Virus record (IMG/VR): IMGVR_UViG_3300036770_004143
Location: 206,076-270,075 of that record
Reading direction: 5' to 3' (one strand)
Length of the DNA stretch: 64,000 nucleotides
Below are positions 1 to 64,000 of this stretch, piece after piece. The position numbers and the translations under genes were made by a program. Positions within the stretch are counted from its first letter, which is position 1. Every line of letters starts with the position of its first letter. The notes beneath the pieces are model-generated. The model made no database searches and had not been told where the DNA came from. It saw only the letters and a list, made by a program, of their open reading frames with translations.

Positions 1-250
1 CTTTCATCTTTCCAGCAAATGAAAAAGATTGACAAGGTGAACCCCCCATTATCAAATCAATTTGGGGTAAATCACTTGCCTTAATCTTTGATACATCTCC
101 CAACTGGATTGTGTTTGGGAAGTTATGTTGTGTAACCTTTATTGAATTCTTTTCAATCTCTGATGCAAAATATTTATCATATTCAACACCAACACGATTT
201 AAGGCAATCTGCCCGCAACTCATTCCATCAAATAAACTTAATACATTCAT
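1..250 (-). CDS. DNA cytosine-5 methyltransferase, N-terminal part (runs off window edge)
   Basis: Manual translation from ATG at 250: MNVLSLFDGMSCGQIALNRVG...DLIMGGSPCQSFSFAGKMK; motif I (FxGxxxG-like) and catalytic PCQ motif IV. Confidence 0.9.
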   Translation of the reverse strand, partial: MNVLSLFDGMSCGQIALNRVGVEYDKYFASEIEKNSIKVTQHNFPNTIQLGDVSKIKASDLPQIDLIMGGSPCQSFSFAGKMK

Positions 251-264
251 AGTTGTTTTGTTTG

Positions 265-338
265 TAATCCTGGTTGGATTTGAACCAACGATCCCCTAAT
301 TAAAAGTTAGGTGCTTTAAACCACTAAGCTACAGGATT
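265..338 (-). tRNA. trnK: tRNA-Lys(UUU)
   Basis: Acceptor AATCCTG/CAGGATT, anticodon arm CCTAA-CTTTTAA-TTAGG, T loop TTCAAAT. Confidence 0.9.
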
Positions 339-349
339 ATTAAAAATTG

Positions 350-420
350 TTACCACAACTGGATTTGAACCAATACTAACAGAATCAAAATCTGTGGTGC
401 TACCTTTACACCATGTGGCA
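350..420 (-). tRNA. trnQ: tRNA-Gln(UUG)
   Basis: Acceptor TGCCACA/TGTGGTA, anticodon arm ACAGA-TTTTGAT-TCTGT, T loop TTCAAAT. Confidence 0.9.
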
Positions 421-429
421 ATTTAAAAA

Positions 430-625
430 GAAATAAGTTTTTTGTCCCCGTTGAACATCATGATCCAGTTTTACCTGGATGGTTGGATTTTCCTAGTTGC
501 TACCAAATTGGCCACAGTAGCCCATAGTTATATCAAACTCTCGGTCACTTGCTAATATATCGCGAATCAAGCAAGTTAAACCTTACATATACCCTGGGGT
601 TTCACCAGAGTCATCACTTATTTTC
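430..625 (-). ncRNA. candidate multi-helix ncRNA inside the tRNA cluster
   Basis: Ends pair (AAATAAGT/ACTTATTT) and enclose hairpins CTCTGG/CCAGGG, ACTTGCT/AGCAAGT, GCTAC/GTAGC, ATCCAG/CTGGAT; no ORF in the track. Confidence 0.4.
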
Positions 626-633
626 ATCTTTTG

Positions 634-703
634 AGGTTAGTGTTAGAATTGTACTAACTCTATGAGATTTGCAGTCTCACTGGTCTCCATGACCAAACTA
701 ACC
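634..703 (-). tRNA. trnC: tRNA-Cys(GCA)
   Basis: Acceptor GGTTAGT/ACTAACC, U73, anticodon arm TGAGA-CTGCAAA-TCTCA; T loop variant TACAATT. Confidence 0.85.
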
Positions 704-708
704 ATAAT

Positions 709-787
709 TGGGTGTTTGATGGGATTCGAACCCACATTTAATATGAGTCACAATCATACCCCAAAGGCCAATACGGGTTCCAAACAC
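709..787 (-). tRNA. trnH: tRNA-His(GUG) with encoded G-1, C73 and CCA
   Basis: Anticodon arm TATGA-TTGTGAC-TCATA, T loop TTCGAAT, 3' end TCAAACA-C-CCA. Confidence 0.9.
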
Positions 788-789
788 AG

Positions 790-860
790 TGGTCTTATAG
801 GGATTTGAACCCCAACTTCAGCATCCGTAGTGCTGTGTGCTGTCATTACACAATAAGACC
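790..860 (-). tRNA. trnR: tRNA-Arg(ACG)
   Basis: Acceptor GGTCTTA/TAAGACC, anticodon arm CAGCA-CTACGGA-TGCTG. Confidence 0.9.
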
Positions 861-867
861 AAAATCA

Positions 868-941
868 ATCAAGCATTCTACTCCCAGCCCCGAGGAATTG
901 TATCTAACTTAGCCCATCTCACCGCTGTGTGGGTACTTGAC
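868..941 (-). ncRNA. small GC-rich structured element
   Basis: Closing helix GTCAAGTA/TGCTTGAT and inner CCCA/TGGG hairpin, between the MTase stop and tRNA-Arg. Confidence 0.3.
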
Positions 942-954
942 CTTTTGTATTTTC

Positions 955-1743
955 CTAATTCAATTCAGGTATTTGTTCTTTTAAATACTTATAAATCTTC
1001 CAAGTTTGAATTTTAGGTGAAGAAATAAATGGATATAAATTCTTCCAGTCTGTCTTTTTCATCACATCTAAAACTCTTTCTTGGTATGTTTTATTGTTTA
1101 TAATCACATAATTTTCCTGACAAAATGTTCCTATTTCCTTCACTTCTTTTCCAATACTTGCCCCATATGTATTCATAGCAAAATCAAAAGTTTCAGGTTT
1201 TTTATATGTTCCACCTCTTCTATATTCACCAACAAATACATCATTTAACTTGTAATCTATTGCTTTTTTGTTAATCCCATTTTTAGGCCTTTGGTACACA
1301 TTAAAACAACATAATAATTCAATACCACTATATTTAATTAAAGGCAACACTTCTGAATGGATTAAATCAAACTCATACATTTGTTGATTATTGTTATATT
1401 GACTAACAGGTAATATAAAAGCAATATAATCACCCATTTTAGCTGCTTGTTTATAAAAAGCAACACTCAAAGTATTCCTTGTCCCAAATGGGGGGTTTCC
1501 AATAAACAACCTACCTTTCTTATAAGGTAGTTCAAGTTTTAGAAAATCTTGTTTAATAATACTTTTATGTTCAGGCTCTAAATCATAAGCAATGCAATTG
1601 GGTATCTGTAAACTAAAACTACCTCCACCAGCAGCTGGTTCAATTGTTTCAGTTATTTCAAATCCTAGATTATTTACAACATCAATACAATATTTTGCAA
1701 GTTCTTTTGGTGTATAATATTTGTCTAAATTTATTTTTGACAT
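955..1743 (-). CDS. DNA adenine (N6) methyltransferase
   Basis: SAM-binding IEPAAGGGSF and catalytic IGNPPFG motifs; N-terminal YYTP. Confidence 0.85.
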   Translation of the reverse strand: MSKINLDKYYTPKELAKYCIDVVNNLGFEITETIEPAAGGGSFSLQIPNCIAYDLEPEHKSIIKQDFLKLELPYKKGRLFIGNPPFGTRNTLSVAFYKQAAKMGDYIAFILPVSQYNNNQQMYEFDLIHSEVLPLIKYSGIELLCCFNVYQRPKNGINKKAIDYKLNDVFVGEYRRGGTYKKPETFDFAMNTYGASIGKEVKEIGTFCQENYVIINNKTYQERVLDVMKKTDWKNLYPFISSPKIQTWKIYKYLKEQIPELN

Positions 1744-1770
1744 GATTGTTTTTTTTTAAAAGTAAAACAG

Positions 1771-1900
1771 AAAGTGTGGGATTCAAACACCGCACATGAT
1801 ACCGACCATGATACCAACCATGATACTTTTATCTTTTGCGTAGGTGGAAGATTCAAACCATACATGATACCATACATGATACCAATTACACCACACCTAC
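1771..1900 (-). pseudogene. two decayed tRNA-like remnants with tandem TGGTATCATG repeats
   Basis: 1838-1900 has acceptor GTAGGTG/CACCTAC, D-like TGGTGTAATTGGTATCAT and T-like GGTTTGAATC but no anticodon arm; 1771-1829 is similar with three 12-nt units. Confidence 0.5.
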
Positions 1901-1907
1901 TTTAAAA

Positions 1908-2159
1908 TCACTTGGATTTTTTGCCATCCAATTCTGTAAGTTTGTTTTCAAACTCTACAAGCCTTCTGTCAAATCTATTCTCAACCTCATCTATGATATT
2001 ATAAATATCCCTGTGGAAGTTTGAATTAGCATGTTGTTTGTCTTTTAATTCATCTGTGATTGCGTTCACTTTGGCTTTAAGATAAATAACACCAGTAAAT
2101 GACCAAAATAATGTTACGATAATTGTGGTGACAATTGCACCTAATGCAAATTCTATCAT
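1908..2159 (-). CDS. small membrane protein
   Basis: N-terminal hydrophobic helix FALGAIVTTIIVTLFWSF followed by a charged coil. Confidence 0.65.
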   Translation of the reverse strand: MIEFALGAIVTTIIVTLFWSFTGVIYLKAKVNAITDELKDKQHANSNFHRDIYNIIDEVENRFDRRLVEFENKLTELDGKKSK

Positions 2160-2500
2160 AGTTCTGTTTTTAATTTACTTAAATCTTCATTTAATCTTCT
2201 AATAAATGATTCCTCACCATCATCACCAGATACCAACCAATCAATCCTTTGTGCATAAATATATGCAATCTGTAAATGAGTTATTCCTTTTTTAAATTCT
2301 TCAATAACTTCATCTGGATATTTATGCCAGAACATATCTTCTGGATACTTATTGAAATAATCATCATCAAAAGCACCCCAAGCACCATCTATAATTTCTT
2401 GTTCTGTTTTAACTCTACCATTATTTGCAATCAAATCTTCAATAGAATCAATCATATTCTTTATCTTAGATTGGTCATAGTCAAAAAATCCTCCAGACAT
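2156..2500 (-). CDS. hypothetical phage protein (start likely MSGGFFDY)
   Basis: ORF track; ATG at 2500 gives MSGGFFDYDQ...AQRIDWLVSGDDGEESF. Confidence 0.7.
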   Translation of the reverse strand: MSGGFFDYDQSKIKNMIDSIEDLIANNGRVKTEQEIIDGAWGAFDDDYFNKYPEDMFWHKYPDEVIEEFKKGITHLQIAYIYAQRIDWLVSGDDGEESFIRRLNEDLSKLKTEL

Positions 2501-2670
2501 ATTTGTTGCTTTTTTTTGTTTAGTAATTAGGATAGTATTTGAATTAATGCCCCTAGTAATGCAATCACACCAAATATATAAACAATCATTGGGTCTAATG
2601 GATAACACCCTTCAACCATTACTTGATGTAGTTCTTTTAAAAATCTTTTCATTTTTTTGATTTTAGTTAG

Positions 2671-2753
2671 TGAGGGTAATAGGATTTGAACCTATTCAGA
2701 CATAATCATTTGATTTACAGTCAAACCCAGCTCTCCCACTCTGGCGTACCCCC
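2671..2753 (-). tRNA. trnY: tRNA-Tyr(GUA)
   Basis: Acceptor GGGGGTA/TACCCTC, anticodon arm TTTGA-CTGTAAA-TCAAA, long variable region. Confidence 0.9.
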
Positions 2754-2770
2754 TAGTTTAAATTTGTTTG

Positions 2771-2842
2771 AGCCAATAGAGGGATTTGAACCCCCAACCC
2801 CATCTTTACAAAAGACGTGTTCTACCGTTGAACTATATTGGC
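2771..2842 (-). tRNA. trnT: tRNA-Thr(UGU)
   Basis: Acceptor GCCAATA/TATTGGC, anticodon arm CGTCT-TTTGTAA-AGATG. Confidence 0.9.
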
Positions 2843-2846
2843 AATA

Positions 2847-3248
2847 TTACAATTTTATCTCGAACCTTTTCCGCATTTTATCAATTGCCTCGTCTGGCAC
2901 ATTGTGAACATTCTTCCCCCCATGCCTATTCTCAACAACTATGGAATAAACTCTATACCCATATTTTTCTGCTAACTCATAGTAGGGCTTCATTTCCCAC
3001 TCTTGGGTGAATGTGTTAGATACAACAATTCTATCAACATTATACCCAGAATTATCCACCTCCATCCACTTTCTAACTTCTTCTCTGCACCAAGCATGAG
3101 CCTCTTTCAATTTTGATGCATCAAATTTATATTCACCATACTGCATAAAGTATCTATCTGCTTCAACCAATGATCCACCCAACTGGGCTGCCAATGTTGA
3201 TTTACCTGAACCAGGTAGTCCTCTTAATAAGAAAAGTTCCTTTGCCAT
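2847..3248 (-). CDS. P-loop polynucleotide-kinase-like protein (AAA_33/N4BP2-like)
   Basis: LLRGLPGSGKST Walker A, EAD, IVVSNTF, HNVP motifs. Confidence 0.8.
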   Translation of the reverse strand: MAKELFLLRGLPGSGKSTLAAQLGGSLVEADRYFMQYGEYKFDASKLKEAHAWCREEVRKWMEVDNSGYNVDRIVVSNTFTQEWEMKPYYELAEKYGYRVYSIVVENRHGGKNVHNVPDEAIDKMRKRFEIKL

Positions 3249-3262
3249 AATCTTCTTTTTAT

Positions 3263-3760
3263 TTAATAAACATTAAAAGGTAAGTTTGTGTTCAACACAG
3301 TATGACCTTCTTTTTTAACTTTTGAACAAAAAGTTCTCAACATTTTAATAGCCTCTTCATTCTTTATTAAATCAACCATTGAAAGTCTCTTGCCACTTCC
3401 AGCATTAACAAAAGTCTGTATGGTATATTTTGTTGTATCTCCATAAAGAATTCCCTTCTTTTCATCTTTCTTTATTGCTTGATTTGTTAACCAATTTTGG
3501 AACAAATCATCAACAACCCACTCCAATTTATTACCATAACCTTCTATGCCTAGGCTATCACAATATTCTTCCATCTTTTTGAAAGCCTCTTTGGTTTTGG
3601 CTTCACCATCCCAAAGGTTGCAATCAGTACTCCCACCAGTTCCCCTATTTATACAATATCCAATTTTTTTGTTATCAAAAAAAATATCTGCTTGGAATGC
3701 ATAAGTTTCTTCTGAAAACTTTGCAGAATATTTCACATTTTTTAACTTAATTCTTTCCAT
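3263..3760 (-). CDS. hypothetical protein
   Basis: 165-aa ORF downstream of a Bacteroidota-type promoter. Confidence 0.7.
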   Translation of the reverse strand: MERIKLKNVKYSAKFSEETYAFQADIFFDNKKIGYCINRGTGGSTDCNLWDGEAKTKEAFKKMEEYCDSLGIEGYGNKLEWVVDDLFQNWLTNQAIKKDEKKGILYGDTTKYTIQTFVNAGSGKRLSMVDLIKNEEAIKMLRTFCSKVKKEGHTVLNTNLPFNVY

Positions 3761-3784
3761 TGTTCTTTTGGTTTGATTACCTCA

Positions 3785-3816
3785 CAAAGATAAACTAAAG
3801 TTTGCAGAAGTCCAAA
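3785..3816 (-). promoter_or_regulatory. Bacteroidota sigma70 promoter
   Basis: TTTG-N20-TATCTTTG. Confidence 0.75.
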
Positions 3817-3843
3817 TGTAATGATTATTTTTTTTTCAATTAT

Positions 3844-4443
3844 TTAATCTAAACTATTAGGAAAATACAACAAAGTTGGATTACGTTTCTGAATGTCAAC
3901 CTGGGGATATGATTTCCTAAACATATCAACATCAAATCTTTTTGTGATTAAATGATAACCACTTTTAGTTGGGATTACTGCTTCAACCTTATTACCCCCT
4001 GGTCTAGTTTCATCAAGTATAGCAATAGTCTTTGCTAATTCTTTTTCATCTTTATCATCAATATCAACAATCCATCTATTCTCCATTCTTTTTACCTTCC
4101 CAACAACACTCTCAAATAAATTTTTCTGATTATGTTGTCCATTTTTGATTCTTTCAGCCAAAAGCATCATCATATCCAAGGCCACATCTTTATGGTTCTG
4201 TTTTTGAATGTGAATGTAGGTTCTTGCTTTGAAGAGTTCTGATAACTGCATAATCTCTTCATATTTGCTATCAAGATAATCCAGGCTATCAATACAATAC
4301 GTTTTAATGGTTCTGGATGACTGGTGATTATCTCTCTCCTCTTTTGGTTGATCCTTCTTTCTTTTAAGAATATATAACATATAGAAATCACCCTCTTCTG
4401 TGAAGTTTAGTAATGGTTTGATTATGTCCAGGTTGTTTATCAT
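3844..4443 (-). CDS. conserved phage protein, AEP (primase-polymerase)-like motifs
   Basis: WIVDIDD (DxD) and TKSGYHLI motifs; start moved to 4443 because the promoter overlaps 4467. Confidence 0.55.
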   Translation of the reverse strand: MINNLDIIKPLLNFTEEGDFYMLYILKRKKDQPKEERDNHQSSRTIKTYCIDSLDYLDSKYEEIMQLSELFKARTYIHIQKQNHKDVALDMMMLLAERIKNGQHNQKNLFESVVGKVKRMENRWIVDIDDKDEKELAKTIAILDETRPGGNKVEAVIPTKSGYHLITKRFDVDMFRKSYPQVDIQKRNPTLLYFPNSLD

Positions 4444-4464
4444 GTTTTTGTTTTTTTGATAAAG

Positions 4465-4496
4465 CAAAGATAAACCTAAAAACTGGTAAATGCAAA
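4465..4496 (-). promoter_or_regulatory. Bacteroidota sigma70 promoter
   Basis: TTTG-N20-TATCTTTG. Confidence 0.75.
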
Positions 4497-4501
4497 TCTA
4501 T

Positions 4502-4984
4502 TTAAAACTTTTTCATTTTGTAATGAATGGCAATGAATTTCTCATGATTTATATCATTTTCATCACATATTTTAATGATTTCTCTTAATTTACCACTAAC
4601 TTCTGAAACAACTTCACCTAATTTGTTTACCTCATCAATTAAGTTATCAATCTCTTCTTCTATGCTGGTATAACCCCCCTCTTCCCAATCAACATCATAC
4701 AATGTTTCATCATCATCTAATGTGATATATAGAAAGGCACTAAATTTACCACTATTATGTTCAATTTGAATATAAGATGCCACATCCATTGTATATAACT
4801 CAAAAAGAACCACATTTGGTTGTTCATTTTCAATAGAAAACTGGATGCCCAGATTTTTTAGGTGTTCACTTACATTTTCAATAAACTCTGCACTATTTGC
4901 CATAACTTTACTGTCCTCAACCAAATTTGTTGGTCTGGATTGAATAAGTTGTTTTAACCTATCAATATTTTCTTGTAATTTCAT
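4502..4984 (-). CDS. hypothetical protein with MKLQENIDRLKQLI leader
   Basis: ORF track; upstream ATATTTAT motif. Confidence 0.7.
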   Translation of the reverse strand: MKLQENIDRLKQLIQSRPTNLVEDSKVMANSAEFIENVSEHLKNLGIQFSIENEQPNVVLFELYTMDVASYIQIEHNSGKFSAFLYITLDDDETLYDVDWEEGGYTSIEEEIDNLIDEVNKLGEVVSEVSGKLREIIKICDENDINHEKFIAIHYKMKKF

Positions 4985-5011
4985 ATAGTTCTTTTACAAT
5001 AAATATATCCA

Positions 5012-5248
5012 TTAACTAATTAAATCAAATGATACATTATTACTATCCATCAATTCATGTAAGGTTGTCCTAACTTGAACCAAAGCATCATGTACCTCCT
5101 GGCTCATTGTGTCTGGTGCATACTTTGTCTCTGACCTCAAGTGTTGATCCAGTTCATATAAAGTCATCATTATGTCCCTACCTTTTGCAGCCAACATAAA
5201 TTGCTCCATATCCTCTGGTAGATTAAATTCCAATATTGCTTTTGCCAT
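5012..5248 (-). CDS. hypothetical protein
   Basis: MAKAILEFNLPED, 78 aa. Confidence 0.7.
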   Translation of the reverse strand: MAKAILEFNLPEDMEQFMLAAKGRDIMMTLYELDQHLRSETKYAPDTMSQEVHDALVQVRTTLHELMDSNNVSFDLIS

Positions 5249-5253
5249 CTTAT

Positions 5254-5436
5254 TTAGTTTTTAATGAATTTATAAAGTTCAAGTAATAATAACCCAGCTT
5301 CAGCCTTGGTTAGAAACATCTTACCCCTATCATGATTGATATAGGTATGAACAACAAGGATTTCCTCTGAACCATTTGATTTATCAATGGTCACTACTGG
5401 TGCTTCAACATAAATTTCATTGGGTTCTGTAATCAT
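5254..5436 (-). CDS. hypothetical protein
   Basis: 60-aa ORF downstream of the TATCTTTG box at 5456-5463. Confidence 0.55.
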   Translation of the reverse strand: MITEPNEIYVEAPVVTIDKSNGSEEILVVHTYINHDRGKMFLTKAEAGLLLLELYKFIKN

Positions 5437-5474
5437 TTTATTCTTGTTTAGACCTCAAAGATAGTAAAATACTT

Positions 5475-5636
5475 TTAATAATCCCAGGTAGATTTATCTA
5501 CTTTTTTACCATTCATAATGCAATCAAACACATAATCCCATTTTTGATTTTTAGTGATATAATCCACTAAAATTTGGCTAAACCCCAAGGAAGTGGATCC
5601 GTTTTCTGTTTCTAATTTAATGTCTAATATTTTCAT
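5475..5636 (-). CDS. hypothetical protein (MKILDIKLE...)
   Basis: Shortened from the track ORF to avoid overlap with the upstream gene. Confidence 0.45.
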   Translation of the reverse strand: MKILDIKLETENGSTSLGFSQILVDYITKNQKWDYVFDCIMNGKKVDKSTWDY

Positions 5637-5646
5637 AATTTTTGTT

Positions 5647-5970
5647 TTAATATAAGTCTTCTGAAAACAATCTGTTGCCCCTAATTTGGGATAAATCAAT
5701 TACCTGGTTTTCTTGTAATGCAATTTGAAGCCCCTCTTCACGGCTAACAAACCTATTTTTTGATGTCAAAAACCCTTGTTCATTTTCACCACTTTCAGCA
5801 TCTCTTAACCCTGTAATAGCATATTTTGTGTAAATACATTGCCCATGCCTATGGCCACTAAAAACAATACCCCTATCAAGGTTTGCTGGAAGATAAACCT
5901 CAATTGGTAATTCCTTTTTAAGTTCAATGTTTTTATACCAAATAGCAGCACATATTATTTTCTCATTCAT
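5647..5970 (-). CDS. conserved hypothetical phage protein
   Basis: ICAAIWY...GHRHGQC...EQGFLTSKNRFVSREE. Confidence 0.7.
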   Translation of the reverse strand: MNEKIICAAIWYKNIELKKELPIEVYLPANLDRGIVFSGHRHGQCIYTKYAITGLRDAESGENEQGFLTSKNRFVSREEGLQIALQENQVIDLSQIRGNRLFSEDLY

Positions 5971-6514
5971 GTTTTTGTTTATATTCTTTAATAAAAGTTT
6001 CTAAATCTTGTGGTATATCACCGTAATTATGTAATTCATATGCAAAGTTTTCAACCCATTCTTCTTCATCACCATATTCTAAATATTCATAACCAAATAA
6101 ATCATATTCTAATTCACATATTGCATGTCCAAGTTCATGAAATATTGTTGTTTCAACTGTCACCCATAATGGTACATTATATTCTTTAGAACCTTCTAAA
6201 ATATCCTTTTCTGATAAAATAACTATTGGTATTGATGAACTTGTACCACTTCTAAATCTACCTAAAGCACCTTCTCCAATATTATTGACAAATATTATTC
6301 TAATATCCTTGAATAAATCTATTTTATTTTTAAATATTTCAATTGCTTCCCTAGAAAACTTAACTATATCAGAATGTACTTTGGTTATATCTTTAACCCC
6401 ATAGTCATTAATAATATGGTTATAGTCATCACTTTCTTTATTTAAAAGAAATTCAATATCCTCATTCAAAAAATCTTGAATTGTGGTTTTAATAATTCTT
6501 CTCAAATCTTTCAT
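5963..6514 (-). CDS. HExxH zinc metallopeptidase-like protein
   Basis: TIFHELGHAICE...EEEWVENFA; leader ending FLNE. Confidence 0.65.
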   Translation of the reverse strand: MKDLRRIIKTTIQDFLNEDIEFLLNKESDDYNHIINDYGVKDITKVHSDIVKFSREAIEIFKNKIDLFKDIRIIFVNNIGEGALGRFRSGTSSSIPIVILSEKDILEGSKEYNVPLWVTVETTIFHELGHAICELEYDLFGYEYLEYGDEEEWVENFAYELHNYGDIPQDLETFIKEYKQKHE

Positions 6515-6554
6515 ATTTTATTTTATATATAAATATTAAGTTTTAAAAGTTTTG

Positions 6555-6640
6555 TGGTCAGGATAGGATTCGAACCTATATTGTTGAATTACCCAGCTTC
6601 AACTGCTTAAGTATAGCGTTTACCATTCCGCCACCTGACT
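6555..6640 (-). ncRNA. tRNA-like RNA A (Leu-type scaffold, no anticodon stem)
   Basis: AGTCAGG-TG-GCGGAATGGTAAACGC ... GTTGAA/TTCAAC arm ... ATAGG-TTCGAAT-CCTAT-CCTGACC-A. Confidence 0.65.
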
Positions 6641-6840
6641 AATTAACACCCTAATTTATCCAACTTACAGATGTTATGGCTGTCCCCCCACAGAAGGGGG
6701 TTAGGAATAGTCATTTTGTCCTGATGAGGTCGAGGTGACATCCTCTGACGTTCTCCCTATACGTCAATGTACGTGCCCATACAGTAATCACTCTGTTTCT
6801 TCATATTGGGCATACTATCTGGTGATTAACCAGAACGTAT
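6641..6840 (-). ncRNA. candidate structured RNA downstream of the HNH gene
   Basis: Six helices: TCTGG/CCAGA, TGCCCA/TGGGCA, ACAG/CTGT, TGACGT/ACGTCA, GAGG/CCTC, CCCCC/GGGGG. Confidence 0.4.
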
Positions 6841-6842
6841 CT

Positions 6843-7256
6843 TTAGAGTAATAGTTTTTTATCTTTCCAATTTTTATAGTGTATAGATTTTAAGTTTTTA
6901 CATTCATCACATCTACAACCTCTATTATACGCTCCTAAACTTGGGTGTTTTTTTAATTTTTCAATATTAATTCCACCTAACAATTTTATTTTACCTTTGT
7001 CAAATCCATCTTGCCAATTATCTTTTGGAGTGCCTAAAAATAAATGTTCAGGATTAACGCATTTTCTATTATCGCATTTATGACAGACATATAATCCTTC
7101 TGGAATTTCACCATAATGTAATATATATGACATTCTATGGGAATCAACTGTTTTTTTATTTATTTTAAACACTCCGTAGCCAGTTTCACCCCTCAAACAG
7201 GCAGTCCACAACCAACAATAATCTGTTTTAATTACTTTGTCAAAAAATCTTTTCAT
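6843..7256 (-). CDS. HNH homing endonuclease (HNH_3-like)
   Basis: CWLW...GYG...SHRMSY...VCHKCDNRKCVNPEHLFLGTPKDN. Confidence 0.9.
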   Translation of the reverse strand: MKRFFDKVIKTDYCWLWTACLRGETGYGVFKINKKTVDSHRMSYILHYGEIPEGLYVCHKCDNRKCVNPEHLFLGTPKDNWQDGFDKGKIKLLGGINIEKLKKHPSLGAYNRGCRCDECKNLKSIHYKNWKDKKLLL

Positions 7257-7298
7257 GTTTATTTATTTTAGCAATAAATATACAAACTTTTTTAAAAA

Positions 7299-7412
7299 AA
7301 GCAAGGGCAGGATTTGATACCTACAAGCTAGGCTCAACAGCCCAGAACAGTTTTGTTTAACGTCAGCATCCTTCTGATTTCTGTTTTGCGTCTACCATTC
7401 CGCCACCTTGCT
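7299..7412 (-). ncRNA. tRNA-like RNA B (30-nt insert in place of the anticodon loop)
   Basis: Acceptor AGCAAGG/CCTTGCT, Leu-type D arm, stem AACAG/CTGTT around the insert, variable arm TGGGCT/AGCCTA. Confidence 0.65.
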
Positions 7413-7445
7413 TTGCTTGTCTTTCCAGGCTGTCAACAACTTATA
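7413..7445 (-). repeat. TATAAGT-N4-GACAGCCTGGAAAGACAAGCAA leader motif, copy 1
   Basis: Near-identical to 8805-8837; both lie just 5' of a tRNA-like RNA. Confidence 0.6.
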
Positions 7446-7484
7446 TACCAGCTTTGTACATCAATCACTAGGTTGTCAGCTTTG

Positions 7485-7582
7485 TAACAAGAATAGGATT
7501 CGAACCTATATTTAGGATTATTTAATCGGGATCCATACCGTACCTACCTTTCGGCGTGTCTAACCAGTTCCACCACCTTGCT
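7485..7582 (-). ncRNA. tRNA-like RNA C
   Basis: Acceptor AGCAAGG/TCTTGTT, D arm GTGGAACTGGTTAGACAC, anticodon arm replaced by GCC-GAAA-GGT, canonical T arm. Confidence 0.65.
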
Positions 7583-7829
7583 ATAAATCTTTTTGAATAT
7601 CTAATTTACATTTTTGGCGATCTGATTTGGAGAACATCCTTTTGATATTCTTCTTTACCTTATCACCCCAAAAAGAAGCCCATTTTCCTTTACCAGAAGG
7701 ATTCATTTGTGGTTTCATATCTTCAATAATTTTGTTAATTCTAGTTATTAATACATTTTGACCAATGAAAAATCCTACCCAAAAAGTTAAGATGAATACT
7801 GATATTAAATAAATTACTTCTATAATCAT
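7581..7829 (-). CDS. small membrane protein
   Basis: N-terminal TM helix; its TAG overlaps the 5' end of RNA C. Confidence 0.6.
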   Translation of the reverse strand: MIIEVIYLISVFILTFWVGFFIGQNVLITRINKIIEDMKPQMNPSGKGKWASFWGDKVKKNIKRMFSKSDRQKCKLDIQKDL

Positions 7830-7851
7830 AATATTATTTTTTTAAAAAAGG

Positions 7852-7979
7852 TAACAATGACAGGATTCGAACCTGTATGATGTTTTATATCTGTTCCAAC
7901 AGTGTGCATCAGTTGTATCTACATCTCACATCACTTAAAATTAAGTTAATTAGCGTCTAACCAATTCCGCCACCTTGCT
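7852..7979 (-). ncRNA. tRNA-like RNA D (large variable-arm insert)
   Basis: Acceptor AGCAAGG/CATTGTT, ACTTA-ATTT-TAAGT mini arm, TGATGT/ACATCA arm enclosing about 44 nt, ACAGG-TTCGAAT-CCTGT. Confidence 0.65.
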
Positions 7980-7988
7980 ACCATACCT

Positions 7989-8020
7989 CAAAGATACATC
8001 AAGATTTTTAGAAAACCAAA
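7989..8020 (-). promoter_or_regulatory. Bacteroidota sigma70 promoter driving RNA D
   Basis: TTTG-N20-TATCTTTG ending 10 nt before the RNA D 5' end. Confidence 0.75.
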
Positions 8021-8046
8021 TCTATTTTTAACTTATTTTGTTTTTG

Positions 8047-8159
8047 TAGCAAGAGTGAGATTCGAACTCACACGGTGGATTTTATAAGGTTATTTTCTCT
8101 GTTTTACGTTGCAACATCCACCCAACCCTTAAGCGTCTATCCAATTTCGCCACCTTGCT
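8047..8159 (-). ncRNA. tRNA-like RNA E
   Basis: Acceptor AGCAAGG/TCTTGCT, D arm, no anticodon stem, GGTGGAT/ATCCACC arm with 35-nt insert, GTGAG-TTCGAAT-CTCAC. Confidence 0.65.
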
Positions 8160-8212
8160 GTATTTATATTTTTAAAACCAATATTTACCAAGTAATTAGT
8201 TATAGCCAATAG

Positions 8213-8395
8213 CTAAAATCGTGGTACATGGGTGTCTATCTTTTCAGACAGAACATTTTTAATCATTTCCCAACTTTGCATTACATCTCTATCAATGCTT
8301 GCGGTTTTGGTTTTACTATCAAGTGATCTTGCAACCAATCTAAATGTATCTTCAATTTGCTTTGCTTGAAACTCGTAAATCTTCAATTCTTTCAT
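8213..8395 (-). CDS. hypothetical protein
   Basis: 60-aa ORF. Confidence 0.6.
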   Translation of the reverse strand: MKELKIYEFQAKQIEDTFRLVARSLDSKTKTASIDRDVMQSWEMIKNVLSEKIDTHVPRF

Positions 8396-8405
8396 GATTT
8401 TTATT

Positions 8406-8522
8406 TTACCATTTAACCCAATAAGTTCTATTTAGCCACCCAAAACCTATTTCATTTGTACCATCTGAACATTTGGTATAAGTAAACATTGGAAATATTA
8501 GCCATGTTTTATCTTCTTTCAT
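8406..8522 (-). CDS. 38-aa Trp-rich microprotein
   Basis: Manual translation MKEDKTWLIFPMFTYTKCSDGTNEIGFGWLNRTYWVKW. Confidence 0.4.
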   Translation of the reverse strand: MKEDKTWLIFPMFTYTKCSDGTNEIGFGWLNRTYWVKW

Positions 8523-8537
8523 AATTTTAATTGTTTG

Positions 8538-8659
8538 TAGTCAGGGCAGGAATTGAACCTGCGTCACACTCGCTTGATACCCTACACACCTCATATTTTC
8601 ATATGGAACGGACTCGAACCGTCGTCACCAGTTGCTCTACCCATCTGAGCTACCTAACT
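8538..8659 (-). ncRNA. tRNA-like RNA F with a second, permuted T/acceptor/D module in the anticodon position
   Basis: Outer type-I tRNA frame plus inner GACGG-TTCGAGT-CCGTT, CCATAT-GAAA-ATATG, TG-TAGGGTAT-CA. Confidence 0.65.
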
Positions 8660-8721
8660 AGTTAAGATTTCTAAAACCCATCTCTTACAAGGCAAGGAAA
8701 CTCCATCTTATGTTTTTTGCG

Positions 8722-8801
8722 TAGTCAGGGCCGGATTCGAACCGGATAAGCAACCGTTTTTAATGGACTTGGAAACCATTCCGCATTACGCCCACCTGAC
8801 T
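8722..8801 (-). ncRNA. tRNA-like RNA G (possible CCA anticodon, degenerate D arm)
   Basis: Acceptor AGTCAGG/CCTGACT; ATGGT-TTCCAAG-TCCAT; CCGG-TTCGAAT-CCGG. Confidence 0.55.
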
Positions 8802-8804
8802 AAA

Positions 8805-8837
8805 TTGCCTGTCTTTCCAAGCTGTCACCCACTTATA
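8805..8837 (-). repeat. TATAAGT-N4-GACAGCTTGGAAAGACAGGCAA leader motif, copy 2
   Basis: See 7413-7445. Confidence 0.6.
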
Positions 8838-8891
8838 AGCCTCTAGGTTTTTGTTCCTGTCAGGGTAAGGCAATTAGCTGCATTGCAACTG

Positions 8892-8971
8892 TAGTCAGGG
8901 CCGGATTCGAACCGGATAAGCAACCGTTTTTAATGGACTTGGAAACCATTCCGCATTACGCCCACATAACT
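8892..8971 (-). ncRNA. tRNA-like RNA H (duplicate of G)
   Basis: 75-bp exact direct repeat 8721-8795 = 8891-8965; differs only in the 5' acceptor strand (AGTTATG). Confidence 0.55.
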
Positions 8972-9022
8972 ATCATAATTCCTTATTGACAATTCAAAGA
9001 TACATCAATGTTTTCATAAAAC

Positions 9023-9211
9023 CTAATTTAACTTTGTATTTTGTACTACTTGAATATATATTTTATCATTCACTTGATTTTCCAATGTATCACATATTTT
9101 AAAAATTACTTGATCATGTACACCATGAGGCACTTTGTTACGTAATTGCATTACATTTAAATACCTAACGTCTTTAAATACTTGTTCAGAAACATCCATA
9201 ATTTTTGCCAT
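9023..9211 (-). CDS. hypothetical protein
   Basis: 62-aa ORF. Confidence 0.5.
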   Translation of the reverse strand: MAKIMDVSEQVFKDVRYLNVMQLRNKVPHGVHDQVIFKICDTLENQVNDKIYIQVVQNTKLN

Positions 9212-9235
9212 ACTATTGTTTTTTAAAAATTCAAG

Positions 9236-9525
9236 TTGCAGAAATGAGAAGTTATATAGACAAAAACAAAATCAAAATAAAAATCAAAGACCCAACTTAC
9301 TTCAAAGGCAAAAACAAAAACCAAGACCCTTTTTATTACATAATTAACAATTTAATGCAACCTATGTAATGTTTGGGTTCTATCCCAGTTTTATGTTTGT
9401 AAGTTGGCGGTTGTGATATTCATCATTTGTAGTTTTTTGTCAACCTTTCGGTTAACCGGTCATTAATATACCTCCCATTCCCACATAAAAGTGGGGGTGC
9501 TTAAACTCCTGCAAAACACCCCACA
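9236..9525 (-). ncRNA. candidate about 290-nt nested structured RNA
   Basis: Nested long-range helices GACAAAAA/TTTTTGTC and CCAACTTAC/GTAAGTTGG plus hairpins GTTAACC-GAAA-GGTTGAC, ATTACATA/TATGTAAT, GGGGTGT/GCACCCC. Confidence 0.45.
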
Positions 9526-9532
9526 CTACCCC

Positions 9533-10459
9533 TTACTCTTTGCTATCACCAATTGTTCCCAAGAACTGATCAACAACTGGCTTAAATCTTGCATCAACCA
9601 TAATTCTTAATGCAGCAACTCTTCCAGTTTCTTCCTGGATTTTGGAATTAAATTCTAGTTCGGCTTTCTTTCTCTTACCCTGCCATTCTTGAATTGCAAT
9701 AGAGTATTGCATATTCAACTTGTTGTTGGCCTCATTAACCAAAGTTTGTAAACCAGCATTCTCATTTGCAATTTTTGCATTCTCCAATGTAACCAGGTTC
9801 TTTACCTTTGCTTTGTAATAATTAACTTTCTGCTCATATTGTCTATGAATAGCAGATAAGTTTTTGTGCAACTCACCCAACTCATCAATTGTATGATGAA
9901 TGGTAACATTCATTGGAGTTTTCTTCTCCCTCTCTAATTCAATCCATTCCAGAGTTTTTAACTTTGGCAATTCATTTCTTAATTTATCCAATTTACCACC
10001 CTTATGGATAAACTGACCATAATGGGCAGCAAAGGCTTCTGCCTCCAAATACTCATTGTATTCGCTTGAGGTTAATTGTTGCCAACCCCACTCTTCATTT
10101 ACCTCATCCTTGTAATCAATAACCTCATAATTTGGTGATGTAGGTTGGGGGACATCAAAGGTAAATGATTTCTTTTTTAAAGCATCAAGCATCTTATCCT
10201 TTGCCTGGATATTATCCATTAGGAATGCTTGCGTTGCGTGTAGCCTTGCTTTCTCTTGAAGCAAATCCACAATGTTCTCTGGCATTTTAACTCCCTGTGT
10301 CTCAATATATACCCCACTTGGTAATGTTAAGGTCTTATGAGAGTTATTAACACTATCAATCTTTGACTGAATATCTCTTGCCTCTTGATTGCAAAGATTG
10401 GAGATTGATTGTGCTTGCGATAAAGACAACCCTTTATTGGATAATGAATTACTTCTCAT
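9533..10459 (-). CDS. coiled-coil hypothetical protein
   Basis: 308 aa, helical; EAEAFAAHYGQFIHKGG motif. Confidence 0.75.
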   Translation of the reverse strand: MRSNSLSNKGLSLSQAQSISNLCNQEARDIQSKIDSVNNSHKTLTLPSGVYIETQGVKMPENIVDLLQEKARLHATQAFLMDNIQAKDKMLDALKKKSFTFDVPQPTSPNYEVIDYKDEVNEEWGWQQLTSSEYNEYLEAEAFAAHYGQFIHKGGKLDKLRNELPKLKTLEWIELEREKKTPMNVTIHHTIDELGELHKNLSAIHRQYEQKVNYYKAKVKNLVTLENAKIANENAGLQTLVNEANNKLNMQYSIAIQEWQGKRKKAELEFNSKIQEETGRVAALRIMVDARFKPVVDQFLGTIGDSKE

Positions 10460-10484
10460 GGTTATTGTTTTTTTGGTTTAATAT

Positions 10485-10712
10485 TTATTTTAATTTACCT
10501 GAAGCATCTTTTAACATCTTTGGTAAATAGTCTTGCATTAACTGTTTTCTAGTTACTTCCCATCCAATTTCAGGCAAAGCATAATCTTCAAAGTAAGTAT
10601 ATCTAACCATACCACATAAGTTTGAACCAGCTTCTTTAACTTCATCCTCTCCCACTTTTACCTGGAATTTTCCTTCACCAAGATGAGTTATTACATAATC
10701 TTCTATTTCCAT
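10485..10712 (-). CDS. hypothetical protein
   Basis: 75-aa ORF. Confidence 0.6.
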   Translation of the reverse strand: MEIEDYVITHLGEGKFQVKVGEDEVKEAGSNLCGMVRYTYFEDYALPEIGWEVTRKQLMQDYLPKMLKDASGKLK

Positions 10713-10715
10713 AAT

Positions 10716-10835
10716 TTATTTTTTTTTACCCAATAACTGATTGATGCGGATTACCAAGTTGGCATAAAACCTTACAAAGATTTTTACACCTTTTGGTGTT
10801 TCATCTAATATTTCTTGGAAAATCTTACTCCTCAT
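10716..10835 (-). CDS. 39-aa protein resembling the N-terminus of Bacteroidota XRE regulators
   Basis: MRSKIFQEILDETPKGVKIFVRFYANLVIRINQLLGKKK, directly below the promoter at 10857-10888; family resemblance from recall. Confidence 0.4.
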   Translation of the reverse strand: MRSKIFQEILDETPKGVKIFVRFYANLVIRINQLLGKKK

Positions 10836-10856
10836 ATATTGTTGTTTTTTATTCAA

Positions 10857-10888
10857 CAAAGATATTTATAATAAATCAACAAGTCAAA
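10857..10888 (-). promoter_or_regulatory. Bacteroidota sigma70 promoter
   Basis: TTTG-N20-TATCTTTG. Confidence 0.7.
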
Positions 10889-10892
10889 CAAT

Positions 10893-11267
10893 ATGAAGAA
10901 AATATTTCTTTTAATTTCACTTTTAATTTCACTTTTTATTTCAAGCCATTCATTTGGTCAAATTCCCCAGGATAAACTATTACACTTTGGTGCTGGTGTT
11001 GGCATTGGTGCAACCATAACTTTAACCCATAAGAAACCAAATATACATATTGGGTATGGAGAAATCATTCAAAAAAGCGTATTTGCTGGGGCTGGTATTG
11101 GATTATTAAAAGAATCCTATGATGCATCAGTATATGGAAACAAGTATTTTGATGTTGGTGATGCTGCTGCAACCGCATTGGGTTCATTGGTTGGATCCTT
11201 AATAATATATTCCATTGTTAAAGATAAAAAACCAAAATCAAAATACCACTTCTGTCCCCAATTTTAA
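10893..11267 (+). CDS. YfiM/VanZ-like membrane protein
   Basis: Signal peptide; DKLLHFGAG...GLLKESYD...FDVGDAAATALG. Confidence 0.6.
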   Translation: MKKIFLLISLLISLFISSHSFGQIPQDKLLHFGAGVGIGATITLTHKKPNIHIGYGEIIQKSVFAGAGIGLLKESYDASVYGNKYFDVGDAAATALGSLVGSLIIYSIVKDKKPKSKYHFCPQF

Positions 11268-11300
11268 ACAGTATGTGGAATCATCTTCAAACCTTTTAAA

Positions 11301-11564
11301 CTATTTTGCTTCAAGAACCGTAAATTCAACTACACCTGTTTTCATTGTGTAATATATGGAATAATTTATTTTATCACTATCAGTATTACTTACACTCCAA
11401 TAACTATTGTTTTCAGACTTGTTAGTCCAGCTATTATTTAAGATAGCATTCATAACCATTCTATAAGGTAATTTACCAGTAAACTTTTTTTCTACACATT
11501 CAGCATATTCTTTAGTAATTTTTGCTGCGTTCAACATCCAGTTTAATTCTTTTGTAGTTACCAT
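11301..11564 (-). CDS. hypothetical protein
   Basis: 87-aa ORF below the promoter at 11590-11620. Confidence 0.65.
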   Translation of the reverse strand: MVTTKELNWMLNAAKITKEYAECVEKKFTGKLPYRMVMNAILNNSWTNKSENNSYWSVSNTDSDKINYSIYYTMKTGVVEFTVLEAK

Positions 11565-11589
11565 TTTTGTTGTTTTTATAATTGAAGTG

Positions 11590-11620
11590 CAAAGATATAA
11601 AATTATTCTGATAATGCAAA
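11590..11620 (-). promoter_or_regulatory. Bacteroidota sigma70 promoter
   Basis: TTTG-N19-TATCTTTG. Confidence 0.7.
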
Positions 11621-11654
11621 CTTTTTTATTTTATTTTTTATACAGCGGACAAAT

Positions 11655-12185
11655 TTAAGAAAAAATGTTATTATTATTTATATCCCAAGTTCCATCATTA
11701 TCAACTGATTTAATTTGGTTTGGTTCAAATGTAACATAAACACTATCTGAATCTTGATAATCTTCGTCATCAATCCAAGAATCTTTTACATTCACAAAGA
11801 TAACACCATCATATTTACTTCTATTTTTATAAACATTTGCCACAACTTCTCTTGTGGAAGTACCATATTCACTCTCAATATCATCCCATTTTTTGTCTTT
11901 ACAATCCAAAATTAATGGTCTTTTAATACTCAAATAAACTTCATAAACAATTCCATCCCTAGAATACCCCTCGGCATTATAATAATCAGGAGTGAAATAC
12001 GTAATACCCATAAATTCATCAAACTCTTCATATGAACCGTGATAAACAGGTAATGGTTTCCCGTTATAAGCAACTTTACTACCACTAAACCACTTCCTAA
12101 AATTATTATTTAAGTTATTTTCAACTTCTTGTTCTTCATTCAAATATTTACGTATTGTTTTTACTATAACTTTTCTTAGTTCCAT
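11655..12185 (-). CDS. ADP-ribosyltransferase-fold protein (ART-PolyVal-like)
   Basis: WFSGSKV...PVYHGS...YFTPD..A..Y...VYEVYLSIKRPL...YVTFEPNQIKS; start MELRK at 12185. Confidence 0.65.
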   Translation of the reverse strand: MELRKVIVKTIRKYLNEEQEVENNLNNNFRKWFSGSKVAYNGKPLPVYHGSYEEFDEFMGITYFTPDYYNAEGYSRDGIVYEVYLSIKRPLILDCKDKKWDDIESEYGTSTREVVANVYKNRSKYDGVIFVNVKDSWIDDEDYQDSDSVYVTFEPNQIKSVDNDGTWDINNNNIFS

Positions 12186-12198
12186 ATTATTAATTAAT

Positions 12199-12612
12199 TT
12201 AAACAGTATGTGGGACAACCCACCTTATGCAATCCTGGGGTTGTCTGGTTATATGCTTGTAGTTGTTGATATAACCCATCATATTTGCAGATCCAATTGC
12301 ATTGGCTGAATGAACCTTAACCTCACATACTGGTGCACCATCCATCCATTTTTCAACCAACCACTTGGTGCAATCCATTCCAGTTTTTTCTGTGATGTTG
12401 TTGTAGTCCAATGTGAAATTGTGATATACATTGTTATGCCACTCTTCTATGGCTGTATCACCCAAGTCGTGATCCAATGATATAAGTTTAATGTTTTCTA
12501 ACCCAAGTTCAGTTATCTTGGAAACAAATTCATCATAACTTCTAACTATAATCCATCTGATATTGCTAGTTATAGGTGTACGCACGTCATCCAAATAAAT
12601 GTTATATTTCAT
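12199..12612 (-). CDS. cyclic-phosphate-processing receiver-like domain protein
   Basis: IYLDDVRTP, ISLDHDLGD, TGMDCTKWL, VHSANAIG. Confidence 0.7.
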   Translation of the reverse strand: MKYNIYLDDVRTPITSNIRWIIVRSYDEFVSKITELGLENIKLISLDHDLGDTAIEEWHNNVYHNFTLDYNNITEKTGMDCTKWLVEKWMDGAPVCEVKVHSANAIGSANMMGYINNYKHITRQPQDCIRWVVPHTV

Positions 12613-12630
12613 AGTTATTAGTTTAGAATA

Positions 12631-12662
12631 CAAAGATAGTTTAATTATTTTAAATTTCCAAA
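12631..12662 (-). promoter_or_regulatory. Bacteroidota sigma70 promoter
   Basis: TTTG-N20-TATCTTTG. Confidence 0.75.
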
Positions 12663-12666
12663 AAAA

Positions 12667-13116
12667 TTAATCCTTATACCTCCATTCATCACCTTCCACA
12701 TTAACATCATATACATCATCCCAAGTTATATAATCACGTAATGTGCCTTTTGAAAAATCATATATCTTATCATTTATTGTAATCCAGTGATGGGTCATTA
12801 ATGTTTGTTCATCACCATATTCATCAATATAAGGTTCATCTACTTCTATCTCACCAAATACTTTTTTAACAGTTTTGAACTCATAAATAATTGTTGAAAC
12901 AATACCCTGGCAATCCCCATTTTCTTGATTATCAACAAAACTTTTCCAGGCTAAATCCAAATCACCATCATATAACTCATTAAACTCCTCTTCATCTACT
13001 AATGTTTCCATTATTAGTGATTTTTTTATTTGCTGAATTAGTTCTTCTGAATTTTCAATACTTTCATTCAAATAACCCCTTATCACACTTTTAATAGTTT
13101 GCTTCAAATCTATCAC
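12667..13116 (-). CDS. putative papain/transglutaminase-fold protein
   Basis: GDCQG...THHWI...IYDFS Cys-His-Asp order; GTG start; YLNE leader. Confidence 0.5.
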   Translation of the reverse strand: MIDLKQTIKSVIRGYLNESIENSEELIQQIKKSLIMETLVDEEEFNELYDGDLDLAWKSFVDNQENGDCQGIVSTIIYEFKTVKKVFGEIEVDEPYIDEYGDEQTLMTHHWITINDKIYDFSKGTLRDYITWDDVYDVNVEGDEWRYKD

Positions 13117-13159
13117 CTATTTTGATTTATTTATAAATATCAGTATTTTAAATTTCTAC

Positions 13160-13378
13160 TTACTGGCAGTTTCTTTTGTTGCGTTCTGCACAAAATTTAC
13201 AATTCCCTTTATGGGCAAGAAAATCTCTATTACCCCCTACTACACTTCCCACATATTCACATTCATCAATAATATAGGTTTTTATATATCTACTATTTAT
13301 GGTAGATATAACTTCACCATCTTTTTCACATCCACAAATAATGATAGATGCCAATAATACATAAGCAAATTTGTTCAT
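13160..13378 (-). CDS. small lipoprotein
   Basis: LLASIIICGC lipobox; C-terminal HKGNCKFC. Confidence 0.6.
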   Translation of the reverse strand: MNKFAYVLLASIIICGCEKDGEVISTINSRYIKTYIIDECEYVGSVVGGNRDFLAHKGNCKFCAERNKRNCQ

Positions 13379-13379
13379 A

Positions 13380-13628
13380 TTAGTTATATTTTTTGTAAAT
13401 TAATTCATAAGCACGTTCTAATTGTTTCTCCCAAGAATCTATTGGATAACCAGATGATTGTGAGTTTAAATTTTTTGACATCACCTTGAACTGGTCCGCA
13501 CACCCCTCTGTTAACATTCGATACAATGGGGCATCAACATCTTTTATTTCCAAAGCAACTTTTCTTGTTCCACTCTCAACCTCATCCATAAGTTTCTGGA
13601 TAAGACGCATTTTCTCCACTATTGTCAT
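13380..13628 (-). CDS. hypothetical protein
   Basis: 82-aa ORF. Confidence 0.6.
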   Translation of the reverse strand: MTIVEKMRLIQKLMDEVESGTRKVALEIKDVDAPLYRMLTEGCADQFKVMSKNLNSQSSGYPIDSWEKQLERAYELIYKKYN

Positions 13629-13631
13629 ATT

Positions 13632-13799
13632 CTATGAATTATATTGGTTCATTAAGTCAGCAAAATCAAATGCTTTGTCTATATTAATAGACCTATAAAC
13701 AATTCTAACATCTTTATCTTCTGCTATGATACTTAATGCATCTTGCTCATCAACAACAAAAGCAGACGTTCCATCAAAAAGAACATAATGTAATCCCAT
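13632..13799 (-). CDS. hypothetical protein (55 aa)
   Basis: Manual translation MGLHYVLFDGTSAFVVDEQDALS... Confidence 0.5.
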   Translation of the reverse strand: MGLHYVLFDGTSAFVVDEQDALSIIAEDKDVRIVYRSINIDKAFDFADLMNQYNS

Positions 13800-13901
13800 A
13801 GTAAAATGTTTTTAGAAATTTCCGTGAATACCACATCTTTATTTCTTTCACAAATATACACATTTTTTTTGAAACAAAAACTATTTATAAAAAAAAAGAA
13901 T

Positions 13902-14156
13902 ATGGAAGCCAAAAATATCAAAAATGTAAAAAAAATTAAGTATTACGAAGTTCCATTAGATGATGGAAAATTTGCATTAATGGACCAAAAGGAATTTGAT
14001 AAATGGTCTGTAGGTTCACCAGATGATGCCATTGCAAAAGCAAGTGGTCTTATTGAATATATTCTTTTTGAAATGGATGACAAGAATTATGCCATACCTG
14101 AATCAAAATTTGAAGCCTACATCAAAAAATTAAATGAAGATGCAAAAAACATATAA
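13902..14156 (+). CDS. hypothetical protein (MEAKNIK...)
   Basis: TATTTAT motif 13 nt upstream of ATG 13902. Confidence 0.6.
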   Translation: MEAKNIKNVKKIKYYEVPLDDGKFALMDQKEFDKWSVGSPDDAIAKASGLIEYILFEMDDKNYAIPESKFEAYIKKLNEDAKNI

Positions 14157-14868
14157 GATAATCATAATGTCAGACTTGCATCTGGGTATGAATGATTCAA
14201 AACCAAAAGAAATACTTAACTTCTTATCCAGAATACAAACAGATACCTTAATCCTAAATGGTGATATCATTGATATTGATGCCCTAAATAGAGGAGCAAA
14301 ATGGAAAAATAAACACACAAAAGTATTATTAAAAATACTTGAAATGTCAAAGAAGACAAAAGTGGTTTATGTTAGGGGAAATCATGATGATGTTATAAAA
14401 AACTTCTTTAATGCAAGAATAGCAGGTATTGAATTTACTGATGAATATGAAATACAACTTGAAGATGATAAAAGATATTTAGTCTTACATGGTGATCAAC
14501 TTGAAAACTTTGAAGGAAAACTAAAAATACTTTATCATATTGGTTCAATAATGTATGATGCATTACTAACTCTAAATAATTATTACAACATCATTAGAAC
14601 AAAACTAAACCTACCCTATCACTCCCTATCCAAAGCAGCAAAAACAAATGTAAAGAAGATAATGTCATTTATATTTAAGTTTGAAACCAAGGCCATTGAA
14701 CTAGCTGAAAATAGAAACTTTGATGGTATAATATGTGGTCATATCCATACACCAATAATAAAGAAAATATCCAATATAGAATACCTTAATAGTGGCGACT
14801 GGGTTGAAAATAGAACAGCATTAGCCTTGGATTCAAACAACAAATGGTCAATCCTTAATCTTGAGTAA
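14134..14868 (+). CDS. LpxH-like (UDP-2,3-diacylglucosamine hydrolase family) metallophosphoesterase
   Basis: SDLHLG, NGDIID, GNHD, LHGD, CGHIH, NSGDWVE. Confidence 0.85.
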   Translation: MKMQKTYKIIIMSDLHLGMNDSKPKEILNFLSRIQTDTLILNGDIIDIDALNRGAKWKNKHTKVLLKILEMSKKTKVVYVRGNHDDVIKNFFNARIAGIEFTDEYEIQLEDDKRYLVLHGDQLENFEGKLKILYHIGSIMYDALLTLNNYYNIIRTKLNLPYHSLSKAAKTNVKKIMSFIFKFETKAIELAENRNFDGIICGHIHTPIIKKISNIEYLNSGDWVENRTALALDSNNKWSILNLE

Positions 14869-14951
14869 TTCAAAATATTTTTTCCTAACCAATGCACCCA
14901 ACTCCTGATCATTTGGTGTTTCCAATATTTCTTTTTCTGTAATTTTTATAT

Positions 14952-15500
14952 TCATATAATTTGATTTAATATTCTCCCAACAGTTTCATCATCAACACTT
15001 ATGGTTTCATATTTAACGCCATACAAATCCAACATATCTTTTATCTCTTTATCAATTATTATTGATTCATCCAATGTCTGAAACCTTTCCCCCTCATCAT
15101 ATGATGAATTTAAATTACGTTCAAGAAAATAATTAACATTATCATATCTATTAAATAAATTAACTATAAATGAATCAAATTCTTTACCATATAGAGATGA
15201 TATGAAATCCCCCTCCTTCTTGTATTTTTCCTTATAAACAAGTGCAAACAATATTGGTGAATCACATATAACAAAATCAACCTTACCATAAGACCTAACA
15301 ATATTCCTATGCTGATTTGCTGTAATATAAAACTGATCCTTTATTGCACCTGTATTTTCATCCCAAGCCAAGTTTTTGGGAAACTCATATGGATTATCAA
15401 CACTAATATGTTGTTTCTTTAATTCATACATCAAACCACTAGCAATAGTGCTTTTTCCAGCACCTGGACCAGCAAATAAATTAATTATCTGTGTTTTCAT
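14952..15500 (-). CDS. AAA_28/NadR-like P-loop nucleotide kinase
   Basis: INLFAGPGAGKST, EF, ICDSPIL. Confidence 0.75.
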   Translation of the reverse strand: MKTQIINLFAGPGAGKSTIASGLMYELKKQHISVDNPYEFPKNLAWDENTGAIKDQFYITANQHRNIVRSYGKVDFVICDSPILFALVYKEKYKKEGDFISSLYGKEFDSFIVNLFNRYDNVNYFLERNLNSSYDEGERFQTLDESIIIDKEIKDMLDLYGVKYETISVDDETVGRILNQII

Positions 15501-15564
15501 TTTTTTTTTAAAATTTAAAAAAAAAGATTTATGATGTCCAGTTTCTATTGTAAAAAACTTGACA

Positions 15565-16296
15565 CTAATCTGGCAAACTTGTTCCCCTCTTTAACACAAC
15601 TTTATATGCCATCTTATTTCCTGTTCTTATGGCTTCTATGATGCTTTCATTCTTATATAGGGATAATGCCAAGGCAGCGGTAAAAGTGTCTCCTGCTCCA
15701 CTTATGTCAATGGTGGGGGCATTTTTCTCTTGCATGTAAACTATACCATTATGGGAAACTCCATTACCACCCATTGTTATGATAAACTTCTCTCTATTCT
15801 GATTATTAATCAAATCCTTATTGTTCTCATACTCATCCTGGTTTAGTTTAATATAATCAATGCTATTGATAATATCATCTGTTAATCTCCTCTTGCTATC
15901 CAATATGGTTGTCTTGGATTGCTTTGCTATTTTAACAATATCATCATTAGTCAAATAACCCTTATTGTAATCACTAATAATAGTGATACCATATTTGTTA
16001 TCAATGTCACCATAATAAGAATCAACATTATCCTCACCTGTGTCAACCCTTATAAAAGAATGATTGGTTTTCTCATCAACATACCTCTTCTTCTTTATCT
16101 TATTCTTCTGTGTAATTAACCTTATGCTCACATTTGAATCCATATTAATAACATTATTATATACATTCATAGCCATCCCACCAGCCTTAACCTTATGTGT
16201 TGGAATTAATACCGGAACAGGTGCTTCTGGTGATAACCTTGTGCTTTTTGTGTAAACATATATGTCTCTACAACTTTCTCCTATTACTATAATCAT
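15565..16296 (-). CDS. PfkB sugar kinase, HldE/RfaE kinase-like
   Basis: RLSPEAPVPV, ISDYNKG, DISGAGDTF. Confidence 0.85.
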   Translation of the reverse strand: MIIVIGESCRDIYVYTKSTRLSPEAPVPVLIPTHKVKAGGMAMNVYNNVINMDSNVSIRLITQKNKIKKKRYVDEKTNHSFIRVDTGEDNVDSYYGDIDNKYGITIISDYNKGYLTNDDIVKIAKQSKTTILDSKRRLTDDIINSIDYIKLNQDEYENNKDLINNQNREKFIITMGGNGVSHNGIVYMQEKNAPTIDISGAGDTFTAALALSLYKNESIIEAIRTGNKMAYKVVLKRGTSLPD

Positions 16297-17003
16297 TATC
16301 TATATATTTTTCCTTTTATAAACCCAGGTTTAATCATTTCTCTTAATTCTTCATCTGTATATTTTTCTAATTTTGTACTACCCATATACAACATACCCCC
16401 AACCTTTAAGCCTTTTGGTAATGAGGTTATTTTTATATGTCTTAAATCCAAATTACCACCAACTTTCAATCCTTCTGGTAATGATGTTATTTGTTCACAG
16501 CCAAATAATGACAAATCACGCCCAACTTTAAAACCTTTGGGTAATGAGGTTATCTTTGTATATGATAAATCCAAATTACCCCCAACTTCCAAGCCTTCTG
16601 GTAATGAGGTTATGTTTGAATCATATAAACTCAAATTACCCCCAACTTTCAATCCTTCTGATAATGAAGTTATATTTGTATATTCTAAATTCAAATCCAT
16701 TTTAACTTTTAATCCTTTAGGTAATGAAGTTATGTCTGTGTCGTTCAAACTCAAATGACCCCCAACTTCCAAACCTTCTGGTAATGAGGTTATTTTTGAT
16801 TGTGCTAAATACAAATCACCCCCAACTTTAAAACCTTCTGGTAATGAGGTTATATTTGTATATTCTAAATCCAAATCACCTTCAATGGTTAAATCTTTCT
16901 CTGTTAACGGTATATCATTCATATGTTTCCACAAAAATGGTGCTCTACGCTTCTCCTTCTCTTCAAGGAACTCAAATATTCTTTTTAATTGTTCTTCTTC
17001 CAT
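16296..17003 (-). CDS. LRR paralogue 1
   Basis: 20-21-aa repeats ITSLPEGLKVGGxLxL; shared N-cap LKRIFEFL and C-cap EMIKPGFIKG. Confidence 0.9.
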   Translation of the reverse strand: MEEEQLKRIFEFLEEKEKRRAPFLWKHMNDIPLTEKDLTIEGDLDLEYTNITSLPEGFKVGGDLYLAQSKITSLPEGLEVGGHLSLNDTDITSLPKGLKVKMDLNLEYTNITSLSEGLKVGGNLSLYDSNITSLPEGLEVGGNLDLSYTKITSLPKGFKVGRDLSLFGCEQITSLPEGLKVGGNLDLRHIKITSLPKGLKVGGMLYMGSTKLEKYTDEELREMIKPGFIKGKIYR

Positions 17004-17530
17004 TATCTATATATATTTCCTTTTATAAACCCAGGTTTAATCATGTCTCTTATCTCATCATCTGTGTATTTGGCTAAATTTGTTCCATAAATATACAAAT
17101 ATGTACCAACCTCCAATCCTTTTGGTAATGAAGTTATTTTTGTATGTCTTAAATCCAAATTACCGCCAACTTTCAATCCTTCTGGTAATGATGTTATTTG
17201 TTCACAGCCAAATAACGACAAGTCACGCCCAACTTTAAAACCTTCTGGTAGTGAAGTTATTTTACTATTTTTTAAATATATTATACCATCAACTTTTAAA
17301 CTTTTTGGTAATGAGGTTATGGCTAAACCAATCAAACTCAAGGAACCCCCCACTTCCAATCCTTCTGGCAATGATGTTATTTTTGAACCTTTTAAATTCA
17401 AATTACCTTTAACAATTAATTCTTCTTTTGTTAATGGCATTTCATTCTTAAATTTCCATAAAAATGGTACTTTGTGACCTTCCTTCTCTTCAAGGAACTC
17501 AAATATTCTTTTTAGTTGTTCTTCTTCCAT
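17003..17530 (-). CDS. LRR paralogue 2
   Basis: Same caps and repeats. Confidence 0.9.
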   Translation of the reverse strand: MEEEQLKRIFEFLEEKEGHKVPFLWKFKNEMPLTKEELIVKGNLNLKGSKITSLPEGLEVGGSLSLIGLAITSLPKSLKVDGIIYLKNSKITSLPEGFKVGRDLSLFGCEQITSLPEGLKVGGNLDLRHTKITSLPKGLEVGTYLYIYGTNLAKYTDDEIRDMIKPGFIKGNIYR

Positions 17531-18294
17531 TATCTTACTATTCTTCCGTTTATAAACCCAGGTTTAATCATTTCTCTTAATTCTTCATCATCTAAATCCA
17601 TTGCAAATACACTTGCTCGGATAAATAAATCACCCCCAACTTGCAAACCTTTTGGAATCGGTGTCACATTGGTGTTATATATATTTAAATACCCACCAAC
17701 TTTTAATCCTTCTGGTAATGAAATAGTCCCCAACCCAGTTAAATCCAAATCACCTTTAATATCCAAAGTGTTAGTAATAAAAGTTTTTGAAGTTATTAAT
17801 CCACCAATTTTTAAACCATTTGGTATTTTTGTTAACCTATCTAATTCTGTGTATTTCACAATTAAAATACCCCCAACTTGCAAACCTTTTGGAAGTGATT
17901 CCACTTGTGTATCTGATAAATCCAAAGAACCACCAACTTGCAAATCTTCTGGTAATGAGGTTATGTTTGCATATGATAAAGTTAAATCAACCCCAACTTT
18001 TAATCCCCTTGGTAATGATTTTATAAGACTATGATCCAAATATAGGCTACCACCAACTTCCAAACCTTCTGGTAATGTTTCTATATCTGATTCAGTTAAA
18101 TTCAAATCACCTCCAACTTTCAATCCTTCTGGTAGTGATTCTATATTTGAATCTGAAAAATCCAAATCACCTTTAACATTTAAATCTTCTTCTGTTAATG
18201 GTTGATTATTTATTAACTTCCAAATAAATGGCACTTTATGTTCTCCTTTTCCTTCAAGGAATTCAAATATTCTTTTTAGTTGCTCTTTTTCCAT
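17530..18294 (-). CDS. LRR paralogue 3
   Basis: Same caps; irregular central repeats. Confidence 0.9.
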   Translation of the reverse strand: MEKEQLKRIFEFLEGKGEHKVPFIWKLINNQPLTEEDLNVKGDLDFSDSNIESLPEGLKVGGDLNLTESDIETLPEGLEVGGSLYLDHSLIKSLPRGLKVGVDLTLSYANITSLPEDLQVGGSLDLSDTQVESLPKGLQVGGILIVKYTELDRLTKIPNGLKIGGLITSKTFITNTLDIKGDLDLTGLGTISLPEGLKVGGYLNIYNTNVTPIPKGLQVGGDLFIRASVFAMDLDDEELREMIKPGFINGRIVR

Positions 18295-18297
18295 AAG

Positions 18298-18813
18298 TTA
18301 CTCCCATTCATCATCTATTTCTCCACCCACTTGGCCACCAGTTGATTCAATCTTGTTATATAACTGATCAACTGTATATGATTTGGCAAGTGGAGTATTA
18401 GCAATATAAAAATTATTATAAATGTACAAATTATTTGGCACATTTGTTATTTCATTACATCCCATAATATATAAATTCTGCCCAACATACAAATTGTCTG
18501 GAAGACTTGATATATTAGTATAATCTAAATATAAATCATCTTGAACATATAATCTATCTGGTAGATTTATTAACTCTTTGCAAAAACTCAAGTTCATTGT
18601 ACCCTTAATATATAAGTCATTTGGCAATTTTCTTATATCAGAATTATTTACATCTAAATAACCATCATATACATATCTTTTATCACTTGAATATGCTTCA
18701 AGTTCATCAACCAAATCTTGCTTAAGAATGAAGTTTACCATTCTTATAGGTTGATCCACATTCTCTCTCTCTTTGAGAAATTTGAATATCTTGCTTAATT
18801 GTTCTGCTCTCAT
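18298..18813 (-). CDS. LRR paralogue 4 (divergent)
   Basis: LPDRLYV/LPDNLYV repeats; divergent caps (LSKIFKFL). Confidence 0.85.
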   Translation of the reverse strand: MRAEQLSKIFKFLKERENVDQPIRMVNFILKQDLVDELEAYSSDKRYVYDGYLDVNNSDIRKLPNDLYIKGTMNLSFCKELINLPDRLYVQDDLYLDYTNISSLPDNLYVGQNLYIMGCNEITNVPNNLYIYNNFYIANTPLAKSYTVDQLYNKIESTGGQVGGEIDDEWE

Positions 18814-19508
18814 GGTCTTCTTATTCTTCCTAATACAAATCCAGGTTTTATCATTTCTCTTATTTCATCATCTGTGTATTTTATTGCTATAAACAAATCA
18901 CCCCCAACTGCCAATCCTTTTGGCAATGTTTTTATTGATAACATAGATAAATCCAAGTCTTGGCCAACTTTTAAATCCTCTGGTAATGAGTTTATTTTTG
19001 TGTTATTCAACCACAAGTTGCCCCAAACTACCAATCCTTCTGGTAATGATTCTATTTTTGATTTTATTAAATCCAAACTACCCTGGAGTTTTAAACCTTT
19101 TGGTAATGAAGTTATTTCTGAACCAAGAAGACTCAAATTACGATAAACTTCCAAGCCTTCTGGTAATGAGGTTATTTTTGAATTATTTAAATTTAAATTA
19201 CCCGTAACTTTTAATCCTTTTGGTAATGATTTTATACTTGATGCGTTTAAGTCCAAATCACCCCCAACTTCCAAGCCTTCTGGTAGTGATTTTAAAAATT
19301 TGGTCATATCCAAGTGCAAATCACCATAAACTTTCAAGCCTTCTGGTAATGAGGTTACGTTACTATACGACAAATCCAAATCATCATCAACAATTAATTC
19401 TTCTTTTGTTAATGGTTGATTGTTTATAAACTTCCATCTTAATGGCACTTTATGTTCCCCTTTCCTTTCAAGGAAATCAAATATTCTTTTTAATGCTTCG
19501 TTTTTCAT
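18810..19508 (-). CDS. LRR paralogue 5
   Basis: Same caps and repeats. Confidence 0.9.
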   Translation of the reverse strand: MKNEALKRIFDFLERKGEHKVPLRWKFINNQPLTKEELIVDDDLDLSYSNVTSLPEGLKVYGDLHLDMTKFLKSLPEGLEVGGDLDLNASSIKSLPKGLKVTGNLNLNNSKITSLPEGLEVYRNLSLLGSEITSLPKGLKLQGSLDLIKSKIESLPEGLVVWGNLWLNNTKINSLPEDLKVGQDLDLSMLSIKTLPKGLAVGGDLFIAIKYTDDEIREMIKPGFVLGRIRRP

Positions 19509-19915
19509 TATCCTATTATTTCACCTTTTATAAATCCAGGTTTTATCATTTCTATTATATCCTCATGATAATAATCTTCACTTATGGGTGTTCTATAGAT
19601 ATACAATTTACCACCAACTTTCAAGCCTTTTGGTAGTGAATTTATTAATGAACCAGATAAATCCAAATTACCACCAACTTCCAACCCTTCTGGTAATGAT
19701 TTTATTATTGTTTCATCTAATTCCAAAGTACCCTCAACTTTCAAGCCTTCTGGCAATGATGTTATATTTATATCTGTTAAAATCAAATCACCTTTAACAT
19801 TTAATTCATCTTCTGTTAGTGGTATATTATTTTTCAACTTCCAAATAAATGGTGCTTTATGTTCCCCTTTCCTTTCAAGGAAATCAAATATTCTTTTTAA
19901 TACTTCTTTTTTCAT
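19508..19915 (-). CDS. LRR paralogue 6
   Basis: Short version, about 3 repeats. Confidence 0.9.
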   Translation of the reverse strand: MKKEVLKRIFDFLERKGEHKAPFIWKLKNNIPLTEDELNVKGDLILTDINITSLPEGLKVEGTLELDETIIKSLPEGLEVGGNLDLSGSLINSLPKGLKVGGKLYIYRTPISEDYYHEDIIEMIKPGFIKGEIIG

Positions 19916-20694
19916 TACCTTTTTATTTTTCCTTTTATAAATCCAGGTTGAATCATCTTTCTTAATTTATAAGTAGTAAGTTCATTTAAAGATGAATATT
20001 CCAACATTAAATCTCCAAAAACTTCTAATCCTTTTGGCAATGACTTTATTGTTGTATATTGCAATAATAAATCACCACCAACTTTCAAACCTTCTGGCAA
20101 TGATTTTATTTGCTCGCAACCAAATAATAACAAATCACCCCAAACTTCCAATCCTTCTGGTAATGAAGTTAATTCTTTGCAATATGCTAAATTCAATTTA
20201 CCATTAACTTTCAAATCATCTGGTAATGTTTCTATCTTTGACTCTCGTAAATATAACTCACCACCAACTTCCAATCCTTTTGGTAATGATTTTATACCTG
20301 TATCTAATAAATTTAGAACACCATCAACTTTTAAGCCTTCTGGTAATGATTCTATTTCTGAACGCATTAAATTTAATGATCCAACTTTCAAACTTTTTGG
20401 TAGTGTTTTTATTGACGTATAAGATAAATCCAAATTACCACCAACTTCCAACCCTTCTGGTAAAGAGATTATATTTGACCATTGTAAATTTAAATTACCA
20501 CCAACTTTCAATCCTTTTGGTAATGAGGTTATGTCTTTCATACTCAAATTCAAATCACCTTTAATATCCAAATCTTTCTTTGTTAATGGCTCATTAAAGA
20601 CTATTCTCCATAGTAATGTCCCTTTTGCTTGGTGTGATTTCTTTTCCTTATCTTCAAGAAATTCAAATATTCTTTTTAATGCTTCTTTTTCCAT
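19915..20694 (-). CDS. LRR paralogue 7
   Basis: Longest member, about 9 repeats. Confidence 0.9.
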   Translation of the reverse strand: MEKEALKRIFEFLEDKEKKSHQAKGTLLWRIVFNEPLTKKDLDIKGDLNLSMKDITSLPKGLKVGGNLNLQWSNIISLPEGLEVGGNLDLSYTSIKTLPKSLKVGSLNLMRSEIESLPEGLKVDGVLNLLDTGIKSLPKGLEVGGELYLRESKIETLPDDLKVNGKLNLAYCKELTSLPEGLEVWGDLLLFGCEQIKSLPEGLKVGGDLLLQYTTIKSLPKGLEVFGDLMLEYSSLNELTTYKLRKMIQPGFIKGKIKR

Positions 20695-21233
20695 TATCTT
20701 ATTATTTCCCCTTTTATAAATCCAGGTTTAATCATATCTCTTAATTCTTTATCTATGTATTCTAATAATGCTGTATTTTTAATAATCAACTCACCTTTAA
20801 CTTCCAACCCTTTTGGCAATAAGGTTATCTTTGTTCTTCTTAAATCCAAAGTGCCACCAACTTGCAAACCTTTTGGAAGCAATTCCACTTGTGTATCTGA
20901 TAAATCCAAATCCCTACCAACTTGCAAATCTTCTGGTAATGAGGTTATGTTTGAACCTTCCAAATATATATCACGTCTAACATATAAATCACTTGGTAAT
21001 GATTTTAATTTAGGTGTATAAGATAAATTCAAATTGCCACCAATTTTTAAACCTTCTGGTAAGTAGGGTATATCTGAATGTTCTAAAAACAAACCACCTT
21101 TAATATCCAAATCTTCCTTTGTTAATGGCTCATTAAATTCAATTTTCCATCTCAAAGTTCCTTTTACTTTGGCCAATTTATTTTCCTTCTCTTCAAGGAA
21201 TTCAAATATTCTTTTTAGTTGTTCTTTTTGCAT
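20694..21233 (-). CDS. LRR paralogue 8
   Basis: Same caps and repeats. Confidence 0.9.
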   Translation of the reverse strand: MQKEQLKRIFEFLEEKENKLAKVKGTLRWKIEFNEPLTKEDLDIKGGLFLEHSDIPYLPEGLKIGGNLNLSYTPKLKSLPSDLYVRRDIYLEGSNITSLPEDLQVGRDLDLSDTQVELLPKGLQVGGTLDLRRTKITLLPKGLEVKGELIIKNTALLEYIDKELRDMIKPGFIKGEIIR

Positions 21234-21700
21234 TATTTATGTATTTTTCCTTTCACAAATCCAGGTTTTATCATTTCTAATAATTCATAACGTTCATATT
21301 TCATCATTGTTGTCAATTCCAAATGTAAATCACCACCAACTTCCAATCCTTTTGGTAATGATTTTATATCTGTATATGTTAAATCCAAATCACCACCAAC
21401 TTTTAACCCTTCTGGTAATGATTCTATTATTGAGCCTTCCAAGTATATATCACCTTTAACATCTAAATCACTTGGTAATGATTTTAATTTAGGTGTATAA
21501 GATAAATTCAAATCACCAGCAACTTTCAAACCTTCTGGTAAGGATTTTATTTTTGAAAATGCTAAATTCAAATCACTTGTAACATTTAAATCTTCCTTTA
21601 CTATTGGCTCATTATTTACTAATTTCCATTTAAATGGTGTTTTATGTTCTCCCTTCCTTTCAAGGAAATCAAATATTCTTTTTAATGCTTCTTTTTCCAT
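21233..21700 (-). CDS. LRR paralogue 9
   Basis: Same caps and repeats. Confidence 0.9.
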   Translation of the reverse strand: MEKEALKRIFDFLERKGEHKTPFKWKLVNNEPIVKEDLNVTSDLNLAFSKIKSLPEGLKVAGDLNLSYTPKLKSLPSDLDVKGDIYLEGSIIESLPEGLKVGGDLDLTYTDIKSLPKGLEVGGDLHLELTTMMKYERYELLEMIKPGFVKGKIHK

Positions 21701-22170
21701 TATCTATATATTTCTCCTTTTATAAACCCAGGTTTAATCATTTCTCTTAATTCATCATCTGTGTATTTTGTTAATGGTGTATAACGAATATTCAAATCAC
21801 CATCAACATATAAACTTTCTGGTAATGAGGTTATGTTATTACAATAAGCTAAATTCAAACCACCACCAACTTTCAAACCTTCTGGTAATGATGTTATTCT
21901 GGTATGAAGTAAATTTAATGCTCCACCAACTTTTAATCCTTTTGGTAATGAATTTAATTTTTCAGAATATGATAAAACCAAATCACCACTAACTTTCAAT
22001 CCTTCTGGTAATGAGGTTATCTTTGAATCAAATAAATACAAACGACCCTTAATATTTAATTCTTCTTTTGTGAATGGTATTTCACATTTGACTTTAAATA
22101 TAAACGGCACTTTATGTTTTTCCTTCTCTTCAAGGAATTCAAATATTCTTTTTAGTTGTTCTTTTTTCAT
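21700..22170 (-). CDS. LRR paralogue 10 (first gene of array 1)
   Basis: Same caps; ATATTTAT at 22187-22194 upstream. Confidence 0.9.
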   Translation of the reverse strand: MKKEQLKRIFEFLEEKEKHKVPFIFKVKCEIPFTKEELNIKGRLYLFDSKITSLPEGLKVSGDLVLSYSEKLNSLPKGLKVGGALNLLHTRITSLPEGLKVGGGLNLAYCNNITSLPESLYVDGDLNIRYTPLTKYTDDELREMIKPGFIKGEIYR

Positions 22171-22262
22171 TATAAAATTTATTACAATAAATATACAAAA
22201 TAAAAAAACCCCTAGACTAATCCAAGAGTTTTTTTAAATTTAAAAAATGTCCAAGAAGATTA

Positions 22263-23282
22263 TTAGTTTTTGTCCTTCAATAAGAACTTATTGCTAATGG
22301 CTTTAAATGAAATAACATTGTCAGATGTCCTAATTACAATACCTTCTCTTTCTGTTTTTTCATTCAAGGATGACTTACCTTCGGCAAACTTCAATAACTC
22401 ATCAATTGTTTTTGGCAAATCTGTTCCAGCCCTAATTGATAAGAGTGGTGCAACCTCCAACTGGTTCTGGGCCATAAACATAGCAAACTCTGCGTAATTA
22501 AACCTTTTGTGAGCATCAATGTCAAATGCTGTAAAGAACCTAACTGTATGACCTTTTATCTTGTAGCGATTTCCCTGGATGCCCTCACCAATCAACTCAC
22601 CTTGTATTGCAAAGTTCTTGTTTTTGGCTCTCATCTTGTTCTCCAAATCAAGTTCCCTTGCAACCTTCCAGAAAGTATTCCCCTCTGTTTCCAATAGTTC
22701 AAGATTTCTTGAACAAACCCCAAACTCACCATTGTTTATGTAGAATGTTGCAGAGGATCCATCCAGTTTTTCTGTTATATAGAAATCATCATTTGATTCT
22801 ATATATGTCTTATAATCATTTGGAATATTCTGGGCTCTAATTTCATCTGTCTTGGAAATGAAGGATGGAAACATTCCTTTTGCCAGCCCAGAAAGTTCAG
22901 GTGAAATTGGTGTTTCATACTTCACAATACCCAACATTTCTGTCACATCCATACCCTCTTCAAGAGATATTTCAGAACCTAAAACAGAAATAGGCAATAT
23001 CAACCCCTGGGAGATTTGCCCCCTCATTTTTATAGTTCTCAATCGAAAACCCTCTGCTTCAGTTGATTTCCTATATGAAGATTTCCTTAAAAATTCAAAC
23101 TCTTCCCTAATGGGTAAGAAGGAATCAATCTCACAATACACAATGAAATCACCCACCTTATGTTCAACATTCTTGGCAACAACAACTTGCCATCCATCAA
23201 CAATGGCTAGTTCAATGTTGTCAGCACCTTCAATAGGCTTTAAATCTGATATTTTTCTAACGCTTGCAAGTTTCCTTTCCAT
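22263..23282 (-). CDS. ATP-dependent RNA ligase (DRB0094/Rnl family)
   Basis: N-terminal OB-like domain, EKLDGSS motif I, QGELIG, EREGIV, FKAISNKFL. Confidence 0.9.
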   Translation of the reverse strand: MERKLASVRKISDLKPIEGADNIELAIVDGWQVVVAKNVEHKVGDFIVYCEIDSFLPIREEFEFLRKSSYRKSTEAEGFRLRTIKMRGQISQGLILPISVLGSEISLEEGMDVTEMLGIVKYETPISPELSGLAKGMFPSFISKTDEIRAQNIPNDYKTYIESNDDFYITEKLDGSSATFYINNGEFGVCSRNLELLETEGNTFWKVARELDLENKMRAKNKNFAIQGELIGEGIQGNRYKIKGHTVRFFTAFDIDAHKRFNYAEFAMFMAQNQLEVAPLLSIRAGTDLPKTIDELLKFAEGKSSLNEKTEREGIVIRTSDNVISFKAISNKFLLKDKN

Positions 23283-23307
23283 TATTATTTTTTTTTGTTT
23301 AGTTAAT

Positions 23308-23343
23308 AATCCCCCCTACCCAGGCATTTGAGTAGGGGGTTTT
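23308..23343 (-). terminator. intrinsic terminator
   Basis: CCCCCTAC/GTAGGGGG inverted repeat directly after the 23346 gene. Confidence 0.6.
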
Positions 23344-23345
23344 AA

Positions 23346-23612
23346 TCAATCTACTAAAGTTTCAATCTTTGATTTGTTGATTATATGATCTGTGATTGTA
23401 TAATCCTCCACTTTTGTCAAGATGACACATTTGGATAAAATCTTATAAGGAACATTGATTAAGAAATCATTTCCATTATAGAACTGGAGGGTATTCTTTA
23501 ACTGTAAGGATCCGTGTATAGATTTTAGGAATAACTTGAACTGTGTCTTATCAACAAAATTCTCATTGATTAAATTCTCATTCTTGTAAATTACTCTAAT
23601 GTTATGTGTCAT
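23346..23612 (-). CDS. hypothetical protein
   Basis: 88-aa ORF below a promoter. Confidence 0.7.
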   Translation of the reverse strand: MTHNIRVIYKNENLINENFVDKTQFKLFLKSIHGSLQLKNTLQFYNGNDFLINVPYKILSKCVILTKVEDYTITDHIINKSKIETLVD

Positions 23613-23634
23613 AGTCTTGTTTTTTTTGTTGATG

Positions 23635-23666
23635 CAAATTTAAAGTAAAAGATTGAATTAACCAAA
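23635..23666 (-). promoter_or_regulatory. Bacteroidota sigma70 promoter
   Basis: TTTG-N20-TAAATTTG. Confidence 0.75.
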
Positions 23667-23685
23667 TATTTTTTTCATTATTTTC

Positions 23686-23772
23686 TGGGTTAGGTCATCA
23701 TCATAGCCACACATTGACCTTTCTTATCAGAAGCCCTATTGGCAGGCTACTCCTGGAAGTGTGGTTCACCCA
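23686..23772 (-). ncRNA. candidate pseudoknotted RNA
   Basis: TGGGT/ACCCA closing stem, AGGTCA/TGACCT, TTCT-GATA-AGAA, AGCC/GGCT; CCACAC/GTGTGG cross-pairing. Confidence 0.35.
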
Positions 23773-23788
23773 TTGATTCTTTTTAACA

Positions 23789-24124
23789 CTAGATTACATA
23801 CTCTGGAATTCTTTCAATTGAATCATCTATTGTATCCAATAACCCATCACAATATACATCTTTGATTTCTTTCTTAACTCTTCCAAGAGTATTCACCAAA
23901 TACACATCATACAAATCACTACCATTTAATGTAATTAAAACCCAGCCTTTGTGCCTACGGGCAGACACTCTTAAAAGCAAACCCTTGTTGCTTAAATTTA
24001 TTGTTTTTGACACACCAAAAGACCAGAACACAGGTTGATTATATGTGAGCCAACCCATTGTTTCCTGTGGGTTAAATTCTAATTTGTCTTCAAGTAAAGG
24101 TTTGATTGCTGTTATGATTTTCAT
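23789..24124 (-). CDS. conserved hypothetical early protein
   Basis: FWSFG...HKGWVLITLNGSDLYDVYL. Confidence 0.75.
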   Translation of the reverse strand: MKIITAIKPLLEDKLEFNPQETMGWLTYNQPVFWSFGVSKTINLSNKGLLLRVSARRHKGWVLITLNGSDLYDVYLVNTLGRVKKEIKDVYCDGLLDTIDDSIERIPEYVI

Positions 24125-24143
24125 GTTGGTTGTTTTGTTGATG

Positions 24144-24175
24144 CAAATTTAATACAAAGAAATGAATTGACCAAA
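24144..24175 (-). promoter_or_regulatory. Bacteroidota sigma70 promoter
   Basis: TTTG-N20-TAAATTTG. Confidence 0.75.
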
Positions 24176-24180
24176 TTTTT

Positions 24181-24423
24181 CTACACCAATTCTGGTTGAT
24201 TTTTTCTAAACCCATCCCAATGGTTTCTAACCCTCTCACAAGCATATGGGTAAGATCCGCCCCTATTGATGACCATATGCATTCCTGTTTCACCAAACAT
24301 CCACCACTGGAATTCTGACTCATGTTCGCTAGCAACACAGTATAATTTACAATTATTGCCCCATGCCCACAATACACCTACTGATTCAATTTCTCTTTCT
24401 TTTTCTCTAACTTCTGTTCTCAT
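24181..24423 (-). CDS. hypothetical protein (MRTEVRE...)
   Basis: Start reassigned to ATG 24423. Confidence 0.55.
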   Translation of the reverse strand: MRTEVREKEREIESVGVLWAWGNNCKLYCVASEHESEFQWWMFGETGMHMVINRGGSYPYACERVRNHWDGFRKNQPELV

Positions 24424-24445
24424 TTTAATTTTGTTTAGTTTGGTT

Positions 24446-24580
24446 TTAAAGTATTTTCCAAGAATATGTAGTATAACTATTACGAAGAAACCTATCACAT
24501 TCTTTTTTTGTCTTGAACTCACGCACAAACACCCTGCCTGTCTTTTTTTCTGTCAATTCTAACACTTGCGGCTTTCTCAT
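24446..24580 (-). CDS. 44-aa basic microprotein
   Basis: MRKPQVLELTEKKTGRVFVREFKTKKECDRFLRNSYTTYSWKIL directly below a promoter. Confidence 0.5.
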   Translation of the reverse strand: MRKPQVLELTEKKTGRVFVREFKTKKECDRFLRNSYTTYSWKIL

Positions 24581-24603
24581 AGTGGTTGGTTGTTTTGTTG
24601 ATG

Positions 24604-24635
24604 CAAATTTACAGCAAATAATTCAAACCACCAAA
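24604..24635 (-). promoter_or_regulatory. Bacteroidota sigma70 promoter
   Basis: TTTG-N20-TAAATTTG. Confidence 0.75.
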
Positions 24636-24671
24636 TCTTTTTTTCAAAAAAATAGTATTTATGGTAAAAAA

Positions 24672-25565
24672 ATGAAAAAGTTTATAACATTTATTTTATT
24701 AACTATTGTAATACAGAGTTGTAACACATTATCCCACACGAAAAAGACATATGTCCACCAGTTTGCAACCTCAACCAAGGATTTACCAAAGTATTCCTTA
24801 AAGTTCAACCAAACATTATCCAATGTGAGGAAAAGTAGGGGTGTATATTTTGCCAATACATTATCAACACCATCATTACACCTAACAGAATTAGATAGCA
24901 TATACGCACAACAAAAATTGGATGAAAGAAAAACCATTTTATTTCAAAACTCATTTGAAATTCTTAATACATACTCAAAAATATTATTGGCCTTATCATC
25001 AGATGTTTATGTTGATGATTTATATAACAATATAAAAGAACTTGAATATGATTTAGAATCCTTAATAAACCTAAATAATAAATTAACATCATTTAACACT
25101 CCAACCGGTTTCGTAAATATAGGGGCTAAAATAGGAGTAGTTTCTGGAAGAATTTATATAAACCAAAAACAAAGTAAAGAGATAAAAATATTATTAAATT
25201 CTTCTGACACATTAATAACAAATGTATCAAATAATATTATTTCATATTTGGATTCTAAAAACTTAAATGCTATCATTGATAATGAAGATAAGATGTTATC
25301 AATAAACTACTTGAGTTATATACAACAATCAAATAGAACTAGTATTTATACTGATTTGGATTATATCAAATTAAAATCAGATTTATCTAGCATAAAAGAA
25401 TTAAAAGATAATTTAATTATTTGTATGATTAATTTAAGAGATTCTCATAAAATAATGGTGGAAGAAATTAATAAAAAAAATTCAACTATTGATACTATAA
25501 ATGAAATAAAAGAATTAGCAAAAACCATAGTTGAAATAAACCAAATAATTAAAGAATTAAAATAA
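24672..25565 (+). CDS. helical lipoprotein
   Basis: MKKFITFILLTIVIQSC lipobox; start reassigned from 24513. Confidence 0.7.
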   Translation: MKKFITFILLTIVIQSCNTLSHTKKTYVHQFATSTKDLPKYSLKFNQTLSNVRKSRGVYFANTLSTPSLHLTELDSIYAQQKLDERKTILFQNSFEILNTYSKILLALSSDVYVDDLYNNIKELEYDLESLINLNNKLTSFNTPTGFVNIGAKIGVVSGRIYINQKQSKEIKILLNSSDTLITNVSNNIISYLDSKNLNAIIDNEDKMLSINYLSYIQQSNRTSIYTDLDYIKLKSDLSSIKELKDNLIICMINLRDSHKIMVEEINKKNSTIDTINEIKELAKTIVEINQIIKELK

Positions 25566-25566
25566 T

Positions 25567-25863
25567 ATGGAATACCTGTTAAAAGAAATACATACTTCAA
25601 TTACAAATGTTGAAAATGAAAGATATAATGAGAATTTATCCAAGGTAGAAAAAACTCATCTTGAAAATACTTTATTAACATTAAGAAATATGGAGAGATC
25701 TATCATTAATAAAAAAAATGATGATATGCTCCAAGAATTATCTACCATCACACCATCCCTAACTAAACTAATAAATGAAATGGAATCATCTGGGGAAAGA
25801 CTTAATGAACTGAATATAAAACTAAAACGCTTAATCAATATTATCAACTTTTTAAAATTCTAA
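25567..25863 (+). CDS. coiled-coil hypothetical protein
   Basis: 98-aa ORF. Confidence 0.65.
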   Translation: MEYLLKEIHTSITNVENERYNENLSKVEKTHLENTLLTLRNMERSIINKKNDDMLQELSTITPSLTKLINEMESSGERLNELNIKLKRLINIINFLKF

Positions 25864-25865
25864 AA

Positions 25866-26120
25866 ATGGATCAGTATATTAAAATCATTGGCTTTATTGC
25901 CACAATCATCACAATCACATCTTTCACATTTAAGGACATTCTAACCATTAGACTAGTTAATGTTTTAGGGTCATTTGTTTGGCTTGTGTATGGCTTTTAT
26001 ACAAAAGACCACCCAATAATCATTGTGAATTTAAGTGTTGTTATAATCCAAGTATGGGGCATATTTTTCTTGTTAAAAGATAGAATGTTTCCACCTCCAA
26101 ACAAAAATCAAATTCTTTAG
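25866..26120 (+). CDS. three-TM small membrane protein (YgjV/PQ-loop-like)
   Basis: IRLVNVLGSFVWLVYG...PIIIVN. Confidence 0.65.
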   Translation: MDQYIKIIGFIATIITITSFTFKDILTIRLVNVLGSFVWLVYGFYTKDHPIIIVNLSVVIIQVWGIFFLLKDRMFPPPNKNQIL

Positions 26121-26129
26121 ATGGGTTTT

Positions 26130-26159
26130 TCACAGAGGGAAATTGATTTCCCTCTGTGA
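26130..26159. terminator. perfect 14-bp inverted repeat between convergent genes
   Basis: TCACAGAGGGAAAT-TG-ATTTCCCTCTGTGA. Confidence 0.7.
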
Positions 26160-26194
26160 GCATAAAATGTTGATTATTAGTATAGTTAGGAGTC

Positions 26195-26608
26195 TTAAAA
26201 GTAATGAATCCTCTTTAAATACCCATCATCTCCAACCATATTTCTCAATTCACTATTACTATATTCACCTAATGGTGATGTATCAATGTATAAAGTGCCA
26301 CCAACTTTCAATCCTTCAGGTAATGAGTGTAAGTTGTAACAATTTTGTAAAATCAAATTACCTCTAACTATTAACCCTTCTGGTAATGAACTTATATTAT
26401 CACAAAAACTTAAAATCAAATCACCACTAACTTCCAATCCTTCTGGTAGTGATTCTATATTTGAATATGTCAAATCCAAATCACCTTCAATATCTAAATC
26501 TTTTTCTGTTAATGGTATTTCATTTTTCCATTTCCATAAGAATGGTGGATTGTGTTCTTCCTTTTCTTCAAGGAATTCAAATATTCTTTTTAATGCTTCT
26601 TTTTTCAT
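26195..26608 (-). CDS. LRR paralogue 11
   Basis: Same N-cap and repeats; variant C-cap. Confidence 0.9.
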   Translation of the reverse strand: MKKEALKRIFEFLEEKEEHNPPFLWKWKNEIPLTEKDLDIEGDLDLTYSNIESLPEGLEVSGDLILSFCDNISSLPEGLIVRGNLILQNCYNLHSLPEGLKVGGTLYIDTSPLGEYSNSELRNMVGDDGYLKRIHYF

Positions 26609-27255
26609 TATCTAAATATTCCTCCTTTTATAAATCCAGGTTTAACCATTTCTCTTAATTGATTATCTGAATATTCTTCTAATGCCGTACCTAATATAAA
26701 TAGGTGTTCACCAATTTCTAATCCTTTTGGTAATGAGGTTATTTTTGTGCCTGATAAATCCAAATGCTCACTAACTGTAAGTCCTTGGGGTAATGATTTT
26801 AATGTTGTACAACTATTTAAAGCAAGATAACCATCAACCTTTAAACCTTTTGGTAAAGATTGTATTTTTGAAAAAGCCAAATCAATACTCCCATTAACCT
26901 CCAAATCTTTTGGCAGTATCTCAATGGATGTGTATGATAAAATTAAATCTTCTTCAACTACCAATCCTTTTGGTAAATATTTTATGCTTGAATATGATAA
27001 ATTGAAATGTTCTCCAACTTCCAATCCTTCTGGTAATGATTCTATTTTTGAAGCATATAAACTTAAATTACCCCCAACCTTCAACCCTTTTGGTAATGAG
27101 GTAATTTCTGATCCTTCAAAAATTAAATCCCCTTTAACATTTAACTCTTCTTTTGTTAATGGTATATTATTAATCAATTTCCATTTAACTGGTAGATTAT
27201 ACCCTTCCTTCTCTTTTAGGAATTCAAATATTCTTTTTAAGGTTTCTTTTTTCAT
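26608..27255 (-). CDS. LRR paralogue 12
   Basis: Same caps and repeats. Confidence 0.9.
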   Translation of the reverse strand: MKKETLKRIFEFLKEKEGYNLPVKWKLINNIPLTKEELNVKGDLIFEGSEITSLPKGLKVGGNLSLYASKIESLPEGLEVGEHFNLSYSSIKYLPKGLVVEEDLILSYTSIEILPKDLEVNGSIDLAFSKIQSLPKGLKVDGYLALNSCTTLKSLPQGLTVSEHLDLSGTKITSLPKGLEIGEHLFILGTALEEYSDNQLREMVKPGFIKGGIFR

Positions 27256-27263
27256 ATCATATA

Positions 27264-27734
27264 TTAATTATCATCATCTTCTTCATAATCATCTTCATCT
27301 TCATAATCATAATCAATGTAATATTCAGAAATTATATCACCTTTTATAAAACCAGGTTCAATTGATTTTCTTAAATGATCATCATTTTTATAGTAATAAG
27401 GTAGTTCAGATTCAGTTACATCTAAATGCCCCCCAACTTTCAATCCTTTTGGTAATGAAGTTATGCTTGTTCTTACTAAAAATAAACTATCACCAATTTC
27501 CAATCCTTCTGGTAGTGATTTTATTTTTGAACGAGATAAATCTAACCAACCACTAATTTTCAAGCCTTTTGGTAATGAGGTAATTTTTCTATCCTGTAAA
27601 TCCAAATCACCTTTAATATTTAATTCTTCTTCTGTTAATGGCTCACCATTTTCCCATTTCCACAAGAATGGAGTATTATGTTCTCCCTTCTTTTCAAGGA
27701 ACTCAAATATTCTTTTTAATGCTTCTTTTTCCAT
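27264..27734 (-). CDS. LRR paralogue 13 with acidic tail
   Basis: Same caps; ends YDYEDEDDYEEDDDN. Confidence 0.9.
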   Translation of the reverse strand: MEKEALKRIFEFLEKKGEHNTPFLWKWENGEPLTEEELNIKGDLDLQDRKITSLPKGLKISGWLDLSRSKIKSLPEGLEIGDSLFLVRTSITSLPKGLKVGGHLDVTESELPYYYKNDDHLRKSIEPGFIKGDIISEYYIDYDYEDEDDYEEDDDN

Positions 27735-28636
27735 TATTTTCTATTTGTTTTCTCACCCTCTATTCTTACAGATATTTTTGGTTTATACCCTTTTGGCAAT
27801 CTATTATCTATTCCAACAAATTCCCCCATTTCATTATCCATTCTAATAGTAATTTCTCTCTTATCCAAATTCATCATTATCTGCCCCACAGTCTGCATAT
27901 TATACATATTCTTCATTCTATAAGGATTCAAGAACTTATTTTTCTTATATTGTTCTTTCATCTTATCAATAACATCTTGATCCTTTTGAGCATCTTGCAA
28001 ATGCTTTTTGGCCAACTCCAATCTTGAATGGGATGACTTCTTCTTTATGCCATAAATATAACCTGTTTTTTTGTGTACTATGCCATGATTGGTTCTTACC
28101 TCAACCTTATCATCACCCATCTTTGTTATGACCGGAGTGTCCTTACTTGTGAGTTCAATAATATATATATTCTTTGGGCTTCCAACAATTGTCTGCCCCT
28201 TAATTCCAACATTCTTTGGATCATCTGCGTCATAAGATATGATTGATTTAATCACATCTTTTAAATTCCTAAAACTTAATGCTCTACGTATTTTCTTACC
28301 ATCATTGGAGTTCTTAACTTTCTTGGACTTGAATACTTTATTACTTTCCTTCTCATCTTGCCTAACCAATAGACTTGAATTAACTATTCCAATACCGTAT
28401 TCATTCATTCCCTCGGACCAGTCTGTTTCTGTATCTCTCCAATACATAACCTCAACATCATCCACAATCTCATGGACAATTTCCATCTTTGCCAAATAAC
28501 CCCTATCCCTGTTTTTGGCTATAACATTCCCATCATCTAATCTAACAGCAGCAATTGTGCATTCTTGGATTAGCCTTTGTTCATCTAAAATATTTACTTG
28601 ACTTTCAGTAAGCAAAATGAATTTATTATCTTTCAT
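27734..28636 (-). CDS. Ntn-hydrolase-like protein (C45/NRDE-like) with 25-aa leader
   Basis: LIQE-CTIAAV...IAKNRDR...SEGMNEYGIGIVNSSL...RTNHG. Confidence 0.6.
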   Translation of the reverse strand: MKDNKFILLTESQVNILDEQRLIQECTIAAVRLDDGNVIAKNRDRGYLAKMEIVHEIVDDVEVMYWRDTETDWSEGMNEYGIGIVNSSLLVRQDEKESNKVFKSKKVKNSNDGKKIRRALSFRNLKDVIKSIISYDADDPKNVGIKGQTIVGSPKNIYIIELTSKDTPVITKMGDDKVEVRTNHGIVHKKTGYIYGIKKKSSHSRLELAKKHLQDAQKDQDVIDKMKEQYKKNKFLNPYRMKNMYNMQTVGQIMMNLDKREITIRMDNEMGEFVGIDNRLPKGYKPKISVRIEGEKTNRK

Positions 28637-28655
28637 TTTTTTTACTATAAATATA

Positions 28656-29072
28656 TCAAGACAATGATTTAATCAAACTCATCATCTTATCATCTATATA
28701 TAACCCACTTAATTCTTCATAGGTAAAATAGCCACATTCTGTATGCTCATCACCATCCATAGCATTCTCCAAATCTGGAACTAATTTCTTATCTGGGCTG
28801 TCTAATAAGAACACATTGAACCTACCATTTATCTTGCTACCATCTCTTGAATATCTATCAATGGATGCAATAGGTGTTAGTTTCCTATTTGTTATATGAA
28901 TATTAGTTTCCTCATAGAACTCCCTTTTAGCACCTTCATGTGTTGTTTCAAATGTTTCCAATTTCCCAGCAGGAACTGACCACATTCCAGGCAAACTATT
29001 GCTCTTTGGACTTCTCTTGCAAAGTAGAAACTCCTTATTGTGTCTTACTAATACACCAACATACTCTCTCAT
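28656..29072 (-). CDS. NUDIX hydrolase
   Basis: GKLETFETTHEGAKREFYEETNI Nudix box. Confidence 0.9.
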   Translation of the reverse strand: MREYVGVLVRHNKEFLLCKRSPKSNSLPGMWSVPAGKLETFETTHEGAKREFYEETNIHITNRKLTPIASIDRYSRDGSKINGRFNVFLLDSPDKKLVPDLENAMDGDEHTECGYFTYEELSGLYIDDKMMSLIKSLS

Positions 29073-29083
29073 ATTCTTTTTAT

Positions 29084-29785
29084 TTATTGTTTGATTAAAT
29101 GATAAGCATTTTTATTTCCAGTGTCAATGAATACCAATTCAGCATCATCATATTTCTTAATTACTTTTTCATCCAAATGAGTATGACCAACCACTTGGTT
29201 AAATCCTGGAATATAATCATTTGTCAATTCCTTCATACCTGCCCAAAATACACCAGAGAAAGGATCAATACCACCCCTCTCATCACCAATGTAAAAAAGG
29301 GTCTTGCAACTAATTTCAAACAAGAAGTTTAACTTGTCTGCAATGTCATTATGCTCTTTTACATCACCCCAACCCAAATCCAATGCTGTTAAATAATCAT
29401 TCTCTGTTGATTGAACCAACTTGTTTGTAATCCCAGCATGGGAAACAATGGTATTACCATATAGAAATGTTGCTTGGAACAAATCTTTGTGCTTCTTGAA
29501 TAAGTTATTTACATCAAACATAATGCTATAATCAAATCCTGTTCCCCTATAATTACTATTCAAGTAATAATAATGAATATCATGATTACCCAAAAGCAAC
29601 TTAACCTTATCTGGATAAGTTTGTTTAAGTTTGATGATTTTCCTAAAATTATCCAAAATCTTTTTTGACCCAATGGAATAAGAATCAAAGTAATCACCTA
29701 CAAAGACAATATAGTCCTCATCCATATGCTCATTAACAATGGATTTCCAGAAGTCTTGACCATGAATATCACCAATTACTAACAT
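29084..29785 (-). CDS. calcineurin-like metallophosphoesterase
   Basis: GDIHG, GDYFD, GNHD, SHAG, GHT. Confidence 0.9.
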   Translation of the reverse strand: MLVIGDIHGQDFWKSIVNEHMDEDYIVFVGDYFDSYSIGSKKILDNFRKIIKLKQTYPDKVKLLLGNHDIHYYYLNSNYRGTGFDYSIMFDVNNLFKKHKDLFQATFLYGNTIVSHAGITNKLVQSTENDYLTALDLGWGDVKEHNDIADKLNFLFEISCKTLFYIGDERGGIDPFSGVFWAGMKELTNDYIPGFNQVVGHTHLDEKVIKKYDDAELVFIDTGNKNAYHLIKQ

Positions 29786-29856
29786 TTTTTTGTGTTTTGT
29801 TTTGCAAAAATAGAATTAAATTTGATTAAAACCTATTTATTATATAAATAATTATC

Positions 29857-30204
29857 ATGAAATTGAAAATAAATGATTTAACCTTTGAAGCAAAATTGGC
29901 AATATCTCGTGAAGAGAAAGAAAAAGGAATGATGAATAAGGAATTTGATGAAACCTTTAATTCTATGTTATTCCTTATGGATGAACCCAGATCCTGTTTC
30001 TGGATGAAGAATTGTATCATACCATTGGATATAATAATGATTGATGATAATGTAATCACAAAGATACATCACAATTGCCCCCCATGTACAACTGAAAGAT
30101 GTAAAAGATATTGTGGTGATGGGAATATGGTGTTAGAGGTGATAGGGGGAACGTGTAAAAAAAATAACATCAAGGAGGGTGATGTCCTTGATGTTAATAG
30201 TTAA
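29857..30204 (+). CDS. DUF192 family protein
   Basis: KGMM...MLF...FWMKNCIIPLDIIMID...VLEV. Confidence 0.8.
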   Translation: MKLKINDLTFEAKLAISREEKEKGMMNKEFDETFNSMLFLMDEPRSCFWMKNCIIPLDIIMIDDNVITKIHHNCPPCTTERCKRYCGDGNMVLEVIGGTCKKNNIKEGDVLDVNS

Positions 30205-31682
30205 TATTTGCTAACTTCTGTTTCTAACTTATCTTTAATTTTACTTGCAATAGTTTTCATTAAACTCAAGTATTCTGTCTCTCCGCCCTCTTTTTTAGAA
30301 TCAGATTTGACATATTTTGGTTCTGATGATGCTGTTCTTGGTTCTGTTGATTTTGGTTTTGGTGTTCTTGGACCAGGAGGCCTTTTACCCCTACCTATGA
30401 AGTTCAATCCTGAAATGTTTGTAATACTTGGATGACCACCACTATTTGCTTGGATTATATCCCAAGCATTTAATGCAACACAATCTAATTTTTGTTTCTC
30501 ATCTTCTGTTAATTCACTAAATAACTTATCCATAATTGATTTCAATTCAGCATTTGTTTTTGGCGCACCAGGTTTTGTATAATACTTATCCCCATATGTT
30601 GCATGAAAATCATTGTATGTAAATCCAACACTATCTTCCTTTGCTTTTGATTCATTAACCCACTTCATTGTTGATAATAAGATTAACTTATCTTCCAACA
30701 TTGGTTTGAATTGTGCCATAACCTTTTGTGCTAATTCCCCTAAATGAAGTGCCTTGTATTTTGGATTTTCTTTAAATGGATTTTTTGAAACCTGGATTAA
30801 ACCCAATGGCCAATAAATAATCAAAAAGTTTGCATCTGGTTGATTCTTAAATGCAACATATCTATCATATGATCCTGTACCCTTTAAAGTACCCATACCA
30901 TATTGATATATAATACCATCCTCATATTTAACACTTGGACTGTCTTTCATTGATTCAATATATTTCTCTGCATTCATCTGCAAATCCTCTGGTAATTCAT
31001 CTGTATTCTCTTTCATCCATTTCTTAATATTATTCAATATAGATAATATAGATGGTGTTGAATTCATTACAAGATATTCAAGAAATCCTTTCTTATTCTT
31101 AAATGCCAATAATAATTTATTTGCAACAAGACCAAGTAATAATTTATTCTCCCTCATTGATTTTGACTTATCATACTTATATAAGTAATTGATAACATTG
31201 TCTGGGGTTAAACCTTGTCTAACAAAATCAGCCGAATCCACTGTATTGATTATCAAAATATCTGTATCACTAAACAAATCACTTTTTGAAATAACTTGTG
31301 AAATGGTTTCAGCATTTGACCTTGCTTTCTTAAATTGTCCTGATGTTTTTTTGGTATCAACACCAATCTGGCTATCATGGTGATCTGTATGTATTTTGAA
31401 CATAGGTTTTCCATGTGCAAAATCCACTAGAACAGGCATAGTATCCCCTAGGGCATCATTCTTCTTTACAGCAAACTCCATATCCCCGTATTGGATAACA
31501 TGTGCATCAATAACTTCAATGCCATTATCTTCCAAGTATTTTTTCATAGCTAAAGCCGATGTAACACCATCAAGCCCTCAGAGGTCCTGGTGAAAGTAGA
31601 TCTCCGCTTTATTATAACGGTTTGCAAGAGCATCAATATCTCTAATTCCACTTTCTACCAGGACCTGATTGTTTTTTTTCAT
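30201..31682 (-). CDS. DHH-family phosphoesterase with an in-frame TGA (31578-31580) inside motif I
   Basis: Manual translation MKKNNQVLVESGIRDIDALANRYNKAEIYFHQDL*GLDGVTSALAMKKYLE...VLVDFAH...HTDHHD...SNAETI...DSAD...GGH; the track ORF from 31547 lacks motif I. Confidence 0.75.
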
Positions 31683-31717
31683 AGTCGTTTATTTTTTTTA
31701 TTACAATAAATATATAA

Positions 31718-32614
31718 CTACTTTAAATAAGTAGTTAAGTTATATAACTCATTTTTAGTTATCGAACATTTACTTTGTTTTGAACAATTTTCACTTCCCA
31801 AAATTGGTTCTAAATTCTCTTTTGCTGACAAAATTTCAGGAGGAATATTATTTTTAAAACCTTCAAATATGCTATACTTATGATCAATATGATATAAGTA
31901 TTTACCAATTTTATAATTGTTAGGGTTAATTATGTCTTTATATCTTCTATATGTGATTTTTGTTAATGAACGCACTTTTTTAGCATAATTCATATATTCT
32001 AATAAATCCTCATTTTTAAAACCACATTTTATTGAATCATAATAACAATAACTACAAATAAATTTTTTATGTTTAGCAGCAAAATTAACATATCTTTTAT
32101 CAGAAATATGTCCATTTTTACACTCAACAACTAATTTACTATTTTTACCATCTAAATCTAATAATGATAGCAATTTAAAACCATTTTTATTTACTATTTT
32201 TTTTAAAAAAACTTCATTTATTATACTTTGATTCTTTTTTATTTTAACATCATCAATTAAAGAGGGATTTTTAGCACCTTTCCATTTTTCAGAATAGATT
32301 AATTTTAATTCTTTAACTCTTTCTTCACTATGAAAATCACTCCATTTTCTATTATCACCAAATCTACCATTACCATCACCACTACATTGACAAGGTCTGC
32401 ATATTTGAATATCAAAATTCAATTTATCCTTAATTAAATGACACGCATTTATTGAGTGCAATTTATTAGGTGTTTTACATGTTAAAGAATCACAAGCCCA
32501 AATAACTTTATAACCAGTAGTTCCTTTTTTATTATCCAAATATTTCCCATCAATTTTGGTATAATAATTAGGTTTAGATTTATAATAAAATGGCTTCCAA
32601 ATTGATTTAATCAA
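31718..32614 (-). CDS. free-standing HNH-type homing endonuclease with Zn-ribbon and NUMOD3-like repeats
   Basis: CRPC, GDGNGRFG, GAKNPS, CKNGH...CSYC; C-terminal YHIDHKYS...ENLE...ENCSKQSKC. Confidence 0.75.
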   Translation of the reverse strand: MIKSIWKPFYYKSKPNYYTKIDGKYLDNKKGTTGYKVIWACDSLTCKTPNKLHSINACHLIKDKLNFDIQICRPCQCSGDGNGRFGDNRKWSDFHSEERVKELKLIYSEKWKGAKNPSLIDDVKIKKNQSIINEVFLKKIVNKNGFKLLSLLDLDGKNSKLVVECKNGHISDKRYVNFAAKHKKFICSYCYYDSIKCGFKNEDLLEYMNYAKKVRSLTKITYRRYKDIINPNNYKIGKYLYHIDHKYSIFEGFKNNIPPEILSAKENLEPILGSENCSKQSKCSITKNELYNLTTYLK

Positions 32615-32615
32615 C

Positions 32616-32984
32616 TTAATTAAGTGTTAATAAATATTTCATTTTATTCACTTCTGCCAAAATTTCATCTCTGATATTTAGCAAATCAGTGTCTTCTCCT
32701 TCTGTTAATTTTTCTGATAAACTCATCAAAAACTCTGTAAAATCATCCAGATACTCCTGCATTGAAAATCCCTCAATATCTTTAAACTCCATTGAGAAAT
32801 CACCCCCAAACTCAGGACGACCATGCTTACCCATACAAACTTCAACATACTTATCAATCAAATCATCCAGATTTTCATAAAAAGCACCATAAGCCTGGTG
32901 CTTTGCATATGATTTTGTTTGCCAATGCAAGAACCTAAACTGAATTTGAGTGCTAACTAGTTCTAATATAATCTCTTCATTCAT
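32616..32984 (-). CDS. ferritin/Dps-like protein (DUF5856-like)
   Basis: LHWQTKSYAKHQAYGAFYE..DDLIDKYVE..MG...LLNIRDEI. Confidence 0.75.
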   Translation of the reverse strand: MNEEIILELVSTQIQFRFLHWQTKSYAKHQAYGAFYENLDDLIDKYVEVCMGKHGRPEFGGDFSMEFKDIEGFSMQEYLDDFTEFLMSLSEKLTEGEDTDLLNIRDEILAEVNKMKYLLTLN

Positions 32985-32985
32985 A

Positions 32986-33588
32986 TTATAATAATTTTAT
33001 TAATCTTCTTTCTCCACCTCCACGGGCTTCTCTATACATATCATTAAATGTTTTTTCATCTATTTCATATAAAAAACTTTCATCCATACTATATAGAAAC
33101 TTTTTATCTCTATGACTACCCTTTGCTAATTTAGAGAAAAACTCTTTTGTTAAATCAGTATCTATTTCCATATTTTTATCCCAGCCTTTTTTTGTGAAAC
33201 TATTTATAACCTTACCCATACCTGATGCATCATTAGTTCCAATTTCAACAAACTCATTACTATCTTTATATATAACTGAATACTGATCATAATACTCCCC
33301 CAAGAAAAGTAAGCGTTCTTTACTTATGTTTGGTATAAAAAGTGTTTTTTCATTTATCCAATCACCTTCTTCTTTAAAACCACCTTCTAATTCAATATAA
33401 CCTAATTTAAGATTATTTCTAACAAAAGATTTTAATTCTTTATACCTTTCTAAATTTTCAACCCTAGATAAGTATTTTCTAAATGGAGAAATCACGCCAA
33501 AAGATGCTGAATCATCCTGAACATATTTCCAAACTCTTGATAAACTACTTTCTTGTAGTATAACATTTTTTACTTTCCTTTTTTCCAT
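32986..33588 (-). CDS. conserved T4-like phage protein (DUF3293-like)
   Basis: ESSLSRVW...GVISPFR...GYIEL.GG..E...EKTLFI...YDQYSVI. Confidence 0.55.
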   Translation of the reverse strand: MEKRKVKNVILQESSLSRVWKYVQDDSASFGVISPFRKYLSRVENLERYKELKSFVRNNLKLGYIELEGGFKEEGDWINEKTLFIPNISKERLLFLGEYYDQYSVIYKDSNEFVEIGTNDASGMGKVINSFTKKGWDKNMEIDTDLTKEFFSKLAKGSHRDKKFLYSMDESFLYEIDEKTFNDMYREARGGGERRLIKLL

Positions 33589-33605
33589 ATAACTATGTTT
33601 TAATA

Positions 33606-33848
33606 TTAAATACTTGTTCCTGACAATTTATTTATCTTAAACTCAAGATATTCTATTGCTTTTTTTAAATCTTCAATTTCCTTGTCTGGATTTTTCCTGC
33701 CGGATCTTGCAACATATTTAACAACATTGAATAAATAGGCATCTTTATCCAAACCCCAAGCCTCACATACTTTATAAACCTCATATGTGTTATCTTCCCC
33801 AAATTTATAATGGTCTGGGTGTGAAACCATTTCTTTGTTTGTTATCAT
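33606..33848 (-). CDS. DUF3310 family protein
   Basis: VSHPDHY...NVVKYVARSGRK...EDLKKAIEYL. Confidence 0.85.
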   Translation of the reverse strand: MITNKEMVSHPDHYKFGEDNTYEVYKVCEAWGLDKDAYLFNVVKYVARSGRKNPDKEIEDLKKAIEYLEFKINKLSGTSI

Positions 33849-34564
33849 AATTTATCAATATTTTTAAAGATTATTTTACGTTTTGCAATTGGTAATATGG
33901 TTTCTCTTACTGGAAAGTCTTGTGTAGATGTAATTTCATAAACCTGTTTATTTGTATCATATCCTTTTTCTTTAAGTTTATCAAAAACCTTAATCATAGA
34001 TATCTTATCATAATCACCACAATAAATTTCATTGAATGAACTGCTTGTGCTATACTTTCCATCATTGAGAAGAACTTCAAACGAATAAATATATAATAAT
34101 TTTTTTGTTTTGTCAAAATAATAGAAATAACCTGTTGAACTTATTGCTGATTTATTTTTTTTTAATTTAACATCAATATTCTCAAAAGCTAAAGTCCAAA
34201 TTGATTTGGCAAAATTAAATAAATCAAGAAATTTTGGGTATGTAAAATTAATTGTTCTACTAACTTCACTCTTATCCTTAACCATTAGTTTAGGAACTTC
34301 ATCATATCTAAAATCCCCAAGTTCAATCTCATCATCATATTCATTTAACTGCCTGGTTAATGAAACAATTTTATTATCCTTACCTATGGAAGCAATATTG
34401 ATTAAGTTTAATGTTATGTCATGTAAATCAGGATATATCTTTAATTCATTTAATCTACCCTCTGAACTCTTTATATAGTTTAGAGCAATGTATTTATTGT
34501 ATTCAAAATCAATAGGACGTCTAAACACCCACTCAGAATTAAGTTTTTCATTCATCATCATCAT
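33845..34564 (-). CDS. hypothetical protein
   Basis: PIDFEYNKYIAL motif; 239 aa. Confidence 0.7.
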   Translation of the reverse strand: MMMMNEKLNSEWVFRRPIDFEYNKYIALNYIKSSEGRLNELKIYPDLHDITLNLINIASIGKDNKIVSLTRQLNEYDDEIELGDFRYDEVPKLMVKDKSEVSRTINFTYPKFLDLFNFAKSIWTLAFENIDVKLKKNKSAISSTGYFYYFDKTKKLLYIYSFEVLLNDGKYSTSSSFNEIYCGDYDKISMIKVFDKLKEKGYDTNKQVYEITSTQDFPVRETILPIAKRKIIFKNIDKL

Positions 34565-34659
34565 CTTCTTTTTTTTAATATAATTTCTAAAATGTAGAAA
34601 TCAAAATATCCTTTATTATTTTTATAAATATCTATATATTTATATATAAATATAAAATT

Positions 34660-34797
34660 ATGGGATGTGGTTGTAAATCTAAAACAAATGAAAGTGTGCA
34701 ATCTTCTGCATCTTCCTCTCAAGAGCAAGAAAACTTGAAAGATAAGATAAAGAAAACAGTTGAAAAATACTACACAGCACAGAAAACAAAAGGCTAA
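34660..34797 (+). CDS. 45-aa MGCGCK microprotein (missed by the track)
   Basis: MGCGCKSKTNESVQSSASSSQEQENLKDKIKKTVEKYYTAQKTKG; ATATTTAT upstream, terminator downstream. Confidence 0.65.
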   Translation: MGCGCKSKTNESVQSSASSSQEQENLKDKIKKTVEKYYTAQKTKG

Positions 34798-34804
34798 ATT
34801 GCAG

Positions 34805-34830
34805 AAAAAGGGGTTTATTGCCCCTTTTTT
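34805..34830 (+). terminator. intrinsic terminator
   Basis: AAAAAGGGG-TTTATTG-CCCCTTTTTT. Confidence 0.7.
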
Positions 34831-34876
34831 TATTTATATTGTAAAATATTATTTATATGTTTATCAAAAAAATAAT

Positions 34877-35563
34877 ATGAACATTAAAAAGAAAACTATA
34901 ATCTGTAATTTATTTTCTGATTTTATTCTTGAAAAGATTGGTCTGGATACCAACACTAAAATCCAGATTACTGATTGCTCAAACTTCTATACAATAAATG
35001 GTGATAGCAATAGTCTAATAGTCCTAAACATAAATGAAACTGTTGATGAATTTAATTCAAAATTTAAAACATTCCTGGGTGAAGACAAAATCTTAAGAAC
35101 AATTGACTTAATTAACTATGGTGCAAAATTAACCCCCACTCAAAAACTAAAATATAAGTTCTATAACACAGAAAATTGCTTATACCCAAAAGATGAAATA
35201 AATGACACCATAAAATCCTATACAACCACATCCACATTCCCCCACGGCTATTCTTTCCTCCAAGGTAGGAGTTTGTTATATAAACTTAAAAACATTGCTT
35301 ACAACGTCTTTAAACTAGGTTATATCAAATGGCTTGATATTGAAATGAATTGTAATGAGGTTGATGATGATATTATCAACATAAGCCACAATCTCTCCCC
35401 ATTAAAACACGACTTTATTAAATCAGCAATACTAGATGTGTTTGATATTGAATCAATCACTAATATGGATATTAACAAATATGATATCTACAATGAATCA
35501 CTAAAAATCACAAGAGAATCCCCAAAAATTAAAAAATTATATAAGGACTTTATTGTGATGTGA
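34877..35563 (+). CDS. hypothetical protein with weak MetK (SAM synthetase)-like similarity
   Basis: IICNLFSDFILE resembles MetK KICDQISDAILD; GRSLLYKLKNIAYNV resembles DRSAAYxARYxAKNIV; start reassigned. Confidence 0.45.
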   Translation: MNIKKKTIICNLFSDFILEKIGLDTNTKIQITDCSNFYTINGDSNSLIVLNINETVDEFNSKFKTFLGEDKILRTIDLINYGAKLTPTQKLKYKFYNTENCLYPKDEINDTIKSYTTTSTFPHGYSFLQGRSLLYKLKNIAYNVFKLGYIKWLDIEMNCNEVDDDIINISHNLSPLKHDFIKSAILDVFDIESITNMDINKYDIYNESLKITRESPKIKKLYKDFIVM

Positions 35564-35596
35564 TAAAAATGGGGGATTCAATATCCCCCATTTTTA
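35564..35596. terminator. bidirectional terminator
   Basis: TAAAAATGGGGGAT-TCAAT-ATCCCCCATTTTTA between convergent genes. Confidence 0.75.
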
Positions 35597-35881
35597 TTAT
35601 AGTATTGTTTTCTTTACCAAATCTAGGGCTTCAAATATTGTTTCATATTCTTTTGTTGGTGCAAAAAAATGTGTTTTTTCTTTTGGTGAATTTGCATCTG
35701 TAATTAACATAACTGATGGAACAAATTCAGTTTTGGTTATCTTACTATACATATCATACTCCTCATGATATTTGTCAATATCTCGATCATGATAAGTGAT
35801 ATTCTCCTGTTCTAATAACTTCTTAAATTCTATACAATGGGAACATCCTTCCATTGTATAAATAACTAATTCATAATTCAT
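35597..35881 (-). CDS. glutaredoxin/thioredoxin-like protein
   Basis: YTMEGCSHC, cis-Pro FVP. Confidence 0.85.
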   Translation of the reverse strand: MNYELVIYTMEGCSHCIEFKKLLEQENITYHDRDIDKYHEEYDMYSKITKTEFVPSVMLITDANSPKEKTHFFAPTKEYETIFEALDLVKKTIL

Positions 35882-36162
35882 AACTTTTTATTTAAACTAT
35901 TTATGTAAAATTTAACCTCATCCAATTGTGATGGTTTGAAGTAAATTGTTACAATATATTTATCATCAAAACAATTTATTAAATGAATAATAAATCCATT
36001 TTTTGTTAAATAAACAATTTCTGTTGGAATATCAATTAGTTTTTCAGTTGCACTAATATATAATATATCACCACTAAAACTATTTCTTTTGTGTTGGCTG
36101 CTTAATTCTATTTTGGATAAATCATAAGCCAACTTTTCTTTAAATTTTTTTAAAAATTCCAT
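35878..36162 (-). CDS. hypothetical protein
   Basis: 94-aa ORF. Confidence 0.65.
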   Translation of the reverse strand: MEFLKKFKEKLAYDLSKIELSSQHKRNSFSGDILYISATEKLIDIPTEIVYLTKNGFIIHLINCFDDKYIVTIYFKPSQLDEVKFYINSLNKKL

Positions 36163-36179
36163 AATAATTTTTTAAATTA

Positions 36180-36215
36180 AAAACCCCCCCACCTCAATTA
36201 AGAAGTAGGGGGTTA
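36180..36215 (-). terminator. intrinsic terminator
   Basis: AACCCCC/GGGGGTT hairpin after the DUF932 gene. Confidence 0.55.
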
Positions 36216-36218
36216 TTA

Positions 36219-36971
36219 TTACACCACTAAGTACTCTTCAGCAATTTCCCATAGTTGGGTGTTTAACTTGTTGTCATTGATGAAATTGACAATTGGTTTT
36301 GACCTTCTATTGGTGTTCTGGAACTTAACCCCACCTTTAATTACTTTCTCTTGAAGCACATTGAAGATTGTCCAGAGGTCATTTGACTTATCTTCCTCTC
36401 TGTAAGGTCTTAATACTTGCTCAAAATCTACCTTATTGGCAGCCTTGTCAAAACGAATGTCAATGGCTCTTTGTGCAAACTCTTCAATCTCTCTCTGACC
36501 CAATACTCTCTCCTGCATCTCACCCATTCTATTAAAGATTACTGGGATTTTTGAGAAGAAATCATTTGTCATCACCTCTGTGAAGTCTGTGCTTAAATCC
36601 ACATGTTTCATGGAAATTGTATTAGCCACTGATGTTGGAACTACCAACCCATTAGAACACACTAGTCTATAAATTCCCATTGAAATGTCCATTTTAGATG
36701 TCCCATTGTGGGAATTGTTGAACATAATCTGTGGAAGAACATCACCCACATTATGAAAATCATTGTGTCTTAAAATGACTTGGTGTGCAGAGTATTGGGA
36801 GTCCCCAACTTGCTTTGCAGAGTTTATCTGCCAACCACTACCTACCAAGTTCTCCAAGATTGCTCTTGAATTGGCAAAGTTGTATCTATTAGACATTTTA
36901 GGATCTGGACCTTCTGCAAAGATGGCTGGAACTGATGTCTTTAATACTTCAAGATTTAGTGATGTGTTCAT
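36219..36971 (-). CDS. DUF932 (DUF945) family protein
   Basis: PAIFA...MSNRY...NSHNGTS...GIYRLVCSNGLVV...NDLWTIFNVLQE. Confidence 0.85.
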   Translation of the reverse strand: MNTSLNLEVLKTSVPAIFAEGPDPKMSNRYNFANSRAILENLVGSGWQINSAKQVGDSQYSAHQVILRHNDFHNVGDVLPQIMFNNSHNGTSKMDISMGIYRLVCSNGLVVPTSVANTISMKHVDLSTDFTEVMTNDFFSKIPVIFNRMGEMQERVLGQREIEEFAQRAIDIRFDKAANKVDFEQVLRPYREEDKSNDLWTIFNVLQEKVIKGGVKFQNTNRRSKPIVNFINDNKLNTQLWEIAEEYLVV

Positions 36972-37007
36972 ATTTTTTGTTTTTTCTTTTTGGTTAATTT
37001 GATGTTG

Positions 37008-37039
37008 CAAAGATATATGGTTCCAAATTAATTTCCAAA
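37008..37039 (-). promoter_or_regulatory. Bacteroidota sigma70 promoter
   Basis: TTTG-N20-TATCTTTG. Confidence 0.75.
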
Positions 37040-37040
37040 T

Positions 37041-37316
37041 CTAATTCAAATTTATTTTTCCCAAAGGTCCATCAAAATATTTGACACTAGAATAAGGTTC
37101 ATGCCCCTTATTAACCAAAACACAAATATCAATAATTTGTTGCTTGGTTAACACATAATCTTCACCTTTATCAAAATTAAAGTAACTAAATTTACGCAGT
37201 TTATCAAAAAATAATTGTTTTTTATCCAACTTAACCAATTTCTTTAACTCCTCCTCATTCTTCTCAAAAAAAGAAATAACCTCGGATAAATAAATCTCAA
37301 CATTAACATTTGTCAT
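37041..37316 (-). CDS. hypothetical protein
   Basis: 91-aa ORF. Confidence 0.65.
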   Translation of the reverse strand: MTNVNVEIYLSEVISFFEKNEEELKKLVKLDKKQLFFDKLRKFSYFNFDKGEDYVLTKQQIIDICVLVNKGHEPYSSVKYFDGPLGKINLN

Positions 37317-37505
37317 AGAAAGTATTTTAAATTCACAATTTCATAATTATACATATTATTAAAAGAAAAAAAACAATGCTAAATCTAAAAAAATGTGATA
37401 ATTGTAAATCAAAGAAACTTTCCTATGAAACACCCATCACAATATTAAGCCTATATCTACTAGGATCTGGCATATATGTTGCCATATTGCTAATAAAACA
37501 TCTTA

Positions 37506-38402
37506 TCACTCTCTTTTAAACTTAACCTCTAACTTAACATAGAAGTCACCCCCAGGATAACCCTTATCCTTAATTCTTAATGGTTTGCTTGTATCAAACA
37601 CATCTAATGCCCTTATTGATAAATCTCCATTAGGGTGGGGTACAATATACTTATCATCACATATCTGACTATCATTAAGGAAATGAGTATAAACCAAATC
37701 ATTCCCCACTTTTGAGAATCCATCAGAATCAATAACTTCAATTCTTAAAACCAAATCCCCAAAATCATATTTATCAAAATCTCCCAATTTATGCATCTTT
37801 AGAAATTGGCCATTATCTGCAGTTCTTGGAACTTCTATTGTAACTTGATTCATTTCACTCTTAACCCCAATTCCATTACATTTATAACACTTATCAATAA
37901 TCATCTGTCCTGTTCCTGTACAAGTAGGGCAAGTAGTCTGCACCTGTTGAACAAAAAAACCTGAACCAAACCTATTTATGATAAAACCCCCACCATTACA
38001 AGTTTCACAAGTCTTTTTAGTTCCACATGATCCTTTACATTCATCACAAGGAATATTTCTGTTGTAAACAATATCTTTTACTGCACCCTTATATATCTCA
38101 ATTGGATTTAATTTTAAAGATATTACCTTATCTGGGGGTCTATGTTGCCTATTTGACTGATTAAAGAAGTTAGCAAATATATCATTCATATTATGTCCAC
38201 CTTTCCTCTCCATATCATACTGTCTCCGTTTATTTGCATCAGATAATATATCATAAGCCTCACTGATATCTTTAAACTTATCACCACCACTTGGATTTAT
38301 GTCTGGATGATATTTCTTGGAAAGTTCTCTATATTTTTTTTTTAACACATCTTCTGTGAAATTCTCTTCAATTTCTAAAATTTTGTAATAATCTTTTAAC
38401 AT
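37506..38402 (-). CDS. dnaJ: DnaJ chaperone (J domain, zinc finger, C-terminal domain)
   Basis: DYYKIL...YHPD; four CxxCxGxG-like repeats. Confidence 0.95.
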   Translation of the reverse strand: MLKDYYKILEIEENFTEDVLKKKYRELSKKYHPDINPSGGDKFKDISEAYDILSDANKRRQYDMERKGGHNMNDIFANFFNQSNRQHRPPDKVISLKLNPIEIYKGAVKDIVYNRNIPCDECKGSCGTKKTCETCNGGGFIINRFGSGFFVQQVQTTCPTCTGTGQMIIDKCYKCNGIGVKSEMNQVTIEVPRTADNGQFLKMHKLGDFDKYDFGDLVLRIEVIDSDGFSKVGNDLVYTHFLNDSQICDDKYIVPHPNGDLSIRALDVFDTSKPLRIKDKGYPGGDFYVKLEVKFKRE

Positions 38403-38403
38403 T

Positions 38404-39060
38404 ATGAATTATTTTATTGTTCTATTTAAAAATAAGCAAAAAAAACGAATTATCAAGAAATTCATCACTAAGAAAAAAGCATTAATAGCTTATAACAAAA
38501 TGATGGATAAATCAAATAAAGTTTTTTTTGAAAAGAAGGTTCAAAATGCTGAAATATGTAGTTTTGAATTAGGGTTAATATCTTCCATCAGGGAATTAGA
38601 CATTCCAATGTACCTTAAAGATGAGTTGGGTAGGAATCAAAGAGTATTCATCAATAATGAAAATGATTTATTCTTTGTTGCTATAAATATGTATAAGGTT
38701 GAAGAAACCATATTTGATATTCAACAGAATAAAAAGATAACCATAAATGAATTTGACAAAAAGTATTTATCTGTCCCGGGGCTTAAAGTAATTTGCATTT
38801 TAAATCATAAAATTGTAGTACAAAATGATGATAAATTCTACTTGTTTTCCTTGAAAGATGAAGATGAGGCTTTAAGATTCCTGGATAGTTTATCTGTCTA
38901 TTTAACTGAAACAAATAACTTATCTTGTATGGTTCTTAAAAGCACAAGTTTGTCCCAAAAGAAATATATGTATGATTTACTAGTTAGTCATGGCTTTGAC
39001 CCAGCATTACTATATAGAAAATTTACAACTCAACCTCCTCGGAAACAAAATGGAAATTAA
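38404..39060 (+). CDS. hypothetical protein
   Basis: 218-aa ORF divergent from dnaJ. Confidence 0.7.
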   Translation: MNYFIVLFKNKQKKRIIKKFITKKKALIAYNKMMDKSNKVFFEKKVQNAEICSFELGLISSIRELDIPMYLKDELGRNQRVFINNENDLFFVAINMYKVEETIFDIQQNKKITINEFDKKYLSVPGLKVICILNHKIVVQNDDKFYLFSLKDEDEALRFLDSLSVYLTETNNLSCMVLKSTSLSQKKYMYDLLVSHGFDPALLYRKFTTQPPRKQNGN

Positions 39061-39247
39061 TTCCAGATATATCAACAGTAATTCTACCATTATCACTCAA
39101 AAATATTTTATCAGATTTTGTATTTAATTTTCTAAAAAGGTCATCAAATTCTTTTTTACCTAATTCAAAAGCAACAAGTATTTTTGAATTAGGTGCAAAT
39201 TGTTCTAATGCTTCAGTTATTAAAGCCAACTTCTCTACTTCCCCCAT
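39023..39247 (-). CDS. hypothetical protein
   Basis: 74-aa ORF. Confidence 0.6.
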   Translation of the reverse strand: MGEVEKLALITEALEQFAPNSKILVAFELGKKEFDDLFRKLNTKSDKIFLSDNGRITVDISGINFHFVSEEVEL

Positions 39248-39420
39248 AATAATAGTTTTAATTTAGCAAAAAATCCCAGTTTATTATTCTTGGGTTTAAC
39301 TATGTCTTCCTTTTTTATTTTCTTTAAATCATTGATGAACTTCATCTTCTGATGCTCCAACTCCTGGTAATCCCTGTTTCTTTCTGCTTCTAGGATTTTC
39401 AACATTTTCTCCTTTTCCAT
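39235..39420 (-). CDS. hypothetical protein
   Basis: 61-aa ORF, amphipathic C-terminus FFAKLKLLLWGK. Confidence 0.6.
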   Translation of the reverse strand: MEKEKMLKILEAERNRDYQELEHQKMKFINDLKKIKKEDIVKPKNNKLGFFAKLKLLLWGK

Positions 39421-39802
39421 TTTTTAATTCATTTTTTGGAAGTAAAAATTCTAATTTGCTTAAATCATCAAGTTTATTTTGATTGAAAAGAACTTTTAAT
39501 ATATCAATATTCTTGTTAAGTAAAATGCTCTTCTGTTCAATCTCTTTATTGTCTCTGATTATTTTAAATATTTTTTCAATACCAATATTAAACTTTTCCT
39601 CATCAGCCTCAATAACAAAAGTTATTCCAGTGCTATCTGCATCATTCTTAATGGCAAATGTCACAACAAACTTATCTTTCATATATGCTTGGGGAATTAA
39701 CCAAGTCTTGGGAAAAACCAAATCAATGAATACAAATTTATCTGCAACCCTAATAGAGGATAAATATGAATCAAATTCTTGTATATTTTTAAATAAACTC
39801 AT
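39329..39802 (-). CDS. hypothetical protein
   Basis: 157-aa ORF; 3' end overlaps the next gene by 92 nt. Confidence 0.6.
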   Translation of the reverse strand: MSLFKNIQEFDSYLSSIRVADKFVFIDLVFPKTWLIPQAYMKDKFVVTFAIKNDADSTGITFVIEADEEKFNIGIEKIFKIIRDNKEIEQKSILLNKNIDILKVLFNQNKLDDLSKLEFLLPKNELKNGKGENVENPRSRKKQGLPGVGASEDEVHQ

Positions 39803-39805
39803 TTT

Positions 39806-40000
39806 TTATGAAAATTTAATAAAAGTTATTATAAAACTTAAAGCAATACCAAAATATATTTTCTCATATGTTGTAAGTTTATTTTTTTCAATATAAGAGG
39901 CATCACCAAAAAGTAAAAGTACTATTCTAGTAGTAAAACTAATCACTACCAGAATAGAAAATATAAACAAAAAATAGAATATTGGCAAATAATTATTCAC
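39806..40000 (-). CDS. two-TM membrane protein
   Basis: Two hydrophobic helices. Confidence 0.6.
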   Translation of the reverse strand: MNNYLPIFYFLFIFSILVVISFTTRIVLLLFGDASYIEKNKLTTYEKIYFGIALSFIITFIKFS

Positions 40001-40181
40001 TTTCTTTAGTTGTTTTTCTCTGTTTAACTATATCAAGTCTGCTCTCCTGTAAAAGTGCCTTTATTTCTTGTGCTGTTTTTCTTGCCCTTGTCCCTGCACT
40101 TTTATTCCCCTTGCGATAGAATCTATCAGCATCAGAATAAAACAAATCCATTAATTGTTTGATTTTTTGAATCGTTTCCAT
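39993..40181 (-). CDS. histone H1-like (Hc1 family) DNA-binding protein
   Basis: DADRFYRKGNKSAGTRARKTAQEIK. Confidence 0.75.
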   Translation of the reverse strand: METIQKIKQLMDLFYSDADRFYRKGNKSAGTRARKTAQEIKALLQESRLDIVKQRKTTKESE

Positions 40182-40193
40182 TTTATTTAAATT

Positions 40194-40661
40194 TTATTTT
40201 ATTACTAAATTTTTATCAAGTAGTTTATATATCTCTGTTAATATCTGCAAATCAGCTTTACTATATGTCCCTTCAATATCAAACAATTCTTTTATGAATG
40301 ATTTTATTGCCAAGTGATTTATACCATCAACTCTATTATAGAATATATCAAAATAGAAAATCTTCAAATACTTGTAATGATCACCATCTTCATTTAAAAT
40401 GATATTTTCTTTTTTAAAAGAATCAATAGTTTTTACCCAACACCAGTTAAAATGTTTCTCTTTATCATCATCAGAATAATCAATTGCTAATGTGTTATTC
40501 TCACTATCCCCCAAATATGTTTTTATTATTGTGTTGTTTAATGAAACTAACACATCAGAAAATAAATCAACTTTCTCCCTATTAATATTATTCATATTAA
40601 AATAGGTTTCCAGTTCATCCTTTGGTATTGGCACAGCCAACCATTTAAAAAAATTCTCCAT
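40194..40661 (-). CDS. hypothetical protein
   Basis: 155-aa ORF. Confidence 0.7.
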   Translation of the reverse strand: MENFFKWLAVPIPKDELETYFNMNNINREKVDLFSDVLVSLNNTIIKTYLGDSENNTLAIDYSDDDKEKHFNWCWVKTIDSFKKENIILNEDGDHYKYLKIFYFDIFYNRVDGINHLAIKSFIKELFDIEGTYSKADLQILTEIYKLLDKNLVIK

Positions 40662-40731
40662 AAACTAACATCTATGGAGAATTTTAACACAAAAAAAATA
40701 TAATTGTATATATTATGTTACAAACTTTAAA

Positions 40732-41784
40732 TTACTGTGTGATTTTATTATAGTTAATCAACTTCTTCATTTTATTAAACTCTTCACTTAAAACTACATC
40801 ATTATTTTCAATAGACTCACCCTTCATTTTCTTAATGAAATCAGGTCTTTTATCACCATTCTGAACAATATGAACATCTTGTGATTTTTCATAAGCCCTC
40901 TTCTTTTCTGAACCATAAAAATTATTCTTTCTTTTTGTATTCATTTTCTTATTAATATCTGTTTCAACAGCATTTGCCCACTTGGGATTATTCCCAGTCC
41001 TTGAACTTCCCTCAATATTATCTTTCATCCATTCTTCATTAGGATCCACCTCATCATACATTAAGTTCTCCATTCCTGGTCCACGACCCAAATTTTCAAC
41101 ATACTCTTCTTCTGCACCATCCATACGGTAACCAACAATATCAGACTTCTTTAATTGCATATTTGATTGGGGGAAAGAATCTGGGTTCTCAACATACTTA
41201 CCATTTGAGCCATATTTGATATATTCCTTCATCTTCTTACCAACATCTTTCATGTTGTCATCATTCTCCTTTTTTGACCTCTTTAATAGAGTTTCAACAT
41301 TAGTTAGACTTTTTGGTTTTTTTGTAAATGTATCTCCATCCGCTTCATTAACTATATTTCTAATAAATGAAACCAATCCTTCTTCTGTCATCTTAACAGT
41401 TTTATCCCTTAATGTAATATCACCTGTTTCATTAATGATGTCTTCAATAAATGAAATAAGACTTTCTTCAGTCATCTTAACATTTTTCTTACCTTTCTTC
41501 AATAGTTTGAAATCTTCAGAATCAATCTTGCCATTCTTATTCTTATCAATCTTATGTTGCTTACCAACCAATTTTTCCTTAACTTCTTTCTTACCTTTCT
41601 TCAATAGTTTGAAATCTTCAGAATCAATTTTACCATTTTTGTTCTTGTCAATCTTATGTTGTTTACCAACCAATTTCTCATCTATATTTTTCTTCACTTT
41701 CTTCTCAAATAACAAGTTTGACCTTTTACTAAATTCCTCATTCAATACCTTGTTAACAATTGAATCAATATTATTTTTATTCAT
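40732..41784 (-). CDS. putative head core/internal protein with duplicated EF-hand-like motif
   Basis: Two DKNKNGKIDSEDF loops; several (V/I/L)xE motifs. Confidence 0.6.
   Translation of the reverse strand: MNKNNIDSIVNKVLNEEFSKRSNLLFEKKVKKNIDEKLVGKQHKIDKNKNGKIDSEDFKLLKKGKKEVKEKLVGKQHKIDKNKNGKIDSEDFKLLKKGKKNVKMTEESLISFIEDIINETGDITLRDKTVKMTEEGLVSFIRNIVNEADGDTFTKKPKSLTNVETLLKRSKKENDDNMKDVGKKMKEYIKYGSNGKYVENPDSFPQSNMQLKKSDIVGYRMDGAEEEYVENLGRGPGMENLMYDEVDPNEEWMKDNIEGSSRTGNNPKWANAVETDINKKMNTKRKNNFYGSEKKRAYEKSQDVHIVQNGDKRPDFIKKMKGESIENNDVVLSEEFNKMKKLINYNKITQ
41476..41679 (-). repeat. two 102-nt (34-aa) tandem coding repeats
   Basis: EKLVGKQHKIDKNKNGKIDSEDFKLLKKGKK(E/N)VK x2 with synonymous differences. 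Confidence 0.9.
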
Positions 41785-41808
41785 AATAACTTTTTTATAT
41801 AAATAGTA

Positions 41809-43188
41809 TCATTTATTATTTCTGATAATTCTTTTTACATCAGATTTGCTAATATTCCAATTTTTAGCAACATTTTCCACAATTTTATCAAATCTCAAAG
41901 GAGAATTAACCGCCTCCTCAATACCCCCAATGTCAATTGTTCCAAATCCTTTTAATTTATCAAATGCTGGATTTTGCTCAATAGGGTCTTTCTTTGCTTG
42001 TTTCATAACACCCCAGGTAGATGGCTTCATTTTCATATGATTAATAACCAAATATTCAATAACATCAACATTTGCCCCCTCAAATGATTCAATCCAATCA
42101 GCATATTGTTTCACATATTCAGCAGATTTTGCATCATGACCATATGCTGTTGGTTCATTTGTTTTTGGGTTAATAGCATAAGTATCCATCTTACCCAAAT
42201 CATGAAATAAAGCAGCCATAATCATATTTGGATCATCCCCATATTTGTTATATGCTCTCCTTAATACCAAAATTATATGTTTTAATGAGTTACCCTCTGG
42301 ATGCCATTTACTTGTTTGTTTTGCACCCCATTGGTCAAAAAGTAACTTCTTTAAATCTTGTGGTAATGACCTAATAAGGTCTTGTGCTGTGCCTGGAATT
42401 TCTCTCTTGTTCATATTTTGTTCAGTTAATTTTAACGCACCAATATCCCCCTGGTTACAGTAGGGGAATTTTAAACACTTCTTCTTTACTTGCACAAATT
42501 GCCCTCCTGGTATTTGTGTTTTACTCTTCCCTCTCCAATCTTTTTTCTTCATAGATTTCGCCCACATCCCTGGAACTTCATACGACCCTGTGGATGAAGT
42601 TGTAGTTGCTTCCTTGGCTTCCACCTTCCCTTCATTAAATATAGGCTTAAAATTAACTTCTGTCCACTTATTCTCCTTTATTGGAACACAATTTGGAACC
42701 ATTTTTCCATTCTTCATTTTTCCACCAACTCTCCTATATCCTTTCCAACACGCTTCACTCATATTCTCAAGGTTGGGGAATAATGGTGCAACATAACCAC
42801 CAGATGAACCTGAACCAGTTGCTTCCTTAGTTTCCATCTTTGTTAATTTAACATAATATTTAGGATCCTCTAAAAGATGGTCTTTTGCAATCTGTATAGC
42901 AATTTTAATACTACTAGTATGTTCTTTCTCAATTTTAGCACCTTTGTTTAGTTGTTTTTCCAAGAAAGCAATATAATCCATTGAATCTTGTGTTTTATTG
43001 TGTTTTCTTTCAATATCTACTAAAGATATATCTCTTTTTTTTAAATCCATTTTATCATCTTCTTTAATTTCTCCATCATTAACCATCCTAATATACTTGA
43101 ATTGTTCTGGATATGACTTAGAACTTTTTGAGAATTCATTAGCAATGGTATTTGCAAAAAGTTTATTTGAATCTTCCATATTATGCAT
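41809..43188 (-). CDS. mosaic protein: DUF5661-like module, CWKGY...VPNCVP module, HD phosphohydrolase
   Basis: GAKIEKEHT...IAKDHL.EDPKYY; ACWKGY..VG.KMK.GKMVPNCVP; WHPEG...H...ALFHDLGK. Confidence 0.7.
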   Translation of the reverse strand: MHNMEDSNKLFANTIANEFSKSSKSYPEQFKYIRMVNDGEIKEDDKMDLKKRDISLVDIERKHNKTQDSMDYIAFLEKQLNKGAKIEKEHTSSIKIAIQIAKDHLLEDPKYYVKLTKMETKEATGSGSSGGYVAPLFPNLENMSEACWKGYRRVGGKMKNGKMVPNCVPIKENKWTEVNFKPIFNEGKVEAKEATTTSSTGSYEVPGMWAKSMKKKDWRGKSKTQIPGGQFVQVKKKCLKFPYCNQGDIGALKLTEQNMNKREIPGTAQDLIRSLPQDLKKLLFDQWGAKQTSKWHPEGNSLKHIILVLRRAYNKYGDDPNMIMAALFHDLGKMDTYAINPKTNEPTAYGHDAKSAEYVKQYADWIESFEGANVDVIEYLVINHMKMKPSTWGVMKQAKKDPIEQNPAFDKLKGFGTIDIGGIEEAVNSPLRFDKIVENVAKNWNISKSDVKRIIRNNK

Positions 43189-43426
43189 TTTTTAATTTTG
43201 GTTCCCAATAACTCCTATTCTGCCACATAAACTGATAAAATTCCCTAAACATTTTAACTGTTATGTCTTTAACCTCTCCCTCAAATTTACCTCTCCTAAA
43301 CTCTTTCTGTAACTTTTCAATGAGTTTATTTTCATACTGGGATAGTGTACTACTTTCAAAGAAGTCTTTAATTTCCTTTCTTGTTATAGTTTCAATCTCC
43401 TTTTTTTCAGATTGTGTTAGTGCCAT
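43181..43426 (-). CDS. hypothetical protein
   Basis: 81-aa ORF. Confidence 0.65.
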   Translation of the reverse strand: MALTQSEKKEIETITRKEIKDFFESSTLSQYENKLIEKLQKEFRRGKFEGEVKDITVKMFREFYQFMWQNRSYWEPKLKNA

Positions 43427-43839
43427 TACTTAAAAATTATAGAATATGTAAACCCAAATACGGATAACCCTACTAGGATTTGATTTATAGTGTTTTTCAC
43501 TTTTTGCTTTTTTAATAAATTATTATTATTTATGTAACTTTCATTAAGTATGTCATACTTCTCATTTTGAATTTTGATAATTTCTTTATATTTCTCTTCT
43601 TTTTCAATATATGAGAATAATAATGAATCCTTCAAAAATAATTTCTTTTCATTTTGAATAGCTATGTGATTAACAATCAATAACTCATTCTTCACAGAAT
43701 CATAACGAACCAAATCTTTTGCTATTTCCCTAACAATGGCTATTGGAAATGTTTTAGTTTGGATTGAAACTGTATCTACTTGTGAAAAAACTATCAATGG
43801 CAGCCATATTAAAAGTATCAATGGATATAACCTTTTCAT
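43426..43839 (-). CDS. secreted/membrane coiled-coil protein
   Basis: Signal peptide, coil, C-terminal TM. Confidence 0.6.
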   Translation of the reverse strand: MKRLYPLILLIWLPLIVFSQVDTVSIQTKTFPIAIVREIAKDLVRYDSVKNELLIVNHIAIQNEKKLFLKDSLLFSYIEKEEKYKEIIKIQNEKYDILNESYINNNNLLKKQKVKNTINQILVGLSVFGFTYSIIFK

Positions 43840-44164
43840 AATAAAATCTTCTAACTATCTCTTTTTTGCTATTTATATCTTTTATATTCTTATCAATTTC
43901 ATTAATCTCTAAAAAATATTTATCAATTTTTTCTTCTAAAAGTTTTTGATTACCCTCAATCCTCTTATTAGATTCATCCAAATCAACAATTTTTTGATTT
44001 GTCTTATCATCAAGTTTAACTTTTGGTTCAGTTGATTTATATATTGATATACCAAAGAATATCAAAAATACTACCAACATAAGTTTTAGTAAAATATTTA
44101 AAAAATCATTGAAGACTCCACTTAATTTGGTGTTTTCTTTCTGATTGCTAACATTTTTGACCAT
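43754..44164 (-). CDS. TM plus coiled-coil protein (start uncertain)
   Basis: LMLVVFLIFFGISIY followed by a coil. Confidence 0.55.
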   Translation of the reverse strand: MVKNVSNQKENTKLSGVFNDFLNILLKLMLVVFLIFFGISIYKSTEPKVKLDDKTNQKIVDLDESNKRIEGNQKLLEEKIDKYFLEINEIDKNIKDINSKKEIVRRFYYEKVISIDTFNMAAIDSFFTSRYSFNPN

Positions 44165-44709
44165 TTTGATTTAAATTTTTGATAATACTGCTCCAATTTT
44201 GTTATAATACTTAAAAAGTCCTCATCTATTTTTACAATATCAGCACTTATATACACGCCACCATTCTCACCAATTGTATATAAGAATGTAATGTTATCAT
44301 CTATTAATTTACCACCCCACTCAACACTATTCTTATACAAATGAAGTTCATCAAAATCAACCAAATCAGAAACTTCCTCAACAAATTCATCCATTGTTTC
44401 CTGGAATGAAGATTTATCATCTGTTGTTATATTATCAACCTCTGATCTTGTGTCACCATGTAAAACAAAGATACCACCAGATATCTTATATTTCTGTTGT
44501 TTACTTGAACTCTTTGAAGTCCTAACACCTTGCTGGTTAATTTCATCTTCTTCTTCACCCCCTACTGTGGCATCACCAGAAACACTACTACGTATCTTAT
44601 TTGAAATGCTATCTGCTGTATTAATCCTCCCAAAATCTGAGGATTGCTCAAATAAAAATTTTGATTTCTTTAAGAGAGATTTCATCTCATCATAACTATT
44701 TTCTATCAT
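44122..44709 (-). CDS. hypothetical protein
   Basis: 195-aa ORF. Confidence 0.7.
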   Translation of the reverse strand: MIENSYDEMKSLLKKSKFLFEQSSDFGRINTADSISNKIRSSVSGDATVGGEEEDEINQQGVRTSKSSSKQQKYKISGGIFVLHGDTRSEVDNITTDDKSSFQETMDEFVEEVSDLVDFDELHLYKNSVEWGGKLIDDNITFLYTIGENGGVYISADIVKIDEDFLSIITKLEQYYQKFKSKWSKMLAIRKKTPN

Positions 44710-45298
44710 TGTCTAATTTTTTTTCAAAAAGTTTTATATCAAAAGATGGTGATACATCAGTGTAAGATTTATATATATTACTTCTACTTAATATTCCATT
44801 AAATTTTGAACTAATATCTGTCTTTATGTTATGCCCTATAAATTTTTTATTAATCTTCATTTTATCACAAATTTTAGAACACAAAGAAGCTAAACTATTC
44901 ATCTGGGCTTCTGTATAAACATCCCAAAAATCATAATCCCTCCATTTCTTATAATAGGGTTCACCATTATAAATATCGCCAATCCAATTAATATTCATTC
45001 CTCTATCTTGATTTTTTTCCAACCAACCCAAATTTTCAATTGCAATAACAATGGAATTATAATTTAACAACTTATCATCAAACATATTTGAATACCCAGA
45101 ATCCCCCAATAATTGCAAAATATCTCCCTTCTTAGTTATTACATAATTAGGTATCTTATCATACTCCCCATTATGCCTATATTTTAGGGATACCAAGTAG
45201 CCCTTGATATCCCTAAATGTATTAATTAGTATTATTTTGTTTTTATTCTTCTGTTTTCCTAATGGTTTGAACCCATCATAATTCATTATCTTCAGCAT
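44696..45298 (-). CDS. Amidase_2 (N-acetylmuramoyl-L-alanine amidase)-like protein
   Basis: PNYVITKKGDI.QL, SIVIAIEN.G, YTEAQMNSL..L...I, GH, DVSP. Confidence 0.75.
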   Translation of the reverse strand: MLKIMNYDGFKPLGKQKNKNKIILINTFRDIKGYLVSLKYRHNGEYDKIPNYVITKKGDILQLLGDSGYSNMFDDKLLNYNSIVIAIENLGWLEKNQDRGMNINWIGDIYNGEPYYKKWRDYDFWDVYTEAQMNSLASLCSKICDKMKINKKFIGHNIKTDISSKFNGILSRSNIYKSYTDVSPSFDIKLFEKKLDNDRK

Positions 45299-46175
45299 CT
45301 CTCTTTCTATATGTTAGTCTATTCACTTCATCAGGATTATCACTTAAATCACCTAAATTTAAATTTATCTTTTTCCTTCTACTTGCCTTTGGTTTTGGGG
45401 CTTCAATAGCATCATCACTCAATAATGTATCTTCTAATAATGTTGGAGTAACCCTTGGTTTGTAACTTCTCTTGGTTGGTTTTGGTAACTCATCTACTGA
45501 TAATGGAGCAACCACTTCAGGAACTTCTTTTTCAAAAGGTAATGTTGGTTTGTTTTTTGTCAAGTTATCAAGATATTTTTCTAACTTATCTAAATCATCT
45601 TGTGTTGGCACATAAACCTTTTGTTGTTCCTGGGCTTCCATCTTTCCAGCCTCAGTACTTAACCTCTCTAACTCCTCGTCAGTGATAACTTGATTGGGGG
45701 TTTCAATTTCATTTTTAGTTTGATCCCTTAATTTAACAAGCATATGTAAAAAGGTTAAAGATATTATAGGCAAAAGTCCACCAGAAAAAACAGCTAAAAG
45801 CCTTTTATGCCCAACAATATCATTCTCATCAATTATATATTGAAAGAAAATGTTTGACAACTCAACCCAATCTTTAAATTCTTCTGAAGCCTCATCTATA
45901 TATTGATATGAATAAAATATATTACCAATAAGTTGTATCATTGTAACAATGCCAAATGGTATATACACATTTTTACCCATATTAACAGAGATAGCAGCTA
46001 ATGCTGCCAATGCTGCTATCTCCACACCAAAAGATAAATAAATGGACCAAGTAGAATTATTAGTTAACCCATACCAACTAGTTACATGTGATATTGATAC
46101 AATTGCCACAGTAATAATTGGGACCAAGAATGCAAAATATACTATTCTCTCTAAATTTCTACTAAAAATATTCAT
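45276..46175 (-). CDS. multi-TM membrane protein (DUF2637-like) with low-complexity tail
   Basis: SISHV..WY, LSFGVEIAALAAL, QLIGNIFYSY, LPIISL. Confidence 0.65.
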   Translation of the reverse strand: MNIFSRNLERIVYFAFLVPIITVAIVSISHVTSWYGLTNNSTWSIYLSFGVEIAALAALAAISVNMGKNVYIPFGIVTMIQLIGNIFYSYQYIDEASEEFKDWVELSNIFFQYIIDENDIVGHKRLLAVFSGGLLPIISLTFLHMLVKLRDQTKNEIETPNQVITDEELERLSTEAGKMEAQEQQKVYVPTQDDLDKLEKYLDNLTKNKPTLPFEKEVPEVVAPLSVDELPKPTKRSYKPRVTPTLLEDTLLSDDAIEAPKPKASRRKKINLNLGDLSDNPDEVNRLTYRKRDAEDNEL

Positions 46176-46459
46176 TATTTAAGGTTTTCTAGTTCTAAAT
46201 CAATTTGAGCCTGTCTATTAACATCTAAGATTTTACGATCAGTTGATTGAATAAATCTCTTTTCTGTTTCAAGGCTCATAATTTTCAATTGTTTATCCAA
46301 TTCTGTCTTGGTGTAAGTTGAATCTTTAATTGCTTTAATGTCATCATTTATTTTACCCAGTTCTTTGCTATCTCCACAGCCTTTCAACCAGCCAATAATC
46401 AAAAAAATGAAAACAATTAAAGTAAAGTTTTTTGATAAGAATTTTTTAAAGTTTTCCAT
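46175..46459 (-). CDS. membrane-anchored protein or lipoprotein
   Basis: LIVFIFLIIGWLKGC. Confidence 0.6.
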   Translation of the reverse strand: MENFKKFLSKNFTLIVFIFLIIGWLKGCGDSKELGKINDDIKAIKDSTYTKTELDKQLKIMSLETEKRFIQSTDRKILDVNRQAQIDLELENLK

Positions 46460-46476
46460 GTTAGTTTTTTTTATTT

Positions 46477-47277
46477 TTAAATATACTCAAAAAGTACTTT
46501 TGACTCATTTCTAAGTTTTTTAAGTGCTTTTTCTTTTATTTGACGAACTCTCTCTTTTGTAAGGTTGAATTCGCCACCAATTTCTTCCAATGTTCTCATT
46601 GAACCATTTAATCCAAAATAATCTTCAATAATCACTTTTTCCCTGGTATCTAACAAACAAAGAATATTAAGAAGTTTTTCCCTCAATATTTGTTTTGTAC
46701 TAAATACATCCTCTGGGTTGTCAGCATTCTCATTCTTAATGAGGTTTAGTAATGTATCCCCATCCTCATTTAAAGTTGAATCTAGGTCAATTGTGTGTGG
46801 TAGATTATTAAATTTTGCTGGTGTTGTATTGTCAAATTCATGCAAGAATTTCTTAATCTTATGATATTCTTGAACAATGTTAACAGGTAACCTAATTGTC
46901 CTTGCATTATCATTCAAACTCTCAATAATAGCCTGTTTAATCCACCACACGCCATATGATATGAACCTCAAATTCTTTGACCAATCAAACTTGTCAATAG
47001 CCTTTAGTAAACCATAATTACCCTCTGCAATTAAATCAGGTAAATCCAAACCTTGGTTTTGGTATTGCTTACAAACACTAATAACAAATCTTAAATTACC
47101 TTCAACCAATTCTTTCTTAACCTTATTCTTTTCAAATTGAGTCACATCTGGATTTAACATAATCTTTGCCAACTCCCTCTCCTTTTCAATAGTCATAACT
47201 TTCAACTTCCTTACATCTTTTAAATATGAAGAAATTTCACTCTGATTAATCATTAATGTGTTTTTCTGTCCTTTCAT
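46477..47277 (-). CDS. phage-encoded sigma70-family factor (regions 1.2-4)
   Basis: YLKDV, NLRFVISVCKQY, DLIAEGNYGL, FISYGVWWIKQAI, RTIRLP, TLEEIG...LTKERVRQI. Confidence 0.95.
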   Translation of the reverse strand: MKGQKNTLMINQSEISSYLKDVRKLKVMTIEKERELAKIMLNPDVTQFEKNKVKKELVEGNLRFVISVCKQYQNQGLDLPDLIAEGNYGLLKAIDKFDWSKNLRFISYGVWWIKQAIIESLNDNARTIRLPVNIVQEYHKIKKFLHEFDNTTPAKFNNLPHTIDLDSTLNEDGDTLLNLIKNENADNPEDVFSTKQILREKLLNILCLLDTREKVIIEDYFGLNGSMRTLEEIGGEFNLTKERVRQIKEKALKKLRNESKVLFEYI

Positions 47278-47278
47278 T

Positions 47279-47764
47279 TTAGTTTTGTTTTGAGAAGTTT
47301 TTTAATAATTCTTTTTCCATTGTTGTAAGTGATTCCATACCCCTACTTGAGATTTTCTCCAAAATAGCATCCAAGTTATCCTCTGATGCCCCTTCTGTAG
47401 CTTGTGAAAAAATCTTGGTTAAATTGTCAGTCTTTAATACACCCAAGAATGGTTTTCTTGATTTCTGCAAATCTTTTGGCATATCATCTAATCCTAAGTC
47501 ATTAAAGTTATCCATAGGGAAAAATGCAGCATAAGTATCCCCCAATTCAAGCAATGTAAATCCATAGCATAAATGACCTAAAACACTAGTGAGAAAAGTA
47601 GCCAAATCAAGTGTTTCAACTTCTGATCCAAAAATCATAATTGTGCTGTCACCCACTCTAGTTACAAGTGGTTCTGTATCTGACACCTCTGAAAAATCCT
47701 CAAAAAATGAATCAATATCAAATTTCTTGTTAGCCTGATAAATGGTTAAGTTGTAGTTCTTCAT
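47279..47764 (-). CDS. hypothetical protein with C-terminal DUF6576-like helix pair
   Basis: LDAILEKISSRGMESLTTMEKELL. Confidence 0.6.
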   Translation of the reverse strand: MKNYNLTIYQANKKFDIDSFFEDFSEVSDTEPLVTRVGDSTIMIFGSEVETLDLATFLTSVLGHLCYGFTLLELGDTYAAFFPMDNFNDLGLDDMPKDLQKSRKPFLGVLKTDNLTKIFSQATEGASEDNLDAILEKISSRGMESLTTMEKELLKNFSKQN

Positions 47765-47777
47765 TCCTTTTTTTTTG

Positions 47778-47807
47778 CAAAGATAAGGTGTTTTTGGTTA
47801 AATCAAA
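47778..47807 (-). promoter_or_regulatory. Bacteroidota sigma70 promoter (18-nt spacer)
   Basis: TTTG-N18-TATCTTTG. Confidence 0.55.
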
Positions 47808-50146
47808 ACTTTTGACACATTATTTTTCTTTTCAACAATTATTTTTGATTCACCCCAATTACTAATTAAAGGGTTGTGCGAAATTAACAATATTTTCTCA
47901 AAATAACTCTTTAATCTGATAAAAAATTCTCCCATCATATCTAAACTTTCATTTGATACTTTCCCAAATACCTCATCTGCAACCCAGATATTTGGTTTTG
48001 GTAATGAGCAAACCTTGCTTAAAACTGCTCTCAATGCCAATGATGCAACTGTTTTCTCATACCCAGATCCTGTTGTCATTAGTTTTTCAACACCTGTATT
48101 ATTATCAATCATAATAAATTCAACCTCATTCTTATCATTAACTCTAACATCAAGGGTAAAATAACACACATCCAATAATAACCTTTGTAATTCAGAATTG
48201 ATAACTGGTAGCATTGTTTTCATAATCATTTTTGAAATGCCATTTTTACCAAATAAATCCAGATAAATCTTATACTTCTTCTCTTCCTCTTGTTCCTTAT
48301 ATATGGTATCAATAATGGTTATATTCTTATCCCTCTTATCTTGATAATTTGAAATCTTAATTTCAATCCCATTGATTTCTTTTGCTAATTTATTCTTCTC
48401 ATATGTTAATTCATCAATCTTACTATTAGCCTTTATGATTAAAGCATCAATTTGATTATTCTTCTTAATCTTCTCCTGAACCTCCAAATAATTTTTCATC
48501 TTACTTTCCAACTGGGATAATTTTAACATATTACCCTCCAAAGATAACTGATGTTTCTTAATTACCAATTTATTTTTCTCATAATTATCAAATTCTTTCT
48601 TTAACTTGTTAAGTTCTTCATTTTTAAGTTCAAGTTCAATTACCTTATCTGATATAATTTTGTAATTATTCTTATGTTCCTCCAATGATTCAACTTTTGC
48701 TTTTGTAAATTCTGCATCAATTAAGTTTAACCCACAATGTTCACATTGAATACCGTTACCATAAGTCTGTATTAATTTGGTGATTTCATCCACCTTCGAT
48801 TTTGCAAGTTGCTTTTCCAGTTTAGTTTCCATAATCTCCTCCTTCAAACTATCATGCTCATCTTCCTCATAAAATGTTGATGGTTTATCATTTGATATAG
48901 TATCAATCATTTCATTTAATTTGGCATTATTTGTATTTAATGCAATAATGTCCTTCTCTAATGATTCCTGGTTTACAATCAAAAGTTCCTTATCAATATC
49001 AGAATGTTTTGAAGTATATAATTCATTTTTATACTGATTACCTTTAGCCAATCTTTCATCATAATCTTTTATTTCAATGTTTAACTTATCAAGATTTATT
49101 TTTAATTCATTCACCTCTTCAATCAATCCCAAATTTTCTGATTTTAGTTTCTCAACATTATACACATTTGAGAACATCCTTTTTGAAAACTCTTGATAAA
49201 CTTCTTTACCAAGATCCTCCTTCTTTTTCAAATGTTCTAACCCCAAGAAACGACCCAATAACTGACCCCTTGCTGTGGGTTTTGATTCCAACAAATCTTC
49301 AAGATTGTTTCCAGTTGTTAAAATGGTGGCCAAGAAGTCATCCATATTCCCAATAGTATTCTTGATAAAGATTTCTGTTTCCCTTCTTTGTTCACCCTTT
49401 AAGTTCTGTAATTCCCCATTCTTTAACTTCTTATCAAATGATAGTTCTGTTTTAACCTTCCATTCCCCACTCTTACTCATCTTCCTTTCCATATTCCTGG
49501 ATATAACATATTCCTCACCATCAATGATAATATATCCAGTAACTGAAACCTGATCCTTACTTGTGAACTTGTTAAATATATCCTCTGCCTTGCTACTCTT
49601 GGTTGTGGTATTGAAAAACAAGAATAATAATAAATCAATTGTTAAGGTGGTCTTACCCCCAGTATTCTGTGGAGTTGATTCAACAATGGTAATACCATTT
49701 AACTTGTCAAAATCCAATTCTTGATTTTCACCAAATGAAAGAAAATTGCTAAAATTAATCTTTTTGATATACCACTTATTAAATTGTGTTGGTTCTTGGT
49801 TTTCTAAAACCAATTTATTCTCAACAGCCTTATTAATATCCATGATTTTATCATACAACTCACCATTACCATTTGTTTCAAGCAAATTCTTAATAAGGTT
49901 ATTCTGATAATTCACATCCATTATGTTTGATGAAACATCCACAGATTGTAATACCTTATCCTCATATTTAACTTTTGTGATAACATTAACACTTGATGTG
50001 CCATACTTTTTTGAAAAATATTGACGAACATCTTTAATTTTCTCTTGGGTGATATTTTCAGGATAATCCTCCCATATAACCCTTATGTTTGGATTCCTCC
50101 ATACCTTTTCACTCATACTAATTTGATTTGTTTTCATATGATTCAA
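47798..50146 (-). CDS. sbcC: SbcC/Rad50/gp46-like SMC ATPase with N-terminal extension
   Basis: FSNFLSFG, GGKTT Walker A, zinc hook CEHC, GSGYE signature, ADEVF Walker B, LISH. Confidence 0.9.
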   Translation of the reverse strand: MNHMKTNQISMSEKVWRNPNIRVIWEDYPENITQEKIKDVRQYFSKKYGTSSVNVITKVKYEDKVLQSVDVSSNIMDVNYQNNLIKNLLETNGNGELYDKIMDINKAVENKLVLENQEPTQFNKWYIKKINFSNFLSFGENQELDFDKLNGITIVESTPQNTGGKTTLTIDLLLFLFFNTTTKSSKAEDIFNKFTSKDQVSVTGYIIIDGEEYVISRNMERKMSKSGEWKVKTELSFDKKLKNGELQNLKGEQRRETEIFIKNTIGNMDDFLATILTTGNNLEDLLESKPTARGQLLGRFLGLEHLKKKEDLGKEVYQEFSKRMFSNVYNVEKLKSENLGLIEEVNELKINLDKLNIEIKDYDERLAKGNQYKNELYTSKHSDIDKELLIVNQESLEKDIIALNTNNAKLNEMIDTISNDKPSTFYEEDEHDSLKEEIMETKLEKQLAKSKVDEITKLIQTYGNGIQCEHCGLNLIDAEFTKAKVESLEEHKNNYKIISDKVIELELKNEELNKLKKEFDNYEKNKLVIKKHQLSLEGNMLKLSQLESKMKNYLEVQEKIKKNNQIDALIIKANSKIDELTYEKNKLAKEINGIEIKISNYQDKRDKNITIIDTIYKEQEEEKKYKIYLDLFGKNGISKMIMKTMLPVINSELQRLLLDVCYFTLDVRVNDKNEVEFIMIDNNTGVEKLMTTGSGYEKTVASLALRAVLSKVCSLPKPNIWVADEVFGKVSNESLDMMGEFFIRLKSYFEKILLISHNPLISNWGESKIIVEKKNNVSKVLI

Positions 50147-50456
50147 TAATGGCGTTTATTGCCCAAACAATGCCAGATGATAAAATACCATCAAAAAACC
50201 AAGAGGCTTCATAGCATAATCCAAAATAAGTCATAGTTGGGGAATATATGAAAAACCCCAAGAAAAATCCACCCCAAGTGCTAAAACACATTGGACAAGA
50301 TATAATCCCATAAAGGAACTTGAAGATGGGGGATATGATTAACCAATCCCTTTTCCCCACATTGTTTATAAAATCTCTTAATCCAGAGAATATTGATCCA
50401 TAAACCATTATGTTCATAAGACCATAACTTGCAAAAGCCCAAATAAAAATATCCAT
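50118..50456 (-). CDS. DUF1360-like membrane protein
   Basis: ISCPMCFSTW; three TMs; start reassigned. Confidence 0.65.
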   Translation of the reverse strand: MDIFIWAFASYGLMNIMVYGSIFSGLRDFINNVGKRDWLIISPIFKFLYGIISCPMCFSTWGGFFLGFFIYSPTMTYFGLCYEASWFFDGILSSGIVWAINAIIESYENKSN

Positions 50457-50457
50457 A

Positions 50458-51030
50458 TTATCTAATTTTAATGTTTGATGTTCTATGAAATCTAGTAGGT
50501 TGTGCTGACATTTCAGCAACTAATCTACGGTAGTCTTCTATAATTTTGTTTTTATTTCTCAATTCATCACTGACAGCATTTAATGTCATCTTGACATCAT
50601 TCAACTCATTCTGCAATTCCTCATTATCCCCAGGTACTTCCTTGATAACATACACTTCTTTTACAATTGGAACTTCCCTAATAACCTCAACTTCCTTTAC
50701 CTCAACCCTAACACCACCAGTCTGGACTTCCTTAATTATTTCTTTGTATATGGGAACTTCCTTAATAACCTCCACAATCTTCTCTACCACCCTATCAACA
50801 GGAACTTCAACAATCTTTTCCACTTCAACAATCTTTTCTACCTCCTTAATCACTTCAACTGTGTTGGTTTGTAGATTTGAATCCTCCCCCAACATTCCAT
50901 ATTTCTCAACATAGAACCCTGATTTTAAACATTTTGAAGTGAATTCATCAATGTCAGAGATATTGTTCTTTTCACAATATCTTATAATGTCAATAAAAAA
51001 GACATCATCGGTAATTATTTGTGTTTTCAT
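50458..51030 (-). CDS. protein with VEKIVEV/VIKEV low-complexity repeats
   Basis: Repeated (V/I)xEV units followed by a coil. Confidence 0.7.
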   Translation of the reverse strand: MKTQIITDDVFFIDIIRYCEKNNISDIDEFTSKCLKSGFYVEKYGMLGEDSNLQTNTVEVIKEVEKIVEVEKIVEVPVDRVVEKIVEVIKEVPIYKEIIKEVQTGGVRVEVKEVEVIREVPIVKEVYVIKEVPGDNEELQNELNDVKMTLNAVSDELRNKNKIIEDYRRLVAEMSAQPTRFHRTSNIKIR

Positions 51031-51035
51031 TTGTT

Positions 51036-51821
51036 TTATTTATTTGTTAAAATTTCATTATCATTTTTAATATCATCATATGAAGTTATTTTAAAACTTA
51101 AATAAGGGGTGGGGTTATGCAAATCCACAAACTGATAATCATCCTTATCAATCTCATAAATTCCATAACCATGATTTGATATACTCTCCCCAAAGTTCTG
51201 TTGAATCAGGTCGCCAATCATGACCGCTGACTTATTTCCTGGTATATCAAAAATGGCTCTCTTGTGTATATCACCACAGAAAACAATATCACAACCAGCA
51301 AAAATATTTGAATCAAATCCATCCTCTATGGTATGTCCAACATCTGTCTTCAAGCCCTTAATTGCCCCGTGGAATAAACCTATATTGATTGACCCCTCAC
51401 TCTTCTTTGGGATGTCTGGGGGGATGTTATGTTGCATTAGCGAATAAACACACCAATTTACATTCTCATCAACATACACCCCCCGTTCCTTTAAGTAACT
51501 AATTTTTGGATTTTTTATTGAATCTACAATAGGTGTAATAGCATCTAATCTATCCATATTTGTTTCCAAGAAATCATGATTGCCAATTATAACAATGGTC
51601 TTACTAATCTTTGCGCATTCCTCAAGAACCCAAGCAATAAATTCCACAAGTTCAGGTGTCATCTGGTTCTTGCTATGCACCAAATCTCCTGTGAAAACAA
51701 TTCTATCTGGTTTTAGTTCAACCCACTGTGCAAATGCTTCAGATAATATTTCCCTAAACAAATCATGATCCTTATATAATCGTATATGCAAATCAGAGAA
51801 ATGAACAATTTTATTTATCAT
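51036..51821 (-). CDS. sbcD: SbcD/Mre11/gp47-like nuclease
   Basis: SDLHIR, TGDLVH, GNHD, FHG, CGDIHK, QQNFGE. Confidence 0.9.
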   Translation of the reverse strand: MINKIVHFSDLHIRLYKDHDLFREILSEAFAQWVELKPDRIVFTGDLVHSKNQMTPELVEFIAWVLEECAKISKTIVIIGNHDFLETNMDRLDAITPIVDSIKNPKISYLKERGVYVDENVNWCVYSLMQHNIPPDIPKKSEGSINIGLFHGAIKGLKTDVGHTIEDGFDSNIFAGCDIVFCGDIHKRAIFDIPGNKSAVMIGDLIQQNFGESISNHGYGIYEIDKDDYQFVDLHNPTPYLSFKITSYDDIKNDNEILTNK

Positions 51822-51869
51822 ATTATTTTTTTTATAAGTATAGATAAATAAAATCATTCTATCAATATG

Positions 51870-52670
51870 TTACCACACTTTAATTCTGCTAAAATACCCA
51901 AATAAAGGATCATTATCTGATTTTTTGAATGTTGCAGTAGCAGTAATTTCCTCACCAAGTCCAATAAGACTACCTACATTGCCATAGGCCTTCCATTTAC
52001 CTTCAATATTCTCAATCAATAATTTATATTTAACTGAATGATTATAAGAATCAACAATACCTTTGCAGGAAAGAACTCTAAATACACCCTTAAATCTCCC
52101 TACAACAACCTCATTTGCAACTAATTCTAATTGTCTTCTTCTTTCTGCTAACACTTTGACAAATTCTATCTGTTTTTCTGAAATTTTACCTGAACTATAG
52201 AACTTACTTGCAATCTCTCTAATTTTATTATCATTAACAGATAATGTCTCCTCCAAATTTTCATTAGCAGCCAATATATTGGCTATTTGAATTTGCTTCA
52301 ACCTTCTCTTACGTTGAATCATTGTTTGTTTGGTAATACCTTGAACATCAAATGTATATTTCATAATGTTGTTGGTACAGTCAAACCCAACATAAATCAA
52401 ATCTGATGTTTCTTTATCCAAGAAGAATGAACCCCTCTTTATGCTGTGATTACAGCAAGAACATTTATTACCCTCTGGATTAAAATTACCCATCCACTCT
52501 TTTGGATTATCCACACCAATCTTGTCAAAATCAACCTCAAACTCTGTTTCAGTAACATAACCATCTACAGCATCTGGCACTCTAAATGAAGTGTAATACC
52601 CCACATAAGTGAAGTTTTCAGGCTTAATTCCTTGTCCTACATATTTGAATTGATTGGTGGTGGTTGTCAT
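51870..52670 (-). CDS. hypothetical early protein with Cys motif
   Basis: CSCCNH...VGFDC; promoter at 52694-52725. Confidence 0.65.
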   Translation of the reverse strand: MTTTTNQFKYVGQGIKPENFTYVGYYTSFRVPDAVDGYVTETEFEVDFDKIGVDNPKEWMGNFNPEGNKCSCCNHSIKRGSFFLDKETSDLIYVGFDCTNNIMKYTFDVQGITKQTMIQRKRRLKQIQIANILAANENLEETLSVNDNKIREIASKFYSSGKISEKQIEFVKVLAERRRQLELVANEVVVGRFKGVFRVLSCKGIVDSYNHSVKYKLLIENIEGKWKAYGNVGSLIGLGEEITATATFKKSDNDPLFGYFSRIKVW

Positions 52671-52693
52671 GTTGTTTTGTTTTTATTGGATTG

Positions 52694-52725
52694 CAAATAT
52701 AAGAACTATATTGTAATAAAACAAA
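52694..52725 (-). promoter_or_regulatory. Bacteroidota sigma70 promoter
   Basis: TTTG-N20-TATATTTG. Confidence 0.75.
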
Positions 52726-52746
52726 CTTCTGTGAAAATATTTCTAA

Positions 52747-53571
52747 CTATATTTCCAAATCAAAAACAATATCACTAAATTCTTTTGGCACACGGTATTC
52801 AACAAACCCCCCATCTTTCTTCAAGTGACAAACAATGCAACCATATAACTTAATTGCCCCATATTTTGATTGTGAGAGCATTTTAAGTAATAACCTACCA
52901 TAGAGTGGCAACTGGATATAATAATGCTCCAAGGCTGTGCTATTGTAGTTTTCAAAGGGTTTAAACATCTTCTCCGTGAAGTCATTTGTTTGAAAACTTT
53001 TATCCTTATTTGTTTTCCAGTCTGTGATAATAATACCAAAATCAGATTTATCTTTATTGGGTATTAACCACACCTTATCTGGTTGGCCAACATACCCAAG
53101 TTCAGGGTCTCCAAGAACCATTTCTGTATCAAGAAGAACTGCACCTCTTTCCTTCATAAGATTTAAATACTGAACACCTGATTGAATCATTCTCTCTGAT
53201 ACAATCTTTTGTGACATATCACATTCAAAAATTGGTTCTCTAACATCCTTGTAATCACCATAAGATTCAATTAACTTCTTTTCCAAGAAATAATGAACTC
53301 TTGAACCCAAGTTTGCTGCATAGTTTGCAGAATCACTCCATTCCTTTAAAAAAGCATTTGCCTTCTTTTCATCCCCCTTTGCTTTTCTATATGCAATCTC
53401 CTCACCTGGAAATTCCTTATAATATTTTTTAATTATTTTTGAAACAGATGGATAATCACTTCTCCCATTCATGTGGTATATATGATCCTCCTCAATAAAA
53501 CTTAAATTTAATTCTTTCTGTCTTTCACTAATGATATTCCTAATATCTTTTGCAATTTCTTCCAAATTCAT
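52747..53571 (-). CDS. PD-(D/E)XK (Cas4-like) exonuclease
   Basis: PSVSKII, GSRVHYFLE, TE, GQPDKV, ITDWKT, QLPLY. Confidence 0.8.
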   Translation of the reverse strand: MNLEEIAKDIRNIISERQKELNLSFIEEDHIYHMNGRSDYPSVSKIIKKYYKEFPGEEIAYRKAKGDEKKANAFLKEWSDSANYAANLGSRVHYFLEKKLIESYGDYKDVREPIFECDMSQKIVSERMIQSGVQYLNLMKERGAVLLDTEMVLGDPELGYVGQPDKVWLIPNKDKSDFGIIITDWKTNKDKSFQTNDFTEKMFKPFENYNSTALEHYYIQLPLYGRLLLKMLSQSKYGAIKLYGCIVCHLKKDGGFVEYRVPKEFSDIVFDLEI

Positions 53572-53572
53572 T

Positions 53573-54481
53573 TTACTTGATTTTAACATAATATTTATCA
53601 ATCTCCCCCCTCAACTCACAAACATCTTTATCATAAGGAAGTTTGACCATCTTAATCCTATCATATAGTTTGCCGCCATTTAACTCATTATACAACTTTA
53701 AAGCATCCTTATATGCATCACCATCTAAACAAATGATAATATCTTTCTCTGCCTTATCATACAACAAGTTAAACAACTTACTGCTAAGATGCTTACCAAG
53801 TAGGGGAATTGGGTTTGGTAAAAATATACTATCAAATACCCCTTCTGTCAAATATATATCCTGTGACCAATCAATTAAATGTTCATTGAAAATAATCTCC
53901 TCCTTTGGGGCTGTGGCATTCTTATACTTAATCTTCCTCTTAACCCAACTTCTACCCAAAAAATAATTTAATTGATGATTTGCATCATAAGATGGAATAA
54001 TCACCCTATATGCAAAATCACCCTTTACAGTATAACCCATATTATACCTACGTATCATATCATCTGTAATACCCCTACTAATGAGATAATTATATGCTTC
54101 ATTCCTTGGAATATGAAGTGGGTTTGATTCCTCAAACGTAACAAAACCCTCTGGCAATCTTAACTTGGGGTAGAATACATCATTAACCTTTAACTCATCA
54201 GGTTTAATTAAATCATATAACTTCTTTTGTTTCTTTGTGCCAAAAACATCAAATAACTTACCAAGAGGTCCATGTGTTTTATCATTCTCATCACCACAAC
54301 TCCAACAATGATATAAGTGCTTGGTTAGTGATATCTCAAAATTTCCCTTGTTTTGCCCCTCATCACAAGCAGGGCAATTATATAAATATTGGTGCTTTGA
54401 TTCATATGACCTAATTGGGTTTCCAATCACATCACTAATCAAATCCAATATTACTTCAATTTCTTTATCTTGATTTTCCAT
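53573..54481 (-). CDS. dnaG: DnaG-type DNA primase
   Basis: CPAC...HCWSC zinc finger, RVIIP, YFLGR, KYKN, TEGVFD, CLDGD, DVCE. Confidence 0.9.
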   Translation of the reverse strand: MENQDKEIEVILDLISDVIGNPIRSYESKHQYLYNCPACDEGQNKGNFEISLTKHLYHCWSCGDENDKTHGPLGKLFDVFGTKKQKKLYDLIKPDELKVNDVFYPKLRLPEGFVTFEESNPLHIPRNEAYNYLISRGITDDMIRRYNMGYTVKGDFAYRVIIPSYDANHQLNYFLGRSWVKRKIKYKNATAPKEEIIFNEHLIDWSQDIYLTEGVFDSIFLPNPIPLLGKHLSSKLFNLLYDKAEKDIIICLDGDAYKDALKLYNELNGGKLYDRIKMVKLPYDKDVCELRGEIDKYYVKIK

Positions 54482-54485
54482 TTCG

Positions 54486-54517
54486 CAAATATATGTAACA
54501 AATTGCGAATTACCAAA
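54486..54517 (-). promoter_or_regulatory. Bacteroidota sigma70 promoter
   Basis: TTTG-N20-TATATTTG. Confidence 0.75.
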
Positions 54518-55109
54518 TATTTTTCATCTTCATATAACCAAGAACTGCTGTGTAAGCATCTGTTTGGTCAAAGTTTTCTTTCTTTAATTTATTATTCTTA
54601 CTATAATGCCACTTAATTTGGGGTTCTTTCTTTGCAACCAATTCCCATATTAAGTTCTTCTTATCCACATTCTTATCATAGCCACCAAATAGAACTTCCT
54701 TACCTTTTTCATTCTTATTTGTAAGTTCAGGATAAGCAAATTTTCTTGCATTATATGTTGATATAAACTCTGGAATAATATTCAACACATCAAACACCTC
54801 TTTACAAACCAATGTGTTGAATCTCATTAAGACTCCAACTGTGTTTACATTATTGGAAGTCAATAATGGCTCTTCAATTATCACCTTTGTGATACCTATA
54901 TTTTTATATTCTTCCAATTTTATCTTGAAAAGATTTGATTTAATAATCAACTCTTCAATCTTACTACTCATTTCTGATTTTGGAATAGGTGACAAATGTG
55001 TCAACTCCAATAAGTGTTCAGAGTTGGTGTCAAATAAAGCAATACCAATTGTCTTTGTTGAAACATCCAAACCCAAAACTTTAGGTGAATTAATATCTAT
55101 TTTATTCAT
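54510..55109 (-). CDS. ruvC: RuvC-like Holliday junction resolvase
   Basis: VLGLDVSTKTIG, VIIEEP, FDQTDAY. Confidence 0.8.
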   Translation of the reverse strand: MNKIDINSPKVLGLDVSTKTIGIALFDTNSEHLLELTHLSPIPKSEMSSKIEELIIKSNLFKIKLEEYKNIGITKVIIEEPLLTSNNVNTVGVLMRFNTLVCKEVFDVLNIIPEFISTYNARKFAYPELTNKNEKGKEVLFGGYDKNVDKKNLIWELVAKKEPQIKWHYSKNNKLKKENFDQTDAYTAVLGYMKMKNIW

Positions 55110-55111
55110 TG

Positions 55112-57301
55112 TTAAAAATCCAAACTTATGTTATATTGCTGAGAACCCTGTCTTAAAGTAGGTGAACTTAGCTTGGATATAACCATAAGTTCTTTGTTGG
55201 AATTGTAAAGTCCAATTTCAGTAATGTACTTATTACCACTAGGTAAATAAGTTGGATTTGTGGAAGTCAAGAATTGTGTGTTAACCAAATTTATAGCATA
55301 CCTCATATCATATATAGTTGCAACAATCCCTGTTTGAATATTTCCATAAAAGAAATACTCGTCACCAAAATTTAATTTATTTGGTTCATTTAATTCTGGT
55401 AAATCAATAAAATTATTTAAGTTATATGATGTACCCCCAGTGTAATTTGATTCTGAAATAACAAATGTTGTTTTTGTTAATCCTGATTTTGGAATATATC
55501 CATTTACTTTTGTGGCGGCAATTTGACTTGTAAAATCAATTAGTTTCCATCCACTTGGTGTTGGCAATGAATCTGTATCTGTTCTTTGTGCCAAAATCTT
55601 AATTTGATTTGCTGAAAACCCTGATAAACTTCCATCTGAAAATAAAAAAGGAAATTCATCCCCAAACTTAACTGCAACATTCTGTGCTGTTATGGTACAC
55701 CCTGTATCTGGACCAACCATCTTTTGGTAATAATTACAATGTAATGAATTAGTATAGCCTGTTGAATCTAATCTATATGTAACCCATAAAGTCTTACCAT
55801 CCCCTGTCAAAACACCAATATCATCAGATGTATCAGTATCAAATAGATTTGGATTTATAAGGCTAACTTCTGGTGCAGGTAAAGTCCAATTTCTATTTGA
55901 TTTATATGATAAGGCTGCAACAATCTCATCATCATCAATAACAACAATCTGATTATCAGGAAAAACTCTACCAACTCTATTTAACTTACCATTAACATTT
56001 TTGTTATCATCCCATAGATTAAAGAACCTAATTCCTGGTTGATTCATATCCACATTCTTGGTTGATTTTATGAAATATGGAATACATAAACCAGTTTGAC
56101 TTGGTGGATCCACATAGAAGGTTTGTCCAATGGTTGCACCTGATGATTTATGCCACATTAATGTTGGAATATTTAATTTAAAATTCCTTGCACTATCTTC
56201 CTCTGTTGTAGGATCTGCTGGGTCATAGGGATTCATTGCAAACTTTTCCCCATATACATTATCTATGGATTGGTTTGTATAATGAATAATTGCAATTGCT
56301 TTTTGTTCCTTTGATTCAACAACAATTTTATTTAATTTTGAATCATAATAATAAACCAAACCATCAACATCATCTATTGTCTGACCTGAAGTAGAATAAA
56401 GATATTCTTTTGTTCCAAGATATGATTGAGAACCATATTTTGTATTATCCTCATATATATTTGAATCAACTCCTGCCACAGTTTGTGACCAAGGTATATT
56501 CATATTCCATACCCTTGTATCAACAGTTGCAGATGAATCACATATTGTTTCATAATTGAAAACATCGTTTGACCAATTTGGGCTTGGGGTCACACTATCA
56601 TATAGTGCAGTCATTCCTGATGGGTATATGAGACATCTTGCCAATTCACTACCAGTTGTTTTTGCAGAATATATTGGAAGGGTTCTATCCAACCCAATGG
56701 TGTAACTTCCAGCTGTCCCAGATACAGATGATTCAATTTTATATATAAGGTTGGGGAATGCATTTCTTATACTCCCACAATCACCAATACCATCATATAT
56801 TATAGAAACAAAATCCCCCACCTTTGGAACACCCACTGTTGTTGAACAACTATTTGCTGACAAAAACAAACTTGTTTGCCCTGTTATTGTTGGCATACTT
56901 GCAACATAATTAGATGAAACTGTATATGCTGAATTTGTTTGTGCTGACCATACTGTTGCCCCACTTGCAAAGAAACCTTTATCTGATGCTAAATTATAAA
57001 ACTCTTGAACAACTGATTCATTAAATGGAATTCCATAAGTTGTTCCAGTTGTCCCAGCCAAATAATATGGATATTTTACATTTTGTTTATTTACATTTAA
57101 ATTTGAACTATCATTATGTTCACAGAATGCAGGCATTAATATATTATTTGCTGCAATTGTTGTTGGACTTGAATAATCCACCTCTGAATCCCCAACTTGA
57201 AAATATGATATATTGAATTGCCCTTCTGATATTGCTTTTCTTCCAACATCAGTTATCCTTGTATTCAATAATCCTGACGTATTCTTTAATATGTAACCCA
57301 T
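55112..57301 (-). CDS. virion structural protein (baseplate/tail-associated)
   Basis: 729 aa, S/T/G-rich; C-terminal YITEIGLYN...LMVISKLSSP motif. Confidence 0.7.
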   Translation of the reverse strand: MGYILKNTSGLLNTRITDVGRKAISEGQFNISYFQVGDSEVDYSSPTTIAANNILMPAFCEHNDSSNLNVNKQNVKYPYYLAGTTGTTYGIPFNESVVQEFYNLASDKGFFASGATVWSAQTNSAYTVSSNYVASMPTITGQTSLFLSANSCSTTVGVPKVGDFVSIIYDGIGDCGSIRNAFPNLIYKIESSVSGTAGSYTIGLDRTLPIYSAKTTGSELARCLIYPSGMTALYDSVTPSPNWSNDVFNYETICDSSATVDTRVWNMNIPWSQTVAGVDSNIYEDNTKYGSQSYLGTKEYLYSTSGQTIDDVDGLVYYYDSKLNKIVVESKEQKAIAIIHYTNQSIDNVYGEKFAMNPYDPADPTTEEDSARNFKLNIPTLMWHKSSGATIGQTFYVDPPSQTGLCIPYFIKSTKNVDMNQPGIRFFNLWDDNKNVNGKLNRVGRVFPDNQIVVIDDDEIVAALSYKSNRNWTLPAPEVSLINPNLFDTDTSDDIGVLTGDGKTLWVTYRLDSTGYTNSLHCNYYQKMVGPDTGCTITAQNVAVKFGDEFPFLFSDGSLSGFSANQIKILAQRTDTDSLPTPSGWKLIDFTSQIAATKVNGYIPKSGLTKTTFVISESNYTGGTSYNLNNFIDLPELNEPNKLNFGDEYFFYGNIQTGIVATIYDMRYAINLVNTQFLTSTNPTYLPSGNKYITEIGLYNSNKELMVISKLSSPTLRQGSQQYNISLDF

Positions 57302-57318
57302 TATTCTTTTATATATAA

Positions 57319-58374
57319 TTATCTAATATGTGAATTTATTCCAGCATTACTATCAGAATTATATATCAGTTCACAACATTTACATGTATTTATTGCTGCT
57401 GACATAATCCTTATTAAGTTTTTTTGCTCAATCCTGGTTGAACATCCATTTGAACCTGTTTCAAGTTCAATGTTACTTATCACAGATGTTGTAATACCTG
57501 TCAATGTATCTCCACTAATTAGTGTTGTTGAATAGGTGATTCCTGAATAATTTGTTATATCAAGATATGGTGAACAATATGGTCTTGCAAGAGATATTGT
57601 TGATGTATTTGTATTTCCTGTTAATAATGTGTTATTCTTATACACAGATAAAGTATTTACTGTACTTGCAGTCCCAGGTTCTGAAACCCTTGTTTCCAAA
57701 TTTGCATTCAAACCAATTGTCAACACATCCCCTGTTTTAAGTGGGGGGTCTATGTTCACTTTCCAAGTTGTTTGAACAACATCATTAGATATATTTGTCT
57801 GTGATATATTCTCAACACTTAACCCATATTGATTTGCAACCCCATTAAACCCAATTGAAAATGTTTTTGATGTTGTTATTGCTGTATTTGCTGAAACAAT
57901 GATATTATAATCTCCTCCACACAAATTGCTAAATATTGGGTTTGGCGTATAAGTTACCCCATTGTTTATTGAATACAAATATGGCTTTGTTTGCCCCTTG
58001 GCGTTGGCCACAATGATACCATCACAATTTGATGAGCAAGTATTATTTGTTATGGTTGCATTCAATACAAGGGGTGTATATGCCCCACAAGAGCCTGATG
58101 TAACAATCACCTCATTCTTGGCAACCCTTCCAATTAATTTCCAGTTTGATGTTGGAAAATCTGTTTCTGTTTGATTTCTTAATGCTGAATTTTCAACACT
58201 AATCCAATTAACAACCTCCCAATATGTATTCCCTGAATTCCATTGCATAACCATATCATTATATGAGGCATTCCAATATGGTTTACCATTTACCTCACCA
58301 CCATAAATGAAATCATAAGGACCCAATTCATCATTTTCAAAGAAAACACTCAAACATAAATTGCTAACTGCCAT
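57319..58374 (-). CDS. structural protein with SprB-like repeat
   Basis: CDGIIVANAKGQTKPYLYSI. Confidence 0.6.
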   Translation of the reverse strand: MAVSNLCLSVFFENDELGPYDFIYGGEVNGKPYWNASYNDMVMQWNSGNTYWEVVNWISVENSALRNQTETDFPTSNWKLIGRVAKNEVIVTSGSCGAYTPLVLNATITNNTCSSNCDGIIVANAKGQTKPYLYSINNGVTYTPNPIFSNLCGGDYNIIVSANTAITTSKTFSIGFNGVANQYGLSVENISQTNISNDVVQTTWKVNIDPPLKTGDVLTIGLNANLETRVSEPGTASTVNTLSVYKNNTLLTGNTNTSTISLARPYCSPYLDITNYSGITYSTTLISGDTLTGITTSVISNIELETGSNGCSTRIEQKNLIRIMSAAINTCKCCELIYNSDSNAGINSHIR

Positions 58375-58376
58375 AA

Positions 58377-59474
58377 TTATTCTTTTATTAATCTAACTGG
58401 ATAAAAATCATCATAATTTGATATGAAATTTGCCCCATAAGAAACACTTGCTGAATCATAAGAGAATGAAACAATATGTTTTGTATTATCATTTGTTGTG
58501 GTGTCTGTGTTTGTCCAATAATTTCCTTTCTTCCCAATTTGTTGGAATGAACCCCTGCTAAAGAACCCAGAAGCCACCGCATCATAATTAAATTTATTCT
58601 CTGCCCCAACATTTGGTGAATCCCATGTTGAATTTGATTTTAAAACACCCCCGCTTGATACTTGACCAAATAAAGTATCATAATCTGATTTTGTTGGAAT
58701 CCTATACCCAACTGGTGCAATGTTCCTTGTATCTGTTATAGCAGCATAATTATATATATAACCCCTTGTCTGCCATGATTCACCAAATTCATAAGATGTA
58801 TATGCCGGGATTCCCTTATATGATAAGAATTCAGAAAAATTGGCAACATACTGGATGTCACTTCCATCTCTAAACTTTGTAACCTTTAAATTTCCATAAT
58901 CCCAAAATTGTGAGCCAACCTTAACTTGACCACAAGTTGTAACCCCTGTAATTAACCCCTCATCATCAACCTCATAACAATTATTATTATATTTAATTCT
59001 ATCCCAACTAGCGTCTGTAGACCAATTAATTGTTCCACTCAAACAAGCAGTTTTACCATTTGGCACTCTATATAGTCTATCACCTAATTTAAATGAATTT
59101 CCCCTAGCATAAACCAACCAGTTTGTTGTTGACCCACTACACATCTCATCACAATTTGCTACCCCGCTTATATTTCTACCTATAATAAACCTTGAACAAT
59201 AGGTTGGTAATAATTCATAATCAATAGAAATTGTAGCAACAATAACCTCATTTGTACTATCTATAACCTTTATATCATAATCCCCAGCAGATAAATTGCC
59301 AATAATATTCCCATTATTAATAGATCCATTTATAGAAATAACATAAGGAGGTAAACCCCCTGTTAAATAAAGAGATATAACCCCATCCTTCTTATTCACA
59401 CCACTTGCCTTTGTAACATCATATCTAATGTTCATTGGAAAAATGGTTGTCAATTCATTATATATTATTGCCAT
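58377..59474 (-). CDS. SprB-like repeat plus FISUMP (Fib_succ_major) domain protein
   Basis: DGVISL..TGG.PPY; QFW...NL.V, YNYAA, P.GYRIPT..DY..L, YPVRLIK. Confidence 0.75.
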   Translation of the reverse strand: MAIIYNELTTIFPMNIRYDVTKASGVNKKDGVISLYLTGGLPPYVISINGSINNGNIIGNLSAGDYDIKVIDSTNEVIVATISIDYELLPTYCSRFIIGRNISGVANCDEMCSGSTTNWLVYARGNSFKLGDRLYRVPNGKTACLSGTINWSTDASWDRIKYNNNCYEVDDEGLITGVTTCGQVKVGSQFWDYGNLKVTKFRDGSDIQYVANFSEFLSYKGIPAYTSYEFGESWQTRGYIYNYAAITDTRNIAPVGYRIPTKSDYDTLFGQVSSGGVLKSNSTWDSPNVGAENKFNYDAVASGFFSRGSFQQIGKKGNYWTNTDTTTNDNTKHIVSFSYDSASVSYGANFISNYDDFYPVRLIKE

Positions 59475-59478
59475 ACTT

Positions 59479-60885
59479 TTAACTTAAATTTAATGATACA
59501 AGACATGCCTGACAATCAACAAATGATGATGATGTGTATGATGCAAAATAATTTCCTGTATATGTTATAGGATTCACATTTGTTGGGGGTATATAAGTGT
59601 TTGAATAAATCCCAAGATATGACCAACAATTATCATCCACATCCTTTATAACTGAATTCACACTTAATGATGTCTGATAACTTTGCGTTTGTATTATTAA
59701 TGTTTGATTTTCATTTAACCCTATTGGTAAACAACTCTGAAACACATACACCATACCACTTGATGGAGTTGGGGTGTTAGTTATGGTTGGCGTAACTGTT
59801 GGTGTTGGTGTTATACTTGCACTTGGAGTTGGTGTTGGAGTTATTAAACAACTTGAACAATTTGCAATAACCTCCAGAATATCATCAATATATATATTTG
59901 AACTATTGACTGTTGTAATATCACTTGTATATTCAAAACATCTTTGTTGCCCATCAACAACAACCCTCATAGTTTGGCCAGTAACAACTGGAATACCACC
60001 AAATATCAAATCTTGATATGCATAATAAACAACCCCTGTTGAACACTCTGTTAATAATCTTGTTCCACTAAACACAAAACTCTTATCTAAAACATTATAT
60101 GTAACATTGCCAGATATAATTATATTATTGGTTGGTGTTATACTTGGTGTAGGCGAAACACTAACACTTGGATATGTATAAGTATATGCTGACATCCCCA
60201 CATTTATTGCCAAATTTCCTGTCATAGATGGAGTTGGAGTTATAGTTGGAGTTCTTGTTATAGTTGGTGTTACACTTGGAGTAGGGGTTGAAGTTAATGC
60301 CAAATCACAATTGAAATGTGCTGAGAAATCAATCACATCACATGAGGCAGGACTAGGGGTTGGGGTTGGACAAGCCCCACTAAAAACAATACCATCATAT
60401 AAATCAGGGTATGACTCTGTGTAGCAAGGGGATTTACCTGCTAACAAACAATCACCACCTAATGCATCACTTAAACACCATTGTTCCCTATCTGTATTAA
60501 AATATATAAAACCCCCTGTTTGACCTGTATAATAAACATATGTATCATACAACACATTTGCAATTGAATAATTGCCTGTGTTAGTATTTAATGTACTATA
60601 TTGAGTTGATACACAAAAGTTTTGAATGGCATCCCCTGGTATTACTTCAGGCTCAAAAGGTACTTGAAATAAGCTAATTGGGTTGGGACAATCTTCTTGC
60701 TGAATAAACACAACACCTTCTGAATTTATTATATTACCAACTTCACCATATTCAATTACCTTTGCATATGAATTAAAATTCTCACTTATTATATTAAACA
60801 CATCACCCACATTAGATTCATTTGATTCCAAATCAAATCTAAATACATCACCATTAATACAATCTCTAAATAATGTTAAACCCAT
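59479..60885 (-). CDS. Cys-rich virion protein with PT/TP mucin-like linkers
   Basis: TPTPSVTPTITRTPTITPTPS and a second PT tract. Confidence 0.7.
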   Translation of the reverse strand: MGLTLFRDCINGDVFRFDLESNESNVGDVFNIISENFNSYAKVIEYGEVGNIINSEGVVFIQQEDCPNPISLFQVPFEPEVIPGDAIQNFCVSTQYSTLNTNTGNYSIANVLYDTYVYYTGQTGGFIYFNTDREQWCLSDALGGDCLLAGKSPCYTESYPDLYDGIVFSGACPTPTPSPASCDVIDFSAHFNCDLALTSTPTPSVTPTITRTPTITPTPSMTGNLAINVGMSAYTYTYPSVSVSPTPSITPTNNIIISGNVTYNVLDKSFVFSGTRLLTECSTGVVYYAYQDLIFGGIPVVTGQTMRVVVDGQQRCFEYTSDITTVNSSNIYIDDILEVIANCSSCLITPTPTPSASITPTPTVTPTITNTPTPSSGMVYVFQSCLPIGLNENQTLIIQTQSYQTSLSVNSVIKDVDDNCWSYLGIYSNTYIPPTNVNPITYTGNYFASYTSSSFVDCQACLVSLNLS

Positions 60886-60887
60886 TC

Positions 60888-61451
60888 TTATATATTAATT
60901 AATTCCCAATTTAATGTTTCTTCATTCCAATAATAATTATCCTCATCAGTTGGGTATGGTGTTGGTGAGATATAGTAGTAATACTCCTCAGATAATTGCC
61001 AACTTTCAAAAGGTTTTTGTAATACCCAGTTAATAACATCCTCATCCCAAAAATATCTATTGTATAATTGGTATGGTTGGGGTATAAGATTAACATCTGG
61101 ATATGGTATTGGTGGATTCCACAAGCAACTAAACTCATCTAATACCCAGCTTGGATATGGTTTTGGTGGGATGAACGCATCCCTTTGTTCATCATAGGTG
61201 TAGCCAATACCAGCGTGATTCTTTCTAAACGCTTTGCTTTGGTCTTGTGATGGTACACCATTTACATAATATATACCACCATTTGTATTATAAGAAGTTT
61301 GTTTCCAAACATCATTTGTTTGGTACAAATTATTTAAAAAATCAATACCAACTTGTTCATCTTCTATGCCATTAATTGTAAATACTTCATTTACAAGTGA
61401 AACACCTTGTATTACAAAATTTTCATTATTTAATTTTACAAATGTTCCCAT
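60888..61451 (-). CDS. tail-fibre-associated conserved protein
   Basis: WKQTSYN...RKNHAGIGYTYD..RDAFIPPKPYPSW. Confidence 0.7.
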   Translation of the reverse strand: MGTFVKLNNENFVIQGVSLVNEVFTINGIEDEQVGIDFLNNLYQTNDVWKQTSYNTNGGIYYVNGVPSQDQSKAFRKNHAGIGYTYDEQRDAFIPPKPYPSWVLDEFSCLWNPPIPYPDVNLIPQPYQLYNRYFWDEDVINWVLQKPFESWQLSEEYYYYISPTPYPTDEDNYYWNEETLNWELINI

Positions 61452-61454
61452 ATT

Positions 61455-64000
61455 TTAAAAAGTTATTGAACCGCTTCCAGTAAATGTGTATATATAAAAA
61501 CTATCTGATGTTGTTGGTGTAATAACTGGAGATGTTGATTGTGCTAAAACAGTTGAACGAATAATTACAACCCCTTTACCACCAGCCCCGCCGTCACCTG
61601 CACCAGCAGCACCACCGCCACCACCACTTCCAGTATTTACTTGACCAGAAGTTCCTGCTGAATAGTCTGGGCCGCCACCGTTACCTCCTATTCCAGAACC
61701 ACCACTTCCACCAGTTCCTGCATTTCTTGTTCCACCACCACCACCACCAGCATAAAATAAGCCTGTAATTGCAGATATTAAACCAGCGCCACCATTTGCG
61801 CCAGTTGAATTTAGTACTCCATTAGAGCCTTCACTACCAGCACCACCACCACCACCACCTGATGTATTTATACCTGCAGCCCCAGAACCTCCACCGTTAT
61901 TGCCCTGACCAGCTGGACTTGCAATTGCACCAGATAATAATACTTTTGTATCTCCTCCTCCTCTTCCGCCGCCAGAACCACCAGCATTACCATTTACTTG
62001 ATTATAACTACCACCTCCACCACCACCCGTAGAGGTTATAGTAGTTAATCCAGTTCCAGAAATAGATGAATTATTACCATTGTTTCCTACAGTATTTGAA
62101 CCAGAGCTTCTTAGTGGTCCACCATCGCCAACAGTTACTGTATATGTTGTGCCTTTATTTAAAGTTAATAATGTGCCTCCAACATTTGTTTTAAAACCAC
62201 CAGCACCACCGCCACCGCCAACTCCTTCGCCACCACCACCACCACCAGCAACTACAAGATAATCAACCTCAATAGTTTCTTTAAGTTCAGGTGTTAATGC
62301 AGCCGTTGCATATTTAAATGGAGTTTCAGCAAATGCAGCATAGACATAAGTTTGCGCAGCATTTATATCTATATTTGTACTTCTTAATTTAAATCCATTT
62401 GATAAGAAATCTAAATCAGTACCAGTTGTATTTTCAGCAGCAGATGTATTAGCAAGTAATTCATTTATAACAGGGTTTCCTGTATTAACTATTGAGTTAA
62501 ATAAAACCCAGTTGCCAGTTGTGGTACTACATTTAATAAGAATATATTTAGGTTCAAACCCTGTATATACAAAAGTCCCATCTGTGGAATTGTTTCCAAG
62601 ATAAGAACCAAACTTAGAATAACCTTCAATCTCTGCCCAAGAATATGCTACTGATGTAATTGCTCCTGTTGCTGACCATGAAGATCCAATATTAAGAAGT
62701 GTTGATGTTGGTGTTCCACTAAAAAGCGTAGAATCTGATGCTTGATTAGATGTACTACTTAAAAATAAATAAGAAGTTCCACTATTTAAGTTTTTATGCC
62801 AAACACCCCAAGCTGACACATTACCTATTCGTTTAACAATATACATACTAGGGACAACACCTAAACCATGCCCAACTGTAAATGCTCCAGATGTTGGCGT
62901 TGTAAACGTGGCAATACTAAATCCAGAGGTTGGATTAACGCTAACTTGTGATGGTATTGTTCCACTATTATTTGTTACTGGTGTACCACCAGCTCTCCAT
63001 TGCCATGCAACATAAGTTGCTCCACTTGTATTTATTTCTGCTAATGTACCAACACTAAACCCAGTATCATCAAATGATGTTAATCCGCTTGTATTTGTAA
63101 TTTCCTCATTAGTATTATTTGATGATAATTGTTTGTTAACACCTCTATTAATATCATATATTGCATGAACTGTTGCTGCACTTCTACTCTTAATCCAAAC
63201 AAAATCAGGTTTAAATCCACTATTAAATATAGATTGAGCAGTACCAGTTCCAGTATATGTTGTAATATCCATATACTTATTTGCTAGATTTGATTCACCA
63301 CCACCACCTATTGCTGGTGTTGGTAAGTTAGCTGTATTTAATGTTTTAAATCCTGTTGGTGCTTTATATGTAAATGGTCTTTGACCGAAGTTGGCACTTA
63401 TAGATGGGCTACCAGCATCTTGAAATCCAATATAAGGTAATACCCCTATTGATATAATTCCTGTGCCAGATATTGTAGTTTGACTAACATTGTTTTTATA
63501 AAATGTTACAGTTTCTGCATCAGTATCTACGGCAATACCAATTATATCCCCACTAGTATAAGATGTTCCATAACTACTATTAACACCATTAATTCTTTTA
63601 CTACCATTTATTAAATAATAAATACCAGTTGTCATGTTAATTGCTGTAGTAGTTTGATTGTTATTTATAGGGATTAAACCAACACCAACACTAGTTGTGT
63701 CAGACCCTGCTGTTACTATTGTTATTTCACAATACATTTTACCTACAAAAGGCATTGTGCCAACAGCTATACAATTTATTGTACCAGCTGTCCCATTTAT
63801 TTGTAAATTTCCATTACTAAAAGTACCAAACCCAGCACCAGGATTTCTAAGTGGATTCCATGTAGCATAATTCCCCCTTACTTCACCACCAAAACCATTA
63901 TCAGTTCCATTAGGTGTTGGTACATCTGTAAGACTATCATATCCTACTCCTGGAGTTACACTAAATCCACTAGGTGTCCAGTTATTATTATTACCACTAA
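61455..64000 (-). CDS. tail fibre/adhesin (ConA/SPRY-like plus Gly-rich domains), 5'-truncated by the window
   Basis: Frame stays open from 64000 (SGNNNNWTPSGFS...); SPRY-like GDIIGIAVD; Gly-rich GGGGGG blocks. Confidence 0.8.
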   Translation of the reverse strand, partial: SGNNNNWTPSGFSVTPGVGYDSLTDVPTPNGTDNGFGGEVRGNYATWNPLRNPGAGFGTFSNGNLQINGTAGTINCIAVGTMPFVGKMYCEITIVTAGSDTTSVGVGLIPINNNQTTTAINMTTGIYYLINGSKRINGVNSSYGTSYTSGDIIGIAVDTDAETVTFYKNNVSQTTISGTGIISIGVLPYIGFQDAGSPSISANFGQRPFTYKAPTGFKTLNTANLPTPAIGGGGESNLANKYMDITTYTGTGTAQSIFNSGFKPDFVWIKSRSAATVHAIYDINRGVNKQLSSNNTNEEITNTSGLTSFDDTGFSVGTLAEINTSGATYVAWQWRAGGTPVTNNSGTIPSQVSVNPTSGFSIATFTTPTSGAFTVGHGLGVVPSMYIVKRIGNVSAWGVWHKNLNSGTSYLFLSSTSNQASDSTLFSGTPTSTLLNIGSSWSATGAITSVAYSWAEIEGYSKFGSYLGNNSTDGTFVYTGFEPKYILIKCSTTTGNWVLFNSIVNTGNPVINELLANTSAAENTTGTDLDFLSNGFKLRSTNIDINAAQTYVYAAFAETPFKYATAALTPELKETIEVDYLVVAGGGGGGEGVGGGGGAGGFKTNVGGTLLTLNKGTTYTVTVGDGGPLRSSGSNTVGNNGNNSSISGTGLTTITSTGGGGGGSYNQVNGNAGGSGGGRGGGDTKVLLSGAIASPAGQGNNGGGSGAAGINTSGGGGGGAGSEGSNGVLNSTGANGGAGLISAITGLFYAGGGGGGTRNAGTGGSGGSGIGGNGGGPDYSAGTSGQVNTGSGGGGGAAGAGDGGAGGKGVVIIRSTVLAQSTSPVITPTTSDSFYIYTFTGSGSITF

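What the first reader, a model, noticed from the sequence alone, without database searches (positions are those of the whole stretch)
27734..28636. Ntn-hydrolase whose catalytic Cys directly follows an IQE protease-type site
Seen: a 25-aa leader ends ...EQRLIQE and is followed by CTIAAV...AKNRD. Known: Ntn hydrolases need a free N-terminal nucleophile, and Cys-type members usually have Met-Cys or self-cleave. Inference: here activation may depend on the phage prohead protease, arming the enzyme only inside mature virions.
Basis: inference. Interest (0 to 1): 0.6.

Follow-up and report, generated by a model that had tools for sequence, protein, structure and literature searches.

The report
Phage Ntn hydrolase with protease-type leader
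A T4-like jumbo phage encodes a cysteine N-terminal-nucleophile amidase whose catalytic cysteine sits directly behind a T4-type head-protease cutting motif, so the phage's own capsid-maturation protease, rather than the usual self-cleavage, may switch the enzyme on.

Summary
Window 27734-28636 (minus strand) encodes a 300-aa protein with a 25-residue leader ending I-Q-E, followed by Cys26.

- **Fold.** An AlphaFold model (pLDDT 84) matches Cys-Ntn hydrolases (NAAA, acid ceramidase, isopenicillin-N acyltransferase, BSH/PVA; Z 16-20). Residue 26 aligns with the first residue of each mature chain.
- **Genome.** The 270-kb phage encodes a T4 gp21-type prohead protease (Pfam S77). Its gp23-type capsid protein has I-N-E|A at the propeptide boundary.
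- **Site conservation.** Among 357 distinct family sites, 240 have Glu before the Cys. Their P3 is I, L or V in 234, and P2 is free. Leaders are otherwise unconserved and can be as short as M-I-N-E.
- **Other site types.** A second lineage has [K/R]-x-[A/S/G]|Cys (83 of 83) in viruses where no S77 was found. A third has Met-Cys.
- **Shared leaders.** About 20 other proteins of this phage carry similar leaders, including polyvalent-type ADP-ribosyltransferases and a Tae4-like amidase.

Trans-activation by the prohead protease is therefore well supported by comparison but not shown. Classical self-cleavage is not excluded, and packaging into the virion is inferred. I rate it a new variant of known kinds, with moderately high interest.

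The parts
27734..28636 (-). Whole ORF (300 codons plus stop) of the Cys-Ntn hydrolase precursor, protein P0001
   Evidence: 1219 homologues by word search; 542 representatives at 50% identity
28562..28636 (-). Leader or propeptide, residues 1-25. It contains three [L/I]-x-E motifs: L-T-E at 9-11, L-D-E at 17-19 and I-Q-E at 23-25
   Evidence: pLDDT is below 50 for residues 1-9 and 14-24 of the model. Leaders of orthologues vary in length (4-40 aa) and in sequence
28562..28570 (-). I23-Q24-E25, the T4 gp21-type (I/L)-x-E motif at P3-P1 of the scissile bond
   Evidence: E25 is invariant. With P1 = E, P3 is I, L or V in 234 of 240 sites and P2 is free. T4 gp21 specificity for I/LxE is taken from PMC12991175
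28559..28561 (-). Cys26 codon, the predicted N-terminal nucleophile of the mature enzyme
   Evidence: It is invariant. It aligns with the first residue of mature NAAA beta chain, acid ceramidase C143, IAT C103, BSH C2 and PVA C1
27737..28561 (-). Mature Ntn-hydrolase domain, residues 26-300 (alpha-beta-beta-alpha sandwich)
   Evidence: AF2 pLDDT 84, pTM 0.84. Foldseek E 2e-9 to IAT 2x1c. VIA-align Z 20.4 to NAAA 6dxy_B and 18.9 to IAT. Pfam AAT E 2.5e-4, below the cut-off
28502..28513 (-). N42-R43-D44-R45, an invariant motif 16-19 residues after the nucleophile. This is the position of the Arg/Asp that support the nucleophile in IAT, BSH and NAAA (assignment by position, from knowledge of those families)
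   Evidence: It is invariant in A1 and in the class-B and class-C alignments A2 and A3
28082..28090 (-). N183-H184-G185, an invariant motif and candidate oxyanion-hole Asn (inference by analogy with Asn175 of PVA/BSH)
   Evidence: It is invariant in A1, A2 and A4
27917..27919 (-). R240 (N-P-Y-R), an invariant Arg and candidate counterpart of the conserved active-site Arg of PVA/BSH/IAT (inference)
   Evidence: It is invariant in A1
28656..29072 (-). Upstream neighbour, a Nudix hydrolase. It gives context only. The linkage is kept only in close relatives
   Evidence: Pfam NUDIX E 1.4e-15. It is adjacent in 6 of 80 class-A loci only
11655..12185 (-). Another leader-bearing ORF in the window, an ART-PolyVal ADP-ribosyltransferase. 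It has an amphipathic N-terminal leader containing L-N-E
   Evidence: Pfam PF18760 E 3.1e-19. Leader similarity was seen by eye in the ORF listing; it scored 36, below the 99th-percentile control

Best explanation
The gene encodes a zymogen of a cysteine N-terminal-nucleophile (Ntn) amidohydrolase of the AAT/NAAA/PVA clan. Residues 1-25 are a T4-style propeptide whose last three residues (I-Q-E) form the recognition motif of the phage's own gp21-family (S77) prohead protease. Cutting after Glu25 creates the free alpha-amino group of Cys26, which an Ntn hydrolase needs for catalysis. The enzyme would therefore stay off in the infected cell and be switched on when the head matures. The leader belongs to a set of interchangeable amphipathic leaders shared with about 20 other proteins of this phage, including polyvalent-type ADP-ribosyltransferases and a Tae4-like amidase. 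I therefore infer that the protein is loaded into the prohead like the T4 internal proteins and Alt, and is delivered to the next host with the DNA. Shown: the ORF, the Ntn fold, the position of the Cys, the conserved site signature, the S77 protease with its catalytic His and Ser, the capsid-protein site, and the shared leaders. Inferred: that S77 cuts at Glu25, that self-cleavage is slow or absent, that the protein is packaged and ejected, and what the substrate is (an amide bond of a lipid, peptide or cell-wall compound; not determined).
For: Fold and nucleophile. S77 protease in the same genome (E 5e-23, above the Pfam cut-off), alignable with the T4 gp21 structure 5JBL, with His in the N-H-P motif and Ser in the S-S-R-G motif. 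The gp23-type capsid protein has I-N-E|A, aligned with L-D-E|A and V-S-E|A in related genomes. Site statistics: P1 = E in 240 of 357 sites, with P3 = I, L or V in 234 of those 240 and 15 different residues at P2. The alternative class is [K/R]-x-[A/S/G] in 83 of 83, and 31 sites are Met-Cys. Minimal leaders M-I-N-E, M-L-N-E and M-K-L-S-E keep exactly the motif. S77 is present in 9 of the 10 class-A records that are at least 90% complete. That one record (G007) and two less complete ones without S77 also lack the capsid gene, so they are uninformative. S77 is found in 0 of 8 class-B records, one of which has terminal repeats. The leader has low confidence in the model, so it is not docked on the domain. 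In this genome, 24 of 237 N-termini resemble the leaders of Ntn orthologues (2.4 expected). Nineteen of 23 of them carry [L/I]-x-E, against 83 of 214 other proteins (p 8e-5). Leader-bearing proteins include ART-PolyVal (E 3e-19) and Tae4 (E 2.5e-9), and their homologues keep the leader and its Glu residues. The T4 internal-protein leaders end I-A-E|A and I-T-E|A. T4 propeptides of 10-20 residues are removed by gp21: PMC9958956, PMC5694885. gp21 prefers I/LxE: PMC12991175.
Against: Every characterised Ntn hydrolase with a pro-segment activates itself (PMC9140057), using the same residues that are intact here. The association of site type with protease type is confounded by phylogeny, because class A forms one clade of T4-like phages. 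Two complete T4-like genomes carry Met-Cys versions (G029, G030), so the leader is dispensable. Four-residue leaders are too short to be a T4-type capsid-targeting sequence. The gene lies among non-structural genes (Nudix, metallophosphatase), and there are no virion proteomics. The complex prediction of protease with precursor gave no answer.
Confidence: 0.4

Rival explanations
1. Classical autoproteolysis. The precursor cleaves itself at Glu25|Cys26 by an N-to-S acyl shift, as IAT, NAAA, acid ceramidase and PVA do. The conserved [L/I]-x-E would then serve the intramolecular reaction (for example a P3 anchor, or the P1 carboxylate as base) or some other leader function, and the prohead protease plays no part.
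For: Self-activation is a hallmark of the superfamily, including class II amidotransferases with a few residues in front of the Cys (PMC9140057). All candidate catalytic residues are invariant. The closest structures include self-processing precursors (2x1c, 6dxw, 2iwm).
Against: The same fold and the same invariant active-site motifs are preceded by three mutually exclusive signatures: [L/I/V]-x-E, [K/R]-x-[A/S/G] and Met. No single P3/P1 chemistry is therefore required by the reaction. The E-type signature coincides with the specificity of the protease encoded in the same genomes and with the capsid-protein site. Similar leaders with [L/I]-x-E sit on proteins that cannot self-cleave by an Ntn mechanism. 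The model does not dock the leader on the domain.
Confidence: 0.3
2. Protease-dependent but not packaged. The S77 protease unmasks Cys26 in the cytoplasm late in infection. The enzyme would then be a late-timed effector, for example acting on the envelope before lysis, rather than virion cargo.
For: T4 gp21 expressed alone cleaves a cytoplasmic host protein at an I/LxE-type loop (PMC12991175). Many orthologues have leaders of only 4-5 residues, too short for a T4-like targeting sequence. The gene lies outside the head module.
Against: The long leaders of this protein and its close relatives belong to leader classes shared with polyvalent-type ADP-ribosyltransferases, which resemble the packaged T4 Alt. 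In another virus lineage the same domain is part of giant multi-enzyme proteins of the injected 'polyvalent' type.
Confidence: 0.17
3. The Ntn domain is itself a processing peptidase. It would cut polyvalent or leader-bearing cargo proteins, in the role proposed for zincin-like peptidases in polyvalent proteins, and its own leader would be removed as its first substrate.
For: The domain sits at the N-terminus of 1000-2400-aa multi-enzyme proteins. Families C45 and C69 of the clan include peptidases. Polyvalent proteins are proposed to be processed by embedded peptidases (PMC5512222).
Against: The genome already has a dedicated S77 protease whose known specificity fits the sites. There is no evidence for endopeptidase activity in the closest structural relatives, which are amidases and acyltransferases.
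Confidence: 0.05

Closest known systems
Isopenicillin-N acyltransferase of Penicillium chrysogenum (Pfam AAT PF03417, peptidase family C45; PDB 2X1C, 2X1D)
   Same: It is the best Foldseek match (E 2e-9) with VIA-align Z 18.9. Cys103 of the mature beta chain aligns with Cys26. It is the only Pfam family hit, found in 34 of 48 homologues.
   Different: IAT keeps a 102-residue alpha chain and cleaves itself at Gly|Cys. Here there is only a short, variable leader ending [L/I]-x-E. Identity is about 13-15%, and this protein scores below the Pfam cut-off (21.3 against 23.2 bits).
NAAA and acid ceramidase (lysosomal Cys-Ntn lipid amidases; PDB 6DXY, 5U7Z)
   Same: They give the highest structural Z (20.4 and 19.0). 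The mature beta chain starts exactly at the residue aligned with Cys26.
   Different: They are eukaryotic, glycosylated, acid-activated self-processing heterodimers with a retained alpha subunit. No sequence similarity is detectable by HMMER.
Penicillin V acylase and bile salt hydrolase (C59)
   Same: They are single-chain Cys-Ntn enzymes whose nucleophile is exposed by removal of Met or of a very short propeptide. Z is 16-17 over the whole domain. The Met-Cys members of this family (31 sites) work the same way.
   Different: No [L/I]-x-E leader and no link to a viral protease.
T4 internal head proteins IPI, IPII and IPIII, and Alt (capsid-targeting sequence plus gp21 cleavage)
   Same: They have N-terminal propeptides of 10-19 residues ending I-A-E|A or I-T-E|A, removed by the S77 protease inside the prohead (PMC9958956, PMC5694885). 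Alt is an ADP-ribosyltransferase, and this phage has leader-bearing ADP-ribosyltransferases.
   Different: In T4 the cut only trims the protein. Here the cut would create the catalytic residue itself. There is no sequence homology between the leaders beyond their general character, and packaging is not shown here.
Class II (PurF-type) glutamine amidotransferases
   Same: They are Cys-Ntn domains in which the N-terminal Cys is preceded by a few residues that must be removed (PMC9140057).
   Different: Removal is described as autocatalytic, the fold family differs, and they are cellular enzymes.
Polyvalent proteins of phages and conjugative elements (Iyer et al. 2017, PMC5512222)
   Same: Class-B relatives combine the Ntn domain with topoisomerase IB, nucleotidyltransferase, 2H phosphoesterase, GGACT, SOD and other domains in one polypeptide. 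ART-PolyVal domains occur with the same leaders in this phage.
   Different: The window's protein has a single domain. An Ntn domain is not mentioned in that paper (0 occurrences).

Membership tests
Ntn-hydrolase superfamily, Cys-nucleophile clan (AAT/C45, NAAA and acid ceramidase, PVA/BSH C59, C69) | Four-layer alpha-beta-beta-alpha fold | tested here: met
   AF2 model with pLDDT 84. Seventy-eight PDB matches have E <= 0.001; all 33 listed are Ntn hydrolases. Z is 16-20 over residues 26-300
Ntn-hydrolase superfamily, Cys-nucleophile clan | Nucleophile (Cys, Ser or Thr) at the first position of the mature chain, at the start of a central beta strand | tested here: met
   Cys26 is invariant and aligns with residue 1 of mature NAAA, acid ceramidase, IAT, BSH and PVA chains. 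A strand starts at residue 28 of the model
Ntn-hydrolase superfamily, Cys-nucleophile clan | Supporting polar residues (Asp/Arg about 16-19 residues after the nucleophile, an oxyanion Asn, a distal Arg) | tested here: inconclusive
   N42-R43-D44-R45, N183 and R240 are invariant. Their equivalence to the catalytic residues of solved enzymes was judged by position only, not residue by residue in a superposition
Ntn-hydrolase superfamily, Cys-nucleophile clan | Activation by autoproteolysis of the precursor | not testable with these tools
   This needs expression of the precursor. The comparative data point to cleavage in trans but do not exclude self-cleavage
Pfam AAT (PF03417) | Score above the curated gathering threshold (23.2 bits) | tested here: not met
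   This protein scores 21.3 bits, E 2.5e-4, over residues 117-268 only. Thirty-four of 48 homologues match at E <= 0.01, the best at 2.5e-7. It is a distant relative, not a clear member
Substrates of T4-type (S77, gp21) prohead protease | (I/L)-x-E immediately before the mature N-terminus | tested here: met
   I23-Q24-E25|C26. The motif is kept in 234 of the 240 sites with Glu at P1
Substrates of T4-type (S77, gp21) prohead protease | An S77 protease encoded by the same phage, with catalytic His and Ser | tested here: met
   Genome 104848-105549 (minus strand), Pfam E 5e-23. It aligns with 5JBL with His and Ser in place
Substrates of T4-type (S77, gp21) prohead protease | Experimentally observed cleavage (semi-specific peptide or mature N-terminus in virions) | not testable with these tools
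   No proteomics exist for this uncultured phage. The papers found for MA9V-1, MA9V-2 and MA9V-3 were not read, so whether they report virion proteomics is unknown
T4-type capsid-targeted internal head proteins | N-terminal targeting propeptide of about 10-20 residues shared among several cargo proteins | tested here: met
   A 25-residue leader. Leader classes are shared with 23-24 other ORFs of the genome against 2.4 expected. That the leader actually targets proteins to the capsid is not tested
T4-type capsid-targeted internal head proteins | Presence inside the capsid and ejection into the host | not testable with these tools
   Inference only
Polyvalent proteins (Iyer et al. 2017) | Two or more domains of disparate activity in one polypeptide | tested here: not met
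   The window's protein has a single domain. Class-B relatives do meet the criterion

The most novel reading that the evidence does not exclude
The residues in front of the catalytic Cys report which maturation protease the virus uses. T4-like jumbo phages would have an exchangeable 'propeptide code': amphipathic leaders ending (I/L)-x-E that mark about 20 enzymes (Ntn hydrolase, ADP-ribosyltransferases, Tae4-like amidase and others) for loading into the prohead and trimming by the S77 protease. For the Ntn hydrolase the same cut creates the active site, which would make it the first Ntn enzyme activated in trans by a viral protease. A second virus lineage, with [K/R]-x-[A/S/G]|Cys and R-V-A-S-R-[Y/F] leaders on giant multi-enzyme proteins, would then use an as yet unidentified protease of different specificity.
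Probability: 0.3. Interest if true: 0.8.

Novelty: new variant of a known kind. Interest (0 to 1): 0.62.

Why it matters
Ntn hydrolases are the textbook case of enzymes that activate themselves. A member whose nucleophile is unmasked by a different, virus-encoded protease would break that rule. It would also show a simple way for a phage to carry a potentially dangerous amidase safely through its own replication and release it active into the next host.

In practice, the leader plus (I/L)-x-E signature would let packaged or ejected effector proteins be read directly from the genomes of uncultured T4-like jumbo phages. The site in front of the Cys could also be used to infer protease specificity in viruses whose maturation protease is unknown.

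The hypothesis can be tested with one expression experiment, and with virion proteomics of two cultured Chryseobacterium phages.

Tried and rejected
- **Complex prediction.** Prediction of the S77 protease with the full precursor gave a score of 0.00 and 'no answer'. It is evidence neither for nor against.
- **PDB sequence search.** A sequence-profile search of PDB chains with alignment A1 found nothing meaningful, the best being E 0.026 to isocitrate dehydrogenase. Only fold comparison found the family.
- **PHROGs.** No useful hit, E 0.1.
- **Phage DNA search.** Megablast of the region against cultured phages gave no match. tblastn found only Chryseobacterium phages MA9V-1 and MA9V-2 at about 38% identity.
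- **Gene neighbourhood.** The adjacent Nudix, metallophosphatase and DUF192 genes are kept only in 6 close relatives, and a 448-aa neighbour in 19 of 80. No neighbour is kept in the 160 loci from the two other scans. A Nudix gene next to a class-B giant protein is therefore probably coincidence.
- **Class-B protease.** I looked for the maturation protease of class-B viruses. S77, S78 and ClpP families were all absent from five records, so it remains unidentified.
- **Apparent counterexamples.** Three class-A records without S77 (G004, G007, G036) also lack any gp23-type capsid gene. They are truncated assemblies, not counterexamples.
- **Alternative start.** An alternative start codon giving Met-Cys was rejected, because there is no in-frame start between Met1 and Cys26.
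- **Large protein search.** It was used once, because the question turned on whether distant relatives have the leader.
Full report
**Observation.** The ORF at window 27734-28636 lies on the minus strand and encodes 300 residues (P0001).
- Residues 1-25 form a leader that ends L-I-Q-E.
- Residue 26 is Cys, followed by T-I-A-A-V, and K-N-R-D-R lies at residues 41-45.
- No in-frame start codon lies between Met1 and Cys26.

**Genome context.** The window is the last 64 kb of a 270,075-bp virus record.
- It has 31% G+C and eight tRNA genes, and almost all genes are on one strand.
- The genome encodes a T4 gp21-family prohead protease. The Pfam S77 match has E 5e-23, at genome 104848-105549.
- That protease aligns with the T4 gp21 structure 5JBL (E 4.5e-12), with His in the N-H-P motif and Ser in the S-S-R-G motif.
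- The genome also encodes a gp23-type major capsid protein, an acidic scaffold-like ORF and portal- and terminase-sized ORFs nearby, the last three assigned by size, position and composition only.
- It is therefore a T4-like jumbo phage.
- The only cultured phages with a homologue of the protein are Chryseobacterium phages MA9V-1 and MA9V-2, at about 38% identity. They also carry an S77 domain. A Bacteroidota host is plausible but was not tested.

**Fold.**
- Pfam gives only a sub-threshold match to AAT (E 2.5e-4), though 34 of 48 homologues match it.
- An AlphaFold2 model built on 48 homologues has pLDDT 84 and pTM 0.84.
- Foldseek finds 78 PDB chains at E <= 0.001; all 33 listed are Ntn hydrolases, led by isopenicillin-N acyltransferase.
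- VIA-align gives Z 20.4 to the NAAA beta chain, 20.2 to CV2077, 19.0 to acid ceramidase, 18.9 to IAT and 16-17 to BSH, PVA and C69 dipeptidase.
- In the mature chains the alignment starts at model residue 26 and at the first residue of the chain: IAT 103, acid ceramidase 143, BSH 2, PVA 1.
- Cys26, N42-R43-D44-R45, N183-H184-G185 and R240 are invariant.

The protein is therefore an intact Cys-Ntn hydrolase with Cys26 as nucleophile.

**The site in front of the Cys.**
- The word search found 1219 homologues, and the exhaustive profile search found 542 representatives at 50% identity.
- With 240 IMG/VR loci added, I collected 357 distinct scissile sites. They fall into three classes:

| Class | Site | Count | Details |
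|---|---|---|---|
| A | [L/I/V]-x-E\|C | 240 | P3 = I 115, L 102, V 17, M 4, T 1, F 1; 15 different residues at P2 |
| B | [K/R]-x-[A/S/G]\|C | 83 | P3 = K 49, R 34, no exception |
| C | Met-Cys | 31 | no leader |

- Class-A leaders are otherwise unconserved. Their length runs from 4 residues (M-I-N-E, M-L-N-E; also M-K-L-S-E) to about 40, or the Cys lies inside a longer fusion protein.
- In fusions such as P0049, a second copy of a leader-like segment precedes the internal Cys.
- The invariant active-site motifs are the same in all three classes. The P3/P1 signature is therefore not dictated by a single chemistry of self-cleavage.

**Link to the prohead protease.**
- T4 gp21 cuts after Glu in I/L-x-E motifs (PMC12991175; PMC5694885).
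- It removes 10-20-residue propeptides from the internal proteins and Alt, and 65 residues from gp23 (PMC9958956).
- The T4 leaders read from the genome end I-A-E|A (IPII, IPIII) and I-T-E|A (IPI).
- In this phage the capsid protein has I-N-E|A at about residue 60. This aligns with L-D-E|A and V-S-E|A in other T4-like genomes that carry the Ntn gene.
- Among class-A virus records at least 90% complete, 9 of 10 contain S77. That one record (G007) and two less complete ones without S77 also lack any capsid gene, so they are truncated.
- None of eight class-B records has S77, including one of 222 kb with terminal repeats. Five of them were also checked for S78 and ClpP and have neither.
- Two complete T4-like genomes carry Met-Cys versions, so a leader is not obligatory in such phages.
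It is confounded by descent, because class A is essentially one clade.

**Leaders are shared with other proteins.**
- The leaders of Ntn orthologues fall into a few types. Examples are an I-L-T-E-S-Q-L type, an N-L-I-R-S-I-L-N-E type and an N-L-Q-E-N-I type.
- I aligned 93 such leaders against the first 30 residues of the 237 other proteins of this genome that have at least 130 residues.
- Twenty-four N-termini scored above the 99th percentile of internal control windows, against 2.4 expected.
- With the last four leader residues removed from the queries, 23 still pass. Nineteen of those 23 have [L/I]-x-E within residues 8-32, against 83 of 214 other proteins (odds ratio 7.5, p 8e-5).
- Leader-bearing proteins include:
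  - an ART-PolyVal ADP-ribosyltransferase in the window at 11655-12185 (E 3e-19), flagged by eye; it scored 36, below the cut-off;
  - two weaker ART-PolyVal matches;
  - a Tae4-like amidase (E 2.5e-9).
- Six homologues of one ADP-ribosyltransferase keep a 15-residue leader ending [L/I]-M-E.
- Twenty-six homologues of the amidase keep the leader, with nearly invariant Glu8 and Glu21, and one has a large insertion directly after the second motif.
- These proteins cannot self-cleave by an Ntn mechanism. If their leaders are removed at all, a trans-acting protease must do it.

**Wider family.**
- Class-B members are often the N-terminal domain of 1000-2400-residue proteins.
- These proteins also contain topoisomerase IB (11 of 48), poly(A)-polymerase-type nucleotidyltransferase, 2H phosphoesterase, GGACT, superoxide dismutase, phosphatidylserine decarboxylase, RNA ligase and zeta-toxin-like domains.
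- They lie on phage-like contigs.
- This is the architecture that Iyer et al. called polyvalent proteins and proposed to be injected with the DNA (PMC5512222). That paper does not mention an Ntn domain.
- Some Met-Cys members lie on contigs labelled as giant-virus MAGs.

**Interpretation.** The most economical reading is that the leader is a propeptide read by the S77 protease, and that the cut after Glu25 creates the catalytic N-terminus.
- I give about 0.57 to protease-dependent unmasking overall. That splits into packaging as head cargo (0.40, the best explanation) and a cytoplasmic late-timer variant (0.17).
- The late-timer variant is suggested by the 4-residue leaders and by the finding that gp21 can cut a cytoplasmic protein.
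- Classical autoproteolysis keeps 0.30, because it is the rule for the superfamily (PMC9140057) and nothing here measures it.
- The substrate is unknown. The closest folds are lipid and small-molecule amidases. Domain partners and leader-sharing proteins suggest host take-over or envelope attack, but that is speculation.

**Novelty.**
- Full-text searches found no paper that links an Ntn hydrolase with a prohead protease or with ejection proteins. The single co-occurrence concerned an archaeal virus and was not opened.
- Both components are known kinds: Ntn zymogens, and propeptides processed by gp21.
- Their combination, in which the viral protease would create the nucleophile, is a new variant.
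- The shared leader set in these jumbo phages was likewise not found described in those searches.

Noticed in passing
window 11655-12185 (-): A 176-aa ORF with an amphipathic N-terminal leader containing L-N-E. It is a clear ART-PolyVal ADP-ribosyltransferase (Pfam E 3.1e-19) and a possible functional analogue of the packaged T4 Alt protein.
   Followed up: partly
window 26195-27734 (-) and 16296-22170 (-): A large multigene family of leucine-rich-repeat-like ORFs. All start with a near-identical motif (M-E/K-K-E-x-L-K-R-I-F-E-F-L). Three copies lie directly downstream of the Ntn gene, ten more lie in one block, and there are more than 40 genome-wide. The copy tested has no Pfam match.
   Followed up: partly
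window 264-6640 (-): Eight tRNA genes (Lys, Gln, Cys, His, Arg, Tyr, Thr, Leu) lie in a cluster, as is usual in large T4-like phages.
   Followed up: no
genome 174.8-187.4 kb (locus L250), outside the window: A cluster of nine leader-bearing ORFs. It includes two weak ART-PolyVal matches, a Tae4-like amidase and a weak SprT-like match, and may be a cargo or effector gene island.
   Followed up: partly
genome 190.5-202 kb, outside the window: A tandem array of about 25 small ORFs (60-80 aa), most starting M-K-N-I or M-R-N-V. Function is unknown.
   Followed up: no
proteins P0152-P0255; locus L008 10001-16018: Relatives with [K/R]-x-[A/S/G]|Cys sites form the N-terminal domain of 1000-2400-aa multi-enzyme proteins (topoisomerase IB, nucleotidyltransferase, 2H phosphoesterase, GGACT, SOD and others). 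Their viruses have no detectable S77, S78 or ClpP protease. The leaders often contain R-V-A-S-R-[Y/F].
   Followed up: partly
loci L171, L172, L179, L199: Met-Cys versions of the Ntn hydrolase lie on contigs labelled as giant-virus MAGs (GVMAG) in IMG/VR.
   Followed up: no
L006, L007 (Chryseobacterium phages MA9V-2, MA9V-1): In these phages the S77 protease domain lies within an open frame of 1213-1349 residues. This suggests a protease fused to a much larger protein, or an uninterrupted reading frame across several genes.
   Followed up: no
proteins P0005, P0006, P0046, P0049: Close homologues (62-70% identity) are called as 420-484-aa proteins, in which a further domain precedes a complete leader-like segment and then the Cys. 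Some may be over-extended gene calls, since P0005 and P0006 have an internal Met at the leader start. P0049 looks like a true fusion with two leaders.
   Followed up: partly
window 28656-29072 (-); T4 locus L272: A Nudix hydrolase lies directly upstream of the Ntn gene. In T4 the Nudix gene nudE lies beside e and the internal-protein genes ipIII and ipII. The linkage here is kept only in six close relatives, so it is probably not meaningful.
   Followed up: yes
window 40732-41784 (-): A 350-aa ORF with a leader-like N-terminus and EF-hand or dockerin-type calcium-binding repeats (Pfam E about 6e-8).
   Followed up: no
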